From Patescibacteria group bacterium (GTDB taxonomy: Bacteria; Patescibacteriota; WWE3; JAMCXX01): a DNA stretch of 64,000 bases. The notes beneath the pieces are model-generated. The model was not told the origin of the DNA, did not search any database, and saw only the letters and a list, made by a program, of their open reading frames with translations. Below, piece by piece: positions 1 to 64,000 of this stretch. Within the stretch, counting starts at the first letter, position 1. Every line of letters starts with the position of its first letter. The stretch covers positions 196,217-260,216 of the forward strand of contig JAMCXX010000002.1 in NCBI GenBank assembly GCA_023474425.1. The letters are read 5' to 3'. A program made the position numbers and the translations under genes.

Positions 1-38
1 TGGTTTTCTTCCTAGCAACGGGTCATATTACAGGCGCC

Positions 39-656
39 ATGGGTTGGGGTTTCGGAACGGGAATCATGGGGTTCGTGATTCAGATAGGAATGACAATAAT
101 CACCACGATTATTGTTTTCCTTGGCGGGTCACAGCGGTCCACCAAAAGCGATTTGGGGTTTTTGGATCTTCTTATCGTTTTGGTGGCATTCCTTCCCGGG
201 TTCTTCATAGGGGGGTTCCTCTGTATCCCGGCCTTTGTTGTCATCGGGGTTGTCACTGCCGGGTACGCTGGTCTTCTCCTTGTTATTGCCCGCCTGATCG
301 GAGGCAAGGCAACTGAGGGAGCTGCGCGGGACTTTGTCGGTCCGCTGATTGGTTTCGTGCTGGCCTTTTGGCTTATCGCTTACGTTACGGCGGCAGGAGC
401 TAATTGGGGGTCGAGCGGAAACTTTAGCCTGACGGGCACGGACGTAAAGCTTCTGAATCAGACGATTGACCAGATTCAGAGGCAGCAGTGGGAAGCAACC
501 CGGGCGGCGCCCACCGAGACTCCGCGCTATATTCCACCTGGGGTTTGGCCACAAGAATATACCGGGGGTCCGGTTCCCACACCCAGGCCCAGCCCGACTG
601 TAGTCTGTCCAAAGGATACAGTCTGGACGGGGACGAGGTGCTTTGGGACTAAATGA
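39..656 (+). CDS. hypothetical polytopic membrane protein with Pro-rich C-terminal tail
   Basis: 205-aa ORF. It has several hydrophobic helices (GFVIQIGMTIITTIIVFLGG, LLIVLVAFLPGFFIGGFLCIPAFVVIGVV, LIGFVLAFWLIAYV) followed by PTETPRYIPPGVWPQEYTGGPVPTPRPSP. No family recognised. Confidence 0.5.
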   Translation: MGWGFGTGIMGFVIQIGMTIITTIIVFLGGSQRSTKSDLGFLDLLIVLVAFLPGFFIGGFLCIPAFVVIGVVTAGYAGLLLVIARLIGGKATEGAARDFVGPLIGFVLAFWLIAYVTAAGANWGSSGNFSLTGTDVKLLNQTIDQIQRQQWEATRAAPTETPRYIPPGVWPQEYTGGPVPTPRPSPTVVCPKDTVWTGTRCFGTK

Positions 657-740
657 GCAAAGCCTCTATCGTGTCAGTTATACCGAAAGGTGTAGCGCAC
701 GGTAGGGGCTTTATTTTTTTCTAAAAAATGTTTGGAATTT

Positions 741-2189
741 TTAACCGAGGAACCCGCCGACCAGAGGAATCTTTCTGGCCACCTGTTGCACATCGGCCCC
801 GGCTCGGGAGACGGCGCCGGAGGCCTGTACTTCCAAAGCCTCTTCAATAATGGCCGGAACCTTAGAAGCAATGACCACCAATCCTAAGATAATAAAGTTT
901 TTAACATCGGTTTGCACCAGGGGGTCCGGTAAGGTGAAGCTGGATTCGTAATTGTTAATATAGACGGCGAGGTTGAGGATAAAAAATATTCCTGGGAAGA
1001 CCAGCACGTTGGCCAGCATCCCCATAATCCATTTTTTAATGTTGTCGTTTTGACTGGGAATAATACCAATGGCAATGAGCACCGGGCCAATGGCCGCTTT
1101 CACAAAAATTTGAGCATAGTTAGTAATTAAGGCAAAGAAAACCTGGAAGAAAATGTACCAGACCACGAGGCCCAAAATCATGGAGACCAGCCCGTCAATA
1201 ATGGGTATTTTAAAGGTGGGAGCGTTAAAGTCTAAATGCTGACCGACGGTAAAGAGTCCCATGGGGCTTTCCAAATACGGGTAGGGTAGGCACGGCGTCT
1301 GTATTAGAACGCAGGCCGGGCGGGAAAGATTGTTGAAGAAATAGCCAACGGTGGAAAGGCTTACCTGGCCAATGTCTACTACCAGCGAAGCAATAGTGTA
1401 GCTAAAAGCAATCATCAAAAGTCCAATAGCCAGTCGGGGAATAGCCGATTGCACGGTAATCACCGTACGTGGATCAATCTTTTGCCGAAGCATAACCATA
1501 AACCCATAAGCCACCAGAACGAGTGTAATCATTAAATAGGAAATGTTCCTGACCCCTTCCCAAATGCTAAAGATGGGGTTAAGCCGCACCCGACCGGGAG
1601 TGGCCGCGGCGGCGAAGGATGTTTTAAAGCCAAGAATGTTGCCATTAATCACTTCGGCCAGAGAGCTCATAGTGCCAAGATCCGGCGGGTTTTGGTAAAC
1701 GGCGGCCACCAGCTGAAAAGGGGCAATGCCAATTTTTTGTGGAATTTGCTGGTCAATGCGGCTGGACTGTGGATTGTAAGTAGTCGGGTCAATTCCCTGC
1801 CAAAGCAGGTTGCCCATACCCTGAAAGAAGGGGCTTAGAATGTATTTAAAAATTATGTCCCAGGAATTTTTGGAAAGCATAGTTAGGAAGTTATTGGCAA
1901 TTTGGCCTATGGCGTCGGTAATGCTTGAACCCAGGACGGTTAGTCCGTTATCAAGGGCATTGCACAAATCGCTAATGCCGGGGAGGCCGGAGACGCCGGA
2001 GCAGTCAATTGCGGCCAACTGTTGTGAGCTTAGGACTTTTGAGGGGAGTGTTTTTGATGCCGGCAATCTCTCGGCGGCGAGAATTTGTCGCCCGGAAAAA
2101 CTAAGAATAATCGTAGCGGCTAAGAGGCTAGCGGTTAGTTTGGTGTGGGACATTAAAATCATTTTGGGCAAGGCCTTATTTATTGTCAA
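741..2189 (-). CDS. polytopic membrane protein, possible VirB6/TrbL-like T4SS channel component
   Basis: 482-aa ORF with an N-terminal anchor (LTASLLAATIILSF) and many TM helices. It is divergent from the M23 giant gene and lies near eight T4SS-type pilin genes. Size and topology fit VirB6/TrbL, but no diagnostic motif could be verified by eye. Confidence 0.5.
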   Translation of the reverse strand: MTINKALPKMILMSHTKLTASLLAATIILSFSGRQILAAERLPASKTLPSKVLSSQQLAAIDCSGVSGLPGISDLCNALDNGLTVLGSSITDAIGQIANNFLTMLSKNSWDIIFKYILSPFFQGMGNLLWQGIDPTTYNPQSSRIDQQIPQKIGIAPFQLVAAVYQNPPDLGTMSSLAEVINGNILGFKTSFAAAATPGRVRLNPIFSIWEGVRNISYLMITLVLVAYGFMVMLRQKIDPRTVITVQSAIPRLAIGLLMIAFSYTIASLVVDIGQVSLSTVGYFFNNLSRPACVLIQTPCLPYPYLESPMGLFTVGQHLDFNAPTFKIPIIDGLVSMILGLVVWYIFFQVFFALITNYAQIFVKAAIGPVLIAIGIIPSQNDNIKKWIMGMLANVLVFPGIFFILNLAVYINNYESSFTLPDPLVQTDVKNFIILGLVVIASKVPAIIEEALEVQASGAVSRAGADVQQVARKIPLVGGFLG

Positions 2190-2219
2190 GTAAACCTTAA
2201 TTGACTAGACTTGAGAAGT

Positions 2220-5200
2220 ATGCCCCTCGCCCAAAGTTACTCTTCAAATCCTCAAGCGAAAAGAAATCAGGATGTTGGCCCTTCTCCCTTTCAGCAGATG
2301 AGCTCGGCTTTCGCCGGCGCCTCGGCCAACCCTCTTCTGAAAGTAGCGCAATACACCGTTCTGCCGGCCGCCGAAAATATTCCCATTTTAGGCAAGCCTA
2401 TTACATTTCTTAAATGGGCCACCGACCCGGTGGGGGAGCTTAAAAAATCCCTCAATATTTCTCCTTCGGTGGGGGCCGCCGTCAAAGAATCAATTATCAC
2501 CAACGCCGTAGCTTACGCTACGAAAGTTTACGCGGTATCGGCGGGCGTTGCCTCCGGTCAGGGGCAGATTACCACCGATCTTGTACAAAACGCCATGGCC
2601 TGTGAAGCCGCCGATTACGCTACTAAAGCCGCGCGCAATCCTACCAAATTTATAATTCAGGAAACCTGGAACGGTCTTGTAAAGGGCGGCTGGTTTTTTG
2701 ACCGGTTTATTTACGATAAGCGTTATGTTTTTTGGCATGACGAAACCGGTAAGGCGTCCAAATGGGAAGCTAATCGCATCGCCAAGAAATTTGGATTGAA
2801 AGGCGAAGATTTAAGGTTCGGTTCCCAAGCCTTTAAGGTTATAAATGTTGACAAGCCGGGAGGCCTAACCCCGGTCTTAAAGGTCGGGAAGGTTACCTGG
2901 CAGATTGCCGGTCCCACTGTTCTGGCCGCCGTCCTCTTCCCCCCTCTCGCGCCGGTAGTTTTGGCCTGGCAGGTAGCTAACGCCAGCTGGAGCGACTTTG
3001 TCATCAAACATCCGGTAGTACCGGTTCCGCCCGACCCCAACTTGGTGGGCGCTCCTCTTGAGGCCGGCCGCAGCAAGGGCGGAAATAAGAATCTGCTTCG
3101 GGATGTTAATCGCGAATGGGTAGCCGAATCCAGCGGCCAGACTTTTAAGTGGTACGAACTCAACAATATTGCCGACGATAAGATTCGCCGTTGGAATAAA
3201 GTCTTTAAAACGGTTAACGATTTTGCCACCGTTCGTGGTCTTTATAATACCCTGGTTACCGGCAACACCTTGAAAGAAAGAGGCTGGGCAATTCGCGGTG
3301 GTTACGCCGACCAACGAATTCGCTTTGGCAGTGGCGCCGGTGAGATTAATGAACTATACGCCAGGGCCAGCGTTTTTAACCGTGGCCGCGGACGTCATTT
3401 TCACCCCGGGGTTTTAAGGAGGCCGGATGGAAGTGTAATCACAATCCATCCCGGTCAAAAGATTAGCGGCAAACAATGGAGCCACCTGTCTGCGTCGGTA
3501 AAATCCAACTCCAGTCGGTTTTTCCGCGGGGCCTACCGTTTTCAGCAATTTGCTTCCAAAATTGGAGTGCCAGCGGCTCTAGCCGTTCTTTTGCCCAACC
3601 CGGCCACTTGGGGTTTCGCCGCTTTTATGGTGGCACGGAATTTGGGAAGTGTTTTGGAGCCCTTAAAGTGGGTCGGCTGGAAGAGTGTTGAGTACACGAG
3701 TTCCCAGTTTATTGCCAAATACGGGTTAAAGTACGGCACGGCTGCGGTTAAGAATATTGGGCCGTTGGTTTTAGTCTTGGAAGATAATGGGACAAATTTT
3801 CTGCGCCGATGGCTCCGGCGTTTCTATTCGGTGCTGCATCCTTTTGACCGGGACGTTGGGGTTTTGGCTGGAGCCGTTGCTTGGCGGGATCGGCAATGGG
3901 CAACTATTGTCCGCTCCTTTTGGCGATCCAGCAATGGTTTGAGACTTAGGGCCACCTTTATTAAGTATCCCTGGATTCGGCAAACGTTTGATTTTCTAAA
4001 AAAACTGCCCGGAGCCGGAACCGTTGCCGCCGTCGGCGGATTTTTCTTAGGCGGACTTAAGTGGGTTTTGGCTCCCGGTCAGGCGATTAAAGATGCCGTC
4101 GGCAACTTTATAAAGTGGACGGCTTGGCGTGGTTTTCGCTGGGCCCTGGGTAAAGCGTTTCGGAGTTGGTTTAGCCATCCATTAACCGCCTGGCTACAAA
4201 GACAGGTTGCGAGTCTTCCAATCGGCTCCCTGCGCCGAAGTTTTTTTGATTTTCTTTTGCGCCGTCTTCTCGCCCCTGCACCCCTGCCAAAAATTCCCAC
4301 ATCGCCTCTGGGGAAATTCGGGGCCGAACTGGTTAAAGCTTTGGCTCAAATCGGAAAAATGATTTTCCGGTTTGTGACGAAGTTACTTATAGAGGCGGGT
4401 AAGGCGATTGTGAAAATTGTAGTCCAGGTCTTTCAAACCATTAGCGATGCCGTGGCGGCTGTTACCTCGCCGGCTTGGGGGACCGTGGCCGTCATAGTTG
4501 TGGCCATACTGGCAATCTTTCTGCTTCTGGCGCTTATAGTCATTGTCATTTTTCTGGCCTTGGCCTTTGTTTCTTCTATGGGAGCCAGCGGCACCAACAT
4601 GCCGCCCGTGAGCAGTTTTTTGGAGATACGCAAGGAGGTCGCCAACCCCAAGCCTTCCGGTCAGCTGTTTGCGGCGGGGGATACGGTTCAGTATTTAATT
4701 CAGTACGAAGTTAAGAAACCTCTTTCGGGAGCGGTTACTTTTGAAGACAGGTTTTTGATTAGCGGCGTCGATAAAAACGGTGCCACGGTTAAATATTTTG
4801 ACCAGAATTCCCTAAGTTGCCAGAGCCCGGCTTCCATTACTACCGTTACTTTTGCTTCCGATCCCGACGGCCCGCCCGGGAACTGGCAAGGGCTCAAGGG
4901 CACCGTTCCCTATCATGACCCGGGCAACGGCGGGCCGCAGTGGGTACAGTTTAACTGCTCGGCAAAAGTTGACTCCGGCTACAACGGCGGGGTTTTAGTT
5001 AATCACGCCATTATTTCCGGCAACGCCCAAAGCGACGGTAAACTTGTGACCGCCTCACAGTGGTTAAAGGTTAACGGCGGCGATGCTTCCGGCTGGCCCA
5101 CCGATCACGGCTGTTTTGTGCAGGGGCCAAACGGCGCTTATTCACACCAGAACCAGCAAGCGGTTGATATTGCCTCCAACTGGTCCTCCGGCTACAACAT

Positions 5201-5639
5201 TGCCGGCCAACCGATTCACGCCACCATTGACGGCAAAGTTTTAAGGATTTGTGTTAGTGGTACTTACAGCGCCAATGCTTCAACTGGTGTCTGCGGCGGT
5301 TACGATGAGGGGTCATACTTCGGGACCGGTTTCGGCACCTACGTTATTCTTAAAGAAACAAACACCAGTCTTTCCGTTTTTTACGGTCATCTTTTGCAAC
5401 CGTCTGCTTCTCTTGCCGAGGGGCAGATTATTAACAAAGGGGATATTATTGGTTATGTGGACTCAACCGGAAATTCAACCGGCAACCACGTGCACTACGC
5501 CTTCACGAGAAATTCCGGCGCCGAAATGAATCAGCCGTATGTTCCTTATTATGTGCCAACCTGTTCTCTAACATCACCTGACCCTACCTGCCCGCAGGCC
5601 TTTGCCGATTTGGGGGAGCCGGGCCGGGTCTGTTTTTAA
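2220..5639 (+). CDS. large membrane-anchored protein with C-terminal M23 (LytM-type) peptidase domain
   Basis: About 1140 aa from ATG 2220, with TTG 2211 as an alternative start. It has a central TM segment AWGTVAVIVVAILAIFLLLALIVIVIFLALAFV. The C-terminal M23 signature GDIIGYVDSTGNSTGNHVHYAF is preceded by SHQNQQAVDIA. Confidence 0.8.
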   Translation: MPLAQSYSSNPQAKRNQDVGPSPFQQMSSAFAGASANPLLKVAQYTVLPAAENIPILGKPITFLKWATDPVGELKKSLNISPSVGAAVKESIITNAVAYATKVYAVSAGVASGQGQITTDLVQNAMACEAADYATKAARNPTKFIIQETWNGLVKGGWFFDRFIYDKRYVFWHDETGKASKWEANRIAKKFGLKGEDLRFGSQAFKVINVDKPGGLTPVLKVGKVTWQIAGPTVLAAVLFPPLAPVVLAWQVANASWSDFVIKHPVVPVPPDPNLVGAPLEAGRSKGGNKNLLRDVNREWVAESSGQTFKWYELNNIADDKIRRWNKVFKTVNDFATVRGLYNTLVTGNTLKERGWAIRGGYADQRIRFGSGAGEINELYARASVFNRGRGRHFHPGVLRRPDGSVITIHPGQKISGKQWSHLSASVKSNSSRFFRGAYRFQQFASKIGVPAALAVLLPNPATWGFAAFMVARNLGSVLEPLKWVGWKSVEYTSSQFIAKYGLKYGTAAVKNIGPLVLVLEDNGTNFLRRWLRRFYSVLHPFDRDVGVLAGAVAWRDRQWATIVRSFWRSSNGLRLRATFIKYPWIRQTFDFLKKLPGAGTVAAVGGFFLGGLKWVLAPGQAIKDAVGNFIKWTAWRGFRWALGKAFRSWFSHPLTAWLQRQVASLPIGSLRRSFFDFLLRRLLAPAPLPKIPTSPLGKFGAELVKALAQIGKMIFRFVTKLLIEAGKAIVKIVVQVFQTISDAVAAVTSPAWGTVAVIVVAILAIFLLLALIVIVIFLALAFVSSMGASGTNMPPVSSFLEIRKEVANPKPSGQLFAAGDTVQYLIQYEVKKPLSGAVTFEDRFLISGVDKNGATVKYFDQNSLSCQSPASITTVTFASDPDGPPGNWQGLKGTVPYHDPGNGGPQWVQFNCSAKVDSGYNGGVLVNHAIISGNAQSDGKLVTASQWLKVNGGDASGWPTDHGCFVQGPNGAYSHQNQQAVDIASNWSSGYNIAGQPIHATIDGKVLRICVSGTYSANASTGVCGGYDEGSYFGTGFGTYVILKETNTSLSVFYGHLLQPSASLAEGQIINKGDIIGYVDSTGNSTGNHVHYAFTRNSGAEMNQPYVPYYVPTCSLTSPDPTCPQAFADLGEPGRVCF

Positions 5640-5642
5640 AAT

Positions 5643-6686
5643 ATGAACCAAAAATATTTTCGAATTTTTGCCGTCATAATTTTAATTTTGGTAATTGTGC
5701 TTTTGGCGTTCGATTTTTTTAGAAGTCGTAGTCCCTCCGTCCCGAATCAGGGAGGAACGACGCCGCCCGGCGTGGCGGCACCCACAGTTAATCAGGCAAT
5801 ACCCTATACGCCACAGCGGGTTAACGTGCCATCCAATGTCAATTATCAAAATCTACCCAAAACTCTGCCCGTCTATTCCGTTGCCGGAGATGCTGCGCGC
5901 CCGTTTACGTCTTTAGAGATTTCCTCTCTGGCTTCGATTTTAGGCTTTAAGTCAGCCGCCCAAATTATTCCCGGTTACGGCGGGGGCTCTAATTATATGT
6001 ATGGTGACGCCGCCGGCCGGACCTTAATAGTTAAGGATGCGCCCCCGAGCATTAGCTACTCGGAGCCGCCGGCCACCGGCCCTTTTACCTCTCTGCCGTC
6101 TTTGGACGAAGCTTCGTCTTTTTCTCTTTCGTGGTTTAGGAAGCTTTCTATAAATTTGCCTGACGGATGGGAAGTAAGAGTTATAAAGAAAGTTTATATA
6201 AGCGGTGAGGGTTCTTCGGCGGTGGAAGTTCCCGATGTCTCTCAAGCCGGTTCGGTTAGTGTGAACTTGGGATATTTTTATGGAGGCTTGGAAGTTTATG
6301 ACGGCACGCGGGGGCCGGTTTTGTTTAGTTTAGTCATTGGGCCAAATATGACCATTATTTCCGCTAAATCCGCTTTCTTGGTAACCAACTCCGGTTTAGC
6401 AATTTCTCCGGTTGGCAATGTGGCGGTAAAGGATTTAGCCGGAATCGAGAATTCGTTTTCCGACGGGTCGGCCAAGGCTATCTCGTTGGGCCTTTCCGGA
6501 GTAATAACCGACGAACCGATTCTTAACCCGCCGCAGACGGTTGATGTTAAAAATATTTCTCCAGTTTTACTGCTTTCGGGAAAAACCCTTTACCCTTATT
6601 TTTCCGTTTCCGCCCAAGGGACTTTGAGTTCTGGTAGAACTGGGGAAGTTCAATATTTGGTTCCGGCCGAAAGCGCTGAACCTTAG
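5643..6686 (+). CDS. hypothetical N-terminally anchored exported protein
   Basis: 347-aa ORF starting 4 nt after the stop of the M23 gene, which suggests translational coupling. It has an N-terminal TM helix FRIFAVIILILVIVLLAFDFF. No family recognised. Confidence 0.6.
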   Translation: MNQKYFRIFAVIILILVIVLLAFDFFRSRSPSVPNQGGTTPPGVAAPTVNQAIPYTPQRVNVPSNVNYQNLPKTLPVYSVAGDAARPFTSLEISSLASILGFKSAAQIIPGYGGGSNYMYGDAAGRTLIVKDAPPSISYSEPPATGPFTSLPSLDEASSFSLSWFRKLSINLPDGWEVRVIKKVYISGEGSSAVEVPDVSQAGSVSVNLGYFYGGLEVYDGTRGPVLFSLVIGPNMTIISAKSAFLVTNSGLAISPVGNVAVKDLAGIENSFSDGSAKAISLGLSGVITDEPILNPPQTVDVKNISPVLLLSGKTLYPYFSVSAQGTLSSGRTGEVQYLVPAESAEP

Positions 6687-6713
6687 ATTACCGGCAAATT
6701 AATCAACCGGAAT

Positions 6714-7211
6714 TTACTTGTATTGGCAGAGACCGCCGATTACAGGCAAGCCGCCGTTTGTGCAGGCGTAGTCAGGTATCATTAAGATTGGGTTTGGTAG
6801 ACCAAGAACGTTGGTAGAAAGCACCGTGATTAGAAAGACGGATGCGATGCCTAGACCAAAACCCATCAAGGCGGCAGTCATAGTCTTTTGAGCCGATTGA
6901 ATGGCTTTCTCGTCTCCACCGGAAGTTAGGTATCGTAATCCACCGTAAAGAAGCATCGCAAAAAGCCCTATTCCCAGAAGAATGAGGATAGAGAAGTAAA
7001 GTTTATAAGCAATACTTACTAGGCAATAGAATCCCATCCCCGTACCCACACCACCTACAACCGGCCCGGAAATGTCCCTTGGCTGGTCGCAGGTATAAAG
7101 GTTGAAACCCCCAACGTTTTCCTGTGTCAAAGCGAGGGTGTTGGGTCCGGTAAGCAGAAAAATCAGTGCAACCAGTGCCAGAAAAGTCAAGGCTGTTTTT
7201 TTCAAGCTCAT
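6714..7211 (-). CDS. TrbC/VirB2-type (T4SS) pilin-like protein, paralog 8
   Basis: 165 aa with a signal peptide. The core is GGLRYLTSGGDEKAIQSAQKTMTAALMGFGLGIASVFL, flanked by two TM helices. The same motif occurs in seven neighbouring genes. Confidence 0.7.
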   Translation of the reverse strand: MSLKKTALTFLALVALIFLLTGPNTLALTQENVGGFNLYTCDQPRDISGPVVGGVGTGMGFYCLVSIAYKLYFSILILLGIGLFAMLLYGGLRYLTSGGDEKAIQSAQKTMTAALMGFGLGIASVFLITVLSTNVLGLPNPILMIPDYACTNGGLPVIGGLCQYK

Positions 7212-7237
7212 ATTTTTTGGGAAAGGTCAAAATATCC

Positions 7238-7639
7238 TTACTGTCCCAGTGTCGTGGTGGGACCGGGCCACTGAATGTTGCCCAAAATATTCACCCCGAA
7301 GACCGCGCCCAAAACCTGGATAACAGCAATGGAACCGGCCACAATGGCCAAACCCAAAATGGCGTAAGTGATCCGGTCACGGGCCGATTGGGCTGCGACT
7401 TTGTCTCCGCCCGAGGTTAAATATTGAAAGCCTCCCATAACCAGGAAAATAAATGCGGCCAGGCCGGAAATAATAATAATAGCCCTCACCAAAGTCTGAA
7501 TAAAACTGCCCAGGTCTGGGAAGGCAAACAAAGTAGTGTCCACCCTTCCGGAGGTGTAGGCAGCCAGAGCGGCCGGGGCAACCAAAGATAAGAGCGTTCC
7601 TGCCGTCATTGCAATTTTAATTATTTTATTTTTTCTCAC
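7238..7639 (-). CDS. TrbC/VirB2-type pilin-like protein, paralog 7
   Basis: 133 aa with core GGFQYLTSGGDKVAAQSARDRITYAILGLAIV and C-terminus VFGVNILGNIQWPGP. Confidence 0.75.
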   Translation of the reverse strand: MRKNKIIKIAMTAGTLLSLVAPAALAAYTSGRVDTTLFAFPDLGSFIQTLVRAIIIISGLAAFIFLVMGGFQYLTSGGDKVAAQSARDRITYAILGLAIVAGSIAVIQVLGAVFGVNILGNIQWPGPTTTLGQ

Positions 7640-7724
7640 TCAGGTTCACCCCCTTTGAATCTTCTTAGATTTATCATTAACTATTAAGCTTAACACAACA
7701 CGTTAAGTAGCGCCAGAGTAAATT

Positions 7725-8075
7725 TTACGGGGCGCCCACGGTAGTATTAGCCGGCCCGGGCCATTTTATGTCGCCGAGAATATTTATGCCAAAAACAGCC
7801 GCCAGGATTTGGGTAATAGCCACCGCGGCCACAATAATAACCAGGCCCGTAATCGCGTAGGTAATGCGCTCGCGGGCGTTTTGCGCCGCCACCTTATCCC
7901 CGCCGGAGGTGAGGTACTGGAAACCGCCGATTAAAAGAAAAACAAAAGCGGCCAGGCCGGCAATAATCATGAAGCCGCGTAGGAAAGTTTGAATAATTTC
8001 GCCTAGATTAACAAAAGAAACGGATCCTGTGTCGATGCCGGGGATTAATGTTCCGGGATTGGCGGCTAGAATCAT
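7725..8075 (-). CDS. TrbC/VirB2-type pilin-like protein, paralog 6
   Basis: 116 aa with core GGFQYLTSGGDKVAAQNARERITYAITGLVII and C-terminus VFGINILGDIKWPGP. Confidence 0.75.
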   Translation of the reverse strand: MILAANPGTLIPGIDTGSVSFVNLGEIIQTFLRGFMIIAGLAAFVFLLIGGFQYLTSGGDKVAAQNARERITYAITGLVIIVAAVAITQILAAVFGINILGDIKWPGPANTTVGAP

Positions 8076-8078
8076 AGT

Positions 8079-8474
8079 TTAGTGACAATAACCATAATTA
8101 CCCACAATCGTGTCGGCCGTAGGCCATTTAATATTACCAAAAATATTGACACCAAAAACAGCTCCCAGAATTTGGGTGATGGCCACCACCGAGACAACGA
8201 TGGCCAAGCCCATTATGGCATAGGTAATTTTCTCGCGGGCGTTTTGCGCCGCCACCTTATCCCCGCCGGAAGAGATGTACTGAAAGCCGCCCAAAACCAG
8301 TTGAACCAGAGCAAAAATTCCGGAAATGATTATGACGGCGTTAATTAAAACGCTTAAAAGATTGCCTATATTGGCAAAGGCCACAGCGTCGCCGGCGGCG
8401 GTGGAAACAAACTGCGAGCAGTCCACCCCCGGCACAGCCGCGAGAACTATGTTAGAGAATATCATAGAGAGCAA
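8079..8474 (-). CDS. TrbC/VirB2-type pilin-like protein, paralog 5
   Basis: 131 aa with core GGFQYISSGGDKVAAQNAREKITYAIMGLAIV. It shares a 39-nt identical DNA stretch with paralog 6. Confidence 0.75.
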   Translation of the reverse strand: MLSMIFSNIVLAAVPGVDCSQFVSTAAGDAVAFANIGNLLSVLINAVIIISGIFALVQLVLGGFQYISSGGDKVAAQNAREKITYAIMGLAIVVSVVAITQILGAVFGVNIFGNIKWPTADTIVGNYGYCH

Positions 8475-8488
8475 ATACAGCCGATCTC

Positions 8489-8893
8489 TTACGCTGATTT
8501 AGAACGCAGATCGGGATTGACTATTCTCTTGATTATAACTCCATTTGGACTGAAAATCGAGACAATTCCTAATCTCAACTTGGCATCACGGAGATAAGAA
8601 AGTACCTGACGCATCTGATTGTGATAAAAACCATTTCCGACTTTTACTTCGAGTATTAACCTATTATTGATTAAAAAATCGTGAAAGTAGTAGCCAATAA
8701 CTCTGTCCTTATATCTGATTTTTGAAATGTTTTCTTTGGTAAATTCAAGGCCTCCGGCTTTCAGCTCGTTGGAGATAGCTTTTTGATATATCTTTTCCGG
8801 GTAACCGAAACCTAGGTCGTTGAAGACTTTATATAAACAGCCAATAACTTTATAACTTAAATCGGCGAATGGGAAGTCTTGTTTCTCTTCCAT
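8489..8893 (-). CDS. GxxExxY family protein (PD-(D/E)XK-like fold)
   Basis: 134 aa. The N-terminus YKVIGCLYKVFNDLGFGYPEKIYQKAISNELK carries the G-x-x-E-x-x-Y signature (GYPEKIY). The gene is embedded in the pilin array on the same strand. Confidence 0.7.
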   Translation of the reverse strand: MEEKQDFPFADLSYKVIGCLYKVFNDLGFGYPEKIYQKAISNELKAGGLEFTKENISKIRYKDRVIGYYFHDFLINNRLILEVKVGNGFYHNQMRQVLSYLRDAKLRLGIVSIFSPNGVIIKRIVNPDLRSKSA

Positions 8894-8926
8894 CTGCTTT
8901 CCAGATCTGCTTGAAAGATTTGCTGT

Positions 8927-9262
8927 CTAGGGATGGGGCCAAAGGACGCCGCCCACAATGCTCACGCCAAAAACGGCCTGAACCACAAAGCCTACGGCAT
9001 AGGCGCCTACCACAATAGCCAGGCCCATTATAGCGTAGGTGATTTTGTTGCGGGCCGCTTCCACCGCCACCTTGTCTCCACCGGATGAGATGTATTGGAA
9101 CCCGCCCATGGCCAAAAACAGAAAGGCGGCAATGCCGGAAACAATCACCAGCGTCACATAAAGATTGGCCACCAGACGCCCAACGTCAAGGTACCCGAGC
9201 TTGTTAACGCCGGAGGTTTCGAGTGATTCGAGAGTTGATAAATCAAAAGATGTTGACGGCAT
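8927..9262 (-). CDS. TrbC/VirB2-type pilin-like protein, paralog 4
   Basis: 111 aa with core GGFQYISSGGDKVAVEAARNKITYAIMGLAIV. Confidence 0.75.
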   Translation of the reverse strand: MPSTSFDLSTLESLETSGVNKLGYLDVGRLVANLYVTLVIVSGIAAFLFLAMGGFQYISSGGDKVAVEAARNKITYAIMGLAIVVGAYAVGFVVQAVFGVSIVGGVLWPHP

Positions 9263-9271
9263 GATTTATAT

Positions 9272-9607
9272 TTAGGGACCCCTAAAGACCGGTTTAAAAA
9301 TGTCAATTCCCAAAACGGTCCCAACAATTCTGGTAATTGCAAAAGCGCCTACCACAATAGCCAAACCAATCACGGCGTTGGTAATCTGCTTCATGGCCTC
9401 CTGGGTCTGCTTGGCATCGCCGCCGGCGGTAATGTAGCGCAGTCCGCCTAAAGCCAGGTAGAGAAAGAAGGCAATCCCGGACACAATAATCACGACGTTA
9501 ATAAAGTTAGAAATGAGATAAGACAGACCACTACCTCCAGCAGTATAGTTTCCAGTTAGATATTTCGGATCGATTGTTCCGAAGATAGGTACAAATAGTA
9601 TATCCAT
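9272..9607 (-). CDS. TrbC/VirB2-type pilin-like protein, paralog 3
   Basis: 111 aa with core GGLRYITAGGDAKQTQEAMKQITNAVIGLAIV. Confidence 0.7.
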   Translation of the reverse strand: MDILFVPIFGTIDPKYLTGNYTAGGSGLSYLISNFINVVIIVSGIAFFLYLALGGLRYITAGGDAKQTQEAMKQITNAVIGLAIVVGAFAITRIVGTVLGIDIFKPVFRGP

Positions 9608-9611
9608 GATG

Positions 9612-9926
9612 TTAAAACCCGGTAATACTTATGCCTAGGACGGTTTCCACAATTCTGATTATCCAAAAAGAAATAAATACGATAATCATTCCGATTACGG
9701 CATTAGTAATAATTTTTCTGGCTTCCATTAATGCCTTATCATCTCCGCCCGAGGTGAGATATTTTATTCCGCCGAGGAGCAGATAGGCAAAGAGAGCTAG
9801 GCCGGCCAGAGAAATAATCACCGGTAAAAAAGCGCTTACGACCGAGCCTAAGTCGTTGAATCCGGAGAGACCCAAAGCGCTGGGTGTAATCGCGAAAGCC
9901 AAGGCCTCTTTGCCAAAAATGTTCAT
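9612..9926 (-). CDS. TrbC/VirB2-type pilin-like protein, paralog 2
   Basis: 104 aa with core GGIKYLTSGGDDKALMEARKIITNAVIGMIIV. Confidence 0.7.
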   Translation of the reverse strand: MNIFGKEALAFAITPSALGLSGFNDLGSVVSAFLPVIISLAGLALFAYLLLGGIKYLTSGGDDKALMEARKIITNAVIGMIIVFISFWIIRIVETVLGISITGF

Positions 9927-9931
9927 AATTC

Positions 9932-10522
9932 TTAAGGATAAGGTACGTTAACTCCCCCTCCGGGAGCCGGCGTGAAACCAGGGATGTGTAAAATATCTAT
10001 ACCAATAAATCTTAAAAGAAAAACGCTTAAAAAGACAAGCAGGAAACCGCCGATGGCGTGAGTAATGGTGCTCTTGGCCTCATCAATGGCGTCGGGGTTG
10101 CCGCCACTCAAAAGATACTTGGCTGCGCCGGATATAAGCAGAAACAAACTGACGCCGCCGGCCAATCCGGACATAATTAGTATAAGAGCTTTTATGAGTT
10201 CCTCGGGTTGCGGTTTTAAGGTGCCGATTTCCGTGTTCAGTTCCGTTGGCAGCGGTTGTGGTGCCGGAATGTTAAGGCAAGTATAGCCGTCAATAATATT
10301 GGCATTTCCCGCTTGAAGAAACCCACAGTTAATGCATTGTTTGCCGTTGGTGGAGCAGGCAGGCTGCGGACATCTCCCTGGCCAGCCGAGCCCCTGACCG
10401 TACGAACCGCAGGCCGCTTCGAAGTTTACTGCTTTAGTTATGGAGGGAGCGCTTACCCAGGAAGTTGCAGAAAACAGGATGGCTATTAATATTTGCCAGA
10501 GCAACAAGCGTTTCTTTACCAC
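9932..10522 (-). CDS. pilin-like protein with Cys-rich N-terminal extension, paralog 1 (first gene of the array)
   Basis: 196 aa with a signal peptide. A roughly 90-aa region with 8 Cys (CGSYGQGLGWPGRCPQPACSTNGKQCINCGFLQ...YTCLN) precedes the pilin core GAAKYLLSGGNPDAIDEAKSTITHAIGGFLLV. Confidence 0.65.
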   Translation of the reverse strand: MVKKRLLLWQILIAILFSATSWVSAPSITKAVNFEAACGSYGQGLGWPGRCPQPACSTNGKQCINCGFLQAGNANIIDGYTCLNIPAPQPLPTELNTEIGTLKPQPEELIKALILIMSGLAGGVSLFLLISGAAKYLLSGGNPDAIDEAKSTITHAIGGFLLVFLSVFLLRFIGIDILHIPGFTPAPGGGVNVPYP

Positions 10523-10580
10523 GATTCAACTTTACCTTTTTCGCGCCATTTCTGTCAAAAAATCGGGGGCGGGGCAATGT

Positions 10581-10586
10581 TATAAT
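10581..10586 (+). promoter_or_regulatory. extended -10 box (TGtTATAAT) 7 nt upstream of the SpoIID-gene ATG, suggesting a leaderless transcript
   Basis: The sequence reads caatgtTATAATtttgtagATG, with TATAAT at 10581-10586 and the ATG at 10594. There is no Shine-Dalgarno sequence between them. Confidence 0.4.
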
Positions 10587-10593
10587 TTTGTAG

Positions 10594-12333
10594 ATGAAAA
10601 GTGCTTGGGCTTTCCTTGCGGCCATTCTTTTGCTTATTCCTCTCCTATTTATAATCCGCCCGGCTTTGGCGGATGAATACTCCGATTTGCAGGCCCAGCT
10701 GGACCAAAAGATTAAAGAGCTTTCGGCCAAACAGGGGGAGCTGGCCGGAGTTCAGTCGGAGCACCAAAAAGTTTCCGTGGATGTGGCCGCCACCCGCAAT
10801 TTAATTGACCGCACCGCCGCCGAAATCGAAAAGAAAAAAGAGGAAATTGCCCGGCTTGATTCACAGCGGCAGACCAAAGAGCTAGAACTTTCGCAAAAAG
10901 AAGCCACCGTTTCCGCCATGATAAAAGAAATTTACAAAAGTTCGGCCGGGTCTTCTCTGGAATTAATTCTTAGCAGTCAAAGTTTGGGTTCTTTTGCCCA
11001 AAGCCTCGTCTATTACAAAGCGGTGGCGGCTCTCGCCGAACAAAAGGCCAACGACTTGGGGGCCCAAGTTACCCAAATTAAGGTCAATTTAATTTCCGAC
11101 CGGGACAAAAAAGATGCGCTTGACGCCCAGGTGTTAAGTCTTGCCCAAAAGAAAAAAATTTTAGACTCACAGCTTTCCGCTTTAAGCGGGCACATTCAGA
11201 CCGTCAGTTCCCAAATTTCCACCATTCAAACGGAGATTGCCAATATTACCGCCCGCCAGCAGCAGATTTTGGCCGAGAAGACCGGCAACTTTTTAACCAG
11301 TGTTGGTGATGTGCCGCCGGCCGACGACCCGGCCTCGCGTCTTGATTACAATCCCGGTTTTTCCCCCGCCTTCGCCGGTTTTTCCTTCGGTGCGCCGCAC
11401 CGCAAGGGTATGAGCCAGTACGGCGCCTACGGGCGGGCCAAGAGCGGACAGAATTATCAGGATATTCTTAAAGGTTACTACGGCAGTGTGAGTATTGAGC
11501 ACCGCGATTTACCGGGCAGCATTCAAACGACCGTGGGCACAATCTCTTTTGAAGACAACTACCTCATGGGCATTGCCGAAATGCCGTCGAGTTGGGCCGA
11601 CAGCGGCGGTTATGAAGCGCTAAAAGCCCAGGCGGTGGCAGCCCGCAGTTATGCTATGAATGCCGGCAAGCCTATTTGCGTTACCGAGAGTTGCCAGGTT
11701 TATTCCTCTTCAAAGGCGGCCAATCCGCCCGACGCCTGGCGGCGGGCGGTTAACGAAACCCGTGGGCAGGTGGTGGTGGCCAACGGGCAGATTCTTTCCA
11801 CCTGGTATGCCTCCACTTCCGGCGGATTTAATTTGTCCTACACCGTGGGCGGCTACACGACTTCCGGAGGATGGGATACCAAGTGCGGTAGCCAGAGCTG
11901 TTGGACGGGCGACGCTTACGAAAAGATTTCCGGCTCCCCGTGGTTCTACAAAGCCTGGTACCGACCCCGTTACGGCAGTGCCAGCCGTTCTAACCCTTGG
12001 CTTAACCGCGACGAATTTGCGGATATTGTAAACTCGGCGCTTCTATACCAAAAAGATAACGGTACGGTTACACATCTTTCCCAGACGGATAAGTCCAACC
12101 CCGATACATGGAGTGCGGATCAAGTGCGGGGGGCCTTGAGCGGTGACGCTATTTCCAATGTCACATCAGTTTCCGTTACCTATTCAACCGGCGGTTTTAC
12201 GAGTAACGTCCATCTGGAAACGGATAAGGGCGGCAAAGACATTGATGGGCCAACCTTCCGGCAAATCTTTAACCTTCGGGCGCCGGGAGAAATCTGGCTG
12301 GCGTCTTCGTTATTTAATATAGAAAAGAAGTAG
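10594..12333 (+). CDS. SpoIID/LytB domain protein with N-terminal coiled coil
   Basis: 579 aa with a signal peptide and a roughly 200-aa heptad-rich region (LQAQLDQKIKELSAKQGELAGVQSE...). The SpoIID signature YEALKAQAVAARSYA is followed by ASTSGG. Confidence 0.75.
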   Translation: MKSAWAFLAAILLLIPLLFIIRPALADEYSDLQAQLDQKIKELSAKQGELAGVQSEHQKVSVDVAATRNLIDRTAAEIEKKKEEIARLDSQRQTKELELSQKEATVSAMIKEIYKSSAGSSLELILSSQSLGSFAQSLVYYKAVAALAEQKANDLGAQVTQIKVNLISDRDKKDALDAQVLSLAQKKKILDSQLSALSGHIQTVSSQISTIQTEIANITARQQQILAEKTGNFLTSVGDVPPADDPASRLDYNPGFSPAFAGFSFGAPHRKGMSQYGAYGRAKSGQNYQDILKGYYGSVSIEHRDLPGSIQTTVGTISFEDNYLMGIAEMPSSWADSGGYEALKAQAVAARSYAMNAGKPICVTESCQVYSSSKAANPPDAWRRAVNETRGQVVVANGQILSTWYASTSGGFNLSYTVGGYTTSGGWDTKCGSQSCWTGDAYEKISGSPWFYKAWYRPRYGSASRSNPWLNRDEFADIVNSALLYQKDNGTVTHLSQTDKSNPDTWSADQVRGALSGDAISNVTSVSVTYSTGGFTSNVHLETDKGGKDIDGPTFRQIFNLRAPGEIWLASSLFNIEKK

Positions 12334-12345
12334 TAGAATAAAGTT

Positions 12346-12903
12346 ATGGTTAAAGGTTTGTCCGCTTTCGCCAGGGATCCGAAGATTACCTTTAAAGACC
12401 AGGAAGCAGGGGAAAATGTTCTTCTTCTTTTGCGCCGCCACCAGGTGACCAATATCTGGTGGATTTTCGTAACACTGGTTTTGGCCGTTTTCCCCCTATT
12501 TTTTTGGCTGGGCAACGCTCCTTCCCAACTTGCAGGAATGCCTTTTTTTTCACCGGGGCACCTTTTTCTTCTCACATTAGTTTGGTACCTCTTTACCTTA
12601 GGTTTCGCGCTTATAAATTTTTTGGACTGGTTTTTTAACGTGGATTTAATTACTGATAAAAGACTCGTGGACATGGATTACGAAAACCTTTTATACTTTA
12701 GGGCTTCGGAGACCAACTATTCCAAGCTGGAAGACGTTACCTATAAAGTGAGCGGCATTTTTCAAAGTATTTTTAACTTTGGCAATGTGGAATTCCAGAC
12801 GGCCGGCACCGAGGAAAATTTTGATTTGGAGGAAGTGCCCAACCCCGAAGGCGTCCACGATTTAATTACCGATTTAATGGCCAAAACGCCGGAGGCCGGC
12901 TAA
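12346..12903 (+). CDS. membrane protein with YdbT-like bacterial PH domain
   Basis: 185 aa with two TM helices (IWWIFVTLVLAVFPLFFWL, LFLLTLVWYLFTLGFALINF). The following soluble domain ends ...NFGNVEFQTAGTEENFDLEEVPNPE, typical of bPH_2 proteins. Confidence 0.5.
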   Translation: MVKGLSAFARDPKITFKDQEAGENVLLLLRRHQVTNIWWIFVTLVLAVFPLFFWLGNAPSQLAGMPFFSPGHLFLLTLVWYLFTLGFALINFLDWFFNVDLITDKRLVDMDYENLLYFRASETNYSKLEDVTYKVSGIFQSIFNFGNVEFQTAGTEENFDLEEVPNPEGVHDLITDLMAKTPEAG

Positions 12904-12908
12904 GGATT

Positions 12909-13124
12909 ATGACAAGTTTTGACCCTTACATTATTCTTTCCGTTCGTTGGGGTTTGGTGACCCTGCTTTCCCTTTACGCCGTTTTTTCGGCAGTCATGAT
13001 AAGCAAAGTGCGCTACCTTTCCGGAGTTTTGGAAACCGAGGTTTCTCCTGCTTTGTCCGTCCTGGTTTTGCTTAATTTTGTTTTCTCTTTATTTTTAATC
13101 GTTCTAACGTTGGTAACAATATAA
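12909..13124 (+). CDS. small two-TM membrane protein
   Basis: 71-aa ORF packed tightly between neighbours (5-nt and 1-nt gaps), with two hydrophobic helices. Confidence 0.5.
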   Translation: MTSFDPYIILSVRWGLVTLLSLYAVFSAVMISKVRYLSGVLETEVSPALSVLVLLNFVFSLFLIVLTLVTI

Positions 13125-13125
13125 A

Positions 13126-14979
13126 ATGGAAAAGAAGTTGACCATACGTTTTCAAAAACTTGTCGGCCAGGCGGCATTTCCGCCGGGATTTTTTGCCGAG
13201 GGTCAAAAGTTCGAACGTTTCGAGAAGGGTTTGCCCCAGTCGCGCGGCTCGCTTTTTTGTCTTCTGACCATTAAAGGGCCGGCCGAAGGCTTTGAGGCGC
13301 CGGTTTTTGGCAAGGCCATTTTAGATGTTTTGGAGGAGGAGTACTTTACGCCTTCGTCGGAGCCGCCTCTTTCGGCTCTGGAGAAAGCGGCCGACTCGGC
13401 CCACCGCCGGCTTAACGACCTGGCGCTTTCCTCACACCTGGGGCAGGCTCTGGAGCTTGACTTGGTGTTGGCCGTTCTTTGGGGACAGGTGCTCTATGTT
13501 TGCCGTCTGGGGCAGGGCGGCGCCTATTTATTGCGCGACGGCAAGGTCTCGGAGATTATTTTGGGGGAGGAGTCCCTGGTTGCCTGCGCTTCCGGTTTTG
13601 TTTACGGCGGCGACACTCTTATTTTGGGCAGTCCAGATTTTAAAAAGAAATTCCCGACGGAATCTCTTTCGCTCTCGCTCGGGAAAATTGAGCAGGCCAT
13701 GCAGGAGAGCGGCCCCAAATCTCTTTTGGCCGGTTTAGTTATAAAACTGGACTTGGAGGAATCTCCGGGGGAGGCCGAGTCTATTGAGTTTGTTGAGCCT
13801 CATCGGCCCTCTTCCCGCCGTCCCAAAATTTCTCTGCCAAGGCTTCGCCCGCCTTCTCTGGAGGTTTTCAGGGCGCGGCGTTTAGGGCGTAAGAGCCGAA
13901 TGGCCGGACTTTTCCTTGCTCTCTTAATTCTTTTTTCCGTCTCGGTTTACTTTACCATTTCCCGCCAGAACAAAATCCGTTTGGCCAACCTTTCCCAGGT
14001 CGTTTACAACAAAGCCGATTTGGACCTGATTTCGGCCTCCGACCTGGTCAATCTTAACAATGCCAAAGCGGCCCAAATTTTAAATGATACTTTAAAGTCC
14101 CTCAAAAATTTAGAGTCGTTGGGCTCCAAAGACCCCAAACTTTTTGACTACGAACAGAGGGTTAAATCACTCCTGGCCAAGGTTTCGGGGGAAACTTTGG
14201 TGCAAAACCTAAAGCTTATCTACGATTTTAACCTTTCCGAAAACGGGCTTAGGCCGAGCAACCTGGAGGGTTATAAAAATCAGTTGATTCTGGGCAGTCA
14301 GGGTTCCGGGGCCGTCTTTGCCGTACCGGCCGATAATCCAGCTGGCGCCCAAAACGTTTCCGGCGGAAAAATCAGCTCCCTTAAAGAAATTTCGGCCTAC
14401 GGCAGCCGGGTTTTTGTGGAAAGTAGCGGCGGCTTTTATACCATTGATTTAAGCAGCGGCAGCGTCACGGCCGACGATTTGAGCGGCTTGAACCCGGATC
14501 AGATTGCCGACTTTGGAAGCTACAATTCCAATCTCTACTTTCTATCTCCCTCGCAAAACCAGATTTTACGGTCCCTCTACGGTACGTCCGGTTACTCGCC
14601 TGTTTCAAGCTGGCTTAAGAGTCCGGCCGTTATTAAAAATGCCCTCAATTTTGCCATCGACGGCGATATTTATGTGCTGCTTTCGAGCGGCCAGGTGCTT
14701 AAATTCGAAGGCGGCGAAGCCCAGGATTTTGGCTTGAGCGGTTTTAGCCAGACTTTAAGTAAACAAACTTTTATTTACACCACCGATTCACTAAACTTTC
14801 TCTACCTCGTTGACCGGGAAAACAAGAAAATTGTAACCTTCGACAAAAACGGCGTTTTCCAAAAGACTTACGATTTGAGCGGCAGCGGCTTGCCCTCTCT
14901 CGATTCTCTTTATGTAAACTCCGATAACTCCAATCTCTACGTTCTTTCCGGAACTAAGATTTACGTCCTAGCCCCTTGA
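13126..14979 (+). CDS. PP2C-like (catalytically degenerate) domain - TM - beta-propeller-like repeat protein
   Basis: 617 aa. The N-terminal part resembles PPM phosphatases (VLYVCRLGQGGAYLLRDGKVSEI, GDTLILGSPDF) but lacks the GDSR aspartate. It has a TM helix MAGLFLALLILFSVSVYFTI. The C-terminus has repeated LYxL/IYVL strand motifs. Confidence 0.45.
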   Translation: MEKKLTIRFQKLVGQAAFPPGFFAEGQKFERFEKGLPQSRGSLFCLLTIKGPAEGFEAPVFGKAILDVLEEEYFTPSSEPPLSALEKAADSAHRRLNDLALSSHLGQALELDLVLAVLWGQVLYVCRLGQGGAYLLRDGKVSEIILGEESLVACASGFVYGGDTLILGSPDFKKKFPTESLSLSLGKIEQAMQESGPKSLLAGLVIKLDLEESPGEAESIEFVEPHRPSSRRPKISLPRLRPPSLEVFRARRLGRKSRMAGLFLALLILFSVSVYFTISRQNKIRLANLSQVVYNKADLDLISASDLVNLNNAKAAQILNDTLKSLKNLESLGSKDPKLFDYEQRVKSLLAKVSGETLVQNLKLIYDFNLSENGLRPSNLEGYKNQLILGSQGSGAVFAVPADNPAGAQNVSGGKISSLKEISAYGSRVFVESSGGFYTIDLSSGSVTADDLSGLNPDQIADFGSYNSNLYFLSPSQNQILRSLYGTSGYSPVSSWLKSPAVIKNALNFAIDGDIYVLLSSGQVLKFEGGEAQDFGLSGFSQTLSKQTFIYTTDSLNFLYLVDRENKKIVTFDKNGVFQKTYDLSGSGLPSLDSLYVNSDNSNLYVLSGTKIYVLAP

Positions 14980-14994
14980 AAAAAACGTCTTTTT

Positions 14995-15438
14995 ATGCTA
15001 AAATACCTAGTTGAAAATAGGGAAATCGGCGCGATGGCCCCACGCTATAAGGTGGAGGCGGGCTTGGTTTTAACCGGGGCTGAAGCCAAGTCGCTTAAGG
15101 CAGGAAACGGAAGGTTAAACGGCGCCTATCTTAAAGTTTTTAGCGACGGGGCTTACCTAGTGGGTTTTAGAATCGGCCGCTACCGGTACGACGCCAGGGC
15201 GGCACAGAACCCCACACGCCTGCGCAAAGTTCTTTTAAATAAAAGGGAGCTTTTAAAAATCGCCGGCCTTATTTCCCAAAGAGGTTTTGTCTGTGTGCCC
15301 TCGAGGGTTTATCTTAAGGACCGATTTATAAAAGTGGAGCTTGTGGTTGGGCAGGTTTTAAGAAAGTGGGAGAAGCGGGAGAAAGAGAAGGAAAAAGAGC
15401 AGGCGCGGGAAGTTGAAAGAAGCTTGAGTGAGTATTAG
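14995..15438 (+). CDS. smpB: SsrA-binding protein SmpB
   Basis: 147 aa. The sequence aligns by eye to SmpB (EAGLVLTGAEAKSLKAGNGRLNGAYL ... TRLRKVLLNKRELLKI) and has a basic C-terminal tail. It lies immediately upstream of the tmRNA. Confidence 0.9.
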   Translation: MLKYLVENREIGAMAPRYKVEAGLVLTGAEAKSLKAGNGRLNGAYLKVFSDGAYLVGFRIGRYRYDARAAQNPTRLRKVLLNKRELLKIAGLISQRGFVCVPSRVYLKDRFIKVELVVGQVLRKWEKREKEKEKEQAREVERSLSEY

Positions 15439-15465
15439 GATGTGGTGTTAGCACATTTAAAATTT

Positions 15466-15850
15466 GGGGATGTCAGTTTCGACTAAATGCGGATGAAACT
15501 TCGGCAAGTCAAGTTTGAGCCAGATCTTGGTAAAAAGGCTTAATTAAAATGCCACCGATAGTGTGAGCGAAGTTCCCGTTTACGAGCCAGCTTTTGTCTA
15601 CGCTTGAAACGTGAACCGTCCTTAAAAGCTTTCCCCAGACGAGGCTTTTTTGGGCGTGTAACAGTCTGGGATTCAAGTTTTGCGGGTTTTGGGCAAACCC
15701 GATTCTTGTAATCATCTAAATTGTCCAGCCGGTTGGCTTTTATCCCGGTCTAGCCGAGAGGCCCGCCCGGATTTATTTAAGCTAGATAAGCTTGTAGATG
15801 AAGTTTCTTGATTCATTTAGGACCCCCGTTCAATCGGGGCATCTCCACCA
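15466..15850 (+). ncRNA. ssrA: tmRNA (SsrA)
   Basis: The 5' end GGGGATGTCAGTTTCGAC pairs with the 3' end CATCTCC-A-CCA, giving an acceptor stem with the G3:U70 alanine identity pair. A T-arm CCCCG-TTCAATC-CGGGG is present. Length is 385 nt, directly downstream of smpB. The candidate tag ORF is 15551-15607. Confidence 0.9.
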
Positions 15851-15859
15851 GGTATTATC

Positions 15860-15895
15860 TTTAAGGCTCCCGAAAGGGAGCCTTAAGAATTTTCA
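15860..15895 (+). terminator. stem-loop terminator after tmRNA
   Basis: TTAAGGCTCCC-GAAA-GGGAGCCTTAA forms an 11-12 bp perfect stem with a GNRA loop, followed by an AATTTTC tract. Confidence 0.55.
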
Positions 15896-15987
15896 ATTTG
15901 AAATTTAAAATTTAAAATGAAATCTCAACGACTCAATTTTGAGACATTAGAGCGTTTGCGTAATTAGCAGCTAAAGGTATTGTTTTT

Positions 15988-16046
15988 CGTCATTCTGGTA
16001 ATCCGCCGTAGGCGGAGCATCTAGAATCCTCTCCACCGGAATGACC
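15988..16046. repeat. CGTCATYCTG...GAATGAC inverted-repeat element, copy 1 (MITE/REP-like)
   Basis: The sequence is cgtcattctggtaatccgccgtaggcggagcatctagaatcctctccaccggaatgac. Terminal inverted repeats are gtcattc/gaatgac and the inner hairpin is tccgcc-gta-ggcgga. It is flanked by AT-rich caatttgaaat-type inverted tracts at 15890-15930 and 16080-16130. Confidence 0.6.
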
Positions 16047-16157
16047 GTCGAACAATTAATTATGTCCCAACTTTATTGGGTCAATTCAAATTCAATTCAA
16101 ATTGTAAATTGAAAATTTCAAATTAATATGCGGTTGGTGTTCTGTTAACATTAGGTT

Positions 16158-16847
16158 GTGTTGGCTGAACCGATTGTCGACTTCTTTTTCCCCAAGCGCT
16201 GTTTGAGCTGCGGCCGTTCGGGCTCCTTTGTTTGCGAATCTTGTTTGGAAAAAGTTCCCTGGCTGGAAAGTCAGTTTTGCCCCGTTTGTCTAAAACCCTC
16301 CGTTTCCGGTTTTACCCATTTGCGCTGTCAGAATTCCCTTACGCCCGACCGTTTTATTTGCCCGCTTGCCTATAAGGGCTTGGTCTCGTCTCTCATTCAG
16401 TCCGTTAAGTATGGCGGGGTCACCTCTTTGGTGCCTTATGCAGTTAGCCTCACCAAAGAATTTATGGAGGAAAGCCTTTCGGGGATTGGCGCCGAAGCCG
16501 GACTTACCTATGTGCCTCTACACCCCTTAAAGCTTATGGAGAGAGGTTTTAATCAAAGCCTGATTTTGGCTAAGTCTTTGGGCGAGCTTTTGCGCCTGGA
16601 GGTTTTTGATTTGCTTATTAAAGCAAAAGAAACGAAATCGCAAACAACCTTCAGTCGGGAAGAAAGAAAAAGTAACGTGAGGGGAACATTCAAGGCTAAT
16701 GCGGTAGAGATTCAGAGAATTAAAAACCGGGACCTAATCCTTGTGGATGATGTTTTTACCACCGGTGCCACTCTGCTTGAATGCAGTCGCATTTTAAAGC
16801 TGGCCGGCGCCCGGTTTATCTACCTTTTCACTTTGGCTAAGGATTAG
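16158..16847 (+). CDS. comFC: ComF family protein (ComFC-like phosphoribosyltransferase)
   Basis: 229 aa with N-terminal Cys4 motifs (CLSCG...CESC, CPVC) and a C-terminal PRTase loop LILVDDVFTTGATL. Confidence 0.8.
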   Translation: MLAEPIVDFFFPKRCLSCGRSGSFVCESCLEKVPWLESQFCPVCLKPSVSGFTHLRCQNSLTPDRFICPLAYKGLVSSLIQSVKYGGVTSLVPYAVSLTKEFMEESLSGIGAEAGLTYVPLHPLKLMERGFNQSLILAKSLGELLRLEVFDLLIKAKETKSQTTFSREERKSNVRGTFKANAVEIQRIKNRDLILVDDVFTTGATLLECSRILKLAGARFIYLFTLAKD

Positions 16848-16888
16848 CGGATGACTATCGGTGGGCAAGTTCGGCGGCAAGTTCTGTT

Positions 16889-17287
16889 TTAAAGATTTTC
16901 AACTAAGAAATTCTTCAGGGCTTTCAAATTCTTTTTCTCTGGGTCGTAGTAATAGGATTTGATGCCGGAGGCTTCGGCACTTTTGACCGCTTCGGGATTA
17001 TGTTCGAAATACACAACCTCGCCCTTACTTAATCCAAAGTGCGCAAGCACGGCTTCGTAATATTTCGGGTCGGTTTTTTCGGGGTTGTGTTTTAGCGTAA
17101 AAACCTCGTAGGGCATTTTATCCAAACCGAATTCTTTAAACTGCTCGTCGTTCGCACCGGTGAGAATAATCTTTCGGTTTGGGAATTTATCAAGTATCTT
17201 ACGCATCGGCTCAAAAATCTTAAAACCATTACCGACTTCGACGACAAAAGCATCGACGGCGTCAACTAAAATTGTTTTCATAGGCAC
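16889..17287 (-). CDS. HAD-like hydrolase family protein
   Basis: 132 aa. An N-terminal ILVDAVDAF motif-I-like segment, a central ILTGAND and a C-terminal YFEHNPEAVKSAEASG suggest a small HAD-fold protein. The assignment is tentative. Confidence 0.4.
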   Translation of the reverse strand: MPMKTILVDAVDAFVVEVGNGFKIFEPMRKILDKFPNRKIILTGANDEQFKEFGLDKMPYEVFTLKHNPEKTDPKYYEAVLAHFGLSKGEVVYFEHNPEAVKSAEASGIKSYYYDPEKKNLKALKNFLVENL

Positions 17288-17299
17288 ATTTATTATTTA

Positions 17300-17869
17300 T
17301 CACTCCTTACCGAAAAGCAACTTGCGAAATTCTTCTTTCTTTTCTGGATTAAACTGTAGCCGAAGCAAATCAGGTACAATTTCCGGGCTGTAGAATAAAG
17401 GATCCTCAGTTGCGATTTTCATAAATTCTTCAAAGCTCACTAGCTGTGTTTCTATTTTTTCACCCGCATCCGTTTCCGCCTTTTTTTCAAAGACACTATT
17501 TCTGGCGATATACGTGTACACAGTCCACTCTATCTTAAATAGAGGATCAACCTCCTTCCATAAAATCCAGTTACTTGAAACATAGCCGGTTTCCTCCAAT
17601 AACTCACGCTTAGCGGCCTGTAAAGGTTCCTCTCCCTCGTCAAATCGTCCGCCGGGAATTGAGGTAAAGGGCTGTTTTTTCTGCGGCTGTTCTTCGATTT
17701 GAATTAAGATCTTATCTCCAACAATCGGTATTACTTGTGCGGTGTTTGGTCTTTTGAGTTTTTCAAAAATCTCGACGCTGCCGTCAAACATTTTTTGTTC
17801 CCATTGCCAAACTTCAAAAATTCTCCCCTTAAAAACTCTTTTAGCATTTTGTGGCATTTCAGATTTCAT
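17300..17869 (-). CDS. NUDIX hydrolase
   Basis: 189 aa with the Nudix box GGRFDEGEEPLQAAKRELLEETGY. Confidence 0.8.
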   Translation of the reverse strand: MKSEMPQNAKRVFKGRIFEVWQWEQKMFDGSVEIFEKLKRPNTAQVIPIVGDKILIQIEEQPQKKQPFTSIPGGRFDEGEEPLQAAKRELLEETGYVSSNWILWKEVDPLFKIEWTVYTYIARNSVFEKKAETDAGEKIETQLVSFEEFMKIATEDPLFYSPEIVPDLLRLQFNPEKKEEFRKLLFGKE

Positions 17870-17924
17870 AATTATTTCAGTAAATCTTCAACAGCAACGC
17901 AAAGAGTCTTGGCGATTTTCGCTA

Positions 17925-18185
17925 TCACTTGGACGCTTGGCTTTTGCACCAAACTAAGTGTTTATTCCTAAAAGCCTGTCCTGAGTCTGTTTTTAGATAG
18001 TTTTCGAATCTCCTAGCCGAGAGACGGTCAGGGAAAGCGCAATACCAGACTGACTTAATCGGCCGCAAGTTTTTTGTTGACTTGCATTTTCCTTCTTGAT
18101 GCTCCATCAACCTTTCTTTAAGATTCGGTGACGACCCTGTATAGATATCCTCGTTGCTCAGTCTTAGCAAATATACGTAATACAC
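17925..18185 (-). CDS. GIY-YIG nuclease family protein (UPF0213-type)
   Basis: 86 aa with MYYVYLLRLSNEDIYTGSSPNLKERLMEHQEG, which covers the GIY and YIG motifs and the R..H element. It lies about 100 nt downstream of tRNA-Ser(GCU) on the same strand. Confidence 0.75.
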   Translation of the reverse strand: MYYVYLLRLSNEDIYTGSSPNLKERLMEHQEGKCKSTKNLRPIKSVWYCAFPDRLSARRFENYLKTDSGQAFRNKHLVWCKSQASK

Positions 18186-18289
18186 TATCTAACCAACTGG
18201 TAACCCTTCGCCGGAGGCTTCGGGTTACACTCCTAGCTCTACCTCGCTTCAGCTGGCCGAAGGCCACCCGAAGCTCGCAGAGCGTAGGG

Positions 18290-18378
18290 TGGCGGAGGGT
18301 GTGGGAGTCGAACCCACTCACGGCTTTTGACCGTGTACGGTTTAGCAAACCGCTGCCTTACCGTCCGGCCCACCCTCC
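18290..18378 (-). tRNA. tRNA-Ser(GCU), class II, CCA encoded
   Basis: The reverse complement reads GGAGGGT-GG-GCCG..-GCGGT-TTGCTAA-ACCGT-long variable arm-TGGGTTCGACTCCCA-ACCCTCC-G-CCA. The anticodon loop TTGCTAA gives anticodon GCT. Confidence 0.9.
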
Positions 18379-18448
18379 ACGATTATCGATGTACCCTTAA
18401 TTCTACCAGAGCTTGACACCTTTATTAAAGACACAGATACTATTTTTA

Positions 18449-18988
18449 ATGCCGCAAGACACCGTTAACCAAGCATCCGTTGGCGCCGAAAATCCGTCGG
18501 GCAAAGTGCTTCTGGAGTGGGAATCGCCCTCCCGCGTCTTTATTAGAAAGGACGACAAATATATTCGCACCGTCCTCCTAACTCTTTTGGCCATTGGCCT
18601 GGTCTTAATTTTCTTTCAGCAATTTTTGCTTTACGCCGTTTTTCTCTCCCTGGCTTTTGTCTCTTTTGTTCTGCGCACCGTGCCGCCGGAAAAAATAAAT
18701 CACAAAATCACTGAGTACGGCTTAACTTCGGCCAACCATAACTATTTATGGAAAGAACTCAAGGATTTTTGGTTTACCCGCCGGGGCGATTTTTTGGTGC
18801 TCAACGTGAACACTAATCTGCGTTTTCCGCCGCGTCTCTTTATGCTTATTGGTCCCGATAACAGCGCCGTTACCAAAGAGTTATTAATAAGCACGCTTTC
18901 TCTCCACCTTTCGTTTCGCGAACTGCCGCCGGATAACGCCGTGGACAAAATGTTGGACTCCTTCTCCCAAAAGTTCAGCCTCACTTAA
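18449..18988 (+). CDS. hypothetical two-TM membrane protein
   Basis: The ORF track starts at 18413 and the first ATG is at 18449 (MPQDTVNQ...). TM helices are VLLTLLAIGLVLIFF and LLYAVFLSLAFVSFVL. No family recognised. Confidence 0.55.
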   Translation: MPQDTVNQASVGAENPSGKVLLEWESPSRVFIRKDDKYIRTVLLTLLAIGLVLIFFQQFLLYAVFLSLAFVSFVLRTVPPEKINHKITEYGLTSANHNYLWKELKDFWFTRRGDFLVLNVNTNLRFPPRLFMLIGPDNSAVTKELLISTLSLHLSFRELPPDNAVDKMLDSFSQKFSLT

Positions 18989-20210
18989 CTTGAGTTCCGT
19001 AAATAAAAATTGTTCGCGGCCCAACCGGTTGAATGTAGCGGGGATTTACCGGGAAGTCGGAGATGAGGGGGTAAAAATAGGCAAAGACAGCCACAACCGT
19101 CAAAATTATGGAGAGAAAAAGCCAGCTGTCCCGCCGCTTAAGGTCCCTCAAAAAGAGGGATAAAAAGGTGTAGAGGAACGGCAGACCGACCAAAAAATAG
19201 TAGGGGTATTCAACACGGTTGGCCAAAAGCCAGGGCAAATAAAAACTTAGAACAAGGAGGCTTAGGAACTGTTTGGCCGGACTCAAGGGACTAAATTTCT
19301 CCCGCCAGAAATATTTGATTAAAAGAATCAGGGAGCCAAAAAAGATTAAGGGGTTGTACATAGCCCAGATTACCTGCACGCTACCGTTATCATTAAGTAT
19401 CGCGTCGTAGGCCCAGGCGGGATTTAAGACCCAGGCGAAGGCGTGGTTGGCAATATATTCCGGTAAAGAAAAATTAAAGCCGGTTCTCTGGGAGAAAGTA
19501 ATCCAGTTGTCTGCCATTTTAATCTGCAGCTTGCCAAAGGCGGCTAAAGAGTGGCGCCCAATGTAGGGCCAGTAGGTTAGCGTGTAAACTGCCCCCGTGA
19601 TTAAAAGCAGCAGTATAGCCAGGGCAATGAGCTGGCGGTATCTCCTTTCCTTAATCAAAACAATTATAAAAGGGATTAAAAGAAGAGGGGCTACCCATTT
19701 GGTGGCCAGGGCCAGGGCAAAGAAGGACGACCCAAAAATTAGAGAAGAAATATTTTCTGTCCGCAAGAATTTGTAGAGGAAATAAATGCTCCACCAGGAA
19801 AAGACGACGAAGAAAACCTCAATCGTGCCCAGACGCGAGTGAATGAAGTAGAGGAAATCCAGGTTAAGCAGGATCGTTGTTAGAGAAGCGACCGTAGTGT
19901 CAGCGCTTAGTTCTTTAACAAAAAGATAGACGGCCAGACTTCCAAGGAGCGAAAAGACAACCGGCAAAAACCTCCAGCCGTAGGCGTTGTCCCCAAAAAA
20001 TTTTATGCCCAAAGCCATAATCTCTTTGCCCAGGGGCGGGTGCTCAAAGTTGGGGTCGTCCTTGTTTTCCAAATAAGCTAAGGCGGCCGGGCGGTAAAAT
20101 TTACCTTCATCAAAAATGGCCTCCCCATAGTGATAGTCCAGCCGGTAAATTCTTAAAAAGAAACTTGAGATAAAAACTATCAGAAGAAACAAAAGTTCGC
20201 GTCGGCTCAT
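18981..20210 (-). CDS. PMT/ArnT-type (GT39/GT83-like) lipid-carrier-dependent glycosyltransferase
   Basis: 409 aa and polytopic. The first loop reads IFDEGKFYRPAALAYLENKDDPNFEHPPLGKEIMALG, containing the DE motif and HPPLGK typical of PMT_2 family enzymes. Confidence 0.7.
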   Translation of the reverse strand: MSRRELLFLLIVFISSFFLRIYRLDYHYGEAIFDEGKFYRPAALAYLENKDDPNFEHPPLGKEIMALGIKFFGDNAYGWRFLPVVFSLLGSLAVYLFVKELSADTTVASLTTILLNLDFLYFIHSRLGTIEVFFVVFSWWSIYFLYKFLRTENISSLIFGSSFFALALATKWVAPLLLIPFIIVLIKERRYRQLIALAILLLLITGAVYTLTYWPYIGRHSLAAFGKLQIKMADNWITFSQRTGFNFSLPEYIANHAFAWVLNPAWAYDAILNDNGSVQVIWAMYNPLIFFGSLILLIKYFWREKFSPLSPAKQFLSLLVLSFYLPWLLANRVEYPYYFLVGLPFLYTFLSLFLRDLKRRDSWLFLSIILTVVAVFAYFYPLISDFPVNPRYIQPVGPRTIFIYGTQVK

Positions 20211-20286
20211 AAGGAGATTATAACCTACCTTAAGAATCTGCCTGACCGGATTAGGTATAATAATATAATAGGAATCAGGATTTTTG

Positions 20287-20376
20287 GGAGAGGTCGCATA
20301 GTGGGCTAGTGCGCACGCTTGGAAAGCGTGTATGGCCGCAAGGCCATCGCGAGTTCGAATCTCGCCCTCTCCGCCA
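20287..20376 (+). tRNA. tRNA-Ser(GGA), class II, CCA encoded
   Basis: The sequence reads GGAGAGG-TC-GCAT..-CACGC-TTGGAAA-GCGTG-long variable arm-GCGAGTTCGAATCTCGC-CCTCTCC-G-CCA, giving anticodon GGA. Confidence 0.9.
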
Positions 20377-20389
20377 CCATTTTTAAATT

Positions 20390-22183
20390 ATGGCCAACGA
20401 GATTCAGCAAATTAAAGATAAAATTGACATCGTCGGCCTTATTTCCCAATACGTTCCGCTTAAGAAATCGGGCCGCAACTATAAAGGGCTTTGCCCATTC
20501 CACGCCGAAAAGACGCCCTCCTTTATGGTGTCCCCGGAATTACAGATTTTTAAGTGTTTCGGCTGTTCCGAGGGCGGCGACATTTTTGCCTTCCTTATGA
20601 AGAGAGAGGGCTTAGAATTTAAGGAAGCTTTGGAGGAGTTGGCCAAAAGAGCCGGGGTCAAGCTTTCCAGCTATTCGGCGCCGTCGAATGAGGACCAGCG
20701 GCGCGGCCGACTCCTGTCTGCCTTGAGTTTAAGCTCCCGGTTTTATAACTATTTACTCACGGAGCACCCGGCCGGTCGCGTTGCTCTAAAGTATTTGAGC
20801 GGCCGTGGTCTAACTCCCGAGACGATTAAAAAATTTCTATTAGGCTTTGCCCCCAATGAGCCCGACAGCCTCACCCGGTTTTTGCAGAAAAAAGGCTTTA
20901 GCCTGCCGGAAATTACCGAAGCCGGATTAGCTTTCCGCTCCGACCGCAACAATAAATTCTTTGATCGGTTCCGCGGCCGAGTTATGTTTCCTCTTTTTGA
21001 TTCCCGCGGTCAGGTGATTGGCTTTTCGGGCCGTTTGATTAAAGAATCGGGGGATGCCCCAAAGTATTTGAACAGTCCGGAAACGCCGGTTTTTAGCAAA
21101 AGCCGATTTCTCTTTGGTTTTAATCTGGCCCGCCCGTTTATTAAAAAGGCCGGCCGGGCGGTCCTGGTTGAAGGGCAGATGGATCTTATTAGCAACGTCC
21201 AGGCCGGCGTGGAGAACGCAGTGGCCACCTCGGGCACGGCTTTGACCGCCGACCAGTTAAAGATGATTAAAAAGCTGGCGCCGGAAGTGGTGTTTTGTTT
21301 CGACGCCGACGAAGCGGGACAAAAGGCTTTGGAGAGGTCGGTGGAGCTGGCTGAAGCCGAAGGTTTAACCAGTTTAGTCTCGCCCTTGCCCTTGGGTGTT
21401 AAAGACCCTGACGAAGCGGCGCAAAAAAAATTAGCCGAGTGGCAGGAGAGTTTGGCTAAACCCCTTTCTTTTTACGATTATTACTTTAACCTAAACACCG
21501 CCAATCTTTTAAAAAGCGACGCTTTGGGTAAAAAGAGAGCCGCCGATAAACTGTTGCCGATTCTTTCAAAGATAATTGACCCTCTGCAGAAAGCCCATTT
21601 TGTCAAAAAATTAGCCGAAAGTTTGGATTTGGAGGAGCGTTTTGTTCGCGAGGCTTTGGATAAAATGGTTGTCCCGTCAGACCGCGCCAAAGCCGAGGAC
21701 CGTCTAAGCTATCGGGTAATCGAGGGGTTAAAGGGACCAAAGCGGGCCGAAACCCTGCGCCGCTATGTTTTGTGCCTTTTACTGCGGTTTGATTTTTCCC
21801 TGGGTAAGAGGTATATTGGCAAGCTCGCCGCCAAGGATTTTGCCGGATCAGAAACCCAGCCCATTTTTACCCGACTTAAAGAAGTTTATAATGAGCGCGA
21901 AAGGAGTTTCGACCCGCTTGCCGTAAAAACCGGTTTGGCAGAGGAACCCGCCCGCATCTTTGAAGAATTAATGCTTTCTGACCTGGGCGAATTTGAGGAG
22001 GATAAAGGTCTTCAGGAAAAGGAGCTTGGCGCCGTGGCGGCGGAGTTAAAAAAAGAGACCCTAAAGTCGGAAGTGGAAGTACTCCTTGCGGAAATTCGCC
22101 GCGCGGAAAAGGAAAATGAGAAGGAGGAGCTTAAATCCCTGCAGGTCAAGCTTAACAACCTTTACCAAAAGCTTAAAGATTAG
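20390..22183 (+). CDS. dnaG: DNA primase DnaG
   Basis: 597 aa with the zinc-ribbon [34 protein letters not shown] and the TOPRIM region [10 protein letters not shown] ... FCFDADEAG. Confidence 0.9.
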
Positions 22184-22212
22184 TTTCCGGTTCGCGTATA
22201 ATAAGATTGATT

Positions 22213-23469
<1,257 letters not shown>

Positions 23470-23480
23470 ATCCCATAGTC

Positions 23481-23509
23481 TTGACAGATTACTAATTTGA
23501 TGCTATAAT
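23481..23509 (+). promoter_or_regulatory. perfect consensus sigma-70 promoter (TTGACA-N17-TATAAT)
   Basis: TTGACA at 23481-23486 is followed by a 17-nt spacer and TATAAT at 23504-23509, 12 nt after the rpoD stop. The next convincing start codon is 256 nt downstream at 23765. Confidence 0.6.
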
Positions 23510-23640
23510 AAAGGGGTAAAACTGAATAAGGACCACCCTACGCTAAAGCTTCGGGGTGGCAGGGGAGAGCCCTAAACCACTCGTTCTGCTCGGGTGTTAG
23601 GGTAAAACATAAGGCCATTGTTACAGGGTTTTGGTACCAT

Positions 23641-23681
23641 CGTCATTCTGGCTTGGGCGCTGAGCGCCCCTTGTCCAGAAT
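23641..23681. repeat. CGTCATYCTG-family element, copy 2 (truncated)
   Basis: The sequence is cgtcattctggcttgggcgctgagcgccccttgtccagaat. Inverted repeats are attctgg/ccagaat and the inner palindrome is gggcgctgagcgccc. It lacks the terminal gaatgacg arm. Confidence 0.5.
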
Positions 23682-23764
23682 CCGTCTCTCCAAGATCTAA
23701 AATAACGGCTTTATTGATTATTGAAAGCACAACAAAAACTCACACACACTCGAGGAGGTGTACA

Positions 23765-24187
23765 ATGTCAGCTTGGATTAGCATTCGGGACGAGCACGGA
23801 GAGCTGGTTTTCAGCAAAAAGATCGGGCGGCACGCCGGTTGTGTGCTCGAATACGGTGTCAAGACCGAGCGGGGCACAGGTGCCGAGGCAAGCTGGACCT
23901 ACAACTACGACGGGGTTTGGAACGAAATCGATTGGAACCCGATTCAGTGGCTGAAGGAGAACAACGGCTGCGTTAAAGCTGACGCGAACGTTGTTGCCTT
24001 TCTGTTCACACAGTTGTTGAGGGTCCACAAACTGCCCGACCAGAATCGCGACCGCCTTGCTTCGGAGCGGCCGAGTACAAATGATCTGTTTGATGCCACC
24101 CCCTTGAACGCTGCAGGTATGCTTGTTTGGATTCTGACCTGGCTCATGGAGCCCGGGGCAGCGTCCATTTGGCTCGGCCTGCATTAG
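23765..24187 (+). CDS. hypothetical protein (GC-richer foreign-looking module)
   Basis: 140 aa (MSAWISIRDEHGELVFSKK...). A strong SD reads cgAGGAGGtgtacaATG. Codon third positions are visibly GC-richer than in neighbouring genes. No family recognised. Confidence 0.55.
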   Translation: MSAWISIRDEHGELVFSKKIGRHAGCVLEYGVKTERGTGAEASWTYNYDGVWNEIDWNPIQWLKENNGCVKADANVVAFLFTQLLRVHKLPDQNRDRLASERPSTNDLFDATPLNAAGMLVWILTWLMEPGAASIWLGLH

Positions 24188-24201
24188 AACGGCAGGATAC
24201 C

Positions 24202-24378
24202 GTGAACCTATCACAAGATCGGTTCGTGGTTTCCCTAAGACTTTTGAAGAGGTTCGAAGGTCTGGGGGAGAACATTCGGCACTTTGAAAATCAACTGGGG
24301 TATTCGGTAATTGGAAGTGTAGAAGTAATCTATATTTCCAGCTGCCGATTACCCCTTTCGCCAGCCGGCGAATTGTAA
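24202..24378 (+). CDS. possible small protein (58 aa)
   Basis: A GTG start lies in frame with track ORF 24127-24378, giving VNLSQDRFVVSLRLLKRFEGLGENIRHFENQLGY... The SD is weak. It would fill the gap between two module genes. Confidence 0.25.
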   Translation: MNLSQDRFVVSLRLLKRFEGLGENIRHFENQLGYSVIGSVEVIYISSCRLPLSPAGEL

Positions 24379-24438
24379 AGAGTTTAAGGGCTTGGGTGCC
24401 AAGTCCTGAGACGAGGTTAATCACAAAAGGAGCACAAA

Positions 24439-24885
24439 GTGAAAAGTCGCTTGAGCAACAATCAGAGCCACGAGCTGAGGTTATTCGAGACTCTGATGGC
24501 TCGGGTCGAAGAACTTCAAGAATTAGACGGATTGGATCGGCTCAAAATCGAACTGCACGAATGGGGGTTCTTTATCACCATCGAAGAAGAATCGCAATTC
24601 GAAGTAGTCTATTGGGTCGGTCTCTACATTTATCGAACGCCACTTCGCGTCGAGGCCAAGAATGCCAACGATTCCCAAAAAGGACCGAAACCCTTTAGGG
24701 AAACGAGGAAGCTTCTCCAGCGGCTTATCCAAGAGATTGAGTCCCAGATTTGTTGGGCGACGCGGGACGCACAAATCGAGGAGCAAGGGCCAGACTATCC
24801 GGATGAGAGAGAAGAAGGTGAGCCGGAAAGATTCACTGAAGTCAACTTGGGCGACGATGCTGGGGGCTTTAAGATATACGAATAA
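24439..24885 (+). CDS. hypothetical acidic protein (GC-richer module)
   Basis: 148 aa with a GTG start preceded by aAAGGAGcacaaaGTG. The C-terminus is acidic (EEQGPDYPDEREEGEPERF). No family recognised. Confidence 0.55.
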   Translation: MKSRLSNNQSHELRLFETLMARVEELQELDGLDRLKIELHEWGFFITIEEESQFEVVYWVGLYIYRTPLRVEAKNANDSQKGPKPFRETRKLLQRLIQEIESQICWATRDAQIEEQGPDYPDEREEGEPERFTEVNLGDDAGGFKIYE

Positions 24886-24907
24886 CCGCCAACCGGTTAC
24901 GGCAGCA

Positions 24908-24950
24908 AAACGCGCTTTGAGGAAATATTCTTGAGGCGCGTTTGTCGTTT
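24908..24950 (+). terminator. possible stem-loop terminator of the 23.5-24.9 kb module
   Basis: aaacgcgc (24908-24915) pairs with gcgcgttt (24936-24943), followed by a T-rich tract gtcgtttctgttcccttttt. The loop is large at 20 nt. Confidence 0.3.
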
Positions 24951-24992
24951 CTGTTCCCTTTTTGTTCCACGATCGTGGAGGTAAAAGGGAAA

Positions 24993-25502
24993 TTATTTTG
25001 TGGTTTTGAGGAATTTGTAATGTAATTTGTGATTTAGGGTTTTAGCCAGTTCAAATCCGCCAAAGAATAAAGCCGTATAAGAAAGGTCGCCCAAAACCGT
25101 GTTTCTAAAGAAGGGAATGGCGGCCGTGTAGCAGGCAATTAGCCCAGTCAGATTGTGAGGATACCAGCCTTGCGCCCAGACGCCGAAGTTTGTTACCACA
25201 AAAAAGAGGACCGAAGACAGAAGGGCAGAGGAAAGAATCGTGAAGGGAGATTTATGATTTCTCAGCCATAGACCGGCAAGCCCGATTAAAATAAAACTTC
25301 CGTAAACATAGAACATGGTTGGACCATAATAGCCGCTAAGTATGAGGTCGGAAACGAGCATTGTTAGGAGGGGAATAATAATGGCGTCTCTTTTACGAAG
25401 ATAAGCGCCGCCAAAAAGGGCCAGGGCGGCAATTGGCGCGAAGTTGGGCGGGTGGGGCAAAAGGCGGGATAAAGCTCCCAGTAATATAAAAAAATACACC
25501 AT
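24993..25502 (-). CDS. polytopic membrane protein (DUF6580-like, putative vitamin transporter component)
   Basis: 169 aa with 5-6 TM helices. The N-terminus LSRLLPHPPNFAPIAALALFGGAY resembles proteins usually paired with DUF4430. The assignment is from memory only. Confidence 0.4.
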   Translation of the reverse strand: MVYFFILLGALSRLLPHPPNFAPIAALALFGGAYLRKRDAIIIPLLTMLVSDLILSGYYGPTMFYVYGSFILIGLAGLWLRNHKSPFTILSSALLSSVLFFVVTNFGVWAQGWYPHNLTGLIACYTAAIPFFRNTVLGDLSYTALFFGGFELAKTLNHKLHYKFLKTTK

Positions 25503-25519
25503 TAAAAATTAGGTCATGT

Positions 25520-25930
25520 CTACTCCGGTTTTATAAACCGCCACTCAATCTTTTCCCTGTCTTGGCAGTGGTAGCTGTCGGCGCTTTCCGTGGCTGATTT
25601 TCCGTCAACAAAAAAAATCCAGTCCCTGCCGTCGGTCCCGTTTTTAACCCCGTTTATGGCTGTAATCATTTTGCCGAAGGAGTAGATTTTAACTTCCACC
25701 TGATTTTTGGCGGCTCTCTCCAAAAGGTCAAAGGCCGTTTTTTTAGGTTCACAATTGTAAGAAAGATTTGGCGTTTGAGTTTGAGCCGAAGGGGTGCCCT
25801 GGGCGTTTTGGCTTACGGGGGGAGTTGTTTCCGGCGCCCGCAAGACTTGACGAAGTCTTGGTTGAATGGCTACGGTTACCGCTAAATAGGCCGCCAAAAG
25901 AATTAAGAGAACGGCAATTTTTTTAGTCAT
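25520..25930 (-). CDS. DUF4430 domain protein (transcobalamin-like binding domain)
   Basis: 136 aa with a signal anchor. The C-terminal pattern FDLLERAAKNQVEVKIYSFGKMITAINGVKNGTDGRDWIFFVDGKSA...EKIEWRF is typical of DUF4430. Confidence 0.55.
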   Translation of the reverse strand: MTKKIAVLLILLAAYLAVTVAIQPRLRQVLRAPETTPPVSQNAQGTPSAQTQTPNLSYNCEPKKTAFDLLERAAKNQVEVKIYSFGKMITAINGVKNGTDGRDWIFFVDGKSATESADSYHCQDREKIEWRFIKPE

Positions 25931-25954
25931 ATTTAGAATTATTCAAGGTTAATC

Positions 25955-26785
25955 TTGGAGGCCTCTTTCGTCAAGTTTGAGGCCAAGTTGACGGCGCCGA
26001 TTTTTAACTCTTTAATGGATTTAATGTCCAAATATTCCGAGAAATATTTTTTGTTTTTTTTGCCCCTTATTTTACTGCCGCTTAGTGGTGCGCCCGGCCG
26101 CGAGTTTACGCTCAATGCCTCCGGCTCGGTAGTTTTAAAAGGCCAGGTTTTGGGGCAGGAAATTAAAGTGCCTTCCGACAGCAGCGATACCTTTGTTTTC
26201 TCGGCCGATAAATATGAGCTTAAGAATGAAAACGGTCAAATTAAAGTCAGCGCCTTTTCCGCTAAAGAGTCCACGCCCTCTGCCCAAGGTTTTGAGTTAA
26301 ACCGAGGTAGTGAGAGCCTAAAAATTTCCACGGCGGGCGAGGGCTTTAGCCTAACCGACAACGATATTTCCGCTAAAACCGAATTTCCTCTGGCCATTGA
26401 CCGTGCCTCGGGCGCCCTTTCTCTTATTACTCCCGACGGCGAAAAAATCCTTCGCTACACCCCGGCCCAGGTGGCCGACCGGCTCATTAAAGAGGGGGTT
26501 ATGACCGCCGTCCAAGTTTCCCGCAAAGAAGTTTTAGAAGCGTCTTCCTCGGCCTCGGTTTCCGCCGCGCCAAGTTTTAAGTTTTTGGATTCCCTTATGA
26601 GCATTAACAACACCCCGGACGGGAACGCTGTTTATACCGTTAGCGGCACCAGAGCAGTGCGGTTTTTGGGTTTTCTACCGCTCACCTTGAGTGTTGCGGC
26701 TCGGGTGGATGCACAAACCGGGCGCGTGGTAAGCGTTAGCGAGCCCTGGTTTTTGTCAAAACTCGGTTTTCTTTTTACCAACTAG
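25955..26785 (+). CDS. hypothetical exported protein
   Basis: 276-aa ORF with a hydrophobic segment YFLFFLPLILLPLSGAPG near the N-terminus. The start codon is uncertain. No family recognised. Confidence 0.5.
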   Translation: MEASFVKFEAKLTAPIFNSLMDLMSKYSEKYFLFFLPLILLPLSGAPGREFTLNASGSVVLKGQVLGQEIKVPSDSSDTFVFSADKYELKNENGQIKVSAFSAKESTPSAQGFELNRGSESLKISTAGEGFSLTDNDISAKTEFPLAIDRASGALSLITPDGEKILRYTPAQVADRLIKEGVMTAVQVSRKEVLEASSSASVSAAPSFKFLDSLMSINNTPDGNAVYTVSGTRAVRFLGFLPLTLSVAARVDAQTGRVVSVSEPWFLSKLGFLFTN

Positions 26786-26801
26786 CCCTGCCTCCTTCCG
26801 T

Positions 26802-27464
26802 ATGTTGATTGATTTAAGGATTCTTATTCAGGGGCTGGCCACGGGCGACCCCACCTCCTATATTTCCGTTTTTTTGCTTCTCGTTTTAAACGAAGTCGGC
26901 ATTCCCCTGCCCATTGTTTACGAAACCCTGCTCTTAATAACCGGCTATAGCTTGGCCCAAGGGCGGTTCGCCTATTTATTCACCGTTGTTTTTGGCAGTT
27001 TTGGCTCGGTGGTCGGCGCCAGCCTCGTCTTCTTTTTTTTCTACATTTTTGGGCCGGAAATATTGGACTCGCGGCTTTTGCGCCGTTTCCATGCCAAAGT
27101 TAATCTTCTTAAAGAGTTAATTTCCCAGCGGGAGATTACGGACGTGGCTTTGGGGCGCTTGACCCCGGGTTTGGTGGGTTTAACCAGCGTGGCCTCGGGG
27201 CTTTTACGACTTAATTATTTTAAGTTCGTTTTGGGTATTTTAGTTTCCAACCTCGTCTGGGCGGCTATTTTAATTTCGCTGGGGTTTTTTTTGGGCCAGA
27301 CCTCGGAGAGGTTTAGCGGTCAGATTACGCTTTTGGTCGGATTTTTTTCATTAATTGTTTTTGTTTTTACGGCCAAAAGAATTGTAGCCAGACTTCGCTC
27401 CCGCCCAACTCCGCCAATAGTCAGCGGAGAGGCTCAAAAACCTATTAACGAACAGAATATCTAA
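26802..27464 (+). CDS. DedA/VTT-domain membrane protein
   Basis: 220 aa with FLLLVLNEVGIPLPIVYETLLLITGY and RLTPGLVGLTSVASG, typical DedA (SNARE-associated) motifs. Confidence 0.7.
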   Translation: MLIDLRILIQGLATGDPTSYISVFLLLVLNEVGIPLPIVYETLLLITGYSLAQGRFAYLFTVVFGSFGSVVGASLVFFFFYIFGPEILDSRLLRRFHAKVNLLKELISQREITDVALGRLTPGLVGLTSVASGLLRLNYFKFVLGILVSNLVWAAILISLGFFLGQTSERFSGQITLLVGFFSLIVFVFTAKRIVARLRSRPTPPIVSGEAQKPINEQNI

Positions 27465-27535
27465 GGTTAAATGTTATAATTATGGTCGAAGACATTAATA
27501 TTCCGGTGTAGCTCAGTGGTAGAGCGAGCGCCTGT

Positions 27536-28073
27536 AGAACTTTGACAACCGCCTGGATTAAGCTAAAATAGACCTGATGGCGAAAGAAAACCGAAAGTAT
27601 AAAGATAGAGCCTCATACATGGTTGCCGCCGTTTCCAAGAGGCGAAAGCGCTTAAAGGAGATGGCTATTAAGCTTAAAGGATCGAAATGCAACTTTTGTG
27701 GCTATAGTCGGTGCGTTGGTGCTCTTGAGTTCCACCACATCAATGAGGGAACCAAGAACTTTGACCTCTCCACTCGAGGACTTACACGCAGTTGGGACAA
27801 GATCAGAGAAGAACTTAAAAAATGCATTTTAGTCTGCGCTAATTGTCATCGGGAAATCCATAGCGGTTTACTGCAGCTTCCGAAGGTAACTTCGGTTGAA
27901 AAATTGGGTGAACTGTCGGGAAGCCTAAATTCCGTTTAGCCGGAACAGGGTAATCCGCAGCCAAGTCCCGACGCAACGGTCGGGAAAGGTTCAGAGACTA
28001 TGCGCCCAATCCCGAAACGTAAAGTCGCCGGGAAAGAGATAGTCCAAGCCTTAAAGAAATTTAGGGGCACTTG
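27536..28073 (+). mobile_element. group I intron in the tRNA anticodon loop
   Basis: Conserved core elements are present: Q-like AATCCGCAGCCAAGTCC (27952-27968), R GTTCAGAGACTA (27989-28000) and S AAGAGATAGTCC (28034-28045). R and S give the GACTA/TAGTC P7 pairing. With this register the 5' exon ends in U and the intron ends in G. The intron contains an HNH ORF. Confidence 0.75.
27577..27939 (+). CDS. HNH endonuclease (intron-encoded, putative homing endonuclease)
   Basis: 120 aa with CNFCGYSRCVGALEFHHINEGTKNFDLS...LVCANCHREIHSG, the HNH pattern CxxC...HH...N...CxxCHxxxH. It lies wholly inside the intron. Confidence 0.8.
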   Translation: MAKENRKYKDRASYMVAAVSKRRKRLKEMAIKLKGSKCNFCGYSRCVGALEFHHINEGTKNFDLSTRGLTRSWDKIREELKKCILVCANCHREIHSGLLQLPKVTSVEKLGELSGSLNSV

Positions 28074-28206
28074 TAAGCGCTGCGTCGCAGGTTCGAATCC
28101 TGCCACCGGAGCCATAAACCACTCACTTCGTTCGCTCATGGCTATAGCCATCGAGTAAAAACGAAGGGAGTCGAATGTGCTGAGCGAAGTCGAAGCACTA
28201 CCCTTT

Positions 28207-28393
28207 GTGTGCCACGTCTATATTCTTAGAACTTCCAATAACAGCCTTTACATAGGACAAACCTGTAATATCTATCACCAACCGAATTAAAGATCATCAA
28301 GGAGAAAAGGGAGCTAAATATGTTAAAGATGAAGGCAAGAATTATGTGCACAGCTATTAATCCGAGGATAAAGCAGGAAACTTCTACACCTAG
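28207..28393 (+). pseudogene. decayed GIY-YIG nuclease gene (frameshift plus stops)
   Basis: Frame 1 reads VCHVYILRTSNNSLYIGQT... and stops at 28288. The +1 frame continues IKDHQGEKGAKYVKDEGKNYVHSY*SEDKAGNFYT*. It resembles the intact GIY-YIG gene at 17925-18185 and likewise sits about 90 nt downstream of a tRNA. Confidence 0.5.
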
Positions 28394-28947
28394 TAGGCGC
28401 CGAAAACGTTTAATTGGCGAACGGTACTCATACACCCCTTTTTTGTTGCTGGTCTTGAATCAAGTATCTTTACTACGTCGTTCCCAAACTTTGAATAGAA
28501 CAAGCAAAATGAGAGAAAAGCCGATAAAGAAAATTGTAACAGATGACAATTCGGTCAGATTTGGGCAATCAATGAACCGTCAGGAAAAGCAATTGACAGG
28601 TCGTGATTCGTAACCGGGGTTTAAGTAATTTAATGTTAGTAATAAGAAAAACGGTATGGATAGAACCCAAACGGTAACGATTATTTTCTGTGTTGTGCCC
28701 ATAAACACTTAGGTATTGTTTAAACAAAAGAAGCAACAACCATCGTTGCTATCGGCGGTCGAGCTTAAAGACTTACGCACGGGTTGCCCCTTCGTATCTT
28801 GAAGTCCTGCGAATAAACGCTTTTGCGGGCGGATTAAGTTGTGAATATATTTTAACTTGTTAGTTTTAGATTATCAACGGCAATTAAGCAGGTGTGTAGC
28901 GAACGATTGCGAGATCTGACCTTATAGTGCTATCGTGTCTATGCTTT

Positions 28948-29649
28948 ATGACTTACAGTCAGTTGGTGAAAAAACTGAGAGAAATAAAAGAAAGAGGCTT
29001 TGTTAGGACCCACAGGGCTAATGACACCGGTATTGGAAAAACACTCGAGGACCTACTTGGAATAAAAGAGAACAATCTGAGAGTGCCGGATGTTGGTAAG
29101 GTTGAACTCAAAGCAAAAAGGTTAGGTTCTGGCAGTATGTTGACCTTAGCCACGAAATCCCCAGAACCTAAAGGTGCCAATAAGGCATTATTTGAGAGAT
29201 ACAAATACCTAGATGAGTTTGGATACTACAACCTTCATTCCACAATCTGCGGTTCTAAGTCTAATCCTCAAGGCTTCAAACTCGCTTTTAAGGATGGGAA
29301 GCTAATGATTGAAAATAGCGGAGACATCAATGTCTATTATCCATTATCAGTCTTCGCCGATGTTCTAGTTTCTAAATCAAATAAAATACTTCTCGTTTTT
29401 GCGGAAACTAAGGGTGAGCCCAAAACTCTTAATGAACGTTTCCACTTTGTGGAATCTTATTTGTTAGAGGGACTCGATTTCGATAAGTTCAAGAAGGCAG
29501 TGGAAAACGATAAATTAAAGGTAGATATCAGAATTGGTGTTTATAGAAGCGGAAAGTCAAAAGGCAAGTTCCACGACCACGGGACCGGATTGAGGATAAG
29601 TAAAAGGGATTTCTTGGAGCTATTCGCCAGTTATAAACAGATTATTTAG
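28948..29649 (+). CDS. BcnI/MvaI-family type II restriction endonuclease
   Basis: The first ATG is at 28948; the track GTG is at 28927. MTYSQLVKKLREIKERGFVRTHRANDTGIGKTLEDLLGIKENNLRVPDVGKVELKAKRLGSGSMLTLATKSP closely parallels the BcnI N-terminus as I recall it (VGQILERQFGVQENNITLGDLGEFELKGMR...SNLTLF). Confidence 0.7.
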   Translation: MTYSQLVKKLREIKERGFVRTHRANDTGIGKTLEDLLGIKENNLRVPDVGKVELKAKRLGSGSMLTLATKSPEPKGANKALFERYKYLDEFGYYNLHSTICGSKSNPQGFKLAFKDGKLMIENSGDINVYYPLSVFADVLVSKSNKILLVFAETKGEPKTLNERFHFVESYLLEGLDFDKFKKAVENDKLKVDIRIGVYRSGKSKGKFHDHGTGLRISKRDFLELFASYKQII

Positions 29650-31534
29650 TCTTCCTTAGTATTAGAATGCTCTCCTTGGTCATTGTTTCTTCGAGGGCCC
29701 CAACCACGTTAGTAGGTGAGTTCTTGCTTGGCATTCTTTTCCCAGGAATACTTCTAACGATAATGTCCTCGCACAAAAACCCAATGTTCTCCGCCAACTC
29801 CGTTATTATAAAGTCTGTGGGAACCCTGACCTGTTTAACTAGCCTGTTTCCTACAACAACACAAAAGTACTTATTGTCTTTAAGAATTCTGTGAGCTTGC
29901 CGGAGACATTCATCAAGACCTAGGTAGAAACTTAGTACATCTCTGGCTCTGGCCTTATCGCTTCGCTCTATCTGTGATAGGACCTCTTTTAGATATTCGG
30001 ACTTGAGATTGTGTTCCAGATCTTTGGTTGGTCGGCCGCCCAGTAATTCATTATCTACTTTGCTGGCAGTATTCGGATCATCAAACATGTCAATCCATTG
30101 AGCCGAAAGTCTGGAAAACTGCCCATAGGCAACAGTTGTTCGACTGTCTCCGTAGGGTGGCGAAGTAACGATAAGGTCAATGCTGTTTTTCTCAATAATC
30201 GTATCTTTTGAGGTATCACCGTGAATAACCTTTGCCCAAGTATTATTGTTAACGTCCTTGAAGAACTCCCCCATTCCCTTAATGTTTGACTCAGCCTTTT
30301 TTCTGAAGATTGACAGAACATTGGGATTATTTTGGTCTAGTTTCTCTGGATTTATACGAACCAGTTTAAACTCTCCGTTTTTGGTGTTTGACGAAAGTCT
30401 AACAGTCTCGCTAAAAGCAACCATGAAAAAGTTCCTAACCCCTTCGTCATGTATTTCTTTAATTGCTTTTTTAATTTTTCCTAACTCTATAACCACGCTA
30501 TCCTTGAACCAGAAATCTATATTTGTGAAATTAGGTCTTTGAGTATCGCTTTCTTTGACTTTGGTTATTCTATTCAACAAGTCGAGATATTCCTTTGTAA
30601 GGATAGATGGGTCAATCTCTGTAGTTTTCGCTTTGGCAAGAAAGACAGCTAAGGGATTAAGCTCTATGCCATAGGCATTTCTTCCAAGTAGCCGGCTTTC
30701 AACCAAAGCCGTACCGGAGCCGCAGAAAATATCGCAGATAGTATCACCTTTATGGCTGTACGTCTCAATCAATCTTCTAGCGATTTGAGGTATGAACATA
30801 GCGGGATAAGTGTGGAGACCGTGCGTATAAGATTTGGTTTCTTCGCCTCTGTAGTCCCACGAGTAGTCTATTCTCCTGTTCAATTTTGATTGGGAGTTTG
30901 TGGCTTGGTTGGACTGGAATTCGAGATTTCTTATAATCTTTACTACAACCCCTCTGACTTCTACGTCCTCTCTAAAAATTGGAAGCATGGTTGGATTGGC
31001 CGGTTGTAGCCTTATTCGGTTATCTTCCCTGTAAAACTTTTTAAGAGTTGCTTGGTCCTCATCAATAATGGCCACAACCGTCTGACCGTTATCCGCGACC
31101 TTTTGTTGACGTAAGACGACAGTATCCCCATCGGAAATTCCCTCGTTTATCATGCTGTTTCCTCTGACACGAAGGGCGTAATAATCACCAAATTTTCCCA
31201 GATTATCCCTTGTGATGGTGATAGTGTCGGTAGGGTTTTCTATAGCCTCAATTGGTTCTCCAGCGGCAATAGTTCCTATTACGGGGACTTCTAGGGTCTC
31301 CGTGTTTTTTTCGATAGGTGATATTCCACGGGCTTGGTTGTTCTCCTTTAAAAGAAAGCCCTTGTCCTTTAATGTTTTTACATATTGATGAATGGTAGAG
31401 ATGGCCTTAAGTCCGAAATGAGAACTGATTTCCTCAAGGGACGGGGCATAGCCTTTTTTCTTAGAGTGGGAGGTTATAAAGTCCAGCACCTTCTTCTGTT
31501 TTGGAGTTAAAAGTCTATTGACTCTTTTAGGCAT
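29642..31534 (-). CDS. LexA (wHTH + S24 peptidase) fused to an SPPY-type (probably N4-cytosine) DNA methyltransferase
   Basis: 630 aa. Residues 1 to about 205 align along the whole of E. coli LexA: LTPKQKKVLDFI, ARGI, the cleavage site IAAGEP, the Ser motif VRGNSM and the Lys motif ATLKKF. The C-terminal part has MTase motif I DIFCGSGTALVES and motif IV LIVTSPPYGD. It is convergent with the REase gene and overlaps it by 8 nt. Confidence 0.8.
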   Translation of the reverse strand: MPKRVNRLLTPKQKKVLDFITSHSKKKGYAPSLEEISSHFGLKAISTIHQYVKTLKDKGFLLKENNQARGISPIEKNTETLEVPVIGTIAAGEPIEAIENPTDTITITRDNLGKFGDYYALRVRGNSMINEGISDGDTVVLRQQKVADNGQTVVAIIDEDQATLKKFYREDNRIRLQPANPTMLPIFREDVEVRGVVVKIIRNLEFQSNQATNSQSKLNRRIDYSWDYRGEETKSYTHGLHTYPAMFIPQIARRLIETYSHKGDTICDIFCGSGTALVESRLLGRNAYGIELNPLAVFLAKAKTTEIDPSILTKEYLDLLNRITKVKESDTQRPNFTNIDFWFKDSVVIELGKIKKAIKEIHDEGVRNFFMVAFSETVRLSSNTKNGEFKLVRINPEKLDQNNPNVLSIFRKKAESNIKGMGEFFKDVNNNTWAKVIHGDTSKDTIIEKNSIDLIVTSPPYGDSRTTVAYGQFSRLSAQWIDMFDDPNTASKVDNELLGGRPTKDLEHNLKSEYLKEVLSQIERSDKARARDVLSFYLGLDECLRQAHRILKDNKYFCVVVGNRLVKQVRVPTDFIITELAENIGFLCEDIIVRSIPGKRMPSKNSPTNVVGALEETMTKESILILRKTK

Positions 31535-31600
31535 TAATATTATTATAAACCGAAGACTTTACGAAGGTCAAGGGGTATTTATTTAGGGGTGAGGAAAATT

Positions 31601-31912
31601 ATGGCAAATGCAAACACAGTTATCATTCAAGGATATACATTTCAGGGTCCATGGGGTATAGAAACGACGTTTATCGACGTGCCTGGGGTTTATGTGATCT
31701 ATACGAATCAGCATTGGTTGGATGTTGGGGAAACCGATAAGTTAGGTCAGCGAATCAACGGGAACAACCACAAGAGAAAGCCTGACTGGATTAGGAATGC
31801 TCAAAGTTACCCCATCTGGTTAGCCTTTCTGGGAATTTCAAGTCCTGAAGAGCGTAGGAGAATAGAGTCTCAACTTAGATTAGCGTTAAACCCCCTTTGT
31901 GGGGATAGATAG
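31601..31912 (+). CDS. small GIY-YIG-like domain protein
   Basis: 103 aa from ATG 31601; the track GTG is at 31589. PGVYVIYTNQHWLDVGETDKLGQRINGNNH supplies the GIY, YIG-like and R..H elements, and PEERRRIESQLRLALNP supplies the later Glu/Asn. The stop lies 2 nt before the next gene. Confidence 0.5.
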   Translation: MANANTVIIQGYTFQGPWGIETTFIDVPGVYVIYTNQHWLDVGETDKLGQRINGNNHKRKPDWIRNAQSYPIWLAFLGISSPEERRRIESQLRLALNPLCGDR

Positions 31913-31914
31913 CC

Positions 31915-33453
31915 GTGAAAATAAGATCACTCGAAATAACAAACTTTAAAAGGTTTACCGATTTAAAAGTAACTGTTGGGAACGCTACTCAGAAATTGGT
32001 TGTGTTGATCGGCCCCAACGGCTCTGGTAAAAGTTCTATATTCGATGCTTTTGAGCAGATCGGCGGGAGGCAAAAACCTGGATTTGGCGAAGATCAGACT
32101 TACCTGAGGAAAAATCAGGCCCTAGATTGGACGGTGGTGATTGACAGCGACTTAGGAATTTTCACAAAAATTGCCCCAACTCCCAGGAGCCATTTCTATT
32201 TAAGATCTTCTTACAGATTTGATCCTGATTTCCAGAGTGGGTCCATACAACGGAAGGACGAGTTGTTAGGGGATTCTTTAAGGCCAAAGAAGATGATTGA
32301 ACTAGATAAACGAGTTCAAGATAACTACGAAAGATTAGTGGGAACAACGGTAGACGCTCTTTACTCTAAAACTAAAGATTCACTTACAGTTGGGCAACTT
32401 AGGGAAGAATTGATCGGAAAGGTACGCGAAAGGATGCAAAAAGTTTTCCCCGACTTAATGCTAGAGGGGCCAGGGAATCCATTGGTTGAAGGACAGTTTT
32501 TCTTTACAAAGGGTAATTCTCAACACTTCCCATATAAGAATCTGTCTTCAGGAGAAAAGGGTGCCTTTGATATCTTACTAGATTTGATTATAAAAACTCA
32601 GGAATTTAATAACACTGTGATCGCAATTGATGAACCAGAACTCCATATGCATTCTGGGTTGCAGAGAGCCCTGCTTAAGGAGGTTTACGACTTGGTACCT
32701 AACGCATGCCAACTTTGGGTAGCCACACACAGCATAGGCTTTATTCGTGGTTCCTTAGAACTTCTAAGGGCTTATCCCGATGAAGTCGCTTTGCTAGATT
32801 TCTCGGACGTTGATTTTGACCAGCCACAAAATATTAAACCCATTCCTCCAACCGTCGAGAGAATAAGAAAGATATTTGAAGTAGCAATAGAAGATCTAGC
32901 AAACATGTTAGTCCCTTCCAAAATCATTATTTGTGAAGGCTCGCTGATTGCACCAAACGATTCTCCAAAAAAAGAGTTTGATACAAAGATTTTCAGTATA
33001 ATATTCGGTGGTGAGGATGTTTTATTTATTTCAGGGAATAGTAAATCCGCAGCACAAAAATCAGCAGAGCTCCTCCTTAAAATTGTTCAGCAATCTGGTT
33101 CCGTTAGAAACATTCAAAGTATCGTTGATAGAGATAGTCTGACGCAACAACAGATAGACGAGTTTAAAAAGCAAAGTCAAAGTCAGAGGTTTTTATCCAG
33201 AAAAACAATAGAGAATTATTTATTGGATTCTGAGATCATCGATAAATACTGCAACTGTCATAACATTGCTACTGCCAACGTTACATCGAGACTGGCGAAC
33301 ACCATTGATGATGATGCGAAAAGGATTCAGTCAGCGGTGATGCAGCAATGTTCTTATAGCGGAAATGTGGAAGATTTTAAACTGGAATTGGCCAAATGTG
33401 TTTCACCGGACACACAGGTTTATAAACAACTAAAACAAGACATTGATATATAG
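31915..33453 (+). CDS. ABC-type (AAA_21-like) ATPase fused to DUF4435/TOPRIM-like domain (OLD/PARIS-like defence protein)
   Basis: 512 aa with Walker A GPNGSGKSS, signature-like LSSGEKGAF, Walker B VIAIDEPELHMH and H-loop WVATHS. The C-terminal 200 aa carries KIIICEGS...D, SIVDRDSL and TIENYLLDSEII, matching the DUF4435 pattern (xEG, DRD, ENYL) as I recall it. Confidence 0.6.
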   Translation: MKIRSLEITNFKRFTDLKVTVGNATQKLVVLIGPNGSGKSSIFDAFEQIGGRQKPGFGEDQTYLRKNQALDWTVVIDSDLGIFTKIAPTPRSHFYLRSSYRFDPDFQSGSIQRKDELLGDSLRPKKMIELDKRVQDNYERLVGTTVDALYSKTKDSLTVGQLREELIGKVRERMQKVFPDLMLEGPGNPLVEGQFFFTKGNSQHFPYKNLSSGEKGAFDILLDLIIKTQEFNNTVIAIDEPELHMHSGLQRALLKEVYDLVPNACQLWVATHSIGFIRGSLELLRAYPDEVALLDFSDVDFDQPQNIKPIPPTVERIRKIFEVAIEDLANMLVPSKIIICEGSLIAPNDSPKKEFDTKIFSIIFGGEDVLFISGNSKSAAQKSAELLLKIVQQSGSVRNIQSIVDRDSLTQQQIDEFKKQSQSQRFLSRKTIENYLLDSEIIDKYCNCHNIATANVTSRLANTIDDDAKRIQSAVMQQCSYSGNVEDFKLELAKCVSPDTQVYKQLKQDIDI

Positions 33454-33474
33454 ATATAAGGAGGTGAAAAAATA

Positions 33475-33786
33475 ATGGATTTAAAAAATATTCAGCCGGA
33501 GCATATATTGTCATTTTTAATATTCTTTATTGGAACTTTAGGACTGGTTGTTTTAAACGCTTGGTATGCCAATATATTTAAGGTCGGAGCGGAGAAAGAT
33601 GCGGCGGTAAGTGTTAAGGAGGCAGGAATAACTTTTGTGTCAGGCCACTTTCTCGCTTTCTTTGTTTTGCCCTTCGCCATAGTTGTTGGAGCTTCCTTAG
33701 CGATCCTGGGCAAACTTGATTCAGGCGTATCAGCAATTATTGGTGTTGTCATTAGCTATATTGTGCAGAAAGTAAATATCAGATAA
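33475..33786 (+). CDS. small three-TM membrane protein
   Basis: 103 aa with a strong SD (taAGGAGGtgaaaaaataATG). TM helices are ILSFLIFFIGTLGLVVLNAWY, FLAFFVLPFAIVVGASLAILG and AIIGVVISYIV. Confidence 0.55.
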   Translation: MDLKNIQPEHILSFLIFFIGTLGLVVLNAWYANIFKVGAEKDAAVSVKEAGITFVSGHFLAFFVLPFAIVVGASLAILGKLDSGVSAIIGVVISYIVQKVNIR

Positions 33787-33834
33787 TTGCCTATCCAGTG
33801 AGCCTGCCCAAAATTGGGGATAGATTATTTTTCT

Positions 33835-34566
33835 ATGAATATTGATTGGGAAATAACAGAAGAAGATATTAATAAAGTTAAAACTATCGTTGAAGAACAA
33901 AAAAATAGACCGTTCGTCCTAAATAGGTTTAAAAGGAATATTGAAAAAATTGGAATCAATATTTCAGAAGAAAGCTTATGGAAGTTCCTATTACAGGCAT
34001 TACTTACTACTCAAGAGAAGTCGGGTCCTGGGTCCTCAGTGGACAATTTATCTAACGAAAGACCTTTTCCTCTAAGTATGTCCGAAATTAGTACTAAGGA
34101 CGACAAGCGGGCTTATATTTTAGATGTACTAAAAAACCACAGACTTCGATATTACAACAATAAAACAGACTGGATATTTCATGATTACACTATACTAACT
34201 CAAGAATCTATTAAGGCATTGATTAAAAATCTGACCAGTCTTATTGGCAATGATTCTATGCAGCTTGAAAGAGCAGCCGTCCATCAAATAGCTGACAAAT
34301 TTAAGGGCATTGGACCAAAACAATCGAGAAACTTTTTACAACAGCAAGGATTAACAAAATATGTCCTACCTATCGATAGCAGACTAACCAAGTGGTTTAA
34401 CGATAATAAACTATTTCCATTTGCTATTGACCCAAGCTCTTTATCAAGCATTAACTTTTATGAGTTTATAGAGGATGGGGTGTATAGGTTGTGTGAACAA
34501 GCTAACATTTACCCCTGCATTTTAGACGCTTGTATATTTGTGAGTTTCAATAAAGGTGATTATTAA
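33835..34566 (+). CDS. HhH-GPD superfamily (Ogg2/AGOG-like) DNA glycosylase-like protein
   Basis: 243 aa from ATG 33835; the track TTG is at 33814. The helix-hairpin-helix region FKGIGPKQSRNFLQQQGLTKYVLPIDSRLTKW resembles GIGxKxASxFLRxxGxxxxxILDxH of archaeal-type Ogg enzymes. Confidence 0.45.
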   Translation: MNIDWEITEEDINKVKTIVEEQKNRPFVLNRFKRNIEKIGINISEESLWKFLLQALLTTQEKSGPGSSVDNLSNERPFPLSMSEISTKDDKRAYILDVLKNHRLRYYNNKTDWIFHDYTILTQESIKALIKNLTSLIGNDSMQLERAAVHQIADKFKGIGPKQSRNFLQQQGLTKYVLPIDSRLTKWFNDNKLFPFAIDPSSLSSINFYEFIEDGVYRLCEQANIYPCILDACIFVSFNKGDY

Positions 34567-34639
34567 ACTAATTTTTTTTTGAACCAAAATAGCGACCTAT
34601 ACCCGTTCCGTTCTATAACTAAATAGGGAGGTTTCAACA

Positions 34640-34918
34640 TTAGGTTTTCTTAGTACTTCTACTTATGAGTATGAGTATTAAAAATGTGAGAAACGATCCC
34701 AAGAAGCCCGCTTCTAAAGATACCCTCAAAGGTTCGTATTTGTTGCTTACGAATTGTAACGCTTTCCAATCGATTAAAGTCGCGAGCCAGTCCGTGACAT
34801 TCACAAAAGGTATATTTACAAATGCTACCAGCAGGGCTATTCCGCATGAGAAAAGAAACCCATTCACTAAATTTTCAACAAGACTCTTCGAGAACAATGT
34901 GTTGTTTTGCTCGTCCAC
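34640..34918 (-). CDS. small two-TM membrane protein
   Basis: 92-aa ORF in the AT-rich island with helices FLFSCGIALLVAFVNIPF and FLGSFLTFLILILI. No family recognised. Confidence 0.35.
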   Translation of the reverse strand: MDEQNNTLFSKSLVENLVNGFLFSCGIALLVAFVNIPFVNVTDWLATLIDWKALQFVSNKYEPLRVSLEAGFLGSFLTFLILILISRSTKKT

Positions 34919-35114
34919 CTCTTAATTCTATTGCTAAATAGCATACCGGGGCAAATTAGTGATGTTTACCTTATTGCTGGGAAATCAAACTAAAAACCTT
35001 ATCTTTTCTAGCCCCTCTCTTATATCCTGTACCAACTTAAAGTCCTCAAATACCTGTATGATACCGTTAAGATATGTGGTTCTAAGGTTACGTCCCTCGA
35101 GCCAAATTGGGTAG

Positions 35115-35402
35115 CTAGTTAATGGTATTTTTGGAAGACTTTCCGTAGCGGAACCAACCTACTAATATTACCGTTCCAAGGATAACTCCTAATATATTGG
35201 GGATCATGACCGGCGGACTTTTCAATTCCAACCCGTAGAGAATCCAAACGGATGACCCGAACACCATTATTACATACGATGTGGGAGCAATATCCCTAGC
35301 GCTCTTTGTCCGGAAAATTTTAATTGCCTGAGGAAGACTCCCCAATCCCAAAAGAACGCCCGTTATTGTTGCCAGGCCTGCGAGTATTGTCATTAAATTC
35401 AA
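35115..35402 (-). CDS. SemiSWEET (PQ-loop) sugar transporter
   Basis: 95 aa with three TM helices and the PQ motif GSLPQAIKIFRTKSARDI. Confidence 0.75.
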   Translation of the reverse strand: MNLMTILAGLATITGVLLGLGSLPQAIKIFRTKSARDIAPTSYVIMVFGSSVWILYGLELKSPPVMIPNILGVILGTVILVGWFRYGKSSKNTIN

Positions 35403-35553
35403 TTTATCACGGGCCGAAAGCCTTGTATATTGCCTCTAGGCGGTCGCGCCAGCGACAAATTCCTACGGTTTTAGTTCCTTCGTGGGCGGACGAATTTTTA
35501 ACGCTGGGTTCGGTAACTTTCCGGTCGGCAGCAAATTTGCTATTGTCAAAGTG

Positions 35554-35832
35554 ATGAAAAAGAGGATAATCTTCGGTTTAATTACGGCGGCGTTAGTTCT
35601 AATTTTGGCCCTGGGGGTCAACCAATTTTTGGTTTTGCGAAAGGCCCACAGCACGTTTAATAATTATTACGCCTTCCGCGGCTGTGAAAAACTTTTGGAA
35701 AAAACTTCTGACTTTGGCACGTGTCAGACGGCCAACGGCCGGACCATTAAAATCGTCAAATTCCACGACAAGTGGTATTTAGAGGGTGACCTCCCCTGGG
35801 CCTGTTTAGGTAACGTCTGCTTCGGTTTGTAA
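35554..35832 (+). CDS. small signal-anchored protein
   Basis: MKKRIIFGLITAALVLILALG is followed by a Cys-containing soluble part. The track ORF begins earlier at 35482, but its N-terminal extension looks non-coding. Confidence 0.5.
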   Translation: MKKRIIFGLITAALVLILALGVNQFLVLRKAHSTFNNYYAFRGCEKLLEKTSDFGTCQTANGRTIKIVKFHDKWYLEGDLPWACLGNVCFGL

Positions 35833-35883
35833 TTTCTCGTATCCACCTTAAGAATTTCAACAGAATTGCCAGTCGAACGTAAC

Positions 35884-35911
35884 TTGCTGTATGGCGTGCT
35901 ATCTATATAAT
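35884..35911 (+). promoter_or_regulatory. sigma-70-type promoter of the GC-richer small-gene cassette
   Basis: TTGCTG at 35884-35889 is followed by a 16-nt spacer and TATAAT at 35906-35911, 54 nt upstream of ATG 35966. That start has the SD GGAAAGGAGAAGGAG. Confidence 0.5.
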
Positions 35912-35965
35912 AGGTACAACTCTTAACTGCCTCTGCAACCAAAAAACCTCGGAAAGGAGAAGGAG

Positions 35966-36343
35966 ATGTCCAAACAACTGCTTAAAGTTTTCTTTGGTGA
36001 TGGTCTGCTCGCGGTAACTTTAACCGACGAAAAGACCCAAACCTTGCGCTGGTATCGTCCGGAAGCGCACGCCCTTAAAAAGGGGCAAAGATTTCTCGCC
36101 GTCTTTGCCGAAGGTTACACCATTCTTTGCGAAGCGACAGCTGACACCGTCGTCAAGCCGTTTTCGAAGCTCACCGGCGAAGATGTTCGAGGCAGCGGCT
36201 ATCTGACGGCTGAGGAAGCTTTTGCTGACCTTCGCGACCACTATTACGCCGGCAAGGGGCTCAAAGAATCTTATCCGGCCGGCATCATTAGCTACCGCAT
36301 AGCCCAAATTGGCGGCGTTCCGGTTATAAGCCTTAACGAGTAG
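35966..36343 (+). CDS. ASCH/PUA-like domain protein (tentative)
   Basis: 125 aa with a strong SD. The pattern KTQTLRWY...LKKGQRFLAVF...ILCEATADTVVKPFSKLTGEDVRGSGY...AEEAFADLRDHY...AGIISYRI resembles ASCH domains. Confidence 0.4.
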   Translation: MSKQLLKVFFGDGLLAVTLTDEKTQTLRWYRPEAHALKKGQRFLAVFAEGYTILCEATADTVVKPFSKLTGEDVRGSGYLTAEEAFADLRDHYYAGKGLKESYPAGIISYRIAQIGGVPVISLNE

Positions 36344-36350
36344 GGATCGG

Positions 36351-36533
36351 ATGAAGAAGGATTCAGAGTCGTTTAACTTAAGTGTGAATCACAGACGGTC
36401 CGGAATCGCCTCCGCACCGTCTTTTTTGTTCGATAATCGGCGCCGTGAGGCGAAATACGAAACCGAAAAAGCCGTCACCCTCAAAACGGACGGTAACCGT
36501 TTCAACATTACTCTTGTACTACCGCATCATTAA
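36351..36533 (+). CDS. possible small protein (60 aa)
   Basis: Track ORF with ATG 7 nt after the previous stop. No SD and no recognised family. Confidence 0.3.
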   Translation: MKKDSESFNLSVNHRRSGIASAPSFLFDNRRREAKYETEKAVTLKTDGNRFNITLVLPHH

Positions 36534-36603
36534 TCCCATAGCTTTGACAACTGCCGGTTCTGGTGGTAGAATCGGCCAAATATCCAAGAGAGGGAGGCAA
36601 AAA

Positions 36604-36978
36604 TTGAGGAGACTCAAAGCCGGTCAAAATTGGATTTGGTTGGTCCAGGACAGGCACAGAGAGGTTTGCGGAGGTTGTGGCCAGAGAATAAGAAACGACG
36701 TCAGCCACCACGTTGGCGGCGATGACCCCGGGCGATTTCACATTTGCCATGAGAGTGTAGGACGGGTGGTTGAGTTCAAACTGCCCGACGAGCCGCCGGA
36801 GTCAAAACTACTTTTTGAGGTCTGCTCTGTGGACGGCTGTGATTCGGCCCGAGTGGTTGAGGGCGATGATGATACGGTTTGGAACACAAACGGCAAATCG
36901 TATCTTTGGCGCTACAAAAATTTCTTTCGGGTTCGGATGGTTGGTCCTTGCGACCGCCACACTCAAAATTCCAAATAA
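36604..36978 (+). CDS. possible Cys/His-containing small protein
   Basis: A TTG start is preceded by GAGGGAGGcaaaaa and is in frame with track ORF 36445-36978. It contains CGGCG...HH...HICH. The stop abuts the SD of the next gene. A competing antisense ORF at 36508-36750 cannot be excluded. Confidence 0.35.
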   Translation: MRRLKAGQNWIWLVQDRHREVCGGCGQRIRNDVSHHVGGDDPGRFHICHESVGRVVEFKLPDEPPESKLLFEVCSVDGCDSARVVEGDDDTVWNTNGKSYLWRYKNFFRVRMVGPCDRHTQNSK

Positions 36979-36987
36979 GGAGGAGAA

Positions 36988-37324
36988 ATGCCAAAGTCGA
37001 AGCTAAGGCCAATTCACCATGTGGATGAGTGGTGGGAGTGTCCGGTGTGCCACTCGTACAAGTTCCAGTCGGCTAAGGAGGTGGAAAGGGGGGTTGAGGT
37101 TTGTTCCGTTATCTCCCTTTAAGGTCGGCGATAAAGTCCGGTACAAAAACGGCAAGCTAGTGGGTAAGGTCAGTGACATCCAAACTTATTCACAAGGGGA
37201 TCGGGCAGCCCACAAGCACGTCCTTTGCATTACCGTGAGAATCAGCCCGACGGGCGGCAGTTCTATGTTCTACATCCACGAAGATGAGGATGAATCCAAG
37301 CAGCTGGAACTGGACGAAGAATAA
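36988..37324 (+). pseudogene. small Zn-ribbon/SH3-like protein gene interrupted by a +1 frame change at a G6 run
   Basis: ATG 36988 has the SD AAGGAGGagaa and encodes MPKSKLRPIHHVDEWWECPVCHSYKFQSAKEVERG, stopping at 37122. The +1 frame from the G run (37088-37093) continues GLRFVPLSPFKVGDKVRYKNGKLVGKV... to 37324. Removing one G gives a single ORF of about 111 aa. Confidence 0.45.
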
Positions 37325-37335
37325 AGGAGGCAAGG

Positions 37336-37599
37336 GTGATTAAGATCGTGGCTGGAACCGGCGTCGTTTTCGTCGGTCGCGGGCGGAAGGATCAGTACGA
37401 GGATGTGAAGGAGGTCTTTTCCGAAATGGGCGCCGATGTGCGTTATGTGCCCGGGCCTAAAAAATTGGCGCCGATTCTTCTGGATTTTCACGAGTGCCGG
37501 AAGGTTCTGGTTTTTACCGACACCGAGAATGTAGCAGAGGTTCGGGAAGTTGTGGGGAAGTCCCAAGGAGTGGAAGTTTCAGACGAATACGACCTATAG
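37336..37599 (+). CDS. hypothetical protein
   Basis: 87 aa with a GTG start preceded by AAGGAGGcaagg. No family recognised. Confidence 0.5.
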   Translation: MIKIVAGTGVVFVGRGRKDQYEDVKEVFSEMGADVRYVPGPKKLAPILLDFHECRKVLVFTDTENVAEVREVVGKSQGVEVSDEYDL

Positions 37600-37662
37600 A
37601 TTTGACTTTCCGGCGGCCTCATGATATACTATAAGGTATATTCTAAGGCAAAGGAGAGTGGC

Positions 37663-37935
37663 ATGGTCGAAGCATTCGCAACGTTAACGGCCTACCTTGT
37701 AATTGCTCTAACACTGGGACCGATTTGGGCCGTTGGATTGTTTGTGGTTCGTGTTCTGGTCGGTAGACTGACGCCACCGCAATCACCTTACCCGCTTTTC
37801 GTCGTTCAGCTGGTAATCTACCTTCTTGCGGTCTTGGGTGCTAAGGAGTGGACTACACCGGTATTTTACTTTTTCACGGTGTTGTTCGCCTTTGCCCTCG
37901 TGTGGCCGTTCATGAAGGTCTTTGGTCGCGCCTAG
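37663..37935 (+). CDS. small three-TM membrane protein
   Basis: ATG 37663 is preceded by AAGGAGagtggc; the track start is 37621. The sequence begins MVEAFATLTAYLVIALTLGPIWAVGLFVV... Confidence 0.5.
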   Translation: MVEAFATLTAYLVIALTLGPIWAVGLFVVRVLVGRLTPPQSPYPLFVVQLVIYLLAVLGAKEWTTPVFYFFTVLFAFALVWPFMKVFGRA

Positions 37936-37942
37936 TCTTAAC

Positions 37943-37986
37943 AAAGACACCGTCGGAAAAAATTCCCGCGGTGTCTTTTATTTTTC
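37943..37986 (+). terminator. rho-independent terminator of the small-gene cassette
   Basis: aaagacaccg (37943-37952) pairs with cggtgtcttt (37969-37978) in a 10-bp perfect stem with a 16-nt loop, followed by TTTTATTTTT. Confidence 0.65.
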
Positions 37987-38053
37987 AGCAATTTTTAAGC
38001 CGGTTCTGTTAAATTGAGAGTATGAAATTCAGGCAGGAAGGGGGTGTTTTAAA

Positions 38054-38314
38054 ATGATGGGTTATTTTTGGCCCAATCACATGGGCTGGGGTTTCGGCTC
38101 CTTTGGTTTTTTGGGACTAATAGGCGTGATTTTCAACATTCTTTTTTGGGTTTTAATTGTTCTTTTAATTGTTTCTCTTTTTAAGCATCTTTCCGGCTCA
38201 AAAGAGGCGGAGAAAGAGTCGGACTCTTCCCTAAAAATTCTTAAGGAACGCTATGCCCGGGGGGAAATAAATAAGGAGGAATTTGACCAAAAGAAAAAAG
38301 ATTTACTACCATAG
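38054..38314 (+). CDS. SHOCT domain membrane protein
   Basis: 86 aa with a TM helix and the C-terminal SHOCT motif LKILKERYARGEINKEEFDQKKKDL. Confidence 0.75.
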   Translation: MMGYFWPNHMGWGFGSFGFLGLIGVIFNILFWVLIVLLIVSLFKHLSGSKEAEKESDSSLKILKERYARGEINKEEFDQKKKDLLP

Positions 38315-38336
38315 GGGAGAGAGGAGGTGGTAAATT

Positions 38337-38576
38337 TTGAATTTAAATAAAGCGGCTTTAACCGGCGGCATTGTTTGGGGCGGTTGTCTTTTCGTAACCA
38401 CGCTGGCTTCGGTGTACTTCGGCTACGCCACGGCTTTCCTGCAAGCTTTCGGCAGCATCTACCCCGGCTACAGCATAACTTTAACCGGCAGTGTCGTCGG
38501 TTTAATCTACGGATTTTTGGACGCTTTTGTGGGTGTCTATATTATTGCCTGGGTCTACAAAATGCTGTCCAAATAA
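38337..38576 (+). CDS. small two-TM membrane protein
   Basis: 79 aa with a TTG start after GGAGAGAGGAGG. The two helices are rich in Gly and aromatic residues. Confidence 0.5.
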   Translation: MNLNKAALTGGIVWGGCLFVTTLASVYFGYATAFLQAFGSIYPGYSITLTGSVVGLIYGFLDAFVGVYIIAWVYKMLSK

Positions 38577-38603
38577 GTTTCGTAGCCTTTATTTTATATC
38601 TGT

Positions 38604-38840
38604 ATGAATAGTGATACCTTTGAAGTAAAGGGTGAGGAGCTTTTGGCCAAAGTTAAGGAAATAATTAAGGAAGGCAACGTGCGTCAAATTTCCATTGTGA
38701 GTAAAGAGGGAAAGACTTTGATTGTTCTACCTCTGACTTTGGGAGTGGTGGGCGCTCTTTTGGCTCCGGCTCTGGCGGCGGTGGGCGCTGTAGCCGCCCT
38801 CGTTTCCGAATGTTCCATAAAAGTGGAGCGGAAAGAGTGA
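38604..38840 (+). CDS. DUF4342 domain protein
   Basis: 78 aa. FEVKGEELLAKVKEIIKEGNVRQISIVSKEGKTLIVLPLTLGVVGALLAP is the typical DUF4342 pattern. Confidence 0.6.
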   Translation: MNSDTFEVKGEELLAKVKEIIKEGNVRQISIVSKEGKTLIVLPLTLGVVGALLAPALAAVGAVAALVSECSIKVERKE

Positions 38841-38855
38841 AAACATCCGGCGAAA

Positions 38856-39344
38856 TTATTCCAGCAGAGGAAACCTCTTGACCAAAGCAATTTTTTGCCA
38901 AAAAGAGCCCAGACCCAAATACCGGCCGGGGTTGGAGAAAATAAATGAGAGGAGGATGAGCGAGTAAACAATATGCTCGTCAACAAAAGGGTTAGTGGTT
39001 GGCGGCAGGAAGGCGGCCGAGTAAAAAATTAAGAGCATAAGGGCGCCAAAAAACGAACCCAGTTTTACCGCAATTCCCAAAATCAAGGTGAGGCCCACGA
39101 AAAGAAGCCCAAGCATAAAAAGCCAGTCAACAGCCGGATTTCCGGCCAGACTCTGGTAAAAGTGAGTGAAGGGTCCTTTGGTGGCAAATTTTAAAAAGCT
39201 TAAGGTGGGGGAGACGCCGTTAATTAAAGCGTGTCCGGCTTTGGTGCTAAAGCCCAGGCCAAAAACTTTGTCCAAAAAAGCCCAAAAGAAAATCCAGCCC
39301 AAAGCCAGTCTTAAAAGTCCTAAAAGGCAGTCGGATTTACCCAT
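38856..39344 (-). CDS. DoxX family membrane protein
   Basis: 162 aa with four TM helices and the N-terminus LLRLALGWIFFWAFLDKVFG. Confidence 0.6.
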   Translation of the reverse strand: MGKSDCLLGLLRLALGWIFFWAFLDKVFGLGFSTKAGHALINGVSPTLSFLKFATKGPFTHFYQSLAGNPAVDWLFMLGLLFVGLTLILGIAVKLGSFFGALMLLIFYSAAFLPPTTNPFVDEHIVYSLILLSFIFSNPGRYLGLGSFWQKIALVKRFPLLE

Positions 39345-39376
39345 CGCCTTAAATTTATATCCTTAGGCCGCCAAAA

Positions 39377-41218
39377 TCAAGGCCCTACCAATCTGCTAAC
39401 CGCAAGGCCTCGGCCTTCAATTTTTCCTTTGGCCAAAAGCTCCGTAGCCAAATAAAGATAATTAATGGCGTTTTCGGTGAGGGTAATTTCGGGATTAACA
39501 AATTTGGCCGCGTTGTTACTCATTTTTTGGTAGAGGGTTTCGTTGGTGAGAAGGTCATAGAGATAACCGGCTACGGCTTCCGTGTTGCCAGTTTCGGCCA
39601 GAAACCCGCTGACCTTATCTGTAATCTGTAAGGGAATGCCGCCGGTTTTGTAAGCTACCACCGGCACGCCTTTTGCCAAAGCTTCGGTGACTTTGTATTC
39701 CAGGCCTTCTTTGTGGGAGAGTTGCAGGCAAATTTTGGCCTTTCTCAAAAGTACATTAAGGAGTTGGTCGAGGTGTGGCAGTTTGGCCACACGGACATTG
39801 GGAAGCAGATGCCGGTACCGCGGCCGGCGCAAAAGATCCCAAGTCAGCACAAGCTCGGGCACGCCGTCGGTGTCATCCACCGAATCGTTGCCGCAAATAA
39901 TCAACTGCGGCACGCCTTGGTGCCTTTCGGTCAATCTTTCACAAACTCTTTGGAAGGACTCAATCACGTCGGGGATGCCTTTGGAGGGGTCAAAACGGGC
40001 AATTTGTATAAGATAGGGCCGCGCCAAATCAAGAGGTTCCTGGTTGTTTTCCAAAAGCAGTTTGTTAAAAACTTTTAGATAGTAGTCTTCGTCCTCTGGC
40101 GCCAGATTTTTATTAAGCCCGTTTAAGGGGTCTATAACCGCCGGCATGAGGACCGTTTTTTCCAAAGGAACACTTGAGGGAATAAAACTTTTGACGGGGT
40201 GGCTCACAAAGCAGTCAGCCAGACGGATAAATTGATAAAGAAAGTCCCAGGTTGCCTTCTGCGGCGTTCCCGGCCTGTCCGTAAGAATTGATTCTATCTG
40301 AATATGCGAGCGGTAAATGATTTTGACGTGGGGGTTAATTTTTAAAAGATGGGGAATGAGTCCTGCGGGCTGTGGATCATCGATAACCACGACGTCTGAA
40401 TTCTTAAAAACCTCTTTAAGTTTTTGGGCGTTCTCGTCCATCCAGGATAGGTAAAGTTTGCGGTCCGACGCCGTTAAGCGGATTTTTGGGCCGGCCACAT
40501 TTTGCAGGATATTGTGAAACTTGGTTTTGGTAATAGCGAAAGCCTCCGGCCGATTGATAAGCACGAACCAGCGGGCCTTAATGCCCAAACTTTTTAAAAG
40601 CGGCGTGAGGGATCGGCGCATAATAGCCACGCCGCCGCCCCGCGGCGTGGCATTAATAAAAGTTAGGCGACTACTGCCGAATTTTTCTGCCAGCTCTTTG
40701 AGTTTTAAAAAGCGGTTCGCTGGCGTGATTTTTTGGTAGGCCGAAAGGTCTGCCGTTGAGCCGACTTCAACTTCGTTGTTTGGTCCAAGTCTGACCTTTG
40801 GCACACCCGCTTCGTCGAAGCGCGCCTCTAAATCGGCCGCGGCCCGGCGGAAAAACTTCCGCCCTTTTTCCGTCGAGTTTTTAGAAACATAGGGAATTAT
40901 GTCTCCTTTAAGCCAAAGTGTTGAGGAGAGGTCCGGGTTGTTTTCGCCGCCGAAAATTTGAGCCGCTACAAATTTTAGATTTTTTTTTCGGGCACGGGTT
41001 CTAAGGTAAGAAACTATTTTTTTACCGCAACCTTCCCGGCCGTTAAAGCGGACGGAGAAGGGAAGGCTGCCGCCGCCGGTTTGCCAAAATTCGGCTTTGC
41101 TGCCAATAAGGTTCACGGCCAGAAAGGAAAGCTGCGGCAGATTAAGACGGTCAATTTGCCGGCGGATTTGGGAAAGTTCCTGATTAATATTTAGTAACTT
41201 ATGCCGTTTCTTTGCCAT
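39377..41218 (-). CDS. GT4 glycosyltransferase, trehalose synthase (TreT)-like, with about 170-aa N-terminal extension
   Basis: 613 aa. The sequence contains FINATPRGGGVAIMRRSL...FHNILQ...VVVIDDPQPAGLIPHL, and a C-terminal GT-B half with the E(x7)E-like motif SHKEGLEYKVTEALAKGVPVVA. Confidence 0.6.
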   Translation of the reverse strand: MAKKRHKLLNINQELSQIRRQIDRLNLPQLSFLAVNLIGSKAEFWQTGGGSLPFSVRFNGREGCGKKIVSYLRTRARKKNLKFVAAQIFGGENNPDLSSTLWLKGDIIPYVSKNSTEKGRKFFRRAAADLEARFDEAGVPKVRLGPNNEVEVGSTADLSAYQKITPANRFLKLKELAEKFGSSRLTFINATPRGGGVAIMRRSLTPLLKSLGIKARWFVLINRPEAFAITKTKFHNILQNVAGPKIRLTASDRKLYLSWMDENAQKLKEVFKNSDVVVIDDPQPAGLIPHLLKINPHVKIIYRSHIQIESILTDRPGTPQKATWDFLYQFIRLADCFVSHPVKSFIPSSVPLEKTVLMPAVIDPLNGLNKNLAPEDEDYYLKVFNKLLLENNQEPLDLARPYLIQIARFDPSKGIPDVIESFQRVCERLTERHQGVPQLIICGNDSVDDTDGVPELVLTWDLLRRPRYRHLLPNVRVAKLPHLDQLLNVLLRKAKICLQLSHKEGLEYKVTEALAKGVPVVAYKTGGIPLQITDKVSGFLAETGNTEAVAGYLYDLLTNETLYQKMSNNAAKFVNPEITLTENAINYLYLATELLAKGKIEGRGLAVSRLVGP

Positions 41219-41332
41219 GACTTGCGGTGACGGTTAGCTGCCCCAAGTTTATAACTCTAAACTTTTTTGTCGATAGGTTTTTAAGTTGTTTTTAGCCTTT
41301 ACACCAAAATTAAACGGGTCTAAATTAGGAAG

Positions 41333-42976
41333 ATGAACGATTTGGCTGGGGAAATTAAGCAAAATTTTTCGGGTGATGTTTTAGCCGATGAGGCAACGCT
41401 TAAACTATACAGCCATGATGCCAGTCTTTTTGAAGTCAGCCCCCGTCTGGTCGTTTTTCCCAAAGTTTCAAAAGACATTCAAAATTTAGTCCACTCCGTT
41501 ACCCGCCTTAACTCACAGGGTGAGCACTTAAGTTTAACGGCCCGTGCGGGCGGCACGGATATGAGCGGCGGGCCGTTGAGCGAATCGGTGGTTGTGGAAT
41601 TTGACCGCTACTTAAATCATCTAAAGGAAATTGGCGAAGATTTTGCCGTGACCGAGCCAGGTGTATACTACCGCGATTTTGAAAAAGAAACGCTCAAGCA
41701 TAATTTGCTTTTGCCCAGCTTTCCCGCCTCCCGGGAAATCTGCACCGTGGGCGGGATGGTGGCCAACAACTCCGGCGGCGAAAAGACTTTAACCTACGGC
41801 AAAACGGAAGATTATTTGGAGGAGGTTAAAATGATTCTTTCCGACGGCGAAGAGCACTCCTTCCAAAAATTAAATTTGGGTGAGCTGGAAGCCGTCAAGA
41901 ATAAAAACGGTTTTGAGGGTCAAATTTACCGTCGTCTGTTCGACCTCATTAACAATAATTACGACCTTTTGCAGTCGGCCAAACCCAAAGTTTCTAAGAA
42001 TTCGGCCGGTTATTATTTGTGGAACGTTTACGATAAGGAAAAAGGAACCTTTGATTTAACCAAACTTCTGGTAGGGTCACAGGGGACTCTGGGAATTATT
42101 ACCGAATTTAAAGTCCGCCTGGTTACACCAAAACCCCACTCCCAGCTTTTAGTTATTTTTCTTAAAGACCTGAAGCTCTTGGCCAAAGTGGTAAACCATG
42201 TGCTTAAATTCCGGCCGGAAAGTTTTGAATCCTACGATGACCACACGCTCAAAGTTGCCGTTAAACTTTTTCCCGAACTCGCCGCCAAACTTAAAGGCAA
42301 TATTTTAAGTTTAGGTTTGGAGTTTTTGCCCGAATTTTTTATGCTTCTTTCCGGCGGCGTGCCTAAGCTTGTGCTTCTGGCCGAATTTACCGGAGATTCG
42401 ATTGAAGAGGCTAAGGCCAAGGCGCGGGAGGCGCAGCTGAGCCTTAAAGAGTTTAATTTGCCCACACGTTTGGTTGTCTCAAAAAGGGAGGCGCAAAAAT
42501 ACTGGGTGATTCGGCGGGAGAGTTTTAACCTACTGCGCAAGCACGTAAGAGGCATGCGCACGGCGCCGTTTATTGACGATATTATTGTGCGGCCGGAAGA
42601 GCTGCCGGAATTCTTACCCGAACTCTACGGAATTCTTAATCAGTATCCCATTCTCTATACGATTGCCGGTCATGCCGGCGACGGTAATTTTCACATAATC
42701 CCCTTAATGAATATGAGCGACCCTAAATCGCTTAGGATTATTAAAGAGCTGGGGCCCAGGGTTTACCGCCTGATTTTTAAGTACCACGGTTCCATTACCG
42801 CCGAACATAACGACGGCCTAATTAGGAGCCCATATCTTAAGGAATTCTATGGGGATAGAGTGTACGAATTATTTGAGGAAACCAAAAGAATTTTTGACCC
42901 GCAAAACATTTTTAATCCCGGAAAGAAGGTTGGTTCTGATTTGGACTACGCCCTAAATCATATCAGGGTTTCTTGA
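41333..42976 (+). CDS. FAD-binding oxidoreductase (GlcD/D-lactate dehydrogenase family)
   Basis: 547 aa with an FAD_binding_4 N-terminus (VVFPKVSKDIQNLV...RAGGTDMSGGPL, CTVGGMVANNSGG) and a C-terminal HAGDGNFH. Confidence 0.75.
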   Translation: MNDLAGEIKQNFSGDVLADEATLKLYSHDASLFEVSPRLVVFPKVSKDIQNLVHSVTRLNSQGEHLSLTARAGGTDMSGGPLSESVVVEFDRYLNHLKEIGEDFAVTEPGVYYRDFEKETLKHNLLLPSFPASREICTVGGMVANNSGGEKTLTYGKTEDYLEEVKMILSDGEEHSFQKLNLGELEAVKNKNGFEGQIYRRLFDLINNNYDLLQSAKPKVSKNSAGYYLWNVYDKEKGTFDLTKLLVGSQGTLGIITEFKVRLVTPKPHSQLLVIFLKDLKLLAKVVNHVLKFRPESFESYDDHTLKVAVKLFPELAAKLKGNILSLGLEFLPEFFMLLSGGVPKLVLLAEFTGDSIEEAKAKAREAQLSLKEFNLPTRLVVSKREAQKYWVIRRESFNLLRKHVRGMRTAPFIDDIIVRPEELPEFLPELYGILNQYPILYTIAGHAGDGNFHIIPLMNMSDPKSLRIIKELGPRVYRLIFKYHGSITAEHNDGLIRSPYLKEFYGDRVYELFEETKRIFDPQNIFNPGKKVGSDLDYALNHIRVS

Positions 42977-42987
42977 CGAAGAGAATT

Positions 42988-43087
42988 GGCGGGTCCTGCC
43001 AAAGGCTCGTCCCGTCCGACGTCCTCTCCCGACGCAAGGTCGGGATGCGGTCGCTCGACGGGACGCCCTCCGCCTTTGCCACCCGCC
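42988..43087. repeat. 100-nt GC-rich rod-like hairpin element, copy A
   Basis: The nested inverted repeats are ggcgggt/acccgcc, caaaggc/gcctttg, cgtcccgtc/gacgggacg and tcccgac-gcaag-gtcggga. The cores TCCCGTCCGACGTCCTC and TGCGGTCGCTCGACGGGA are shared with copy B. Confidence 0.65.
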
Positions 43088-43101
43088 ACGGCAATTGTCT
43101 T

Positions 43102-43272
43102 ATGTCTACTAAAACTTTTGTCTTTTTGGGAATGATTTTGGGGTCAATTGTTGGCGGCTACCTGCCGGCCTTTTTTGGCGTCGGAATTTTTTCTTTTAGT
43201 TCCATTATCCTTTCCGGTCTCGGAGCTCTGGCCGGAATTTACCTGGCCTACAGAATTTCTAAGGATTGGTGA
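43102..43272 (+). CDS. small two-TM protein (GlsB/YeaQ/YmgE-like)
   Basis: 56 aa from the internal ATG: MSTKTFVFLGMILGSIVGGYLPAFFGVGIFSFSSIILSGLGALAGIYLAYRI. The upstream part of track ORF 42973-43272 is the repeat element. Confidence 0.5.
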   Translation: MSTKTFVFLGMILGSIVGGYLPAFFGVGIFSFSSIILSGLGALAGIYLAYRISKDW

Positions 43273-43275
43273 AAA

Positions 43276-44664
43276 TTAGCGGGGCGGGTTGCCGGCAATT
43301 TTTTTAATGGCAACAATAGCGTCCCATTGGGGAAATTTGGCGCCGTCGCCGCCCACAAAGGCGAAATTATCAAAATTATTCGTCAGGGAGAATGGGGTTA
43401 CGGCCACCACATTGGGGTCGGGCAAAAAATAATTCACAAAAGCCTGTTTGTAAAAATTGGCCACGGTAGCCGCGTCATACCACTCGGGGTGCTGGGTTTG
43501 CCCCTCTTTATGGGGCCAGCCAGTTTCGGTAATAAAAATAGGCAGCTTAACCCCGTATTGGGCCAAAAGCCGCAGCTCAAACTTGTAGGAGTGAATGGTG
43601 TTTCGCCCCGCCTCAAAGGAGCTCTCGGCGCCCACCCTTTGGTCGGAAGGGGTGCCGCGGTAGCCGGGAAAGGGGTAGGCATGCGAGGCCCAGCCGTCCA
43701 ATTTTTTAAAGATGTCGGGCACGGCATCGTTCATGCGCTTAAGGTAGCCGATTTCCGAAAGATAGCAGGATTCAACGCCCAAGTCGGTCTTGATGCAGTG
43801 AATATTGGTTGGATCACCCGTCTGGGCCGAGGCGTTGAAAGCCCCGTTCAAAACAAAAAAATCCGGGCTTTGCTGTTTTAGCTGGTCAACGAGCCGGTTC
43901 AAAATTCTGGCGTAGCCCTCGGGGTCAATTTTTCCGCCCCAGTATTCGCTGGCGTTTACTTCGTTAAAAGCGGAAACAACTTTAAGTCGGGTGGGCCAGT
44001 TAAGACTTCCCAAAAATCGGGCCATGTCGTCAATCTCTCCTTCGGTGGGAATTTGGTGTTGGGCGTCGGGTTCAATTAATTGAATAATGGGAATTAAATG
44101 TTTTTCGGCCATTTTGGAAAAAAGGCCGTTCCAGTTGTCCTTGCCGTTGTCGTGAATGCTTAAAGGCGCCAGAACCCAGCCCCAGTCGCCACCACTGCTG
44201 TTAATAAGCTGGCCGGCTAAGTCCAAATCTCCGCCCACATTATTTAGGTAGACGCCGAATTTGTTGTTGGCAAAGTTGAGCCGGCCTTGGCTTTCCGTAA
44301 CGCTGACGGCCTGGTTGGAAACCGGAGTCGCCGCCGGCTCGGCGGCCTTCGGTGCCGGTGGGGGTGTTGGTGTTTGCGGCTTGGCTTCGGGTGTTGAAAC
44401 CGAAGCCTCCCCGCTAAGCTGAGCGGTTTTGGCCGAATCGGAAGCCTCGCCCAAAATTTCATTATTGGCGGCCAGAGGCGAGTTTAATTTTACGCTGTGG
44501 AAGCTGCGGTCAAGCGCGAGAGACAGCCCTAAAGAAAAAAGCGAGGGTAAAAAAATCACCAGGATTAAATATTTATAGTTATAGCGATGGCGCAATGTTT
44601 CCGTAAGTTTTAACAACCGGTCGCGGAAGTTCGGTGGTGTTGGCGTATCCTCGTAGTACATCAT
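43276..44664 (-). CDS. membrane-anchored TIM-barrel glycoside-hydrolase-like protein
   Basis: 462 aa with an N-terminal TM helix and a Pro/Ala-rich linker (PEAKPQTPTPPPAPKAAEPAATP). The catalytic-looking motif PIFITETGWPHKEG resembles the nucleophile motif of GH17/GH5-type enzymes. Confidence 0.5.
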   Translation of the reverse strand: MMYYEDTPTPPNFRDRLLKLTETLRHRYNYKYLILVIFLPSLFSLGLSLALDRSFHSVKLNSPLAANNEILGEASDSAKTAQLSGEASVSTPEAKPQTPTPPPAPKAAEPAATPVSNQAVSVTESQGRLNFANNKFGVYLNNVGGDLDLAGQLINSSGGDWGWVLAPLSIHDNGKDNWNGLFSKMAEKHLIPIIQLIEPDAQHQIPTEGEIDDMARFLGSLNWPTRLKVVSAFNEVNASEYWGGKIDPEGYARILNRLVDQLKQQSPDFFVLNGAFNASAQTGDPTNIHCIKTDLGVESCYLSEIGYLKRMNDAVPDIFKKLDGWASHAYPFPGYRGTPSDQRVGAESSFEAGRNTIHSYKFELRLLAQYGVKLPIFITETGWPHKEGQTQHPEWYDAATVANFYKQAFVNYFLPDPNVVAVTPFSLTNNFDNFAFVGGDGAKFPQWDAIVAIKKIAGNPPR

Positions 44665-44705
44665 ACTTTTGTCTTATGGCTATGTTATTGTATCATTAAA
44701 CGATA

Positions 44706-45275
44706 ATGAATCCGGATTTGTTTTTGTTTCTCTATCTTAACGGCCTGCCCCACAGCAATTTTTGGGATATTTTTATGCTCGCTGTTTCGCAGTCCATAAT
44801 CCCCTTGACGGCCGCTTTTTTCTTAAGTCTTTTAGCTTTAGGTTTTCTTAAACTTAAAGATTTGCGGGAGTTCGCTTTTTTGAGTCTGGCCTTTGGTGTG
44901 GGGTTTTTGCTTCTCAATGTGGGTGTTAAAGACCTTGTTCGTCGCCCGCGTCCCTACCTCACCGTGCCACAGGCCATTGTGGTTGACCGCACGGAAAAGG
45001 ATTTTTCTTTTCCGTCCGGCCACTCGTTTGTGGTGGCCTGTATAGCCGCTTTAATTGCCCGCAAGAAGGACTGGTCGCTGATTTTCTTTTTGCCGTTTTC
45101 ACTTCTGGTGGGATTTTCGCGAATTTATTTAGGAGTTCACTACCCTTCCGATGTTTTGGTGGGCTTGGGCCTGGGATTTCTTTATGGCACTTTTTTAAAC
45201 TCGGTTGTAGACAAGTTCATTGACCAGAAGATTTTTAACATCCTCAAATTTCACATAGAAGATCCTGCCCATTAA
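44706..45275 (+). CDS. PAP2-family phosphatase (undecaprenyl-diphosphatase-like)
   Basis: 189 aa with PAP2 motifs KDLVRRPRP, SFPSGHS and SRIYLGVHYPSDV. Confidence 0.8.
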   Translation: MNPDLFLFLYLNGLPHSNFWDIFMLAVSQSIIPLTAAFFLSLLALGFLKLKDLREFAFLSLAFGVGFLLLNVGVKDLVRRPRPYLTVPQAIVVDRTEKDFSFPSGHSFVVACIAALIARKKDWSLIFFLPFSLLVGFSRIYLGVHYPSDVLVGLGLGFLYGTFLNSVVDKFIDQKIFNILKFHIEDPAH

Positions 45276-45422
45276 AAGGTTTTGAATTGTAGTGAGTCCG
45301 CAGGTTAAGATGACAAAATGGTAACCCGCAGCCCGCAGGCGAGGCTTAGCGCTCCGACGGTCTATTGCCGGCGGAGACAGCGGCCATTTTGGCGCTTAAC
45401 CGAGAACTCGTAGGTTGAAATT

Positions 45423-46430
45423 GTGAATAAATCACTTGACGATTTGCTCAAAGAGCGGGAGAAGGCGCGGGCCAACAAAGATTTTTCCCGGGCCGACGCC
45501 ATTCGGAAACAAATAGAGGATCTGGGATTCCTAATTGAGGACGGCCCTCAAGGACCAAAGATTTTGGAGAAACCGGAAATCTTCTACAACCGTTCGGACG
45601 ATGTGCCTTCGAATCTGGATAAACCGGACAATTGTAGTTTTAGCGTTAGCCTGACTTTTTCCAAAGAAGGAAACGATCCAAAGAGAGTAATTCAATCAAT
45701 TATCAATTGCTACGATGACCGGCCTGGCCAGCCAGATTCGACGAGAGAGCCGCGAGGAGAACAGGCAGGTACAAATCATAGCGCCAAAGGGCTGGAAATT
45801 TTGGCGGTGGGAAACAACCTCGACGAAGCGGGAAGAAAATTCTTAAAAGAAATTTCACGAAAGGACCCGCGCATCAAAGTTTTTCAAACGAACGCGGAGA
45901 TCGGCGAGGCAGCCGCCCGCAACATTAGCTTAAAACAGGCCTTGGGAAAAATCGTCATTATTCTTGACGCGAGCGTAGAAGTTACCGGCGACATTTTTAA
46001 TCCAACTGTACAAGTTTTGTCAGATAAAACAGTCGGGGTAGCGGGCCCCTTCGGTCTCGTCTCCGACGATCTTCATTCTTTTCGCGAGCTTGAGTCTCAA
46101 TTGTCAGACGCTCACCGATCTAGAGTCATAGAGGTGGACGCCCAGCAGTTATACTTTATGGCTTTTCGACGGGAACTATTAACTCCGGTTGGTCTTATGC
46201 GCGAGAAGTTTAAGTTTTACCGTCATTTGGATTTGGACTTTTGCTTGGGGGTTAAAGACAAGGGCTACAAAATCGTCAACCTTGATTTGCCGGTCCTCCG
46301 TCATGAACATTGTGTTTGGGAGACGATGGCCCCGGTTGAACGCGAAAAGAAGAGCAAAAAGAATTTTTATATTTTTCTCAACCTTTGGCACGACCGCAAA
46401 GACCTTTTGGTTAAAAACAAGAACAGGTAA
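45423..46430 (+). CDS. GT2-like glycosyltransferase with N-terminal CysRS C-terminal-like helical motif
   Basis: 335 aa with a GTG start. LLKEREKARANKDFSRADAIRKQIEDLGFLIEDGPQGPKI mirrors the extreme C-terminus of cysteinyl-tRNA synthetases. It is followed by a GT-A-like region with an IVIILDASVEV DxD-like motif. Confidence 0.5.
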   Translation: MNKSLDDLLKEREKARANKDFSRADAIRKQIEDLGFLIEDGPQGPKILEKPEIFYNRSDDVPSNLDKPDNCSFSVSLTFSKEGNDPKRVIQSIINCYDDRPGQPDSTREPRGEQAGTNHSAKGLEILAVGNNLDEAGRKFLKEISRKDPRIKVFQTNAEIGEAAARNISLKQALGKIVIILDASVEVTGDIFNPTVQVLSDKTVGVAGPFGLVSDDLHSFRELESQLSDAHRSRVIEVDAQQLYFMAFRRELLTPVGLMREKFKFYRHLDLDFCLGVKDKGYKIVNLDLPVLRHEHCVWETMAPVEREKKSKKNFYIFLNLWHDRKDLLVKNKNR

Positions 46431-46606
46431 TCCCTTTACCACTTCCATAAAGTTTGACGAATATATGGTCATGGGTGTCGCCGACCAGGCCCCGTAGCAA
46501 ATATATACGACGGCCGTGGAGGTAAAATGCAGTACAAAAAAGTTCCACGGCCGCATCATAAAAATGTAACCTGCCGGAATAGCGATGCAGTGTTATTCTT
46601 TACTTT

Positions 46607-48043
46607 ATGAGCAGTATTCAATGGCGGGGGTGGGAAAAGGAAGCTTTTAGCCAGGCCTTGAACGAGCAGAAGCCCCTTCTTCTTTTTCTGACTTCTTTCG
46701 GCAATCCCGCCAGCCGGTTCATGGAGGAAACTACCTATACCCGCGAGGCTGTGGCCGATTTTGTTAACGGCAATTTTATTCCCCTTCGGGTTAATATTGA
46801 AGAAAGACCGGAAGTTGACCGCCGATTTCGGCAGGGCGGTCCGCCGGCCACGGTTTTTTTGACGCCGCGGGGAAAAATAATTACCGGCACCACCGTTGCC
46901 GGCGGCGACGAAATGTTGGAATTTATGGAACAGGCAGTTTCAATTTTCCACCGTTCCGTTTTTGGTTTTTCTTCCCCTCTCCAAAAAGACGACGGTTTTT
47001 TCCAAAAAACTAATGATTTTCCACCGGTCGGTTTTGAAGAAAGAAGGGTTTATTTTATTAAATATAAAGAGCCTTTTATAAAAGAATTTGACGAGCTTCT
47101 TTTTAAAGCTTTCGATCCCGTTTACGGCGGGTTTTCCGCCTTTCGTTCCGGTCCCAAGTTTCCCCAAAGAGGTATTCTCAATTACTGCCTTTTGAAGTAT
47201 AAAAAAAGCGGGGATGCGGGTTTTAAAAAAATGCTCGAAAGGAGTCTCGAGGGAATGAGCGAAGGCGGACTTTTCGACTTTCTGGAAGGAGGATTTTTTC
47301 GCCTGGCCCGCCGTTCTGATTGGAGTCAGCCCGAAACGCAAAAATCTCTTTTGGATAACATTTCCCTGGCCCGCCTTTTTTTTGATGCCGGAACTCTTTG
47401 GCGCGACGAGCGCTTTTTGGAAATTTCACAAAAAACAGTCGGTTTTATTAAATCCAATCTCTACAATTTTGACGGCGGCGGCTTTTACGCCTCGGCTTCA
47501 GCCGGAGAAGATTATTTTAAAATTATTTCCCGGACCGAAAGGGCCGTTTACCGCGAAGAGAGAGGGGATCTTTTGGTGGACAAAAGAATTTTTTCCGACC
47601 TAAACGGGCTGGCCATAAGAGCCTTGGGCGGCCTCCCCGGGGCGGAGGAGATGGTGCAAAAAAGTCGAGCCAAAATTATTTCACTTAAGTCGCCCAACGG
47701 ACTTTTTTATCACAGCGAGAAATCAATGGAGTCGAAGGCGCCGTTTCTTTTTGCCGACCAGGTTTATTTGGCCAAAGCTTCTACACAAATTCATGAGTTT
47801 TGGCAAAAGGTAATGGCGGTTTTTTTTGACGCCGAAAATGGCGGATTCTACGATTTTTGTGCGGACAGCCTCTTTCTTGGTCAGCCGATTAGAGTTTTGG
47901 AAGAAAACATAGCCGCTCTTGAGGTTTTGGAAGAGTTGGGCTACTCGGCCGAAGCCCGCAAATCTCTCATTGAGATTTTTTGGGAGAACAAAAAACCGTC
48001 GCTCTCTTCGGCACCCTTGGCTGCCGTTCTTTTGTCCCGCTGA
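46607..48043 (+). CDS. YyaL/DUF255-like thioredoxin-fold plus six-hairpin domain protein (active-site Cys absent)
   Basis: 478 aa. The N-terminus W..W..EAFSQALNEQKPLLLFLTSFGNPASRFMEETTY...VADFVNGNFIPLRVNIEERPEVD follows the DUF255 pattern, but the WCxxC cysteines are replaced. Confidence 0.55.
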   Translation: MSSIQWRGWEKEAFSQALNEQKPLLLFLTSFGNPASRFMEETTYTREAVADFVNGNFIPLRVNIEERPEVDRRFRQGGPPATVFLTPRGKIITGTTVAGGDEMLEFMEQAVSIFHRSVFGFSSPLQKDDGFFQKTNDFPPVGFEERRVYFIKYKEPFIKEFDELLFKAFDPVYGGFSAFRSGPKFPQRGILNYCLLKYKKSGDAGFKKMLERSLEGMSEGGLFDFLEGGFFRLARRSDWSQPETQKSLLDNISLARLFFDAGTLWRDERFLEISQKTVGFIKSNLYNFDGGGFYASASAGEDYFKIISRTERAVYREERGDLLVDKRIFSDLNGLAIRALGGLPGAEEMVQKSRAKIISLKSPNGLFYHSEKSMESKAPFLFADQVYLAKASTQIHEFWQKVMAVFFDAENGGFYDFCADSLFLGQPIRVLEENIAALEVLEELGYSAEARKSLIEIFWENKKPSLSSAPLAAVLLSR

Positions 48044-48045
48044 CT

Positions 48046-48696
48046 ATGCTTAAAGTTGATGCGGTCTTTGAAAAATTAGAAAGGAGTGCGGCGCGGTACA
48101 GGGTGCCTTCCGTCTCGCAAAAAAGCCTTACTCAAGGCCGGCCGTTTAAAATACTCATAGCCACCGTTATTTCCCTGCGCACGAAAGACGCGGTTACCGG
48201 GCAGGCGAGTCGGAGGCTTTTTAGTAGAGCCTCCTCGCCGTCAAAAATGGCGGCACTGACCGAAGCGCAGATTAGACATTTAATTTACCCGGCCGGGTTT
48301 TACCGTAACAAGGCGGTTAGGATTAGGAAAATTTGCCGAATTCTTACGGAACAATACGAAGGTCGTGTGCCTAAAACTTTGGAAGAACTTTTGGAACTTC
48401 CTGGGGTGGGGCGAAAAACGGCCAATTTGGTGCTCACCGAAGGTTTTGGTCTTCCCGGCATCTGCGTAGACACTCATGTGCACCGGATTGCCAACCGCTG
48501 GGGTTTGGTAAAGACTAAGACGCCGGAGCAAACGGAGATGTCTTTAAGAAAAATATTGCCGCCAAAATATTGGATTGTTATTAATCGTCTTTTGGTTACC
48601 TGGGGTCAGAATGTTTGTTTGCCACTCTCACCCAAATGCTCGTTGTGTCAGCTAAATAAGCTCTGCCCGAAAATCGGGGTTTTCCGGCGAAGATGA
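48046..48696 (+). CDS. nth: endonuclease III (Nth)
   Basis: ATG 48046 lies 2 nt after the previous stop; the track start is 47980. It has the HhH motif LPGVGRKTANLVL, then VDTHVHRIANRWG, and the Fe-S cluster motif C-x6-C-x2-C-x5-C (CLPLSPKCSLCQLNKLC). Confidence 0.85.
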   Translation: MLKVDAVFEKLERSAARYRVPSVSQKSLTQGRPFKILIATVISLRTKDAVTGQASRRLFSRASSPSKMAALTEAQIRHLIYPAGFYRNKAVRIRKICRILTEQYEGRVPKTLEELLELPGVGRKTANLVLTEGFGLPGICVDTHVHRIANRWGLVKTKTPEQTEMSLRKILPPKYWIVINRLLVTWGQNVCLPLSPKCSLCQLNKLCPKIGVFRRR

Positions 48697-48709
48697 GATT
48701 TTTCCGCTT

Positions 48710-48812
48710 GCGACGGGGCCTGTCGTCCTCCTCTCCCGTCCGACGTCCTCATCCACTAGCTGGCGGATTGCGGTCGCTCGACGGGAGACCCTCTCCGGAC
48801 GCCACCCGTCGC
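48710..48812. repeat. 100-nt GC-rich rod-like hairpin element, copy B
   Basis: Inverted repeats are gcgacgggg...cccgtcgc outer and tctcccgtc/gacgggaga inner. The cores TCCCGTCCGACGTCCTC and TGCGGTCGCTCGACGGGA are identical to copy A. It begins 14 nt after the nth stop. Confidence 0.65.
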
Positions 48813-48823
48813 GCAAATACTTC

Positions 48824-48853
48824 TTGACAACCGCAAAGCCCCGTGCTTATATA
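48824..48853 (+). promoter_or_regulatory. sigma-70-type promoter upstream of SOD gene
   Basis: TTGACA at 48824-48829 is followed by a 17-18-nt spacer and TTATATA at 48847-48853, 22 nt upstream of ATG 48876. Confidence 0.45.
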
Positions 48854-48875
48854 GAAGAGTATCAATATTTAACTT

Positions 48876-49529
48876 ATGCCTCATGTTGTTAAAACACCGC
48901 AGCCCAAAAATTTAAAGGGGATCTTAGATAAAACCAACGAAATACACCACGGCAAACTTTACACGGGTTATGTGAATAAGCGGAACGAAGTTGAGGAGAG
49001 GTTGGCCAAAGTTAATCCTGAGGACTTGGCGTCCGGCAATCAAACTTATTCCTTTTTGCGCGGCTTAAAAGAAGGCGAAACTTTTGCCGCCAATGGCATG
49101 ATTCTTCATGAGGTATTTTTTGATGTTTTGGGCGGTACGGGAGACCCGGCCGGGACGCATGTTTTGGAGGAAATAGAGAAGGAGTGGGGCGGTTTCGAAA
49201 AATTTAAGGAAATGTTTGCGGCCTGCGGCATGAGCGCGCGCGGTTGGGCCATTTTGGCCTACGATCCGTCAGACGGTAAGCTACATATCTTTACGGCAGA
49301 TGCCCAGAATCAGGGAGGCGTTTGGGGGGCCACGCCCATCCTGCCTCTGGATGTATATGAGCACGCCTATTTTATTGACTTCGGTTCCGACCGCAAAAGC
49401 TACATTAACGCTTTTTTTGAAAATCTCGATTGGAGCAAAATTGACCGCCGTTTTACACAAGCCTCCTGTTGCTGTTCTCCAAACGGCGACTGCGACTGCC
49501 AAGACCACTGCCACGATAACCACAACTAG
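48876..49529 (+). CDS. sodA: Fe/Mn superoxide dismutase with Cys/His-rich C-terminal tail
   Basis: 217 aa with EIHHGKLYTGY, LHEVFF and DVYEHAYFIDF (the D-x-x-E-H-A-Y motif). The extra tail is ASCCCSPNGDCDCQDHCHDNHN. Confidence 0.8.
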   Translation: MPHVVKTPQPKNLKGILDKTNEIHHGKLYTGYVNKRNEVEERLAKVNPEDLASGNQTYSFLRGLKEGETFAANGMILHEVFFDVLGGTGDPAGTHVLEEIEKEWGGFEKFKEMFAACGMSARGWAILAYDPSDGKLHIFTADAQNQGGVWGATPILPLDVYEHAYFIDFGSDRKSYINAFFENLDWSKIDRRFTQASCCCSPNGDCDCQDHCHDNHN

Positions 49530-49572
49530 CCCCGTTTGACGCATAGAAAATTTTCTATATAATTAAGTCATT

Positions 49573-49842
49573 ATGAAGGGATTTAAGAAGTGGTGCCCGG
49601 AATGTTTTAAGGCCCTTTCTACTAAAGTTCGGGCCGGCATTGTGAACCTACTTTCAAAAAACAAAGAAATGACGGTGGGGCAAATTGCCGCCAATTTTAG
49701 GCTTAAACAGCCCACAATCTCTTACCATTTAAGCGAGCTCGAGAAGTCCGGGCTTTTGTCCTCCCGAAGCTTTGGCCGTCATGTTTATTACAAACTTAGT
49801 CCGCTTTGCCCCTACGACCGCAGTAAGTGTCTTTTAAAATAA
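49573..49842 (+). CDS. ArsR/SmtB-family transcriptional regulator
   Basis: 89 aa with the wHTH MTVGQIAANFRLKQPTISYHLSELEKSGLL. Cys pairs occur at the N-terminus (CPEC) and C-terminus. The stop overlaps the sufC ATG (TAATG). Confidence 0.75.
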   Translation: MKGFKKWCPECFKALSTKVRAGIVNLLSKNKEMTVGQIAANFRLKQPTISYHLSELEKSGLLSSRSFGRHVYYKLSPLCPYDRSKCLLK

Positions 49843-50597
49843 TGAGACCGAACGCAGAAAAATCTATCCTTTTGGAAATTAAGGACCTATACGCCGGCAT
49901 TGAGAGCAGGGAAATCCTCAAAGGTTTTAACCTGACTATCCGCGAAGGCGAAACGCATGCTTTAATGGGTCCCAACGGCAGCGGCAAAAGCACCCTGGCC
50001 AATGTGCTTTGCGGCCACCCACGCGCTCAGGTGAAAAGCGGTTCGATTATTTTCCGCGGTGAAAATTTGGTTAAACTTTCGCCCGAAGAGCGGGCCAAGC
50101 ACGGCTTATTTATGGCTTTCCAGTACCCGGTAGAAGTTACCGGCGTGAGCCTTTTTAATTTTCTTAAAACGGCCTACGGCTCGGTAAAAGAAAAAATCGA
50201 CTACGCCCGGTTTGGCAAGATGGTTAGGGATGAGGCAGAAAAACTTAAAATGGATCCCGCTTTTTTGTCTCGGTATTTAAACGAGGGATTTTCCGGCGGC
50301 GAAAAGAAGAAGGCGGAAATTCTTCAGATGATGGTGCTCTCCCCAAAAATAGTCATTATGGACGAAACAGATTCCGGTTTGGACATTGACGCTCTAAGAA
50401 TTGTTTCGGAGGAAATCAACAGAGCCCGTGAATCTTTTAATCCCGGAATTCTTCTGATTACCCATTACTTTAGGATTCTTAAATATGTCCGGCCGGATTT
50501 TGTTCACGTTTTAGTTGACGGAAGAATTGCCGCCGAAGGCGGCGCGGAACTGGCCACAAAACTTGAGGAAAACGGGTATGAGTGGGTGCGGGGCTAA
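49842..50597 (+). CDS. sufC: Fe-S cluster assembly ATPase SufC
   Basis: Walker A GPNGSGKST, signature FSGGEKKK and Walker B IVIMDETDSGLD are present. The ATG at 49842 is preferred over the track GTG at 49827. Confidence 0.9.
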   Translation: MRPNAEKSILLEIKDLYAGIESREILKGFNLTIREGETHALMGPNGSGKSTLANVLCGHPRAQVKSGSIIFRGENLVKLSPEERAKHGLFMAFQYPVEVTGVSLFNFLKTAYGSVKEKIDYARFGKMVRDEAEKLKMDPAFLSRYLNEGFSGGEKKKAEILQMMVLSPKIVIMDETDSGLDIDALRIVSEEINRARESFNPGILLITHYFRILKYVRPDFVHVLVDGRIAAEGGAELATKLEENGYEWVRG

Positions 50598-50600
50598 CTT

Positions 50601-52007
50601 ATGAACAAAGAACGGGATCTGAAGAATTTGAAGTCTAGTTACAAGTTGGGGTTTTCCGTTCCCGAGGATTATGTATTTAAAAGCAAAAAGGGACTTGACG
50701 AAAAAGTGGTGGAGGAAATTTCCGCTATCAAAAGTGAGCCCTTGTGGATGCGCGATTTGCGTCTCAAGTCCTACCAGACTTTCCGGCAGAAACAAATGCC
50801 CGGCTGGGGCGGGGATCTTTCCCAAATAAACTTTAACGAAATTTACTATTATTTAAAGCCCACAAAGACGGAGGCCAAAAGCTGGGAGGATTTGCCCAAA
50901 GGAATCCGCGAAACTTATAACAAAATAGGGGTTCCGGCGGCGGAAAAAAAATATCTGGCCGGTGTAAAGGGTCAGTACGAATCGGAGGTAATTTACGGAT
51001 CGCTCCTTAAGTCGCTTGAAGAAAAGGGAGTCGTTTTTTTGGGGATGGATGAGGGGCTTAAGAGGTACCCCGATTTGGTCAAAGAATATTTCGGCACGGT
51101 TATTCCCCCAGCGGACAACAAATTTGCCGCTCTCAACTCATCCGTTTGGTCCGGCGGAAGTTTTATTTACGTTCCCAAAAACGTCAAAATCAGCCTTCCC
51201 CTGCAGGCCTATTTTCGCATTAACGCCGCCAATATGGGTCAGTTTGAACGGACGCTCATTATTGCCGACGAGGGCAGTTTCGTTTCGTACATCGAAGGTT
51301 GTTCCGCCCCGGTATATTCCACCGACTCGCTGCATTCGGCGGTCGTTGAGATAATCGTCAAGCGCGGGGCGCGGGTTCGTTACACCACTATTCAAAACTG
51401 GAGCACCAACGTCTACAATCTTGTGACCAAGCGGGCCAAAGTTTTTGGTGATGGTGTTATGGAGTGGGTGGATTATAACGGAGGTTCCCGTCTCACAATG
51501 AAGTACCCGAGCGTTTATCTTGTGGAACCCGGAGCGCACGGAGAGATCCTCTCACTAGCATTCGCCGGATCCGGTCAGCATCAGGATACGGGTGGGAAGG
51601 CGATTCATGCAGCGCCCAACACCACTTCCCAAATTATTTCTAAATCGGTTTCCTTAAATGGCGGGCGAACCTCGTATCGGGGCCTTTTGCAAATTTATCC
51701 CGGGGCCAAAGGTTCAAAGTCGAAAGTTGTTTGTGACGCCCTGATTCTTGACCCACAGTCCCGCAGTGATACTTATCCGACGATGAGAATCGATGAAAGT
51801 CAGGTTCAAGTGGAACACGAAGCAACAGTTTCCAAAATCGGCGAGGACCAGCTTTTTTATCTTATGAGCCGCGGTATCCCCGAAGCCCAAGCCGGTTCGC
51901 TCATTGTTTCCGGGTTTGTGGAACCAATCGTTAAGCAGCTGCCTCTGGAATACGCGGTTGAGCTTAACCGTCTGATTGAACTTCAAATGGAAGGATCAGT
52001 AGGATAA
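50601..52007 (+). CDS. sufB: Fe-S cluster assembly protein SufB
   Basis: 468 aa following sufC. Typical SufB segments are present ([41 protein letters not shown]). Confidence 0.9.
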
Positions 52008-52039
52008 ACACGCGCTTGCGCCTTTATTCGTAAAAGTGT

Positions 52040-52711
52040 ATGGGAGAAAAAAAAGATTTAGTTCGAGAAAAGCTAGAGTTGACTTTAGGTAGAACCTTGA
52101 TTGACCGGCTTGAAGAGGGCGAGTCGGAGTTGCGTCTTGGGGCTGACGAGGCGTTGACGATTTTTCTCCTGCCTTCCCAAAAATATAAAAACAAAAAACT
52201 GACCGTTTGGCTTGAAGGCAGAGGCAGCCGCGTGGAAATTTTGGGAGCCCTTCTTGGCGGCGGCGAGGAAGAGTCAAAAATTAGCATCCGTGTTATTCAT
52301 AAGGGGCGGGAAACCTCGGCTTACATCCATCTGCGCACCGTTCTGTTTGGGCAAAGCCGTTCGCTTTTTTCCGGCCTTATTCGCATTGAGAAAGATGCCA
52401 TTGGTTCCGGTTCGCTTTTGGAGGACCGCGTTCTAGTTTTGGGCGAAGCGGCCCGGGCCGAGTCGGTGCCGTCTCTGGAAATTGAGGCCAATGAAGTTAA
52501 AGCTTCACACGCGGCCACAGTGGGGCGGATTGACGAAGAACAGCTTTTTTATTTAGAGTCTAGGGGGGTGTCCCGCGCCACGGCCGTGCGCATGATTGTT
52601 GAAGGATTTTTTGAACCGGTCCTCAGGCGCCTTAGCCGTAAAGATTTAGTGGCTCAAATCCGCGGAGAACTTTGGGCCGATGCTCTTAAACAGTATTTGC
52701 CGGATAGTTAA
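52040..52711 (+). CDS. sufD: short SufD-like Fe-S assembly protein
   Basis: 223 aa with the C-terminal SufB/D motif HAATVGRIDEEQLFYLESRGVSRATAVRMIVEGF. It is shorter than canonical SufD. Confidence 0.75.
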   Translation: MGEKKDLVREKLELTLGRTLIDRLEEGESELRLGADEALTIFLLPSQKYKNKKLTVWLEGRGSRVEILGALLGGGEEESKISIRVIHKGRETSAYIHLRTVLFGQSRSLFSGLIRIEKDAIGSGSLLEDRVLVLGEAARAESVPSLEIEANEVKASHAATVGRIDEEQLFYLESRGVSRATAVRMIVEGFFEPVLRRLSRKDLVAQIRGELWADALKQYLPDS

Positions 52712-52725
52712 ATAATTTAAGGCGG

Positions 52726-53043
52726 GTGAATTTAATGGAGATTACAAAAGTTTTAGAAGTTGGAGAAATTGGCGAAGGTGAAATTAAAAAAACCGAAATT
52801 AACGGCCAGGTAGTTGATGTGGCCATGATCGGCGGCGAATATTACGCCTTTAACGATATTTGTTCCCACGAAGAGTGCTCTTTGAGCGAGGGGTTTTTGG
52901 ACGGCAAGGAGGTTGTTTGCCCCTGTCACGGCTCTAAATTTGATGTGGGGAGCGGAGCGGTTAAATCCCTGCCGGCCGTAACCCCAATTAAAACTTATTC
53001 GGTCAAAGTCGAAAACGGCGCAATAATGGTATGTTTGATGTAA
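52726..53043 (+). CDS. Rieske [2Fe-2S] ferredoxin-like protein
   Basis: The Rieske motifs CSHEEC and CPCHGSKF are present. The start is GTG 52726 or ATG 52735. The 3' end overlaps the sufS start. Confidence 0.8.
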   Translation: MNLMEITKVLEVGEIGEGEIKKTEINGQVVDVAMIGGEYYAFNDICSHEECSLSEGFLDGKEVVCPCHGSKFDVGSGAVKSLPAVTPIKTYSVKVENGAIMVCLM

Positions 53044-54257
53044 ATAAAATTCGGGAAGATTTCCCAATTCTAAAAAGAAAAATCAACGGTCATGATTTGG
53101 TTTACCTGGACAACGCGGCCACTTCACAAAAGCCAAAGGCCGTGATTGAGGCCGTTGCCGATTTCTACGAAAATCACAACGCCAACGTTCACCGCGGCGT
53201 GCACACTCTTTCCGAAGAAGCGACCCAAATGTATGAGGAGGCGAGAGTCAGAGTGGCTAAATTCATCAACGCGAGACTTCCTTCGGAGATCATCTTTGTG
53301 CGCAACTCAACTGAAGCGCTCAACCTCATCGTTTGGTCCCGGGGCAAAGCCCATCTTAAAAAAGGTGACGAAATTTTGCTTTCGGAAATGGAGCACCACA
53401 GCAACCTAGTACCCTGGCAACTCCTTGCGAAAGAGGTGGGAGCAGTCCTAAAGTTTATCTCTTTCGATGAAAATGGAGAATTGGAAATCTCAAATCTCAA
53501 GTCTCAATTTTCAAATCGAACCAAGGTCGTTTCGGTAGTTCATGTTTCTAATTCTCTGGGAACGATTAATCCAATCAAAGAGATGACTAAACTGGCTCAC
53601 GAAGTGGGGGCAATTGTGGTCGTTGACGCAGCTCAAAGTGTGCCGCACATGAAGGTTGATGTGCAGAGTTTAGGTTGCGATTTTCTGGCCTTTTCCGGAC
53701 ACAAAATGTTGGGCCCCATGGGTATAGGAGTCCTTTACGGACGTCAGGAGTTACTGGAAGTAATGCCGCCGTTTCTGTCCGGCGGTGACATGATTCGGTC
53801 AGTTACCATAAATGACGCTACCTGGAACGAGGTGCCCTACAAATTCGAAGCCGGCACCCCCAATGTGGCCGGGGCCGTGGGTTTGAGCGCGGCCATTGGT
53901 TATTTGGCAAATTTGGGCATGGATAATGTGCGCCAGCACGAAATTAAATTGACCGATTACGCTCTCAAAAAATTGTCGGTAATACCGGGGTTAAAAGTTT
54001 TGGGACCGCTTGATGCGCAAAAACGGGGCGGGGTAATTGCCTTTACGCTCAAAGGAACTCACCCGCACGATCTGGCTTCGGTTTTGGACGGAGAGGGCAT
54101 TGCCGTGCGTTCCGGCCACCATTGCACTATGCCGGTCCATTTAAGGCTTGGTATTCCGGCCTCCACCCGGGCGAGCTTTTACATCTACAATACCAAGGAA
54201 GAGGTGGATAAGTTGGTAGATGGATTGGAAAAGGCAAAACGACTACTCACAAAGTGA
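53031..54257 (+). CDS. sufS: cysteine desulfurase SufS
   Basis: 408 aa with FPIL...VYLDNAATSQKP, the PLP lysine region FSGHKMLGPMGIG and the active-site RSGHHCTMP. Confidence 0.9.
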   Translation: MFDVNKIREDFPILKRKINGHDLVYLDNAATSQKPKAVIEAVADFYENHNANVHRGVHTLSEEATQMYEEARVRVAKFINARLPSEIIFVRNSTEALNLIVWSRGKAHLKKGDEILLSEMEHHSNLVPWQLLAKEVGAVLKFISFDENGELEISNLKSQFSNRTKVVSVVHVSNSLGTINPIKEMTKLAHEVGAIVVVDAAQSVPHMKVDVQSLGCDFLAFSGHKMLGPMGIGVLYGRQELLEVMPPFLSGGDMIRSVTINDATWNEVPYKFEAGTPNVAGAVGLSAAIGYLANLGMDNVRQHEIKLTDYALKKLSVIPGLKVLGPLDAQKRGGVIAFTLKGTHPHDLASVLDGEGIAVRSGHHCTMPVHLRLGIPASTRASFYIYNTKEEVDKLVDGLEKAKRLLTK

Positions 54258-54270
54258 ATTTTTTTGCTAT

Positions 54271-54327
54271 CGTCATCCTGAGCTGTTCGGAGCGAAGGAT
54301 CTAGATTCTTCGGGTTCGAGAGACCTT
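54271..54327. repeat. CGTCATYCTG...GAATGACG inverted-repeat element, copy 3
   Basis: The sequence is cgtcatcctgagctgttcggagcgaaggatctagattcttcgggttcgagagaccttcagaatgacg. It lies in the sufS-sufU spacer and shares CGTCATYCTG, ATCTAGAWTC and GAATGAC with copy 1. Confidence 0.6.
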
Positions 54328-54350
54328 CAGAATGACGTAACGACATTACT

Positions 54351-54719
54351 GTGGATTTATACCGTGATGAAATTTTAGATCATTATAAAAACCCGCATAA
54401 CTTTGGGGAGCTTCCGGATCCCAAGGTTTCATATGAGGAATATAATCCGCTTTGCGGCGACCGCGTCGTTTTGCAGTTGAAAATAGAAAATGGAAAGTTG
54501 AAGGAAGTGAAATTTACCGGAGAAGGCTGTGCCATTTCAATAGCGTCGGCCTCAATGCTCACCGACTACCTCGTCGGCAAAGATATTGCCGAGCTAAAAA
54601 GTTTGCCGGGGAAAAAAGTTTTGGAGGTTCTGGGCCTCTCAAACATTGCCGCCGGAAGACTTAAGTGTGCTCTTTTGCCCTTTGAGGCGTTAAAGAAATC
54701 CCTGGCAAAACTTAGTTGA
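54351..54719 (+). CDS. sufU: SufU/IscU-type Fe-S scaffold (sulfur acceptor)
   Basis: 122 aa with a GTG start. LYRDEILDHYKNPHNFG, NPLCGD, GEGCAIS and RLKCALLP supply the three conserved Cys. Confidence 0.85.
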   Translation: MDLYRDEILDHYKNPHNFGELPDPKVSYEEYNPLCGDRVVLQLKIENGKLKEVKFTGEGCAISIASASMLTDYLVGKDIAELKSLPGKKVLEVLGLSNIAAGRLKCALLPFEALKKSLAKLS

Positions 54720-54762
54720 TCGGCCGTTTGACAGGATTTGGGCTGGCGTCTAAATTCAGGGT

Positions 54763-54939
54763 ATGGTACCACCCAACTTTCCCGAACTACCTTATTCCTT
54801 AGACGGCGAAAGACGGCCGGAGGGCGAGTCTGCGGGAGATATTTGCCCCAACTGCGGTCAAACTTCCGTAATTCTTGGTGACGACGAAAAATTCTTTTGC
54901 CAAAACTGCGGCTATAAAGAATCGGAAACTCATGGTTAA
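54763..54939 (+). CDS. small zinc-ribbon protein (58 aa; below the ORF-track length cutoff)
   Basis: The ORF encodes MVPPNFPELPYSLDGERRPEGESAGDICPNCGQTSVILGDDEKFFCQNCGYKESETHG, with two CxxC pairs. Its stop overlaps the next gene's start (ATGGTTAA). Confidence 0.55.
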   Translation: MVPPNFPELPYSLDGERRPEGESAGDICPNCGQTSVILGDDEKFFCQNCGYKESETHG

Positions 54940-55246
54940 CGAAGAGCAAGTCTGGGATGTGTTAAAAAAAGTATTTGACCCCGAGCTTAATTTTAGTGTG
55001 GTTGATTTGGGATTGATTTATAAAGTAGGGGTCGGTCGACGGGTCAATAATGTTCAGGATGTCCGTATCGAAATGACCATGACGACTCCTTTCTGCCCTT
55101 ACGGACCGGCTCTTTTGGACGAGATGAAACAACAGCTTAGAAAAATCGAAGGATTGGGCGAGATTAACATTGAGGTTGTCTGGGAGCCGCCCTGGGACGT
55201 CAATAAAATTAAACCGGAAATCCGAGAACAACTGGGGATTGTTTAG
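54932..55246 (+). CDS. DUF59/MIP18-family Fe-S assembly protein (SufT/PaaD-like)
   Basis: 104 aa from ATG 54932. VWDVLKKVFDPELNFSVVDLGLIYKV...IEMTMTTPFCPYGP is the typical DUF59 pattern. Confidence 0.75.
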   Translation: MVNEEQVWDVLKKVFDPELNFSVVDLGLIYKVGVGRRVNNVQDVRIEMTMTTPFCPYGPALLDEMKQQLRKIEGLGEINIEVVWEPPWDVNKIKPEIREQLGIV

Positions 55247-55273
55247 TTCTTTTAGACCTCTCATAATAGATTA

Positions 55274-56425
55274 ATGGTTGAACAGGGTTTGGATTTAAAC
55301 TCCCTGCACAATGTACCGCAAAGTTTTATTTCAGTGCCAAAAAAGCGCCCGCGCTGGCCGTTCTTTCTGTTTCTCCTCATTCTTTTGGCCGCGGCCGGGT
55401 TTGAGATTTATTGGTATTACGCCCCGTCTAATCAATCGGCTGGAGTTTCCCAGTCTCCGCCGGCGCCGGCGGCTACGCCTTCGGCTTATGTACCACCCAC
55501 GACTGTTTCACCAACGGATGATACGGCCGGCTGGAGTCTTTATGAAAACAGCGCCGCCGGCTTTTCCCTAAAGTATCCGCCGGGAGTAACTCTTGGAGGT
55601 GGTGAGCCGAATCCCTTTCCCGTGGCCATAACTTTCTCCCACGACGACCCGGTGGTTCAAATCGGTTTGGGCCAAGACAAGCCCGGCTGGTCTTTGACCT
55701 TTAGCCAGCTTCTGCCAAACGATTCTAATCTTTCCCCGGCCGATTTCGCCGACCGGAATAATCTTTTAGCCGCCGGTTCTACTGCAGCTACTCTAGGGAA
55801 CCAGAGCGCTATCTATTGGAAGTCTCCTACTTATCCTGAAAGTTACTATCTCGTTTCACGAGGAAACAAACTGCAATTTATTAAGGAAAAAATTGTCAGC
55901 CGGTATCAGGACATTCACCAGGGAACCATTAACTTAATTTTGGGCACGCTTAAATTTGGTTCCTTGGCCGATGCCAACTTAGGCTTAACTTGGACACGCC
56001 AAAAGTTCCGCCAGTTCTGGAATTTAGAGATCCCCGAAAATTGGAAGGTTGATACAACAAATTTAAATCTGGGCAGCGTTAGTGCCGAAGGTCCGTACGC
56101 AGGACTTAATTTTAAGGCTGTCTTTTCTTATCCCCTAAATTCCGATCAGCTGCCTCCGTCGCTTGATTATTGGGTGGCCGGGGATATTGGCGGGCTGGGG
56201 TCATCACAACGGTCAAATATTACCACTGCACCTTTAACCGTTTCCGGAACCGCTGCCAAAGAAGTTTTTAATTTTCCCCTCTCCCAGGGGGTTTTTGACC
56301 GGCTTTACATTTGGAGCCGTAACGGTTTGAATCCAAGCTTAGCTGAACTTCAGCAGGTGTCCGGCGAGTCCGATCCCAGCACTCTTCGGACCCTTTTTGT
56401 TAGACTGGTTGCCGGAATCCGCTAA
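55274..56425 (+). CDS. hypothetical membrane-anchored exported protein
   Basis: 383 aa with a TM helix WPFFLFLLILLAAAGFEIYWYY and a Pro/Ala linker. No family recognised. Confidence 0.55.
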   Translation: MVEQGLDLNSLHNVPQSFISVPKKRPRWPFFLFLLILLAAAGFEIYWYYAPSNQSAGVSQSPPAPAATPSAYVPPTTVSPTDDTAGWSLYENSAAGFSLKYPPGVTLGGGEPNPFPVAITFSHDDPVVQIGLGQDKPGWSLTFSQLLPNDSNLSPADFADRNNLLAAGSTAATLGNQSAIYWKSPTYPESYYLVSRGNKLQFIKEKIVSRYQDIHQGTINLILGTLKFGSLADANLGLTWTRQKFRQFWNLEIPENWKVDTTNLNLGSVSAEGPYAGLNFKAVFSYPLNSDQLPPSLDYWVAGDIGGLGSSQRSNITTAPLTVSGTAAKEVFNFPLSQGVFDRLYIWSRNGLNPSLAELQQVSGESDPSTLRTLFVRLVAGIR

Positions 56426-56523
56426 GTTTTTTTATAGTTACTTGTTGCTCATGATGACCCCTCTTTTTAAGAGTTGTTTTGACTTACTTGAAGACTGACT
56501 AGACTACGTGTTAATTTTAATTT

Positions 56524-57051
56524 GTGAAGACTGTCCTCTTTGTTTCTTTCCTGATCTTTTCCGGTCTTTTGCTCGGCGCCGTGCAGGTTAACGCCGCTAT
56601 TCCCTTGGGCGAATCCGGCAGTCCTTCCGATTCCTGTACCACTCTTTGGTGGAGGGATTCAGCTCATCCGATCTGCACACAGAAAAAGTTTTGCGGGGCG
56701 TTTTTGAATGATGAATTCTATAAAAGCGTCGCGGTATTTAGCACCCAGAAAGAATGCCAAAACGCGCCTCTGCCTCTTGGGTCCACACATCAGGACACCA
56801 TCGTTGAGAAACCCCAAACCTGGTACCAAAAAATCATCCAGATAATCCGCTCTTTTCTGGCCCGATTTTTTCCCGTTTGGCAAGCCAACCGGCAAACACC
56901 CGCGCCAACGCCCGACCAGTCGGCCGAAGGAAAGTTTTGCGGCGGCATCGGGGCCAATCTTTCCCAAAATCAGTGTCCGTCCGGCTATCGCTGTCAGCTT
57001 GACGGCAGTCACCCAGACGCCGGCGGCCGTTGTGTCAAGTCCGGACAGTAA
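56524..57051 (+). CDS. hypothetical secreted Cys-containing protein
   Basis: 175 aa with the signal peptide MKTVLFVSFLIFSGLLLGAVQVNA and 8 Cys in the mature part. Confidence 0.55.
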   Translation: MKTVLFVSFLIFSGLLLGAVQVNAAIPLGESGSPSDSCTTLWWRDSAHPICTQKKFCGAFLNDEFYKSVAVFSTQKECQNAPLPLGSTHQDTIVEKPQTWYQKIIQIIRSFLARFFPVWQANRQTPAPTPDQSAEGKFCGGIGANLSQNQCPSGYRCQLDGSHPDAGGRCVKSGQ

Positions 57052-57057
57052 CTTTAA

Positions 57058-57837
57058 ATGATCAGGCTAATTAAATACACCGTTCTGATAGCCGGTTTAG
57101 CTTTTTTGGGATTCGTTGCCTTAATGAACCTCACTCCGGGCTATTTCCAACCCGGCAATTGTAGTTGCGGCGTAAAGTACTTAACCGATGAACAGGCCGG
57201 TAAAGAGAGGTTGGCTTCCGTCTGTGCGCTAACCGGAGTCTGTAACCAAACCTTTGGGGAGAAAATCCTTCTGCTTCTTGCTAAGCTGGATTTTAACAAA
57301 GGTCCATCGGTTACCTTGCCTCAGGCCAGTATTCCATCTTCCGTAACCACCACAACCCTTCCGATTGCAACGGACACAGTCGGTTGGAAGACATATACGA
57401 ACGGGGTTGATCGGTACCAGATAAACTTCCCCCCGACCTGGCACTGGACGGAACACCGGTCATCCCTAAACGAAGTGTTTATCGAAAGCTCTGAACCCGA
57501 TTCGCAAGTTCCTAATATCGGCCGGTATCAAGTTGACATTGACACCAGAAAGCTCTTTCCCGGGCAAACGATGGAAGACGCGGTTCGGGAGAATAATCAG
57601 ACGGGAGCTCAGGAGTTTAATCCCGGTGGGCCAAAGCCGCCTTTGAGCATCAACATAAGATCGACTCCCTTCGTCAGGAATTATTACTATGTGGTTTTGG
57701 CCAACAATCATCGGTCGGCGGCTATCCCCCTGGCCGCGAAAGATTCTCTCATTTTTATCCACGTCCTTAATTGGCCGCAAGATCAGGATTATTCTCTCTT
57801 TGACCAAATCCTCTCCACTTTTAAATTCACCAACTAA
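57058..57837 (+). CDS. hypothetical membrane-anchored exported protein
   Basis: 259 aa with the N-terminal TM helix YTVLIAGLAFLGFVALMNL. The motif GWKTYTN...YQINFPPTW is shared in style with the 55274 ORF (GWSLYEN...FSLKYPPG). Confidence 0.55.
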   Translation: MIRLIKYTVLIAGLAFLGFVALMNLTPGYFQPGNCSCGVKYLTDEQAGKERLASVCALTGVCNQTFGEKILLLLAKLDFNKGPSVTLPQASIPSSVTTTTLPIATDTVGWKTYTNGVDRYQINFPPTWHWTEHRSSLNEVFIESSEPDSQVPNIGRYQVDIDTRKLFPGQTMEDAVRENNQTGAQEFNPGGPKPPLSINIRSTPFVRNYYYVVLANNHRSAAIPLAAKDSLIFIHVLNWPQDQDYSLFDQILSTFKFTN

Positions 57838-57898
57838 TATACCTATGATCGCTAGTATAGGTCGTTAATAAAGGGTACAATAACAGCGACCGCTCATC

Positions 57899-59113
57899 AT
57901 GATTGTGAAAAAAGCCATGCTTGCCAACAGGCTGGGATCCGCGGCTTTGGCCGTTTTGATTGGACTTATTGCCGTCGCCATCCTAGCCGGCGGGTATTGG
58001 TGGTGGCTTAAAAACCAATCTTCAACCATCATCCCTGAGCCGGTTTATCATCCGGTTGCTACAACGACCGGCACGGAGGCGGACCCAAGCCTCTCCTATT
58101 TCAATAGCCTGCGGCTTGAACTGCTGGCGACGCCTTCGGCGAAGAAAATAAATGTCTATTTGAACACTACTGGCGGAGAACTGCTGGACAGCGCCAGCCC
58201 CCATCCTCTGGACAACCCTTTGGGGAAAATCGCGGGTTACCAAAGCCGCTTTGATTTGTTTCCCGGCGGCACTTTAATTAATGATCGTTTGTACGTGGGA
58301 TTTGCGGACCAAAAAAAGTTTTACATCGGCTACATTAGTCCGCAATCCGGCCGGGCGGCCGTAATACCGGACAACACCCTACACGGGCAGGATTGGTCAC
58401 GGGATACTTTAATCGTGGGTTCATTTTATCCCTCACCCCAATCTTCCCTCATCGCCACAACCGTCAGCGGCGATAGCGACTGTTCTTCATTAACAAACCC
58501 CAAGGGCCACACGGCCGTGGTGGTTTTTGCTCCGGAACTCAGTAGTATCAGCTCACCGTACTGGGAAGATCTCGCTCTCAAACCACCCCCGTTCACACAG
58601 GATAAACTTACTTTTGCACAGCTCTGCGCCGTTCCCAACATTCTAGCCTGGAGCAATTCCGGCAAAAGTTTGTATCTCACCTGGACTTTGGGAGGTTTAG
58701 GACCGCCGCCGAATGCCGGACTGGCCAAAATCGGCCTTGACGGCTCTTTTACCGACACCGGTTTGCCGACTAATCTTACACCGCTAATGGTTTCGCCCGA
58801 CGAACGCTACATTTTGGCCGCTCACAGCATTTTTGGTTTTTATGATCCAACCCTGTATGAAATCACCAGCAAGAAATTGATAACCATTCCCTATAACGAG
58901 CTCGTTGCCGACCTTCGGAAAAAATACGGCCCGGACCCCAGGGACCGTCCCGGCCCGAGCTCTGGTATAGAAGACTTTTCTTTTTCACCTGATTCCCAAT
59001 CGGTTTTCTATTCTGTCTGGATTAACACCGGACCGGCCGGCAGTGATAATACCCAAGCCGCCCGTTACAAAGTTGATGTTAAGAGTCCTACGGTAGCCAC
59101 GGAAGTGAAATAG
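57899..59113 (+). CDS. membrane-anchored beta-propeller-like (PD40/TolB-like) protein
   Basis: 404 aa with a TM helix AALAVLIGLIAVAILAGGYWWW. PD40-like strands are present (VSPDERYILAAHS, FSFSPDSQSVFYSV). Confidence 0.45.
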   Translation: MIVKKAMLANRLGSAALAVLIGLIAVAILAGGYWWWLKNQSSTIIPEPVYHPVATTTGTEADPSLSYFNSLRLELLATPSAKKINVYLNTTGGELLDSASPHPLDNPLGKIAGYQSRFDLFPGGTLINDRLYVGFADQKKFYIGYISPQSGRAAVIPDNTLHGQDWSRDTLIVGSFYPSPQSSLIATTVSGDSDCSSLTNPKGHTAVVVFAPELSSISSPYWEDLALKPPPFTQDKLTFAQLCAVPNILAWSNSGKSLYLTWTLGGLGPPPNAGLAKIGLDGSFTDTGLPTNLTPLMVSPDERYILAAHSIFGFYDPTLYEITSKKLITIPYNELVADLRKKYGPDPRDRPGPSSGIEDFSFSPDSQSVFYSVWINTGPAGSDNTQAARYKVDVKSPTVATEVK

Positions 59114-59211
59114 ATTCTGTTACGAACAGTAAGCGGAGAAATATCTTCATCAATTTTTATTTTAAAGTCCCGGGTTTGTGGGATTTTGAGGGCGGGTATA
59201 AAATGTGAACC

Positions 59212-59724
59212 ATGGGAAAAATTGCTGCGGTCCCCGTTGTCGAAACGCAAGCCCTCTTCATGAGCCCAAGCCTCGGTCTTTTGAATTTTGAGCAGGTTTT
59301 AAACAGGGTTAAAAATTATATAAAGGAAGAGGACAACTGCCGTTATCGGATTATTGTAGGTACCGATTCGGCGCCCCACAACGGCGAACATACCGAGTAC
59401 ATTACGGCTCTAGTTCTGCATCGCGTGGGTTTGGGAGGAATTTATTTTTGGCAAAAAACAATTAAAGAGCGGGCCCGGACTCTGCGTGAGCGGATTTACG
59501 AAGAAGCCCTTCTCTCTATCGACTTTGCCAAGATCCTTTTGGAAAGATTTTTGACGGCCGAGCTTTTGGACTTGGATTTGGAAATTCATGTGGATGTGGG
59601 CAAGGTGGGCGAGACGCGTGAAATTATTACCGAGGTTGTAGGCTTAGTGCGGGGTAACGGTTTTCATGTCAAGACCAAACCGGAATCTTTTGGCGCCAGT
59701 AAGGTCGCCGACCGACACACTTAA
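59212..59724 (+). CDS. YkuK/DUF458 RNase H-like family protein
   Basis: YRIIVGTDSAPHNGEHTEYITALVLHRVGLGGIYFW and a later EIHVDVG are present. The true start may be the internal Met (MSPSLGLL...). Confidence 0.6.
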   Translation: MGKIAAVPVVETQALFMSPSLGLLNFEQVLNRVKNYIKEEDNCRYRIIVGTDSAPHNGEHTEYITALVLHRVGLGGIYFWQKTIKERARTLRERIYEEALLSIDFAKILLERFLTAELLDLDLEIHVDVGKVGETREIITEVVGLVRGNGFHVKTKPESFGASKVADRHT

Positions 59725-59862
59725 GAAAAATTCAAAAATCAAGGGTCAAAATTGACAGATCCGGGAAAGAGGACTTTAGGCCTGTTTTTACCGTCATCGA
59801 AGCGACTATACGGGGATTGCAATTCCTGCCTATTGTTTATGCGGATTATTGCGCTTGTTAAC

Positions 59863-59891
59863 TTGCTAAAATCTATCCGCCATGCTATAAT
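59863..59891 (+). promoter_or_regulatory. sigma-70-type promoter abutting yidC start (leaderless-type spacing)
   Basis: TTGCTA at 59863-59868 is followed by a 17-nt spacer and TATAAT at 59886-59891. The yidC ATG at 59900 is only 8 nt downstream, with no SD. Confidence 0.5.
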
Positions 59892-59899
59892 TATAGGAT

Positions 59900-60670
59900 A
59901 TGGGTTTTATTGAATATTTTATTACCGTTTTTGTCTACCAGCCGTTTTTTAACCTGCTTGTTTATATTTACCTTTTTCTAGACAAGGTAACCTCCGGGCA
60001 GGCGGATATGGGTTTGGCCGTTATTATTTTTACGGTCATTTTTAGGATTATAATTCTGCCGCTTTCGCTTAAGGCCGACCGCTCGGAGAAAGAGAAGCGG
60101 GAAATTTCCCAAAAGGTAGAATCGATTGAGCACTACTACCGTGACAATCCGATTAAAAAAAGAGAGGAAGTTCGAAAGCTTCTGGCAGCCAACCCCAAAG
60201 TCATCGGCTGGGAGTTTTTTGACCTTTTTATTCAGGTTTTAATTGCCATTATGCTTTACCGTATTTTTACCACCGGACTCGAGGGCAGCGACCTGCATCT
60301 TTTATATTCTTTTATGCCCAAAATTCAGACGCCCTTCAACATGATGTTTTTGGGGCGATTTGATTTATCGAGGCCGAGTATTCTTATTAACATCGTGAAC
60401 ACGGCTGTTATTTTTACGGCCGAATTTTTAAGCATCCGCTTTTCGCCCTTTCCTATGACGCGGGAGGATAAAATGATGTTGGGAGTGCTGCCCGTGGGCG
60501 CCTTCACTTTTTTTGCCTTCATGCCGGCCGGAAAAAAACTCTTTGTAGTCACAACCCTCCTTTTTTCTATTTTTCTTATTTTGGCGCGCCAGCTTATTTA
60601 TGTGTATCATAATCTTAGGTCCGGAGGCAGAAGTTTGGAAGGTCTGAAGTACGAAGTCTCTCGCTTCTAG
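59900..60670 (+). CDS. yidC: YidC/Oxa1-family membrane protein insertase
   Basis: 256 aa with YQPFFNLLVYIY, GLAVIIFTVIFRIIILPLSLKADRS and five TM helices. Confidence 0.8.
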   Translation: MGFIEYFITVFVYQPFFNLLVYIYLFLDKVTSGQADMGLAVIIFTVIFRIIILPLSLKADRSEKEKREISQKVESIEHYYRDNPIKKREEVRKLLAANPKVIGWEFFDLFIQVLIAIMLYRIFTTGLEGSDLHLLYSFMPKIQTPFNMMFLGRFDLSRPSILINIVNTAVIFTAEFLSIRFSPFPMTREDKMMLGVLPVGAFTFFAFMPAGKKLFVVTTLLFSIFLILARQLIYVYHNLRSGGRSLEGLKYEVSRF

Positions 60671-60683
60671 CCTAGAAAAAATT

Positions 60684-61247
60684 ATGGCAGAAATTGACAG
60701 ACTCATTGTTGGTTTCATGGTCGACGAGGTGGTGGGCGGATTCTTTATTTCCGTGCCGCCGGGGCATGTGGCCTGCGTTTATGACCGCGGCTACGGCGTC
60801 TTGAAAAAAATCTGGGGTCCGGGGCTCCATCTAAAAATCCCCTTTTGGCAGGTGGCTAAGCTTTTTAATGCCCAAACTCTCGAATACGGCATTCGCAAAG
60901 GGTTTAACGTGCGGGCCGAACCGGAAGCCTTGGGCGACGAGCCGATTACGGCCGCTACCAAGGACGGCAAGCAGCTTTTGGTGGAGGGCGCCCTTTTGTT
61001 TCGGATTGACAAAGACCAGGTAACCGAGCTCTGGGAGAACATTGGCGAGAGTTTTGTTTCCAAAATCGTGCGGCCGGTTTCCCGTTCACGCGTGCGTTCG
61101 GTGATTGCCGAATTCAGCGCCGACGAAGTCGTTACCACCCGCCGCTCTTTGGTGGAAAGCCGGATTAAGGAGGAGCTTACCAAAGTCATGGCCGAAAAGG
61201 GTCTAATAGTTGAAGGCATGCTCCTTTCGGATGTGAGGCTCGCCTAA
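60684..61247 (+). CDS. SPFH/band-7 (prohibitin-like) domain protein
   Basis: 187 aa. VPPGHVACVYDRGYGVLKKIWGPGLHLKIPFWQ ... TKDGKQLLVEGALLFRI is typical of the SPFH N-terminal half. The protein is short for this family. Confidence 0.65.
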   Translation: MAEIDRLIVGFMVDEVVGGFFISVPPGHVACVYDRGYGVLKKIWGPGLHLKIPFWQVAKLFNAQTLEYGIRKGFNVRAEPEALGDEPITAATKDGKQLLVEGALLFRIDKDQVTELWENIGESFVSKIVRPVSRSRVRSVIAEFSADEVVTTRRSLVESRIKEELTKVMAEKGLIVEGMLLSDVRLA

Positions 61248-61353
61248 TGTCTAATTGCTAATTGACCTAATTTCTAAAGAAATCCCGATTTCTAAGTTAG
61301 CCGTTGGTGCTTGTTTAAAAAATTGGGCATTAGAAATTAGGTTAATTTGCTAT

Positions 61354-62400
61354 ATGGGTATGAGGAAGATAATAATTATTCTGACTTTATTAGTTGTCTC
61401 TGGTTTTGTTATTTACAGATTTTTTCTCTCCCAAAAAACTACTTACGAGACGGCTCGAGTGGAAAAAAAAGATTTAAACATTTACATAAACACCTCCGGC
61501 AAAATTAAAGCCGAAGAGGGACAGACCGTTTCTTTTCCAATTGAGGGAACGGTAAGCAAAATTGCCTCTACCGGCGCCCAAATTAAGAAAGGTGAAGTTC
61601 TGGCCGAACTTTCGGCTGGTGATTTGTGGGCCGGTTTACAGCAGGCTTACGCCGCCCTCAATAAAGCCCGTTCCACTTTTTATTATTATTTAGAGGTTAA
61701 AAGTCAGGCCGACGCCACCTATGGTTGGAAGTCTGACCAGGCCTCGATTGCCCAGGTTAACCAGGCCGCAAACAATGTTGCCGCGGCACAGGACAGTGTT
61801 CAGGCGGCGCAGTTTGCGCTTGATGGCGCCCGCGCCGCCTACAACAAAGCCGTAATTTTGGCTTCTTTTAACGGAGTTGTAGGCTCAACCGCCGTCAAAA
61901 GCGGGGAGACGGTGGCGCCGGGTCAGGTGGTGTTAAATTTTCTAAACCCCGACTCTTTTTATTTTGAAGCCGAAGTGGATGAGTCGGATGTGAAGTCTGT
62001 GAAGATTGACCAGACGGCCGAAGTCAACCTGGATTCTTTTCCCGGCGTAACCATTGAGGGTAAAGTTTATTCCCTGGACCTAACTTCGCATCTCACGAGC
62101 TCCGGCGGCACGGCTTATTTTGCCAAAATTTCTCTGGAAAACCTGCCTCAAGATTTGGTTCTGCGTTCGGGCCTAAACGGCGAAGCCCAGATTTTGGGTG
62201 AGGTTAAAAAGAACGCCCTAACTATCCAGGCCGCTTATGTGACTTTGGATGGCGGTCAGTATGAAGTTTTGGTCAGCGGTGGGGGCAGCGCGCCGCAGAA
62301 AAGAAAGGTTGAGGTGGGGGAGTTGGTGGGCAATGAATACGAAATCACTCAAGGATTAACCGAAGGCGAGACGGTGTTGAAGGTTAAAACAGGTCGCTAA
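61354..62400 (+). CDS. HlyD/MacA-type efflux periplasmic adaptor
   Basis: Start is ATG 61354 or 61360; the track start 61255 looks too early. It has a signal anchor MRKIIIILTLLVVSGFVIY, a lipoyl-like GKIKAEEGQTV and GEVLAEL, and a coiled-coil region. Confidence 0.7.
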   Translation: MGMRKIIIILTLLVVSGFVIYRFFLSQKTTYETARVEKKDLNIYINTSGKIKAEEGQTVSFPIEGTVSKIASTGAQIKKGEVLAELSAGDLWAGLQQAYAALNKARSTFYYYLEVKSQADATYGWKSDQASIAQVNQAANNVAAAQDSVQAAQFALDGARAAYNKAVILASFNGVVGSTAVKSGETVAPGQVVLNFLNPDSFYFEAEVDESDVKSVKIDQTAEVNLDSFPGVTIEGKVYSLDLTSHLTSSGGTAYFAKISLENLPQDLVLRSGLNGEAQILGEVKKNALTIQAAYVTLDGGQYEVLVSGGGSAPQKRKVEVGELVGNEYEITQGLTEGETVLKVKTGR

Positions 62401-62486
62401 TCATACCGAATAACCCATTCGTTAAGATTAGATAAGATTCGGATGAGCAATTCGATAACATTAATGACCCATGATTCGATTTACCT

Positions 62487-63158
62487 ATGGAATTGCCTCT
62501 TATCTCCACCCGCAATTTAGTAAAGACCTATGAGCTAGACGAGCTTAAACTGCCGGTTCTTAAGGGTGTTAATCTCGAGGTTAAGGAGGGCGAAATGGTT
62601 TCCATTATGGGGCCAAGCGGCTGCGGCAAGTCAACCCTAATGCATTTGTTGGGCCTTTTGGACACGCCTACTTCCGGCCAAATTCTTTTTGAAGGTCAGG
62701 ATGTGAGCCGTTATAGCGAGGCGGCCCGGGCCGATTTTCGCGGCGATAAGGTTGGTTTTGTTTTTCAGAGCTTTAATCTATTAAAAAAATTCAGCGCTTT
62801 GGAAAATGTGGTTTTGCCGCTTATCTATTCCCACCGGGGCAAAGGCAGCGAGAAAAGAGCCAAGGAACTTTTAAAGCAGGTGGGGTTAAAGGAGCGAATT
62901 AACCATTTAACCAGCAAACTCTCCGGCGGAGAACAGCAAAGAGTGGCCATTGCCCGCTCTCTTATTAACGACCCGCCGCTCATCTTGGCCGACGAGCCGA
63001 CCGGCAATTTGGACAGCTTGGCCGGCGCGGAAATTATGAATCTCCTTAAAGATTTAAATCGGGGCGGCAAGACCCTAGTCATTGTGACTCATGACTTTAA
63101 TATCGCCCAAAACTGTGAGCGGATTGTAAAAATGAAAGACGGCCAAATCGTAGATTAA
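62487..63158 (+). CDS. MacB/LolD-type ABC transporter ATP-binding protein
   Basis: Walker [10 protein letters not shown], signature [13 protein letters not shown] and Walker [12 protein letters not shown] are present. Confidence 0.9.
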
Positions 63159-63184
63159 TTTTTAATAATTAATAATTTCAAATT

Positions 63185-64000
63185 ATGATCGGTCTAATTC
63201 GTTCCAGTTTCAAGATCGCTCTAGACTCACTTTGGGTTAGCAAAATCCGTTCACTGCTTACCATTTTGGGTATCGTTATCGGCGTCTTTGCCGTCATTAT
63301 TCTTGTTTCCATGGGCAACGGGCTGCGTTCCATGATTAACCAGCAGTTTATGAATCTTGGTGCTAACCTCATTATGGTTCTGCCGGGAAAGATTGACCTA
63401 AAAAGCGGCAATTTTCAGCAGTTTGCCGCTATGGCCAACTCCAAGCTGACGGTTGGCGACGCCCAGGCCATTAGAGCCGTGCCCAATGTTGCCGAAGCCG
63501 TGCCGTTTTCGGCCGGCTACCTGCCGGTTTCAAACCTGGGACAAAGCGTGGTCGTGGAGGTTTTGGGCAGCGACGAAAATTATGTACGGGTTTTGAGCTG
63601 GAGCCTTGAATACGGGCGCAACTTTACGGCGGCCGAGGTGAACGCCGGCAAAAAAGTGGCCGTTTTGGGTTCGGAAACGGCCAAAGATTTGTTCAACGGC
63701 GACCCAACCGGGCGGACCGTAGTCATTGGCAGTGAGCGTTACAAAGTGGTGGGAGAGTTGGCTCCCAAAGGCGGCGGCGGGCAGCTAAATTTGGACAAAA
63801 GAGTTTTTATACCTATTAGCGCCGCCAAAGTTCTTTTTGGTTCGCTAAATGTACAGGTTATTTATTTTCAGGTAGCCGACCGTTCGATTTTGCCGACGAC
63901 AATTGCCGAGGTTAAGAATGTTCTTTTGCGGCGTCACAAGGAAGATGAATTTTCCGTGCTGCAGTCGGGGGACCTTTTAAAGTCGGTTGACGCCATTTTG
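63185..64000 (+). CDS. MacB/FtsX-type ABC transporter permease (3' end truncated by window)
   Basis: The frame is open from ATG 63185 to the window end (272 codons). It is absent from the ORF track because no stop is reached. The N-terminus is MIGLIRSSFKIALDSLWVSKIRSLLTILGIVIGVFAVIILVSMGNG, followed by a MacB periplasmic domain. Confidence 0.8.
   Translation, partial: MIGLIRSSFKIALDSLWVSKIRSLLTILGIVIGVFAVIILVSMGNGLRSMINQQFMNLGANLIMVLPGKIDLKSGNFQQFAAMANSKLTVGDAQAIRAVPNVAEAVPFSAGYLPVSNLGQSVVVEVLGSDENYVRVLSWSLEYGRNFTAAEVNAGKKVAVLGSETAKDLFNGDPTGRTVVIGSERYKVVGELAPKGGGGQLNLDKRVFIPISAAKVLFGSLNVQVIYFQVADRSILPTTIAEVKNVLLRRHKEDEFSVLQSGDLLKSVDAIL

Follow-up and report, generated by a model that had tools for sequence, protein, structure and literature searches.

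We propose that the eight minus-strand genes at positions 6714 to 10522 of the window (the whole 64,000-nucleotide stretch of DNA analyzed) are a VirB2-like (PF18895) array of a chromosomal, origin-proximal, monoderm-type (MPF-FATA-like) type IV secretion system (T4SS) in one ultrasmall bacterium of the Patescibacteria (CPR), and that their products form a mixed filament or conduit; we estimate the probability of this reading at about 0.7. Each array protein would insert into the membrane so that its two ends face outward and its conserved charged loop faces inward, the VirB4 ATPase would pull the proteins out of the membrane, and polymerization on a VirB6-like platform would yield one mixed filament or conduit that heads toward the host cell through a locally opened stretch of cell wall. 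The bulk of its subunits would come from the central paralogues, and the genes at either end of the array would contribute specialized ones (tip, adhesive, or base).

ORF calling placed the eight paralogous genes (products of 104 to 196 aa) exactly where a preliminary description of this DNA had put them, and an HMM built from the eight proteins retrieved those ORFs and no others from the 64 kb (E values of 3e-49 to 5e-32). They had been described as consecutive, and they do form one run, but a non-pilin gene of the GxxExxY / PD-(D/E)XK_3 type separates the fourth from the fifth (Table 1). The intergenic gaps measure 3 to 26 nt, with a single one of 85 nt, which on one strand is consistent with one operon. 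We found neither internal promoter or terminator signals above background within the array nor invertible or cassette-like repeats. The promoter-like site directly upstream of p8 may be the array promoter; it is a lead only, since the total of 7 such sites in the region is not above the 5.4 expected from shuffling. A Shine-Dalgarno-like GGGGGTG lies upstream of p2.

Table 1. Features in and around the pilin-like array, in window coordinates, and their counterparts in two related genomes (R14_n, genes of L014; R05_n, genes of L005)
Feature	Position	Strand	Length (aa)	Description	Counterparts
Secreted polytopic membrane protein	741..2162	-	473	No Pfam/NCBIfam match	
M23 membrane protein	2220..5639	+	1139	C-terminal Peptidase_M23 (peptidoglycan endopeptidase), E 4e-12	Syntenic in L014, 1184 aa
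Conserved syntenic protein	5643..6686	+	347	Between M23 protein and array; no Pfam/NCBIfam match	342-aa gene in the matching L014 slot
p1	6714..7211	-	165	Closes array; PF18895 E 3e-5, 24.4 bits	R14_7
p2	7238..7639	-	133	N-terminus signal-peptide-like; PF18895 E 1e-6, 29.2 bits	
p3	7725..8075	-	116	Pilin-like hairpin; PF18895 E 1.7e-11, 44.5 bits (top score among the eight)	R14_6
p4	8079..8474	-	131	Central subfamily hairpin; PF18895 E 1.1e-6, 29 bits	R14_5
GxxExxY / PD-(D/E)XK_3 protein	8489..8893	-	134	Non-pilin; PF13366 E 8e-26, TIGR04256 E 4e-26	
p5	8927..9262	-	111	Pilin-like hairpin; PF18895 E 2.5e-4, 21.5 bits	R14_4 (70% identity)
p6	9272..9607	-	111	Pilin-like hairpin; PF18895 E 1.8e-8	R14_3 (73% identity), R05_3
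p7	9612..9926	-	104	Pilin-like hairpin; PF18895 E 8e-6, 26.3 bits	R14_2 (76% identity), R05_2
p8	9932..10522	-	196	Opens array; PF18895 E 4e-7, 30.4 bits	R14_1, R05_1 (both with long Cys-rich N-terminal domains)
Promoter-like site TTGACA-18-TAAAGT	10529..10558	-		Directly upstream of p8; consensus match 10/12	
Coiled-coil SpoIID/LytB protein	10594..12333	+	579	SpoIID E 3e-15; TIGR02669 99.9 bits, above cut-off	

Judged by their sequences, the eight proteins are mutually homologous far beyond chance, with 13 invariant columns in their alignment and pairwise amino acid identities averaging 38% (minimum, 25%; maximum, 60%, between p2 and p3). At the nucleotide level the copies share only 64 to 74% identity, and there is thus no sign of ongoing gene conversion. 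A conserved loop, GG-x-x-Y-x-x-x-GG-D/N, sits between two long hydrophobic helices in all eight (hydropathy), in line with the two transmembrane helices that had been placed around the core. The strict core motif proposed earlier fits five proteins; p3 departs from it at a single residue, p1 and p8 at several. A relaxed form of it fits all eight, and the strong divergence claimed for the N- and C-terminal parts was borne out by the alignment and the pairwise identities alike. AlphaFold2 modeled p3 as a helix-loop-helix hairpin (H24-56 and H61-95; core pLDDT of 93 to 96), and on this predicted fold and hydropathy the array proteins have the VirB2-type layout, in which a protein of ∼100 to 130 aa has a pair of hydrophobic helices with a short polar or charged loop between them. 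A Foldseek search of the PDB with the p3 hairpin returned nothing at an E value of ≤0.001 (best E, 2.1); an archaeal conjugation pilin, from Aeropyrum pernix (8dfu), ranked 11th (E 3.3, TM 0.49/0.65), surrounded by unrelated helical hairpins.

By hydropathy, p1, p2, and p8 have a signal-like hydrophobic N-terminus, p4 has a weak one, and p3, p5, p6, and p7 have none. In p8, which has three hydrophobic segments, it is followed by an ectodomain of ∼80 aa with six Cys (positions 38, 51, 56, 63, 66, and 82) and then by the pilin hairpin. The exposed N- and C-terminal parts of p1 carry four Cys (41, 63, 150, and 162) around its hairpin, and p4 has Cys at 19 and 130. These even Cys numbers in exposed ends fit a topology with both ends outside.

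The preliminary description had assigned the proteins to the TrbC/VirB2 type, allowing that profile searches might point to an unrelated family instead. All eight matched the T4SS pilin family PF18895 (E values of 1.7e-11 to 2.5e-4), five scoring above its gathering score of 26.6 bits (29.0 to 44.5) and three just below (26.3, 24.4, and 21.5); p5, the weakest, reached an E value of 9e-43 against the array's own HMM. The p3 protein is identical to the NCBI entry "MAG: pilin [Patescibacteria group bacterium]," and the same source label bears out the supposed CPR host. A direct comparison with PF04956, the classical TrbC/VirB2 model, did not bear the assignment out: no array protein attained 27.9 bits, and only p6 gave a weak hit (12.5 bits, E 0.18). 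The link to VirB2 is indirect and depends on the hairpin fold, the genomic context, and family members passing both models. Two such members are P0057, a phmmer match of p3 (62 bits with PF18895 and 36.3 bits with PF04956; cut-off, 27.9), and P0092 (263.6 and 144.6 bits, respectively). The PF18895 family is very large (91,012 representative clusters), and comparison of family profiles with solved pilins found no sequence match. All eight proteins also matched, weakly but consistently, NCBIfam NF045849 (Mbov_0395) over the whole hairpin, with E values of 1.4e-7 to 0.13 and scores that are all below the 40-bit cut-off.

As had been stated, there is no VirB4 or VirD4 among the window's ORFs of at least 380 aa; the ATPase sought outside it was found on the same contig, beyond the left edge. 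A T4SS gene cluster adjoining dnaN lies 5.9 kb before window position 1, and its virB4 is eight CDSs (12.6 kb) from p1, within the 278,831-bp NCBI contig that also carries the pilin. The VirB4-like ATPase (647 aa) matches NF045971 (CD1110 family; E 1.5e-115, 387 bits, cut-off 325), P-loop_TraG (E 1.5e-30), and NF045975, and its closest named relatives are from candidate division WWE3 and Shapirobacteria (70 to 74% identity). Beside virB4 are genes for a 597-aa PrgI/VirB3-like protein (PF12666, 34.6 bits; gathering score, 27) and a 230-aa TrsD-like protein that matches NF041427 (E 2.7e-9, under the 200-bit cut-off) and the VirB4 N-terminal region (E 1.9e-14); with its monoderm-type VirB4 and these two neighboring genes, the locus in these respects matches a Patescibacteria MPF-FATA-like T4SS. 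Conjugative T4SSs are recognized by a relaxase and a VirD4-type coupling protein at the locus, and no T4CP or relaxase turned up when the ORFs of 380 aa or more were examined across ∼73 kb (the window plus 9 kb upstream).

Wall-degrading enzymes of the M23 and SpoIID types flank the array, which fits a wall-crossing structure. The SpoIID/LytB protein, of the peptidoglycan lytic transglycosylase type, is transcribed divergently from the array, and its gene adjoins the array in all three related genomes. The 1139-aa M23 protein is a candidate for a VirB1-type, cell-wall-opening role; Patescibacteria T4SS loci have been reported with M23-bearing VirB1-type proteins. The 473-aa protein is possibly the VirB6-like platform: the six best Foldseek PDB matches of its low-confidence AF2 model (pLDDT of 55) were all chains of the R388 T4SS stalk (TrwJ/VirB5-TrwI/VirB6), with E values of 0.026 to 0.62 and a best probability of 1.00.

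Comparison of the array with those of the relatives L014 and L005 in a tree grouped positional orthologues from the three genomes together (Table 1). Hairpins are 62 to 80% identical between orthologues, versus 23 to 65% for the N-termini. The central subfamily has one copy in L005, two in L014, and three in the window, where p3 is a recent duplicate of p2 without the signal-like N-terminus present in p2 and in the orthologue R14_6. By these sequence comparisons, the paralogues are old and positionally orthologous in the three genomes, and copy number changes only in the central subfamily. Gene order runs from a long Cys-rich head through two distinct short types and the variable-copy central subfamily to a last gene that combines a signal-peptide-like N-terminus with Cys. 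The p4/p5 junction, occupied here by the PD-(D/E)XK_3 gene, holds a PF05635 (23S_rRNA_IVP) gene in L014 and no gene in L005, a pattern that marks it as an insertion hot spot.

In other organisms, we found single polypeptides with 2 to 17 fused pilin modules that lie inside comparable arrays, an observation in favor of co-assembly; fusions of up to 11 to 17 hairpins amount to 22 to 34 membrane helices, and co-expression of the modules is forced in such proteins. The linkers between fused modules would all lie outside and be sterically compatible with neighboring subunits of a helical pilus. More tentatively, and as a possibility that we would not yet favor, the array may encode a single T4SS filament or conduit that is ordered and obligately heteromeric, made of fixed subunit classes rather than variants. 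These classes would be a Cys-rich head subunit encoded first, two short types, a duplication-expanded bulk subfamily, and a distinct last subunit, and the "polypilin" polypeptides of 2 to 17 modules would take the same logic to its extreme. If true, this would reveal an architectural principle new to VirB2-type pili and would offer a handle on the function of the essential CPR T4SS at the host interface.

The paralogues might instead be alternatives, interchangeable surface-exposed subunits of which one or a few serve at any time, so as to change host range or to evade recognition by host or phage, an idea put forward for virB2 paralogues in Bartonella and Anaplasma and also raised in the array literature. 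The much faster divergence of the exposed termini than of the hairpin and the differing copy number of the central subfamily among relatives would agree with it, but most paralogues predate the split of the three genomes and have kept their order, a sign of fixed and distinct roles. Alternative use is also hard to square with the tight spacing of the genes on the same strand, where internal promoters and terminators do not exceed background and invertible or cassette-like repeats are absent, with the low nucleotide identity among copies, and with the forced co-expression in fused proteins; we regard such use as rather unlikely.

The mixed-filament reading also has to be weighed against a T4SS-associated role without a filament, in which the proteins would remain in the membrane, lining or ringing the translocation channel as a hetero-oligomer. 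T4SSs of the Gram-positive type normally have no pilus, no PF18895 protein is known from the literature to polymerize, and the structures solved for filaments of a CPR bacterium show Ig-like Pam pili rather than hairpin pilins; VirB2-type filaments have not been observed in CPR in the literature. The missed PF04956 threshold, the uninformative Foldseek search with the hairpin, the lack of a sequence match to solved pilins, the absence of T4CP and relaxase from the ∼73 kb, and a promoter supported by a consensus match only also count against the mixed filament. Fused polypeptides of 22 to 34 helices resemble a membrane complex more than they do a subunit of a pilus, and half of the array copies have no cleavable signal-like segment. 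Some PF18895 members nevertheless pass the TrbC/VirB2 pilin model, the paired Cys and large head domains at exposed ends suggest an extracellular function, and the flanking wall-degrading enzymes and the inferred pilus-compatible linkers likewise speak against a channel liner, which we consider improbable. Such a liner would be nearer in role to small membrane proteins from the conjugation systems of Gram-positive bacteria. That the eight are unrelated two-helix membrane proteins (holin-like or immunity), with a coincidental pilin resemblance and location, is barely credible: the hairpin is a low-information fold and the structural search gave no significant match, but all eight match one curated family with E values down to 1.7e-11, the T4SS neighborhood is conserved in several genomes and has been reported for arrays in 1,135 assemblies, and the weak NCBIfam matches are to a pilin-like protein that serves conjugal transfer in Mycoplasma ICEs.

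The novelty implied for an eightfold array did not stand, since the architecture and the functional speculations about it are already published (PMC10633639, PMC12102498, PMC12857230). Wang 2023 (PMC10633639) found a pilin series to be essential in the Saccharibacterium "Ca. Southlakia epibionticum" (SEML1_0006-0019 region), and Quinonero-Coronel 2025 (PMC12102498) described 441 arrays of 2 to 11 VirB2-like genes in Patescibacteria, tandem or split by one non-pilin gene and often near virB4 and dnaA/dnaN. By the definitions of the latter study (two or more pilin-profile genes, either tandem or with one non-pilin gene between, and virB4 within 20 CDS), the present locus is an array, having eight genes, one interloper, and virB4 at the eighth CDS. 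Like the published arrays, those of Southlakia and TM7x included, it consists of diverged tandem PF18895 copies with an occasional non-pilin interruption, has virB4, TrsD, PrgI, and dnaN/dnaA close by, and has no relaxase nearby. Nothing in it differs in kind, and eight copies fall in the upper part of the 2-to-11 range; identity within the array (mean, 38%; maximum, 60%) is somewhat higher than the published 25% and 54%, a loose comparison because alignment methods differ. What the present analysis adds is the age and positional orthology of the paralogues with copy number change confined to the center, the insertion hot spot, and the fusions of 2 to 17 modules.

Classical VirB2/TrbC proteins (Agrobacterium T-pilus, RP4 TrbC, and F TraA) are likewise small, with two hydrophobic helices and a short charged loop, and are encoded with VirB3 and VirB4 homologues, and some PF18895 members pass PF04956; in contrast, the array belongs to a monoderm host without an outer-membrane complex and has eight copies instead of one. 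The virB2 families of Bartonella, Anaplasma, and Rickettsia also show tandem amplification and divergence in T4SSs serving host interaction and not conjugation. Those are diderm MPF-T systems of intracellular animal pathogens, whereas the paralogues here are ancient and have kept their order, which does not fit rapid variation. The pilin-like protein Mbov_0395 of Mycoplasma ICEs comes from a similarly wall-less or monoderm host with a VirB4 of related type (NF045975); its gene is single copy on a mobile conjugative element, and the array is chromosomal and multicopy.

We found eight ORFs of 104 to 196 aa on the minus strand between positions 6714 and 10522, exactly where the preliminary description had placed a run of TrbC/VirB2-type pilin genes, and we numbered them in transcriptional order, from p8 (first) to p1 (last). 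All eight proteins matched the T4SS_pilin model (PF18895), with E values of 1.7e-11 to 2.5e-4; five exceeded its gathering score and three fell just under it. Weak matches to the NCBIfam pilin-like conjugal transfer protein of Mycoplasma ICEs were likewise obtained with all eight. An HMM built from these proteins recovered exactly p1 to p8 and no other ORF of the 64-kb window. The copies share 13 invariant alignment columns at pairwise identities of 25 to 60% (mean, 38%), and each carries a conserved loop flanked by two long hydrophobic segments. AlphaFold2, supplied with an alignment of 58 family sequences, modeled the 116-aa p3 as a confident helix-loop-helix hairpin. Two points of the preliminary description needed amending: its shared core motif is present in strict form in only five proteins, although a relaxed form fits all eight, and the genes do lie on one strand but are not strictly consecutive, since a gene for a 134-aa GxxExxY/PD-(D/E)XK protein divides them into two groups of four.

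There is good support for identifying the locus as an array of pilin-like genes that belongs to a Patescibacteria type IV secretion system (T4SS), and its tie to the classical VirB2/TrbC pilins is indirect. None of p1 to p8 reached the TrbC/VirB2 model (PF04956), but members of the family such as P0057 (a phmmer match of p3) and P0092 pass both Pfam models. Family profiles run against PDB sequences retrieved no solved pilin, and a Foldseek search with the hairpin model gave no decisive match, the fold being too simple.

The intergenic spacers of the array measure 3 to 26 nt, plus one of 85 nt, and a promoter-like site, defined by a consensus match only, precedes p8; this arrangement would be compatible with a single operon. 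The copies are 64 to 74% identical at the nucleotide level, and no cassette-like repeats were detected among them. Nothing was found that points to an origin of the array in a mobile element: its GC content is like that of its surroundings, and its neighbors are housekeeping genes (smpB, tmRNA, dnaG, rpoD, and dnaN). The housekeeping chromosomal context is confirmed by smpB and, directly after it, a full-length and ordinary tmRNA gene.

Features of the pilin locus and of the rest of the window
Feature	Position	Strand	Remarks
VirB4-like ATPase, 647 aa	beyond window position 1, on L010	as pilins	VirB4-like CD1110 family, 387 bits (cut-off 325); P-loop_TraG, E 1.5e-30
TrsD-like protein, 230 aa	beyond window position 1, on L010	as pilins	matches TrsD and N-terminal part of VirB4
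PrgI (VirB3-like) domain protein, 597 aa	beyond window position 1, on L010	as pilins	over Pfam threshold
893-aa protein	between VirB4 and array		no family match
269-aa membrane protein	between VirB4 and array		no family match
473-aa secreted polytopic protein	741-2162, between VirB4 and array	-	no family match
1139-aa membrane protein	between VirB4 and array		C-terminal M23 peptidoglycan endopeptidase
347-aa protein	between VirB4 and array		unknown
p1	6714-7211	-	pilin-like
p2	7238-7639	-	pilin-like
p3	7725-8075	-	pilin-like
p4	8079-8474	-	pilin-like
134-aa GxxExxY/PD-(D/E)XK protein	8489-8893		in junction 8475-8926
p5	8927-9262	-	pilin-like
p6	9272-9607	-	pilin-like
p7	9612-9926	-	pilin-like
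p8	9932-10522	-	pilin-like
SpoIID/LytB protein	opposite side of array from VirB4		coiled coil
DUF5657 membrane protein, 71 aa	12909-13124	+	
617-aa membrane protein	13126-14979	+	repeat-rich outer domain
smpB and tmRNA genes	14995-15850	+	tmRNA at 15466-15850, 86.5 bits
Split tRNA gene	27502-28114	+	538-nt group I intron; Rfam RF00028, 83 bits, at 27858-28066
120-aa ORF	27577-27939		in intron region
MvaI/BcnI-type restriction endonuclease	28927-29649		
630-aa ORF	29642-31534	-	LexA DNA-binding domain, S24 self-cleaving peptidase, and N6/N4 DNA methyltransferase
AAA_15/AAA_21 ATPase	31915-33453		

We then searched for the machinery that would serve these pilins. As the preliminary description had stated, the window holds no VirB4 or VirD4, none being found among its ORFs of at least 380 aa. 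Beyond the window, a VirB4-like ATPase was found on the same contig, adjacent to the array region. It was reached through the public assembly contig L010, the genes of which are identical to those of the window and which extends 9.1 kb past window position 1 (window position = 7899 minus L010 position). Since NCBI records place the VirB4 sequence and p3 on the same 278,831-bp contig ("Patescibacteria group bacterium"), the distance from VirB4 to the array is 12.6 kb (eight genes); dnaN comes after the PrgI, TrsD, and VirB4-like genes. A search of genome contigs with the upstream 893-aa protein returned no match. The 617-aa neighbor was considered as a hidden ATPase and rejected, as it lacks a P-loop. 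In each of the three related genomes, SpoIID is followed by the DUF5657 protein and this protein, and the two may form part of one envelope module with the array.

The 473-aa protein has only 11 detectable homologs, and its structure model is of low confidence. When this model was compared with the whole PDB by Foldseek, the six best matches were all chains of the R388 T4SS stalk (VirB5/VirB6), the best with an E value of 0.026; the labeling of chains as VirB6 follows entry 7O3V. These matches hint at a divergent VirB6, and the protein may be the one missed by profile searches in some Patescibacteria classes.

A contig search of GTDB representatives with a four-paralog alignment yielded five loci only. 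A close relative (L014) retains the gene order of the window from smpB via SpoIID, seven pilin genes, and the M23 protein and further, and in a more distant relative (L005) six pilin genes come after SpoIID; arrays of three to five copies also occur in Doudnabacteria, Saccharibacteria, and Taylorbacteria loci. Score matrices and a neighbor-joining tree of the window, L014, and L005 copies revealed that the paralogs are positionally orthologous: for each of p8, p7, p6, p5, p4, and p1 the partner is the L014 gene of the same rank, and most also pair with that of L005. Genes p3 and p2 correspond to a single L014 gene and arose by lineage-specific duplication, so the central subfamily (p2 to p4) counts one, two, and three copies in L005, L014, and the window, respectively. 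A long Cys-rich N-terminal domain is always borne by the first gene of the array. Hairpins of orthologs are 62 to 80% identical for p2 to p7 and 45% for p1, and N termini are 23 to 65% identical. The dN/dS analysis of the exposed segments proposed in the preliminary description was not feasible, since even the closest orthologs show saturation at synonymous sites (pS, 0.63 to 0.98); estimates of about 0.06 to 0.14 were obtained for the hairpins of four ortholog pairs only (five comparisons). The paralogs are ancient and have preserved their order.

Unlike its recent duplicate p2 and their common ortholog (L014 10001-10402), p3 has no signal-peptide-like N terminus, and it starts 3 nt past the p4 stop; this copy may be truncated or translationally coupled. 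Two independent sequencing runs gave short-read assemblies that end at window positions 7898 (L001/L002) and 8241 (L003/L004), within p3 and p4. Because both break in these most similar paralogs, pilin arrays are likely fragmented and under-counted in metagenome assemblies. The junction past the fourth pilin gene, which holds the GxxExxY gene in the window, contains in L014 (9019-9563) a gene for a PF05635 "23S rRNA intervening sequence protein" (four-helix bundle) and in L005 (9868-9949) no gene. In an otherwise conserved operon, this junction looks like a hot spot of small genes that are possibly selfish.

In other organisms, we found single polypeptides with 2 to 17 tandem pilin hairpin modules, among them P0058 (L012 1777-3435; 552 aa, six modules), which lies within an array of single-module pilin genes, P0092 (L013 950-4393; 1147 aa, 11 modules plus a soluble tail), P0124, and others. 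The fused ORFs are located within pilin arrays and contain no stops in the standard code. Of the 150 top-scoring family representatives, 147 had at least two modules, in a ranking that favors multi-module proteins. We found no mention of such fusions in a Patescibacteria T4SS paper (PMC12102498).

We propose that the pilin-like proteins would insert in the membrane with both ends outside, a topology in keeping with the even number of Cys residues that p8, p1, and p4 each have in their exposed ends. VirB4 would then pull them out of the membrane, and they would assemble on a VirB6-like platform into one mixed filament or conduit, which would pass openings cut in the wall by the flanking hydrolases. 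The paralogs might alternatively form a repertoire of variants, as in antigenic variation. We favor this less, because old paralogs keep their order across genomes and because up to 17 modules are fused in one chain; both observations argue for fixed subunit roles and co-assembly. The least certain part of this proposal is the formation of a filament: a PF18895 pilus has yet to be observed, pili are normally absent from monoderm T4SSs, and the thin filaments with solved structures from a CPR bacterium are Ig-like Pam pili, which are unrelated. A 2026 preprint on a "novel pilus system in CPR" concerns an unrelated, Ig-like pilus.

The array is real, was correctly interpreted, and is already known. 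"Candidatus Southlakia epibionticum" has essential predicted pilins in series inside a T4SS cluster that was noted to lack a coupling protein and a relaxase (Wang et al. 2023, PMC10633639). A search of 3,035 Patescibacteria genomes with PF18895 and PF04956 described arrays of low internal identity, frequently associated with virB4, TrsD, and PrgI and often near dnaA/dnaN, and proposed a role in host-range versatility (Quinonero-Coronel et al. 2025, PMC12102498). With the pilus-conduit idea restated in a 2025 review (PMC12857230) and p3 already annotated "pilin" by NCBI, every element of the preliminary description is in print. Our additions (the positional orthology of the paralogs, the insertion hot spot at the junction, and the polypeptides with several fused pilin modules) are small, and the locus leaves the known picture unchanged as one more well-preserved example. 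It nevertheless offers a clean reference case, with array, hydrolases, candidate VirB6, PrgI, TrsD, VirB4, and dnaN on one contig. Few machines have been shown to be indispensable to a cultivated Patescibacterium in its life as an epibiont, and the T4SS is one of them; the pilin series, whose role is described in the literature as completely unknown, is what distinguishes it from all other monoderm T4SSs.

Elsewhere in the window, a tRNA gene split by a group I intron was missed by the default tRNA scan. ARAGORN, with introns allowed, reads it as tRNA-Asn(GUU), its identity and exact splice site being uncertain; the ORF in the intron region carries an HNH-like CxxCH motif, judged by eye. The stretch from about 28 to 36 kb has a GC content of 0.39 to 0.41, versus about 0.48 elsewhere. 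Within it, the 630-aa ORF, adjoined by the restriction endonuclease and the ATPase, forms a region (28927-33453) that looks like an acquired restriction-modification/defense island with an unusual LexA-methylase fusion.

Follow-up and report, generated by a model that had tools for sequence, protein, structure and literature searches.

The window analysed here, a stretch of 64,000 nucleotides, carries between the convergent rpoD gene and an operon of DUF6580 and DUF4430 genes an insert of 1523 nt, or some 1.5 kb (23470-24992). The insert and its two flanks are laid out as follows:

22213-23469, + strand: rpoD, the left flank, encoding a protein of 418 aa with sigma-70 Pfam domains (MCL5003930.1)
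23481-23509, + strand: sigma-70 promoter, TTGACA-17-TATAAT with an extended -10 TG, scoring 12/12
23516-23532, + strand: predicted transcript start GTAAAACTGAATAAGG, which aligns with a conserved counterpart, GTAAAATCGAATAAAAGG, at the related locus L096
23533-23604, + strand: hairpins 1 and 2, specific to the window genome (z = -2.1 and -3.7; jointly -2.5)
23609-23716, + strand: hairpin 3, long (108 nt; z = -5.2), its basal 23 bp conserved with L096
23717-23764, + strand: A/C-rich spacer, predicted to be mostly unpaired, with a Shine-Dalgarno (SD) sequence GAGGAGG at 23752-23758
23765-24187, + strand: ORF1, 140 aa, acidic, Trp-rich and soluble by prediction, of a rare unnamed family (GC3 0.688)
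24188-24438, + strand: inter-cistronic spacer with about five hairpins (z = -7.2)
24439-24885, + strand: ORF3, 148 aa, acidic (pI 4.7), an orphan, with a GTG start after AAGGAG-N6
24908-24991, + strand: tandem 3′ hairpins (z = -6.25)
24993-25930, - strand: DUF6580 and DUF4430 operon, the conserved right flank, where homology with relatives restarts

The slot that holds this insert was compared across five loci of related Patescibacteria (the window, L095, L096, L099 and L002), and its content is different at every one of them, ranging from 15 nt to more than 1 kb. At L095 the same rpoD/DUF6580 junction measures 15 nt and the block is absent; at L099 the slot is 67-127 nt long and holds nothing beyond a promoter and a short terminated RNA, with about 50 nt separating promoter from terminator; at L002 it holds about 1 kb unrelated to the window sequence; and at L096 it exceeds 770 nt. 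The flanks of L002 and L099 are 83-87% identical, and homology breaks off exactly at the rpoD stop codon (23467-23469 in the window). All four occupied slots open with a promoter scoring 11-12/12 and directed away from rpoD. The tetranucleotide composition of the insert is more deviant than that of 99% of host windows of 1.5 kb. Judged by these alignments, the slot between rpoD and DUF6580 is a hypervariable intergenic site. The preliminary description had proposed an acquired cassette, and this proposal gains support from the absence or replacement of the block in relatives, from its atypical tetranucleotides and from the unrelated neighbourhoods in which the ORF1 family occurs; conservation of the block in all relatives as ordinary core genes, which would have spoken against acquisition, is not what is seen, as L095, L099 and L002 differ.

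The search for an origin returned little. Matches between candidate target-site duplications or terminal or flanking direct repeats around the insert are at chance level. Phage or plasmid origin was considered and rejected, because searches of IMG/VR, INPHARED and PLSDB were negative save for a chance 36-nt match; no phage genes were found nearby, nor any phage or viral homologue of ORF1, ORF3 or the leader. Logan contigs are 100% identical to the window, and samples SRR10252151 and SRR10267473 carry this genome. A search of about 15 billion proteins at 90% identity gave no relative for RpoD, DnaG, DUF6580, DUF4430 or ORF3, the one exception being a version of ORF3 made shorter by a different start codon. 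A cobalamin riboswitch was not found beside the DUF4430 gene of the window.

The promoter had been described as an exact consensus placed right after rpoD, and both its position and its quality are correct as reported. Following a gap of 11 nt from the rpoD stop codon, TTGACA (23481-23486) and TATAAT (23504-23509) are separated by a 17-nt spacer, with TG upstream of the -10 element. This is the single exact consensus match on either strand of the 64-kb window, and allowing up to one mismatch gives two matches where 0.25 are expected; the L096 promoter likewise scores 12/12. Transcription would start at about 23516. Within 23510-24907 on the + strand, no further promoter-like site precedes the start of ORF1 or ORF3, the sole promoter-like match being a 9/12 site at 23739-23766 that overlaps the ORF1 start codon, and the terminator scan finds no terminator-like site in the same interval. 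The scan also finds no terminator of rpoD's own before the promoter at 23481, so rpoD transcripts must continue into the insert region.

Between this promoter and the ATG at 23765 lies a hairpin-rich leader of 255 nt, which folds at -79.2 kcal/mol, compared with -65.9 ± 4.7 kcal/mol for shuffled sequences (z = -2.8), its minimum-energy structure comprising two domains. Three strong hairpins had been reported for it; this holds for hairpin 2 (z = -3.7) and hairpin 3 (z = -5.2), but hairpin 1 is weak (z = -2.1). In the minimum-energy structure, hairpins 1 and 2 are alternatively paired as one composite fold, the two arrangements being mutually exclusive. Hairpin 3 is built from basal arms at 23609-23634 and 23685-23716 and a variable apex, and is followed by a U-rich tail, TTTATTGATTATTG. 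The terminator scan makes no call here, where a stem-loop of 108 nt with an AU/GU-rich base precedes the tail TGATTATT (5 T in 8). The energy of the basal stem is -21.4 on the + strand versus -11.1 on the - strand, and the stem includes five G-U pairs, a combination that points to RNA. Strand asymmetry toward the transcribed strand is common to the structures of the insert (z from -5 to -10), and the far better folding on the + strand suggests that the hairpins act as RNA, although the conservation of the module's sequence could equally stem from a protein- or DNA-level site. A short reading frame (MLQGFG..) runs through the 5′ arm of hairpin 3 and shows two synonymous-type differences between the window and L096, but it finds no support as a coding sequence: the frames in the 3′ arm differ between the two genomes and a proper SD is lacking. 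An Rfam scan of the leader, called for in the preliminary description, was run and found no family: with Rfam 15, matches across 23400-25100 are at chance level (E ≥ 0.26, far under the gathering thresholds), the leader has none at E up to 10, L096 has none at E up to 1, and scans of the whole window and of ten related loci, at gathering as well as permissive thresholds, likewise yield nothing for the leader.

What the leader does have is a partial counterpart at L096. The two loci share the promoter, the first ~15 transcribed nucleotides and the 23-bp base of hairpin 3, of which the 3′ arm is identical at 32/32 positions and the 5′ arm at 35/41, against a background of 76.6% identity between the two rpoD genes; blastn aligns the promoter and 5′ end at 79.7% over 59 nt. 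Homology stops right after the conserved 32-mer of the 3′ arm, TCTCTCCAAGATCTAAAATAACGGCTTTATTG; hairpins 1 and 2 are missing from L096 and are thus not conserved. The RNA would measure about 205 nt in the window and about 218 nt at L096. Covariance model R1 of hairpin 3 matched only the two sequences from which it was built in 279 kb of related loci and shows the module to be absent from L095, L099 and L002. As the basal stem is invariant and the module is known from two sequences, there is essentially no covariation to be read from it. On alignment evidence, the promoter, 5′ end and hairpin 3 base form a module whose conservation extends to a single relative.

This partial conservation bears directly on whether the leader could control ORF1 and ORF3 in cis, be it as a riboswitch, an attenuator or a thermosensor, a scheme in which hairpins 1 and 2 would form a switch or hairpin 3 a conditional terminator. 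The lack of a usable promoter of ORF1's own, the mutually exclusive folds and the U-rich tail that ends hairpin 3 are all in keeping with such a role, but we consider it unlikely: Rfam is empty even at E up to 10, L096 lacks the very hairpins that would switch, and its conserved part sits before unrelated downstream sequence. Conservation of the leader along with the ORF1 family was also considered and rejected, since the homologues in Collierbacteria, L082 and L083 have different, mostly short leaders. The earlier description had left the choice between a regulatory leader and an independent RNA; the balance tips towards a module of its own and away from a leader that serves ORF1 specifically, because the promoter, 5′ start and hairpin 3 base recur in L096 before wholly different sequence and because the leaders of ORF1 homologues elsewhere are short and unrelated to this one.

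ORF1 begins as previously stated, with AGGAGG-N6-ATG at 23765, the full SD being GAGGAGG (23752-23758) at a distance of 6 nt. Third positions had been called GC-rich and unlike the host; this is true of ORF1, whose GC3 of 0.688 is higher than in any of the 119 host windows of the same length, 140 codons (these average 0.547 and peak at 0.674), an outlier by only about 2.8 sd, but not of ORF3 (0.564) or ORF2 (0.475). The proteins were also said to belong to no recognisable family. Sequence searches of Pfam, PHROGs, PADLOC, NCBIfam and PDB indeed return no match for ORF1, ORF2, ORF3 or the ORF1 family, profiles of known phage, defence and toxin-antitoxin families have none, and tblastn against phages and IMG/VR is empty, but ORF1 does have true, unnamed homologues. 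This family has about a dozen members, those with a named source being Patescibacteria (including Collierbacteria), found at E-values of 1e-17 to 1e-11 in one search and of 1e-35 to 1e-56 in another, and 31-39% identical to ORF1 in pairwise comparison. Across ten members, 19 columns are invariant, among them W44, T45, N47, Y48, W52, E54, P59, A111, T112, P113, N115, A116, W122 and W126 of ORF1, which at about 140 aa fits the family motifs W-T-(Y)-N-Y-x3-W-x-E-x4-P and A-T-P-x-N-A-x5-W-x3-W. Gene neighbourhoods are unrelated among the few assemblies that carry the family, the L083 homologue sitting amid integrase and TraG-like genes, and ORF3 homologues are found beside none of the ORF1 homologues. 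AlphaFold2 models made without an alignment are useless (pLDDT 37.5 for ORF1 and 50.4 for ORF3).

Downstream of ORF1, the spacer at 24188-24438, which the earlier description overlooked, is far more structured than the leader. It contains a near-perfect hairpin of 59 nt with a 25-bp stem (24297-24355; z = -9.6), and it folds at -103.3 on the + strand versus -77.1 on the - strand. The third of the "two or three" ORFs counted earlier (ORF2, 24202-24378) finds no support as a gene: it lies inside this hyper-structured spacer, its codon score is not frame-specific, and neither NCBI nor Logan annotates it, so that ORF2 is probably not coding. ORF3 scores best in its own frame, with GC at the three codon positions of 0.59, 0.33 and 0.56, the last being ordinary. 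Its codon usage ranks at the 2nd percentile among host genes and a word-indexed search for homologues matched only ORF3 itself, on which grounds it may be no real gene. The 3′ end comprises an intrinsic terminator with a T-tract (24908-24943), which is a real terminator, and a palindrome (24954-24991) that faces the convergent DUF6580 gene.

Taken together, we favour, with a probability of roughly 0.6, the reading that the block is a lineage-specific accessory transcription unit lodged in a hypervariable slot. RNA polymerase carrying the housekeeping sigma factor would initiate at about 23516 from the perfect extended -10 promoter, and the first ~200 nt would fold as RNA into two genome-specific hairpins and then the long hairpin 3 with its conserved 23-bp base. 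This module is probably a stand-alone structured RNA, or else a 5′ element that stabilises the transcript and terminates part of it, and less so a sensor dedicated to ORF1. Read-through, which we infer from the absence of any other promoter, would cross the largely unstructured A/C-rich spacer and reach ORF1 at its strong SD; the 250-nt stack of hairpins beyond would likely offer processing or 3′-stability sites, such as long duplexes for RNase III; and ORF3 would be translated from its own SD before the tandem terminators close the unit. The start site, any termination at hairpin 3 and any processing are all deduced from sequence, and the products of ORF1 and ORF3 are likewise predicted to be soluble and acidic as well as small. 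The cassette is in our view a real yet fairly ordinary accessory insert, its one curiosity being the promoter-hairpin module common to L096.

That curiosity invites a DNA-level reading, in which the module is a landing pad where DNA inserts or recombines and behind which unrelated cargo is swapped in the style of an integron platform. In such a platform, a Pc promoter and attI stand ahead of cassettes that have no promoters and are set apart by attC hairpins, and the likeness extends to a resident strong promoter, variable small ORFs at a fixed site with different cargo in every relative, imperfect palindromes between the ORFs, and a sharp homology breakpoint directly after the perfectly conserved 32-mer. 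The L083 homologue of ORF1 amid integrase and TraG-like genes is a further point in its favour, as is the fact that Logan contigs from two samples break within the 5′ arm of hairpin 3. We nonetheless regard a landing pad as quite unlikely. No IntI, Phage_integrase or other recombinase-family match occurs among the subset of ORFs screened within about 10 kb of the insert (precomputed Pfam for 23.6-32.5 kb plus ten further window ORFs); attC R″/R′ core pairs (RYYYAAC and GTTRRRY, searched by regular expression on both strands of 23470-24992) number 0 against 0.35 expected; flanking direct repeats do not rise above chance; and only two instances of the module are known. Where integron cassettes lack promoters and share attC sites, each ORF here has its SD, a terminator ends the unit, and the hairpins are mutually unrelated and G-U-rich, and therefore RNA-like, the five G-U pairs and the poor opposite-strand fold of hairpin 3 included. 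It is improbable, too, that the 32-nt 3′ arm is the target of an unrecognised, integrase-free cassette exchange, possibly RNA-templated or RNA-guided, that swaps ORFan cargo behind a fixed promoter; if it were, the branch in the assembly graph at the hairpin in two samples would represent co-existing cargo variants or extra copies.

An equally improbable view assigns hairpin 3 and the other stems mainly to rpoD, whose operon they would end as terminator or stabiliser, with the promoter transcript a by-product and the ORFs non-functional or new. It would account for the missing rpoD terminator before 23481, for the L099 slot with its promoter, about 50 nt and terminator only, and for an orphan ORF3 with poor codon adaptation; it sits badly with a 12/12 promoter kept across 77%-identical genomes, which is unlikely to be idle, with the conserved protein family of ORF1, and with a 108-nt hairpin 3 that does not look like a canonical terminator and goes uncalled by the scan. 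It is highly improbable that the insert encodes, in its first ~200 nt, a divergent copy of a known housekeeping RNA such as 6S RNA, which forms one rod (closing stem, large central bubble, terminal stem) and is conserved chiefly around the bubble, for despite the fitting lengths (about 205 and 218 nt), the very strong promoter, the largely helical fold and the adjoining rpoD, there is no match to RF00013-type or other Rfam models (E up to 10 for the window and up to 1 for L096), conservation is confined to the basal stem, the window RNA has two domains, and the RNA is patchy even among close relatives, being absent from L095, L099 and L002.

The accessory transcription unit that we favour most resembles the strain-specific genomic islets, or ORFan cassettes, at hot spots between convergent core genes: it is present, absent or replaced at a fixed junction, is atypical in composition, encodes small proteins for which homologues are few or lacking, and has its own promoter and terminator. 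It departs from ordinary islets in that all four occupied slots open with a near-consensus promoter and two of them share a promoter-hairpin module before different cargo. Phage-type early operons (e.g., those with T7 RNase III sites) likewise combine a consensus promoter, small acidic proteins and stems of at least 20 bp between cistrons, potentially cut or stabilising 3′ ends (here predicted from sequence), but neither the proteins nor the leader have a phage homologue and no phage genes lie nearby.

For the very small genomes of Patescibacteria, the locus offers an example of a gene-turnover hot spot beside an essential gene, where the cargo is unrelated from one genome to the next and always stands behind a near-perfect promoter. 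Two items absent from current catalogues are added as well: an RNA stem, conserved and seen in two genomes so far, and a family of Trp-rich proteins that numbers about a dozen and is Patescibacterial where the source is named. As the evidence stands, this is a modest gain in annotation that would not surprise specialists; should the module prove to be multi-copy or linked to the exchange of cargo, it would indicate a new route of gene capture.

The window belongs to a 278,831-bp contig of a Patescibacteria (CPR) metagenome-assembled genome, and the gene order around the cassette is dnaG, rpoD, the cassette itself (23470-24992), and a convergent operon of DUF6580 and DUF4430 genes. Of known systems, the cassette comes closest to the strain-specific islets of intergenic hot spots. 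It holds a structured RNA module that is not catalogued and a protein from a rare family that has no name. The features concerned are as follows.

20390-22183: dnaG, upstream of rpoD
22213-23469: rpoD (MCL5003930)
23481-23509: consensus promoter
23533-23604: hairpins 1 and 2 of the leader
23609-23716: hairpin 3 of the leader
23765-24187, plus strand: ORF1, 140 aa ("hypothetical protein M1352_01525" at NCBI)
24297-24355: near-perfect 59-nt stem-loop in the ORF1-ORF3 spacer (z = -9.6)
24439-24885, plus strand: ORF3, 148 aa (MCL5003932)
24908-24943: canonical terminator
24993-25502, minus strand: DUF6580 (MCL5003933)
25520-25930, minus strand: DUF4430 (MCL5003934)

None of five flanking window proteins has a 90%-identity relative among about 15 billion proteins, the sole exception at that level being a shorter start-codon variant of ORF3, and the other contigs with the locus are all 100% identical to the window. 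Comparison was made with more distant relatives (rpoD 73-77% identical in nucleotides; RpoD protein 78% for locus L002), in which the rpoD|DUF6580 junction is kept and the content between the two genes differs.

Content of the rpoD|DUF6580 slot in the window and related loci
L095: 15 nt separating one stop codon from the other
L099: 67 nt, comprising a TG-bearing 11/12 promoter and, after about 50 nt, a terminator
L002: about 1 kb, with a promoter (11/12), a structured leader of 170 nt (z = -4.5), an unrelated ORFan of 124 aa, and a GC-rich hairpin and T-tract seen in the sequence itself and uncalled by the scan
L096: more than 770 nt (contig ends)
Window: 1523 nt

The flanks of L002 and L099 are 83-87% identical, and their homology breaks off precisely at the rpoD stop codon and picks up again within the DUF6580 C-terminus, a break that, by sequence comparison, marks the block as accessory. 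A near-consensus promoter heads all four occupied slots and points away from rpoD. In the short L099 slot (787-880), the 11/12 extended -10 promoter and the terminator some 50 nt further on amount to a very small candidate sRNA, whose transcript would run antisense into the DUF6580 3' end.

The block as a whole does carry a mildly foreign signature, its tetranucleotide usage deviating more than that of 99% of host 1.5-kb windows. The preliminary description had seen GC-rich third positions in the two or three downstream ORFs, and this holds for one: GC3 of ORF1 is 0.688, higher than in any of 119 host windows with 140 codons each (mean 0.547, maximum 0.674, sd 0.050), whereas that of ORF3, 0.564, is ordinary for the host. 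The suggestion of an acquired cassette is supported by the variable slot and the deviant tetranucleotide usage, and the block is not core.

The exact TTGACA-17-TATAAT consensus lies 12 nt after the rpoD stop, as originally described, has an upstream TG (12/12), and is the only exact match in the 64 kb on both strands, where two matches at one mismatch or fewer were observed against 0.25 expected. No terminator separates it from rpoD. The reported ORF1 start is also borne out by the sequence (GAGGAGG, 6 nt, ATG at 23765). On the plus strand of 23510-24907 there is no terminator-like site and no further promoter-like site upstream of the ORF1 and ORF3 start codons, the lone match (9/12, 23739-23766) overlapping the ORF1 start, so ORF1 and ORF3 would depend on the 23481-23509 promoter or on rpoD read-through for their expression.

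Folding of the 249-nt leader RNA gives -79.2 kcal/mol, where shuffled sequences give -65.9 +/- 4.7 (z = -2.8). At least three strong hairpins had been proposed; hairpin 3 (z = -5.2) and hairpin 2 (z = -3.7) stand, and hairpin 1 reaches just -2.1. The 251-nt spacer, whose structure had been missed, is far more structured than the leader (z = -7.2, about five hairpins), and the unit ends in tandem hairpins (z = -6.25), of which the first is the terminator. The basal helix of hairpin 3 folds at -21.4 kcal/mol on the plus strand and -11.1 on the minus, and the same asymmetry is seen in every other stem of the unit, which speaks for a structured transcript and against a DNA cruciform. The Rfam/Infernal scan that had been proposed for the leader found no family there or in other parts of the unit, at gathering thresholds or at E up to 10, and neither this unit nor L096 matches 6S RNA or any other Rfam family.

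Whether this RNA is a regulatory leader or an independent ncRNA was left undecided in the preliminary description, and the evidence leans to an independent module, since the promoter and the base of hairpin 3 recur in L096, from which hairpins 1 and 2 are absent. L096 shares the 12/12 promoter with TG, the first approximately 15 transcribed bases, and the base of hairpin 3: the 5' arm AAGGCCRTTGTTACAGGGTTTTGG lies within a segment identical at 35 of 41 positions, and the 3' arm TCTCTCCAAGATCTAAAATAACGGCTTTATTG is identical at 32 of 32. With rpoD 76.6% identical over 1074 nt, the chance of 32 consecutive matches at 77% identity is, by our own arithmetic, about 2e-4. The shared basal helix has 21 invariant pairs and five G-U pairs. 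The apex differs (about 50 nt in the window, about 120 nt with an internal duplication in L096). Past the 3' arm the sequences are wholly unrelated, L096 running ORF-free for 480 nt before a new SD-ATG. Across 279 kb of sequence from related loci, a covariance model found no further copies of hairpin 3. In two independent Logan assemblies (contigs L001, L100, L101, L102), the rpoD contig ends at 23650 and the cassette contig begins at 23623, and the 28-nt overlap, ACAGGGTTTTGGTACCATCGTCATTCTG, lies in the hairpin 3 5' arm. Such a break usually reflects a shared k-mer with more than one context in the sample; its recurrence in two samples suggests that this node occurs there in at least two contexts, as a second copy or a structural variant.

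ORF1 is a gene. When phmmer was run exhaustively against 1.84 billion representatives, it returned five full-length or nearly full-length homologues (32-43% identity) and a sixth match, rejected as a spurious repeat protein aligning over a 30-residue motif only. A profile search brought the family to roughly a dozen. None of these has a Pfam domain, the names given are only Patescibacteria and Candidatus Collierbacteria, and every assembly in which the family has been seen so far is either labelled Patescibacteria or unlabelled. Across ten members 19 columns are invariant, including W44, T45, N47, Y48, W52, E54, P59, P91, R97, A111, T112, P113, N115, A116, W122 and W126, and the protein is Trp-rich, acidic (pI 5.5) and soluble. 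ORF3 is probably a gene, since its start follows a good SD (AAGGAG-N6-GTG), its GC1/2/3 pattern is of the coding type and its codon score is highest in frame. Its codon usage falls in the 2nd percentile among host genes, and a word-indexed search found no homologue beyond itself. "ORF2" (24202-24378) was rejected, as it lies inside the hyper-structured spacer, lacks frame specificity in its codon score, and is unannotated by NCBI and by the Logan gene caller.

The leader is probably not dedicated to ORF1: the homologues are found in other contexts, behind good promoters and short, unrelated leaders. The homologue stands alone in L082, and in L083, a 1-Mb genome, it is the first in a series of small unknown genes, a few kb downstream of integrase and TraG-like genes. 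In Collierbacteria it precedes a radical-SAM enzyme and an aminotransferase-like gene: L087, L088, L089 and L091 have a 291-aa radical-SAM enzyme and then a 310-315-aa gene, the radical-SAM gene of L090 has a called length of 266 aa, L092-L094 run out before or inside the radical-SAM gene, and in four loci the third gene matches an aminotransferase weakly. This set, absent from the window, may form a small pathway of modification. For the leader, the best reading is an independent RNA module of promoter and hairpin, conserved in part, to which lineage-specific sequence has been added downstream.

The housekeeping holoenzyme would initiate at about 23516, and the RNA would take the computed stems, which conservation and strand asymmetry support. 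At hairpin 3 and its U-rich tail, transcription may pause or end in part, which would yield an RNA of about 200 nt plus read-through transcripts; the hairpins of the spacer may be sites of RNase III-type processing or may protect 3' ends, and transcription would stop at the terminator at 24908-24943.

Several features of the neighborhood can be recorded. A tmRNA gene (15466-15850, 86.5 bits) is uncalled by ARAGORN. A group I intron (27858-28066, 83 bits; within 27542-28151) follows an 11/12 promoter (27542-27569), and its 5' part is overlapped by a 120-aa Cys-rich ORF (27577-27939), HNH endonuclease-like by sequence and without a Pfam match; the sequence after the intron resembles a tRNA 3' half, where ARAGORN calls no tRNA. 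L095 has the same ORF layout (ORFs, not intron, being compared), and L003 has a group I intron at 8138-8373. Just beyond the intron locus of the window lies a low-GC island (28200-35600; 0.36-0.42 against about 0.48) with genes of defence type: an MvaI/BcnI-type restriction enzyme, an AAA_15/AAA_21 ATPase, an N4/N6 methyltransferase that carries a fused LexA/S24 peptidase domain, and a protein whose weak match to Ogg-HhH falls under the Pfam cut-off. In L002 a cobalamin riboswitch (4906-5044, minus strand) precedes the DUF4430-DUF6580 operon, linking these genes to B12; the window has 24 nt ahead of DUF4430 (25931-25954), with no riboswitch match.

Phage, plasmid, defence and toxin-antitoxin searches gave no match for the cassette. 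Its layout, a fixed promoter with variable cargo, is analogous to that of an integron, but an integron was rejected, as no ORF screened within about 10 kb matches a recombinase family and there are no attC core pairs. The islet would gain in significance only if the module turned out to exist in several copies or to be tied to the exchange of cargo.

Follow-up and report, generated by a model that had tools for sequence, protein, structure and literature searches.

A probable tRNA-Asn(GUU) gene of Patescibacteria split in the anticodon loop by a putative mobile group I intron carrying an HNH endonuclease gene

Organization of the locus

The window (the whole stretch of DNA analysed here, 64,000 nucleotides in length) contained a tRNA-Asn(GUU) gene in two exons, separated by a 538-nt group I intron that in turn carried an open reading frame (ORF) for a putative HNH endonuclease. 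These features are listed below in the order of their first position, with the basis of each assignment in brackets.

27502-27535, plus strand: 5' exon of tRNA-Asn(GUU) (ARAGORN with introns, sequence)
27532-27537, plus strand: 5' strand of P1, exon CUGU plus intron AG (pairs with CUGCAG at 27871-27876)
27536-28073, plus strand: group I intron of 538 nt between tRNA positions 35 and 36 (Rfam, ARAGORN, sequence)
27542-27569, plus strand: promoter-like element TTGACA-16 nt-TAAAAT in the P1 loop (consensus scan, 11/12 matches)
27577-27939, plus strand: HNH endonuclease ORF, 120 aa (ORF, family alignment)
27866-27870, plus strand: possible P10 guide GUUUA (complementary to UAAGC at 28074-28078, the first five bases of the 3' exon)
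27871-27876, plus strand: internal guide sequence (IGS; 3' strand of P1) CUGCAG (complementarity, comparative)
27880-27895, plus strand: P2 hairpin CCGAAG-GUAA-CUUCGG with a GNRA tetraloop (covariation)
27903-28066, plus strand: catalytic core (Rfam alignment, covariation)
27903-10/28003-10, plus strand: P3 (core assignment)
27913-19/27955-60, plus strand: P4 (core assignment)
27924-26/27947-49, plus strand: P5 (core assignment)
27930-34/27941-45, plus strand: P5a (core assignment)
27961-62/27988-89, plus strand: P6 (core assignment)
27966-72/27979-85, plus strand: P6a (core assignment)
27996-28000/28040-44, plus strand: P7 (core assignment)
28011-14/28029-32, plus strand: P8 (core assignment)
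28049-55/28060-66, plus strand: P9 with a GAAA loop (core assignment)
28074-28114, plus strand: 3' exon of tRNA-Asn (ARAGORN with introns, sequence)

The DnaG protein encoded in the window was 100% identical to an NCBI entry named 'MAG: DNA primase [Patescibacteria group bacterium]', and related loci also bore Patescibacteria lineage names; on these sequence matches, the host is assigned to Patescibacteria. Identical copies of the locus were present in two further public, independent assemblies. A GIY-YIG pseudogene was found immediately downstream of the locus, indicating that decay occurs in this neighbourhood.

tRNA gene and splice register

The 5' exon comprised the acceptor, the D arm, the 5' strand of the anticodon stem, and the loop nucleotides C32, U33, G34, and U35, and the 3' exon supplied U36, A37, and A38, the 3' strand of the anticodon stem, the variable loop, the T arm, the 3' strand of the acceptor, G73, and CCA. 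An intron-aware ARAGORN run made a single call, tRNA-Asn(gtt) [27502,28114] i(35,538), whether it was given the region or the whole window. Without introns, the tRNA-Asn gene was missed by the same program in the whole 64-kb window, and just two tRNA-Ser genes were called. A canonical tRNA-Asn was obtained with ARAGORN only once positions 27536-28073 had been removed; this excision of 538 nt gave a canonical 75-nt cloverleaf with an encoded CCA, reproducing the fold that had been claimed in the original prediction.

The 5' exon ended in U, and the intron ended in G28073 (omegaG). In the sequence of the window, U(-1) and omegaG were both satisfied only by the register CUGU/...G/UAA, and the rule from which Asn had originally been deduced (exon-final U and intron-final G) therefore agreed with no other register. 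Within the exons, U1 paired with A72, and G73 was followed by the encoded CCA. The fit of these bases to tRNA-Asn, also put forward beforehand, proved to be a common pattern: CTGT/...G/TAA junctions together with U1:A72 and G73 were found in 75/80 related loci (the best 80 of at least 548 in species-representative genomes). When the spliced tRNA was compared by BLAST with annotated E. coli genomes, it matched a tRNA-Arg (78.9%) and tRNA-Asn (74.6-81.8%) best, E. coli being too distant to decide the isotype.

Ribozyme core

The Rfam model Intron_gpI (RF00028) matched positions 27858-28066 on the plus strand over its full length (model positions 1-253), with a score of 83.4 bits (gathering score, 50) and E = 9.8e-20, which is far beyond chance; it was among four matches above the gathering score when the whole window was scanned. 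The covariance-model search that had been suggested as a check on the original prediction was thereby passed (83.4 bits versus 50), and the three group I core motifs quoted in that prediction were all present: AATCCGCAGCCAAGTCC at 27952-27968, GTTCAGAGACTA at 27989-28000, and AAGAGATAGTCC at 28034-28045.

P2 to P9 were assigned by hand from the Rfam alignment and tested on a MAFFT alignment of 50 cores (A2). For the 53 helix pairs in these 50 sequences, 89.2% of the cells were paired, and both sides of the pair had changed in 40/53. The covariation score was 0.555; shuffled partners gave 0.175, with 0/500 shuffles attaining the score of the real pairs, and slid partners gave no more than 0.131. 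Compensatory changes were abundant in P2, P4, P6/P6a, P8, and P9, and P3 was likewise supported; in P2, they were found at 6/6 pairs, with 98.3% of the cells paired (50 sequences). P7 was invariant and is, therefore, uninformative for covariation. The minimum free energy (MFE) fold recovered P2, P3, P5a, P6a, P8, and P9. Both L2 (GUAA) and L9 (GAAA) were GNRA loops, and several relatives had a CCUAAG...UAUGG receptor motif on P8. In the window copy, all core helices and the invariant bases of P7, J8/7, and J6/7 were intact.

P1 and the IGS, which had been missed in the original prediction, were located by the pairing of CUGU/AG with CUGCAG, 4 bases 5' of P2; U35 stands opposite G in this helix, giving a U.G wobble at the 5' splice site. 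GCAGC was found directly 5' of the GNRA-capped P2 in 66/66 relatives examined. In these relatives, sites preceded by AUC were excluded and the P2 hairpin was required, decoy GCAG/ACAG sites being present in the CHREIH codons and in the Q element AAUC(C/A)GCAGCC. The pair between the first base of the intron and the base preceding GCAG was G-C in 42, A-U in 11, and G.U in 7 of 64 relatives, with no pairing in the other 4; this distribution indicates that the P1 pair adjoining the IGS covaries. P1 is short, and its duplex energy in the single sequence was not significant against shuffled guides (27% of the shuffles reached the observed value), so that its assignment rests on the comparative evidence. 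A P10 helix with the guide at 27866-27870 is tentative and was unsupported by two tests: the pairing was at most 3 bp in most relatives, and the duplex energy was not significant (7% of the shuffles reached the observed value). For tRNA introns, work on Anabaena that is listed in PMC3984707 indicates that exon alignment can be provided by the anticodon stem itself.

Subgroup of the intron

In most relatives, the stretch separating GAGACUAU from the 3' strand of P3 held two additional hairpins (for instance, CCCGCAAGGG and then another stem), which correspond to P7.1/P7.2, the hallmark of IA introns; the tRNA-Asn introns of Patescibacteria have been classed as IA (PMC13011429). P7.1/P7.2 were absent from the window copy, in which just UG separated GAGACUA from P3', and the distance from P7 to J8/7 was 36 nt, versus 59-90 nt in most relatives. 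Similarly short copies were found in L063, L064, L073, L074, L080, and L082, at least five other relatives being compact. The architecture of the window intron was compatible with IC3: compact, without P7.1/7.2 or P2.1, and with GNRA loops at L2 and L9. Its nearest relatives were published as IA. IC3 had been expected in the original prediction, but the relatives are IA in the literature and mostly carry P7.1/P7.2, even though the window copy itself does not. The IC3-like look of the window intron is due to its compact architecture, and IC3 by descent is not supported by the sequence comparison.

HNH ORF and promoter-like element

The ORF started with ATG at 27577, 41 nt into the intron, confirming the position near the 5' end of the intron (41 nt before the ATG) at which an HNH ORF had been reported in the original prediction. 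Because the guide sequence was located at 27871-27876, the ORF sits in the P1 loop. Its last ~23 codons overlapped the IGS, P2, P3, P4, and P5, with the stop codon UAG (27937-27939) in the P5a loop, and the codons of the conserved C-terminal 'QLP' of the family (CAG CUU CCN) fell in the guide sequence and the beginning of P2.

As a single sequence, the window protein gave a weak match to Pfam HNH (PF01844; 14.4 bits, under the cut-off of 21.4), and no family match was obtained in NCBIfam. A PDB sequence search yielded weak matches only, to the En domain of a group II intron maturase/RT (E = 6e-4) and to McrA. Homologues of the ORF numbered 1391 proteins at E<=1e-3, mostly of about 107 aa, and several sources named these relatives HNH endonucleases from Patescibacteria, some of them with a precomputed PF01844 match. 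When 28 diverse members were aligned, the pattern CxxC...HH...N...CxxCH...H was invariant, and all of its residues were kept in the window protein (C38/C41, H53, H54, C87, N89, C90, H91, and H95), the ORF of which was open and intact. This conservation indicates that the ORF carries the HNH (beta-beta-alpha-metal) motif with the catalytic His and metal ligands.

The promoter-like element at 27542-27569 ended 7 nt 5' of the start codon; by chance, one such site is expected per kb. In many relatives, TGnTATAAT or TGGTATACT was found 3-11 nt 5' of the start codon, and TTGACA is present at the equivalent position of the published WWE3 intron. We infer an intron-internal promoter for the HNH ORF; since the element lies a few bases before the ATG, the HNH mRNA would probably be short-leader or leaderless.

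Genomic arrangements of the HNH family

Relatives of the ORF were encoded in at least 548 stretches of species-representative genomes. Among the best 80 of these (at least 548), 75 were located in or beside a tRNA-Asn gene: 69 inside the intron and 6 just upstream of an intron-bearing tRNA-Asn gene. In the upstream loci (L011, L014, L055, L063, L073, and L081), the HNH gene ended 30-50 nt before tRNA-Asn, and the 35/36 intron was short (178-244 nt) and ORF-less. The upstream copies were closest to intronic ones (62-86% identity) and fell into at least 3-4 separate lineages. When L006 was compared with its close relative L055, the 5' exon was identical at 37/37 positions, and the cassette and core were 77-78% identical; the order was exon-cassette-core in one of the two loci and cassette-exon-core in the other, that is, the cassette and the 37-nt 5' exon have swapped order.

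In viral sequences, at least 545 HNH relatives were found in IMG/VR. On the best 80 of the (at least 545) IMG/VR contigs, the HNH gene was free-standing within tRNA arrays; its closest tRNA neighbour on one side was an intron-less tRNA-Asn(GUU) in 58/80, although the independent count is lower than this because some phage loci are near-duplicates. tRNA-Asn accounted for 69/498 tRNAs in the flanks of the same best 80 contigs. The idea that the viral relatives are phage tRNA introns was rejected: a core-motif scan detected a group I core only in L083, with the same interrupted tRNA-Asn. Cultured or annotated phage records with HNH relatives numbered 331, and in Bacillus phage Bastille the HNH gene, gp259, was located between two annotated tRNA-Asn genes. 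More distant phage members adjoined Ile, Pro, or Ser tRNAs.

The linkage of the HNH family to tRNA-Asn in three genomic arrangements, phages included, is possibly a new observation, and this series of arrangements of the endonuclease cassette is the only part of the present analysis that may be new.

The odds appear to be about even that the HNH proteins constitute a large lineage of homing endonucleases of tRNA genes, the closest members of which are tied to tRNA-Asn and the cassette of which (promoter and ORF) occurs in three arrangements. The pattern fits a putative tRNA-gene-directed homing endonuclease sitting beside or inside its target, and may be analogous to collaborative homing and to intron invasion by free-standing endonucleases (PMC3984707, PMC2790892). 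By association, the linkage to tRNA-Asn in three contexts strengthens the suggestion that the window protein targets tRNA-Asn genes. If this interpretation is correct, the loci would form a natural series of a free-standing endonuclease entering and leaving an intron, endonuclease-linked tRNA-Asn introns would be far commoner than the published '12 of 333', and the published inference of limited horizontal spread would be weakened (PMC13011429). With such a series, it could also become possible to test directly, within one family, whether mobile introns originate by endonuclease invasion.

Proposed mechanism

The best explanation of the locus, to which we give a probability of approximately 0.9, is that a mobile self-splicing group I intron with an HNH gene divides a tRNA-Asn(GUU) gene of Patescibacteria between U35 and U36. 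The original prediction of a tRNA-Asn(GUU) gene split at 35/36 by a group I intron encoding an HNH endonuclease was borne out in all testable respects. Homology to an intron validated by experiment lends good support to the proposed splicing mechanism. The precursor would fold such that exon CUGU and intron AG pair with the guide CUGCAG (P1, with the U35.G wobble), and free guanosine in P7 would attack after U35. The terminal G28073 would subsequently replace the guanosine, and the exons would be joined to give the loop CUGUUAA; the anticodon stem of the tRNA would also keep the exons together.

The P1 loop is predicted to hold the gene for a 120-aa HNH endonuclease (beta-beta-alpha-metal, two CxxC pairs), the mRNA of which may start from its own promoter-like element and run into the ribozyme core. 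The putative enzyme would cut intron-less tRNA-Asn genes, and repair from the intron-bearing copy would spread the intron and the gene together (homing). The decoding of AAY codons would depend on splicing if the genome has no other tRNA-Asn gene, a single one being usual in the phylum. Since standard tRNA finders miss the gene, the genome seems to be without tRNA-Asn, and completeness estimates suffer. The locus is one more case of a bacterium with a reduced genome in which an RNA self-splicing step is probably needed to decode Asn codons; splicing-dependent decoding was already argued and tested in vitro by Nakagawa et al., and the locus consequently adds a member, not a new idea.

Alternative explanations

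An assignment of the interrupted gene to tRNA-Thr (UGU or GGU), with splice sites 1-2 nt further 5', is hardly credible. Spliced tRNAs from all three registers (Asn GUU, Thr GGU, and Thr UGU) were folded by ARAGORN, in agreement with the earlier statement that the other registers would give Thr(UGU or GGU), and approximately 30 of the related loci were labelled Thr(tgt) by this program, with tFind behaving likewise; this two-base Asn/Thr ambiguity of the register is known from the literature, in which ARAGORN and tFind were found to mis-call such genes (PMC13011429). However, both Thr registers would put U at the end of the intron, and one of them would also put G at the end of the exon; the pattern of U1:A72 and G73 in 75/80 relatives (the best 80 of at least 548) also argues against Thr. 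Furthermore, in published BLAST searches such exons matched intron-less tRNA-Asn genes best (84-100% identity), and the sequenced in vitro product of a homologue shows excision at 35/36 (PMC13011429). It is also very improbable, if marginally less so, that the locus is a decaying relic in which the intron no longer splices, the tRNA is dead, and another tRNA-Asn gene substitutes. Such decay would be in line with the absence of the P7.1/P7.2 hairpins that most relatives have, and with the GIY-YIG pseudogene immediately downstream, but not with the intact state of all tRNA stems, of the core helices, and of the invariant P7, J8/7, and J6/7 bases, nor with an open ORF in which every invariant residue is present. 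The compact form also occurs in at least five other relatives, identical copies exist in two independent assemblies, and intron-less second copies are reported to be rare (PMC13011429).

Descent of the intron from the IC3 lineage, like the introns of Leu, Ile, and Arg tRNAs, with only a convergent likeness to the IA-type Asn introns, is unlikely. A compact core with GNRA loops at L2 and L9 and without P7.1/P7.2 is an architecture like that of the Azoarcus intron, and the window intron has these properties (no P7.1/P7.2, GNRA loops on P2 and P9, and a compact core of ~200 nt). On the other hand, its core was ~70% identical to P7.1/P7.2-bearing introns published as IA, with the same IGS, P2, and insertion site, and compact and P7.1/P7.2-bearing copies interleaved in one alignment, which points to the loss of peripheral helices within one family. 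Somewhat less doubtful than an IC3 origin, while still improbable, is the view that homing to tRNA-Asn genes is not, or has ceased to be, the role of the ORF, which might instead encode a maturase or a nuclease directed at a different target, or be a passenger. The homing function of the family is a putative one, the best PDB match, a weak one (E = 6e-4), was to the En domain of a group II maturase/RT, and more distant phage relatives adjoin other tRNAs (Pro, Ser, and Ile). Nevertheless, the catalytic and zinc-binding residues were invariant in 28 diverse members, and the family was tied to tRNA-Asn in the intron, upstream of the intron-bearing gene, and beside intron-less phage copies; moreover, ORF-less relatives of the intron splice unaided in vitro (PMC13011429).

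Comparison with known systems

A tRNA-Asn(GUU) gene with a mobile self-splicing intron, our preferred reading of the locus, is of a kind that has already been published, and the window contains a further member that is ordinary for the phylum. The 95 complete Patescibacteria genomes examined by Nakagawa et al. (mSystems 2026, PMC13011429; preprint July 2025) contained 15 tRNA-Asn(GUU) genes interrupted at 35/36 by group I introns. Precise in vitro self-splicing, exactly at 35/36, was shown for one tRNA-Asn intron, and exon ligation was blocked in an omegaG-to-C mutant; HNH (PF01844) endonucleases were encoded in four tRNA-Asn introns (PMC13011429). The same paper, with endonuclease genes in '12 of 333' tRNA introns, concluded that most tRNA introns are without such genes and that horizontal transfer is limited; it made no mention of the L1 location, a promoter, free-standing copies, or phage relatives (PMC13011429). 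The type had been listed earlier as 'Asn.4Ug' by Williams 2020 (bioRxiv 10.1101/2020.01.27.920355). The locus was called unusual in the original prediction, but the same intron, tRNA, site, and homing endonuclease gene family have been published and are common in Patescibacteria, with at least 548 stretches encoding a relative of the ORF.

The ribozyme of the window was identical to the validated intron of GCA_016700035.1 (Table S3) at 139/199 aligned core positions (69.8%), and the 5' part of the intron, including the ORF, was identical to that of WWE3 GCA_000503835.1 at 249/357 positions (69.7%). Phylum, tRNA, site, and U(-1)/omegaG boundaries were the same as those of the published Patescibacteria tRNA-Asn 35/36 introns, and in four published cases the same HNH gene was in the same place. 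In contrast to these introns, the window copy was without the P7.1/P7.2 hairpins, and its ORF stopped in L5a, not in P2 or J2/3; these two differences leave the kind of intron unchanged. Since the validated homologue has P7.1/P7.2 and the window copy does not, activity of the latter cannot simply be assumed.

As in the window intron, P2 and P9 are capped by GNRA loops and P7.1/P7.2 are missing in the introns of Azoarcus tRNA-Ile and cyanobacterial tRNA-Leu. All of these are small self-sufficient ribozymes of the anticodon loop (PMC3984707), whereas the Azoarcus and cyanobacterial IC3 introns are ORF-less, are inserted at 36/37 and 34/35, respectively, and belong to class IC, versus IA for Asn. 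The group I intron of Synechocystis tRNA-fMet encodes a PD-(D/E)XK homing endonuclease with specificity for the region of the anticodon, according to Bonocora & Shub 2001 as described in PMC3984707, and further PF11645 (PD-(D/E)XK) cases were given in PMC13011429. The Synechocystis and window introns are both bacterial anticodon-loop group I introns with a homing endonuclease gene, but the former interrupts another tRNA (fMet) at another site (33/34), encodes an endonuclease of another fold, and belongs to another phylum (Cyanobacteria) and another intron class.

T4 SegB is a free-standing homing endonuclease in a tRNA gene cluster. Other free-standing homing endonucleases that act beside or with introns are F-CphI of cyanophage psbA ('collaborative homing') and T4 mobE/I-TevIII (PMC2790892, PMC6083498, PMC3984707). 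As with these enzymes, relatives of the window HNH gene were also free-standing beside the same putative target gene, either with an ORF-less intron or without an intron; in contrast, the window gene itself is located inside the intron.

Placement and possible expression of the HNH gene

Inside the intron of tRNA-Asn(GUU), the HNH ORF of the window is preceded by its own promoter-like element, which ends 7 nt before the ATG:
27542-27569: promoter-like element, TTGACA-16-TAAAAT

Among the related loci from species-representative genomes (the best 80 of at least 548 encoding HNH relatives), similar elements (TGnTATAAT or TGGTATACT) were found 3-11 nt upstream of the HNH start, within the first 10-50 nt of the introns (L006, L009, L012, L015, L024, L034, L044, L050, L058, L066, L078, and others). 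Since these elements stand just before the start codon, their positions suggest that the HNH mRNA may be short-leader or leaderless, and independent of the tRNA transcript.

The cassette (promoter-like element plus HNH ORF) was also observed outside the intron, as a free-standing unit, in six Patescibacteria genomes (loci L011, L014, L055, L063, L073, and L081), in which the positions were:
~2501-2806: free-standing HNH gene
~2832-2850: start of tRNA-Asn

The cassette was located upstream, with 30-50 nt between the 3' end of HNH and the start of tRNA-Asn, and the 35/36 intron of this tRNA was 178-244 nt in length and carried no ORF. When a locus with an intron-borne cassette (L006:2423-3043) was compared with one in which the cassette is free-standing (L055:2477-3149), the order of the cassette and 5' exon was reversed, while the 5' exon itself was identical.

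In the alignment of 50 intron cores, the window intron lacked P7.1 and P7.2, the extra hairpins between P7 and P3' (window 28001-28002 versus alignment columns 251-300). The same was true of L063, L064, L073, L074, L080, and L082, and most relatives possessed both hairpins; therefore, a single intron family mixes compact and extended forms.

Gene neighborhood in the window

A GIY-YIG remnant begins 63 nt beyond the 3' end of tRNA-Asn; once one frameshift had been repaired by hand, its Pfam GIY-YIG score was 31.9 bits. It may derive from a second homing endonuclease gene, now decayed. A restriction-modification pair also adjoins the tRNA gene: one gene encodes an MvaI/BcnI-family endonuclease, and the other a protein of 629-630 aa with a LexA-type DNA-binding domain, an S24 peptidase domain, and an N4/N6 DNA methyltransferase, which is an unusual fusion.
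28177-28360, plus strand: frameshifted remnant of a GIY-YIG domain gene
28927-29649, plus strand, and 29642-31534, minus strand: restriction-modification pair
15466-15850, plus strand: tmRNA gene (86.5 bits over the full model)
18290-18378, minus strand, and 20287-20376, plus strand: tRNA-Ser genes (GCU, GGA)

Beyond tRNA-Asn with its intron, the tmRNA, and the two tRNA-Ser genes, ARAGORN and the Rfam scan detected no further structured RNA genes in the 64-kb window.

HNH relatives in phages

One contig filed as viral (IMGVR_UViG_3300001199_000352; 22 kb) contained the HNH gene, a group I core, and the same interrupted tRNA-Asn as the window; it is either a wrongly assigned Patescibacteria contig or a phage/prophage with an intron-bearing gene.
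L083:1434-2053: interrupted tRNA-Asn

Several GUU-anticodon tRNAs beside phage HNH genes were 82-89 nt in length, with a long variable arm (class II-like body), which is unusual for tRNA-Asn; G73 was present. The annotation of an Acinetobacter phage record places a "tRNA-Val-GTT" downstream of HNH, at a distance of ~650 nt.
L087:1189-1275, L105:1087-1173, L135:944-1032, L143:1277-1361, L159:1356-1439, and L097:1989-2070: long GUU-anticodon tRNAs in phage contigs

In the best 80 contigs (L083-L162) from IMG/VR, which contains at least 545 HNH relatives, these relatives (46-62% identity) were free-standing genes within tRNA arrays, and the closest tRNA on one flank was an intron-less tRNA-Asn(GUU) in 58 contigs. 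Remoter members adjoin Ile, Pro, or Ser tRNAs. In Bacillus phage Bastille, the HNH relative gp259 is flanked by two tRNA-Asn genes:
NC_018856.1 5496-7177: Bastille locus (L164)
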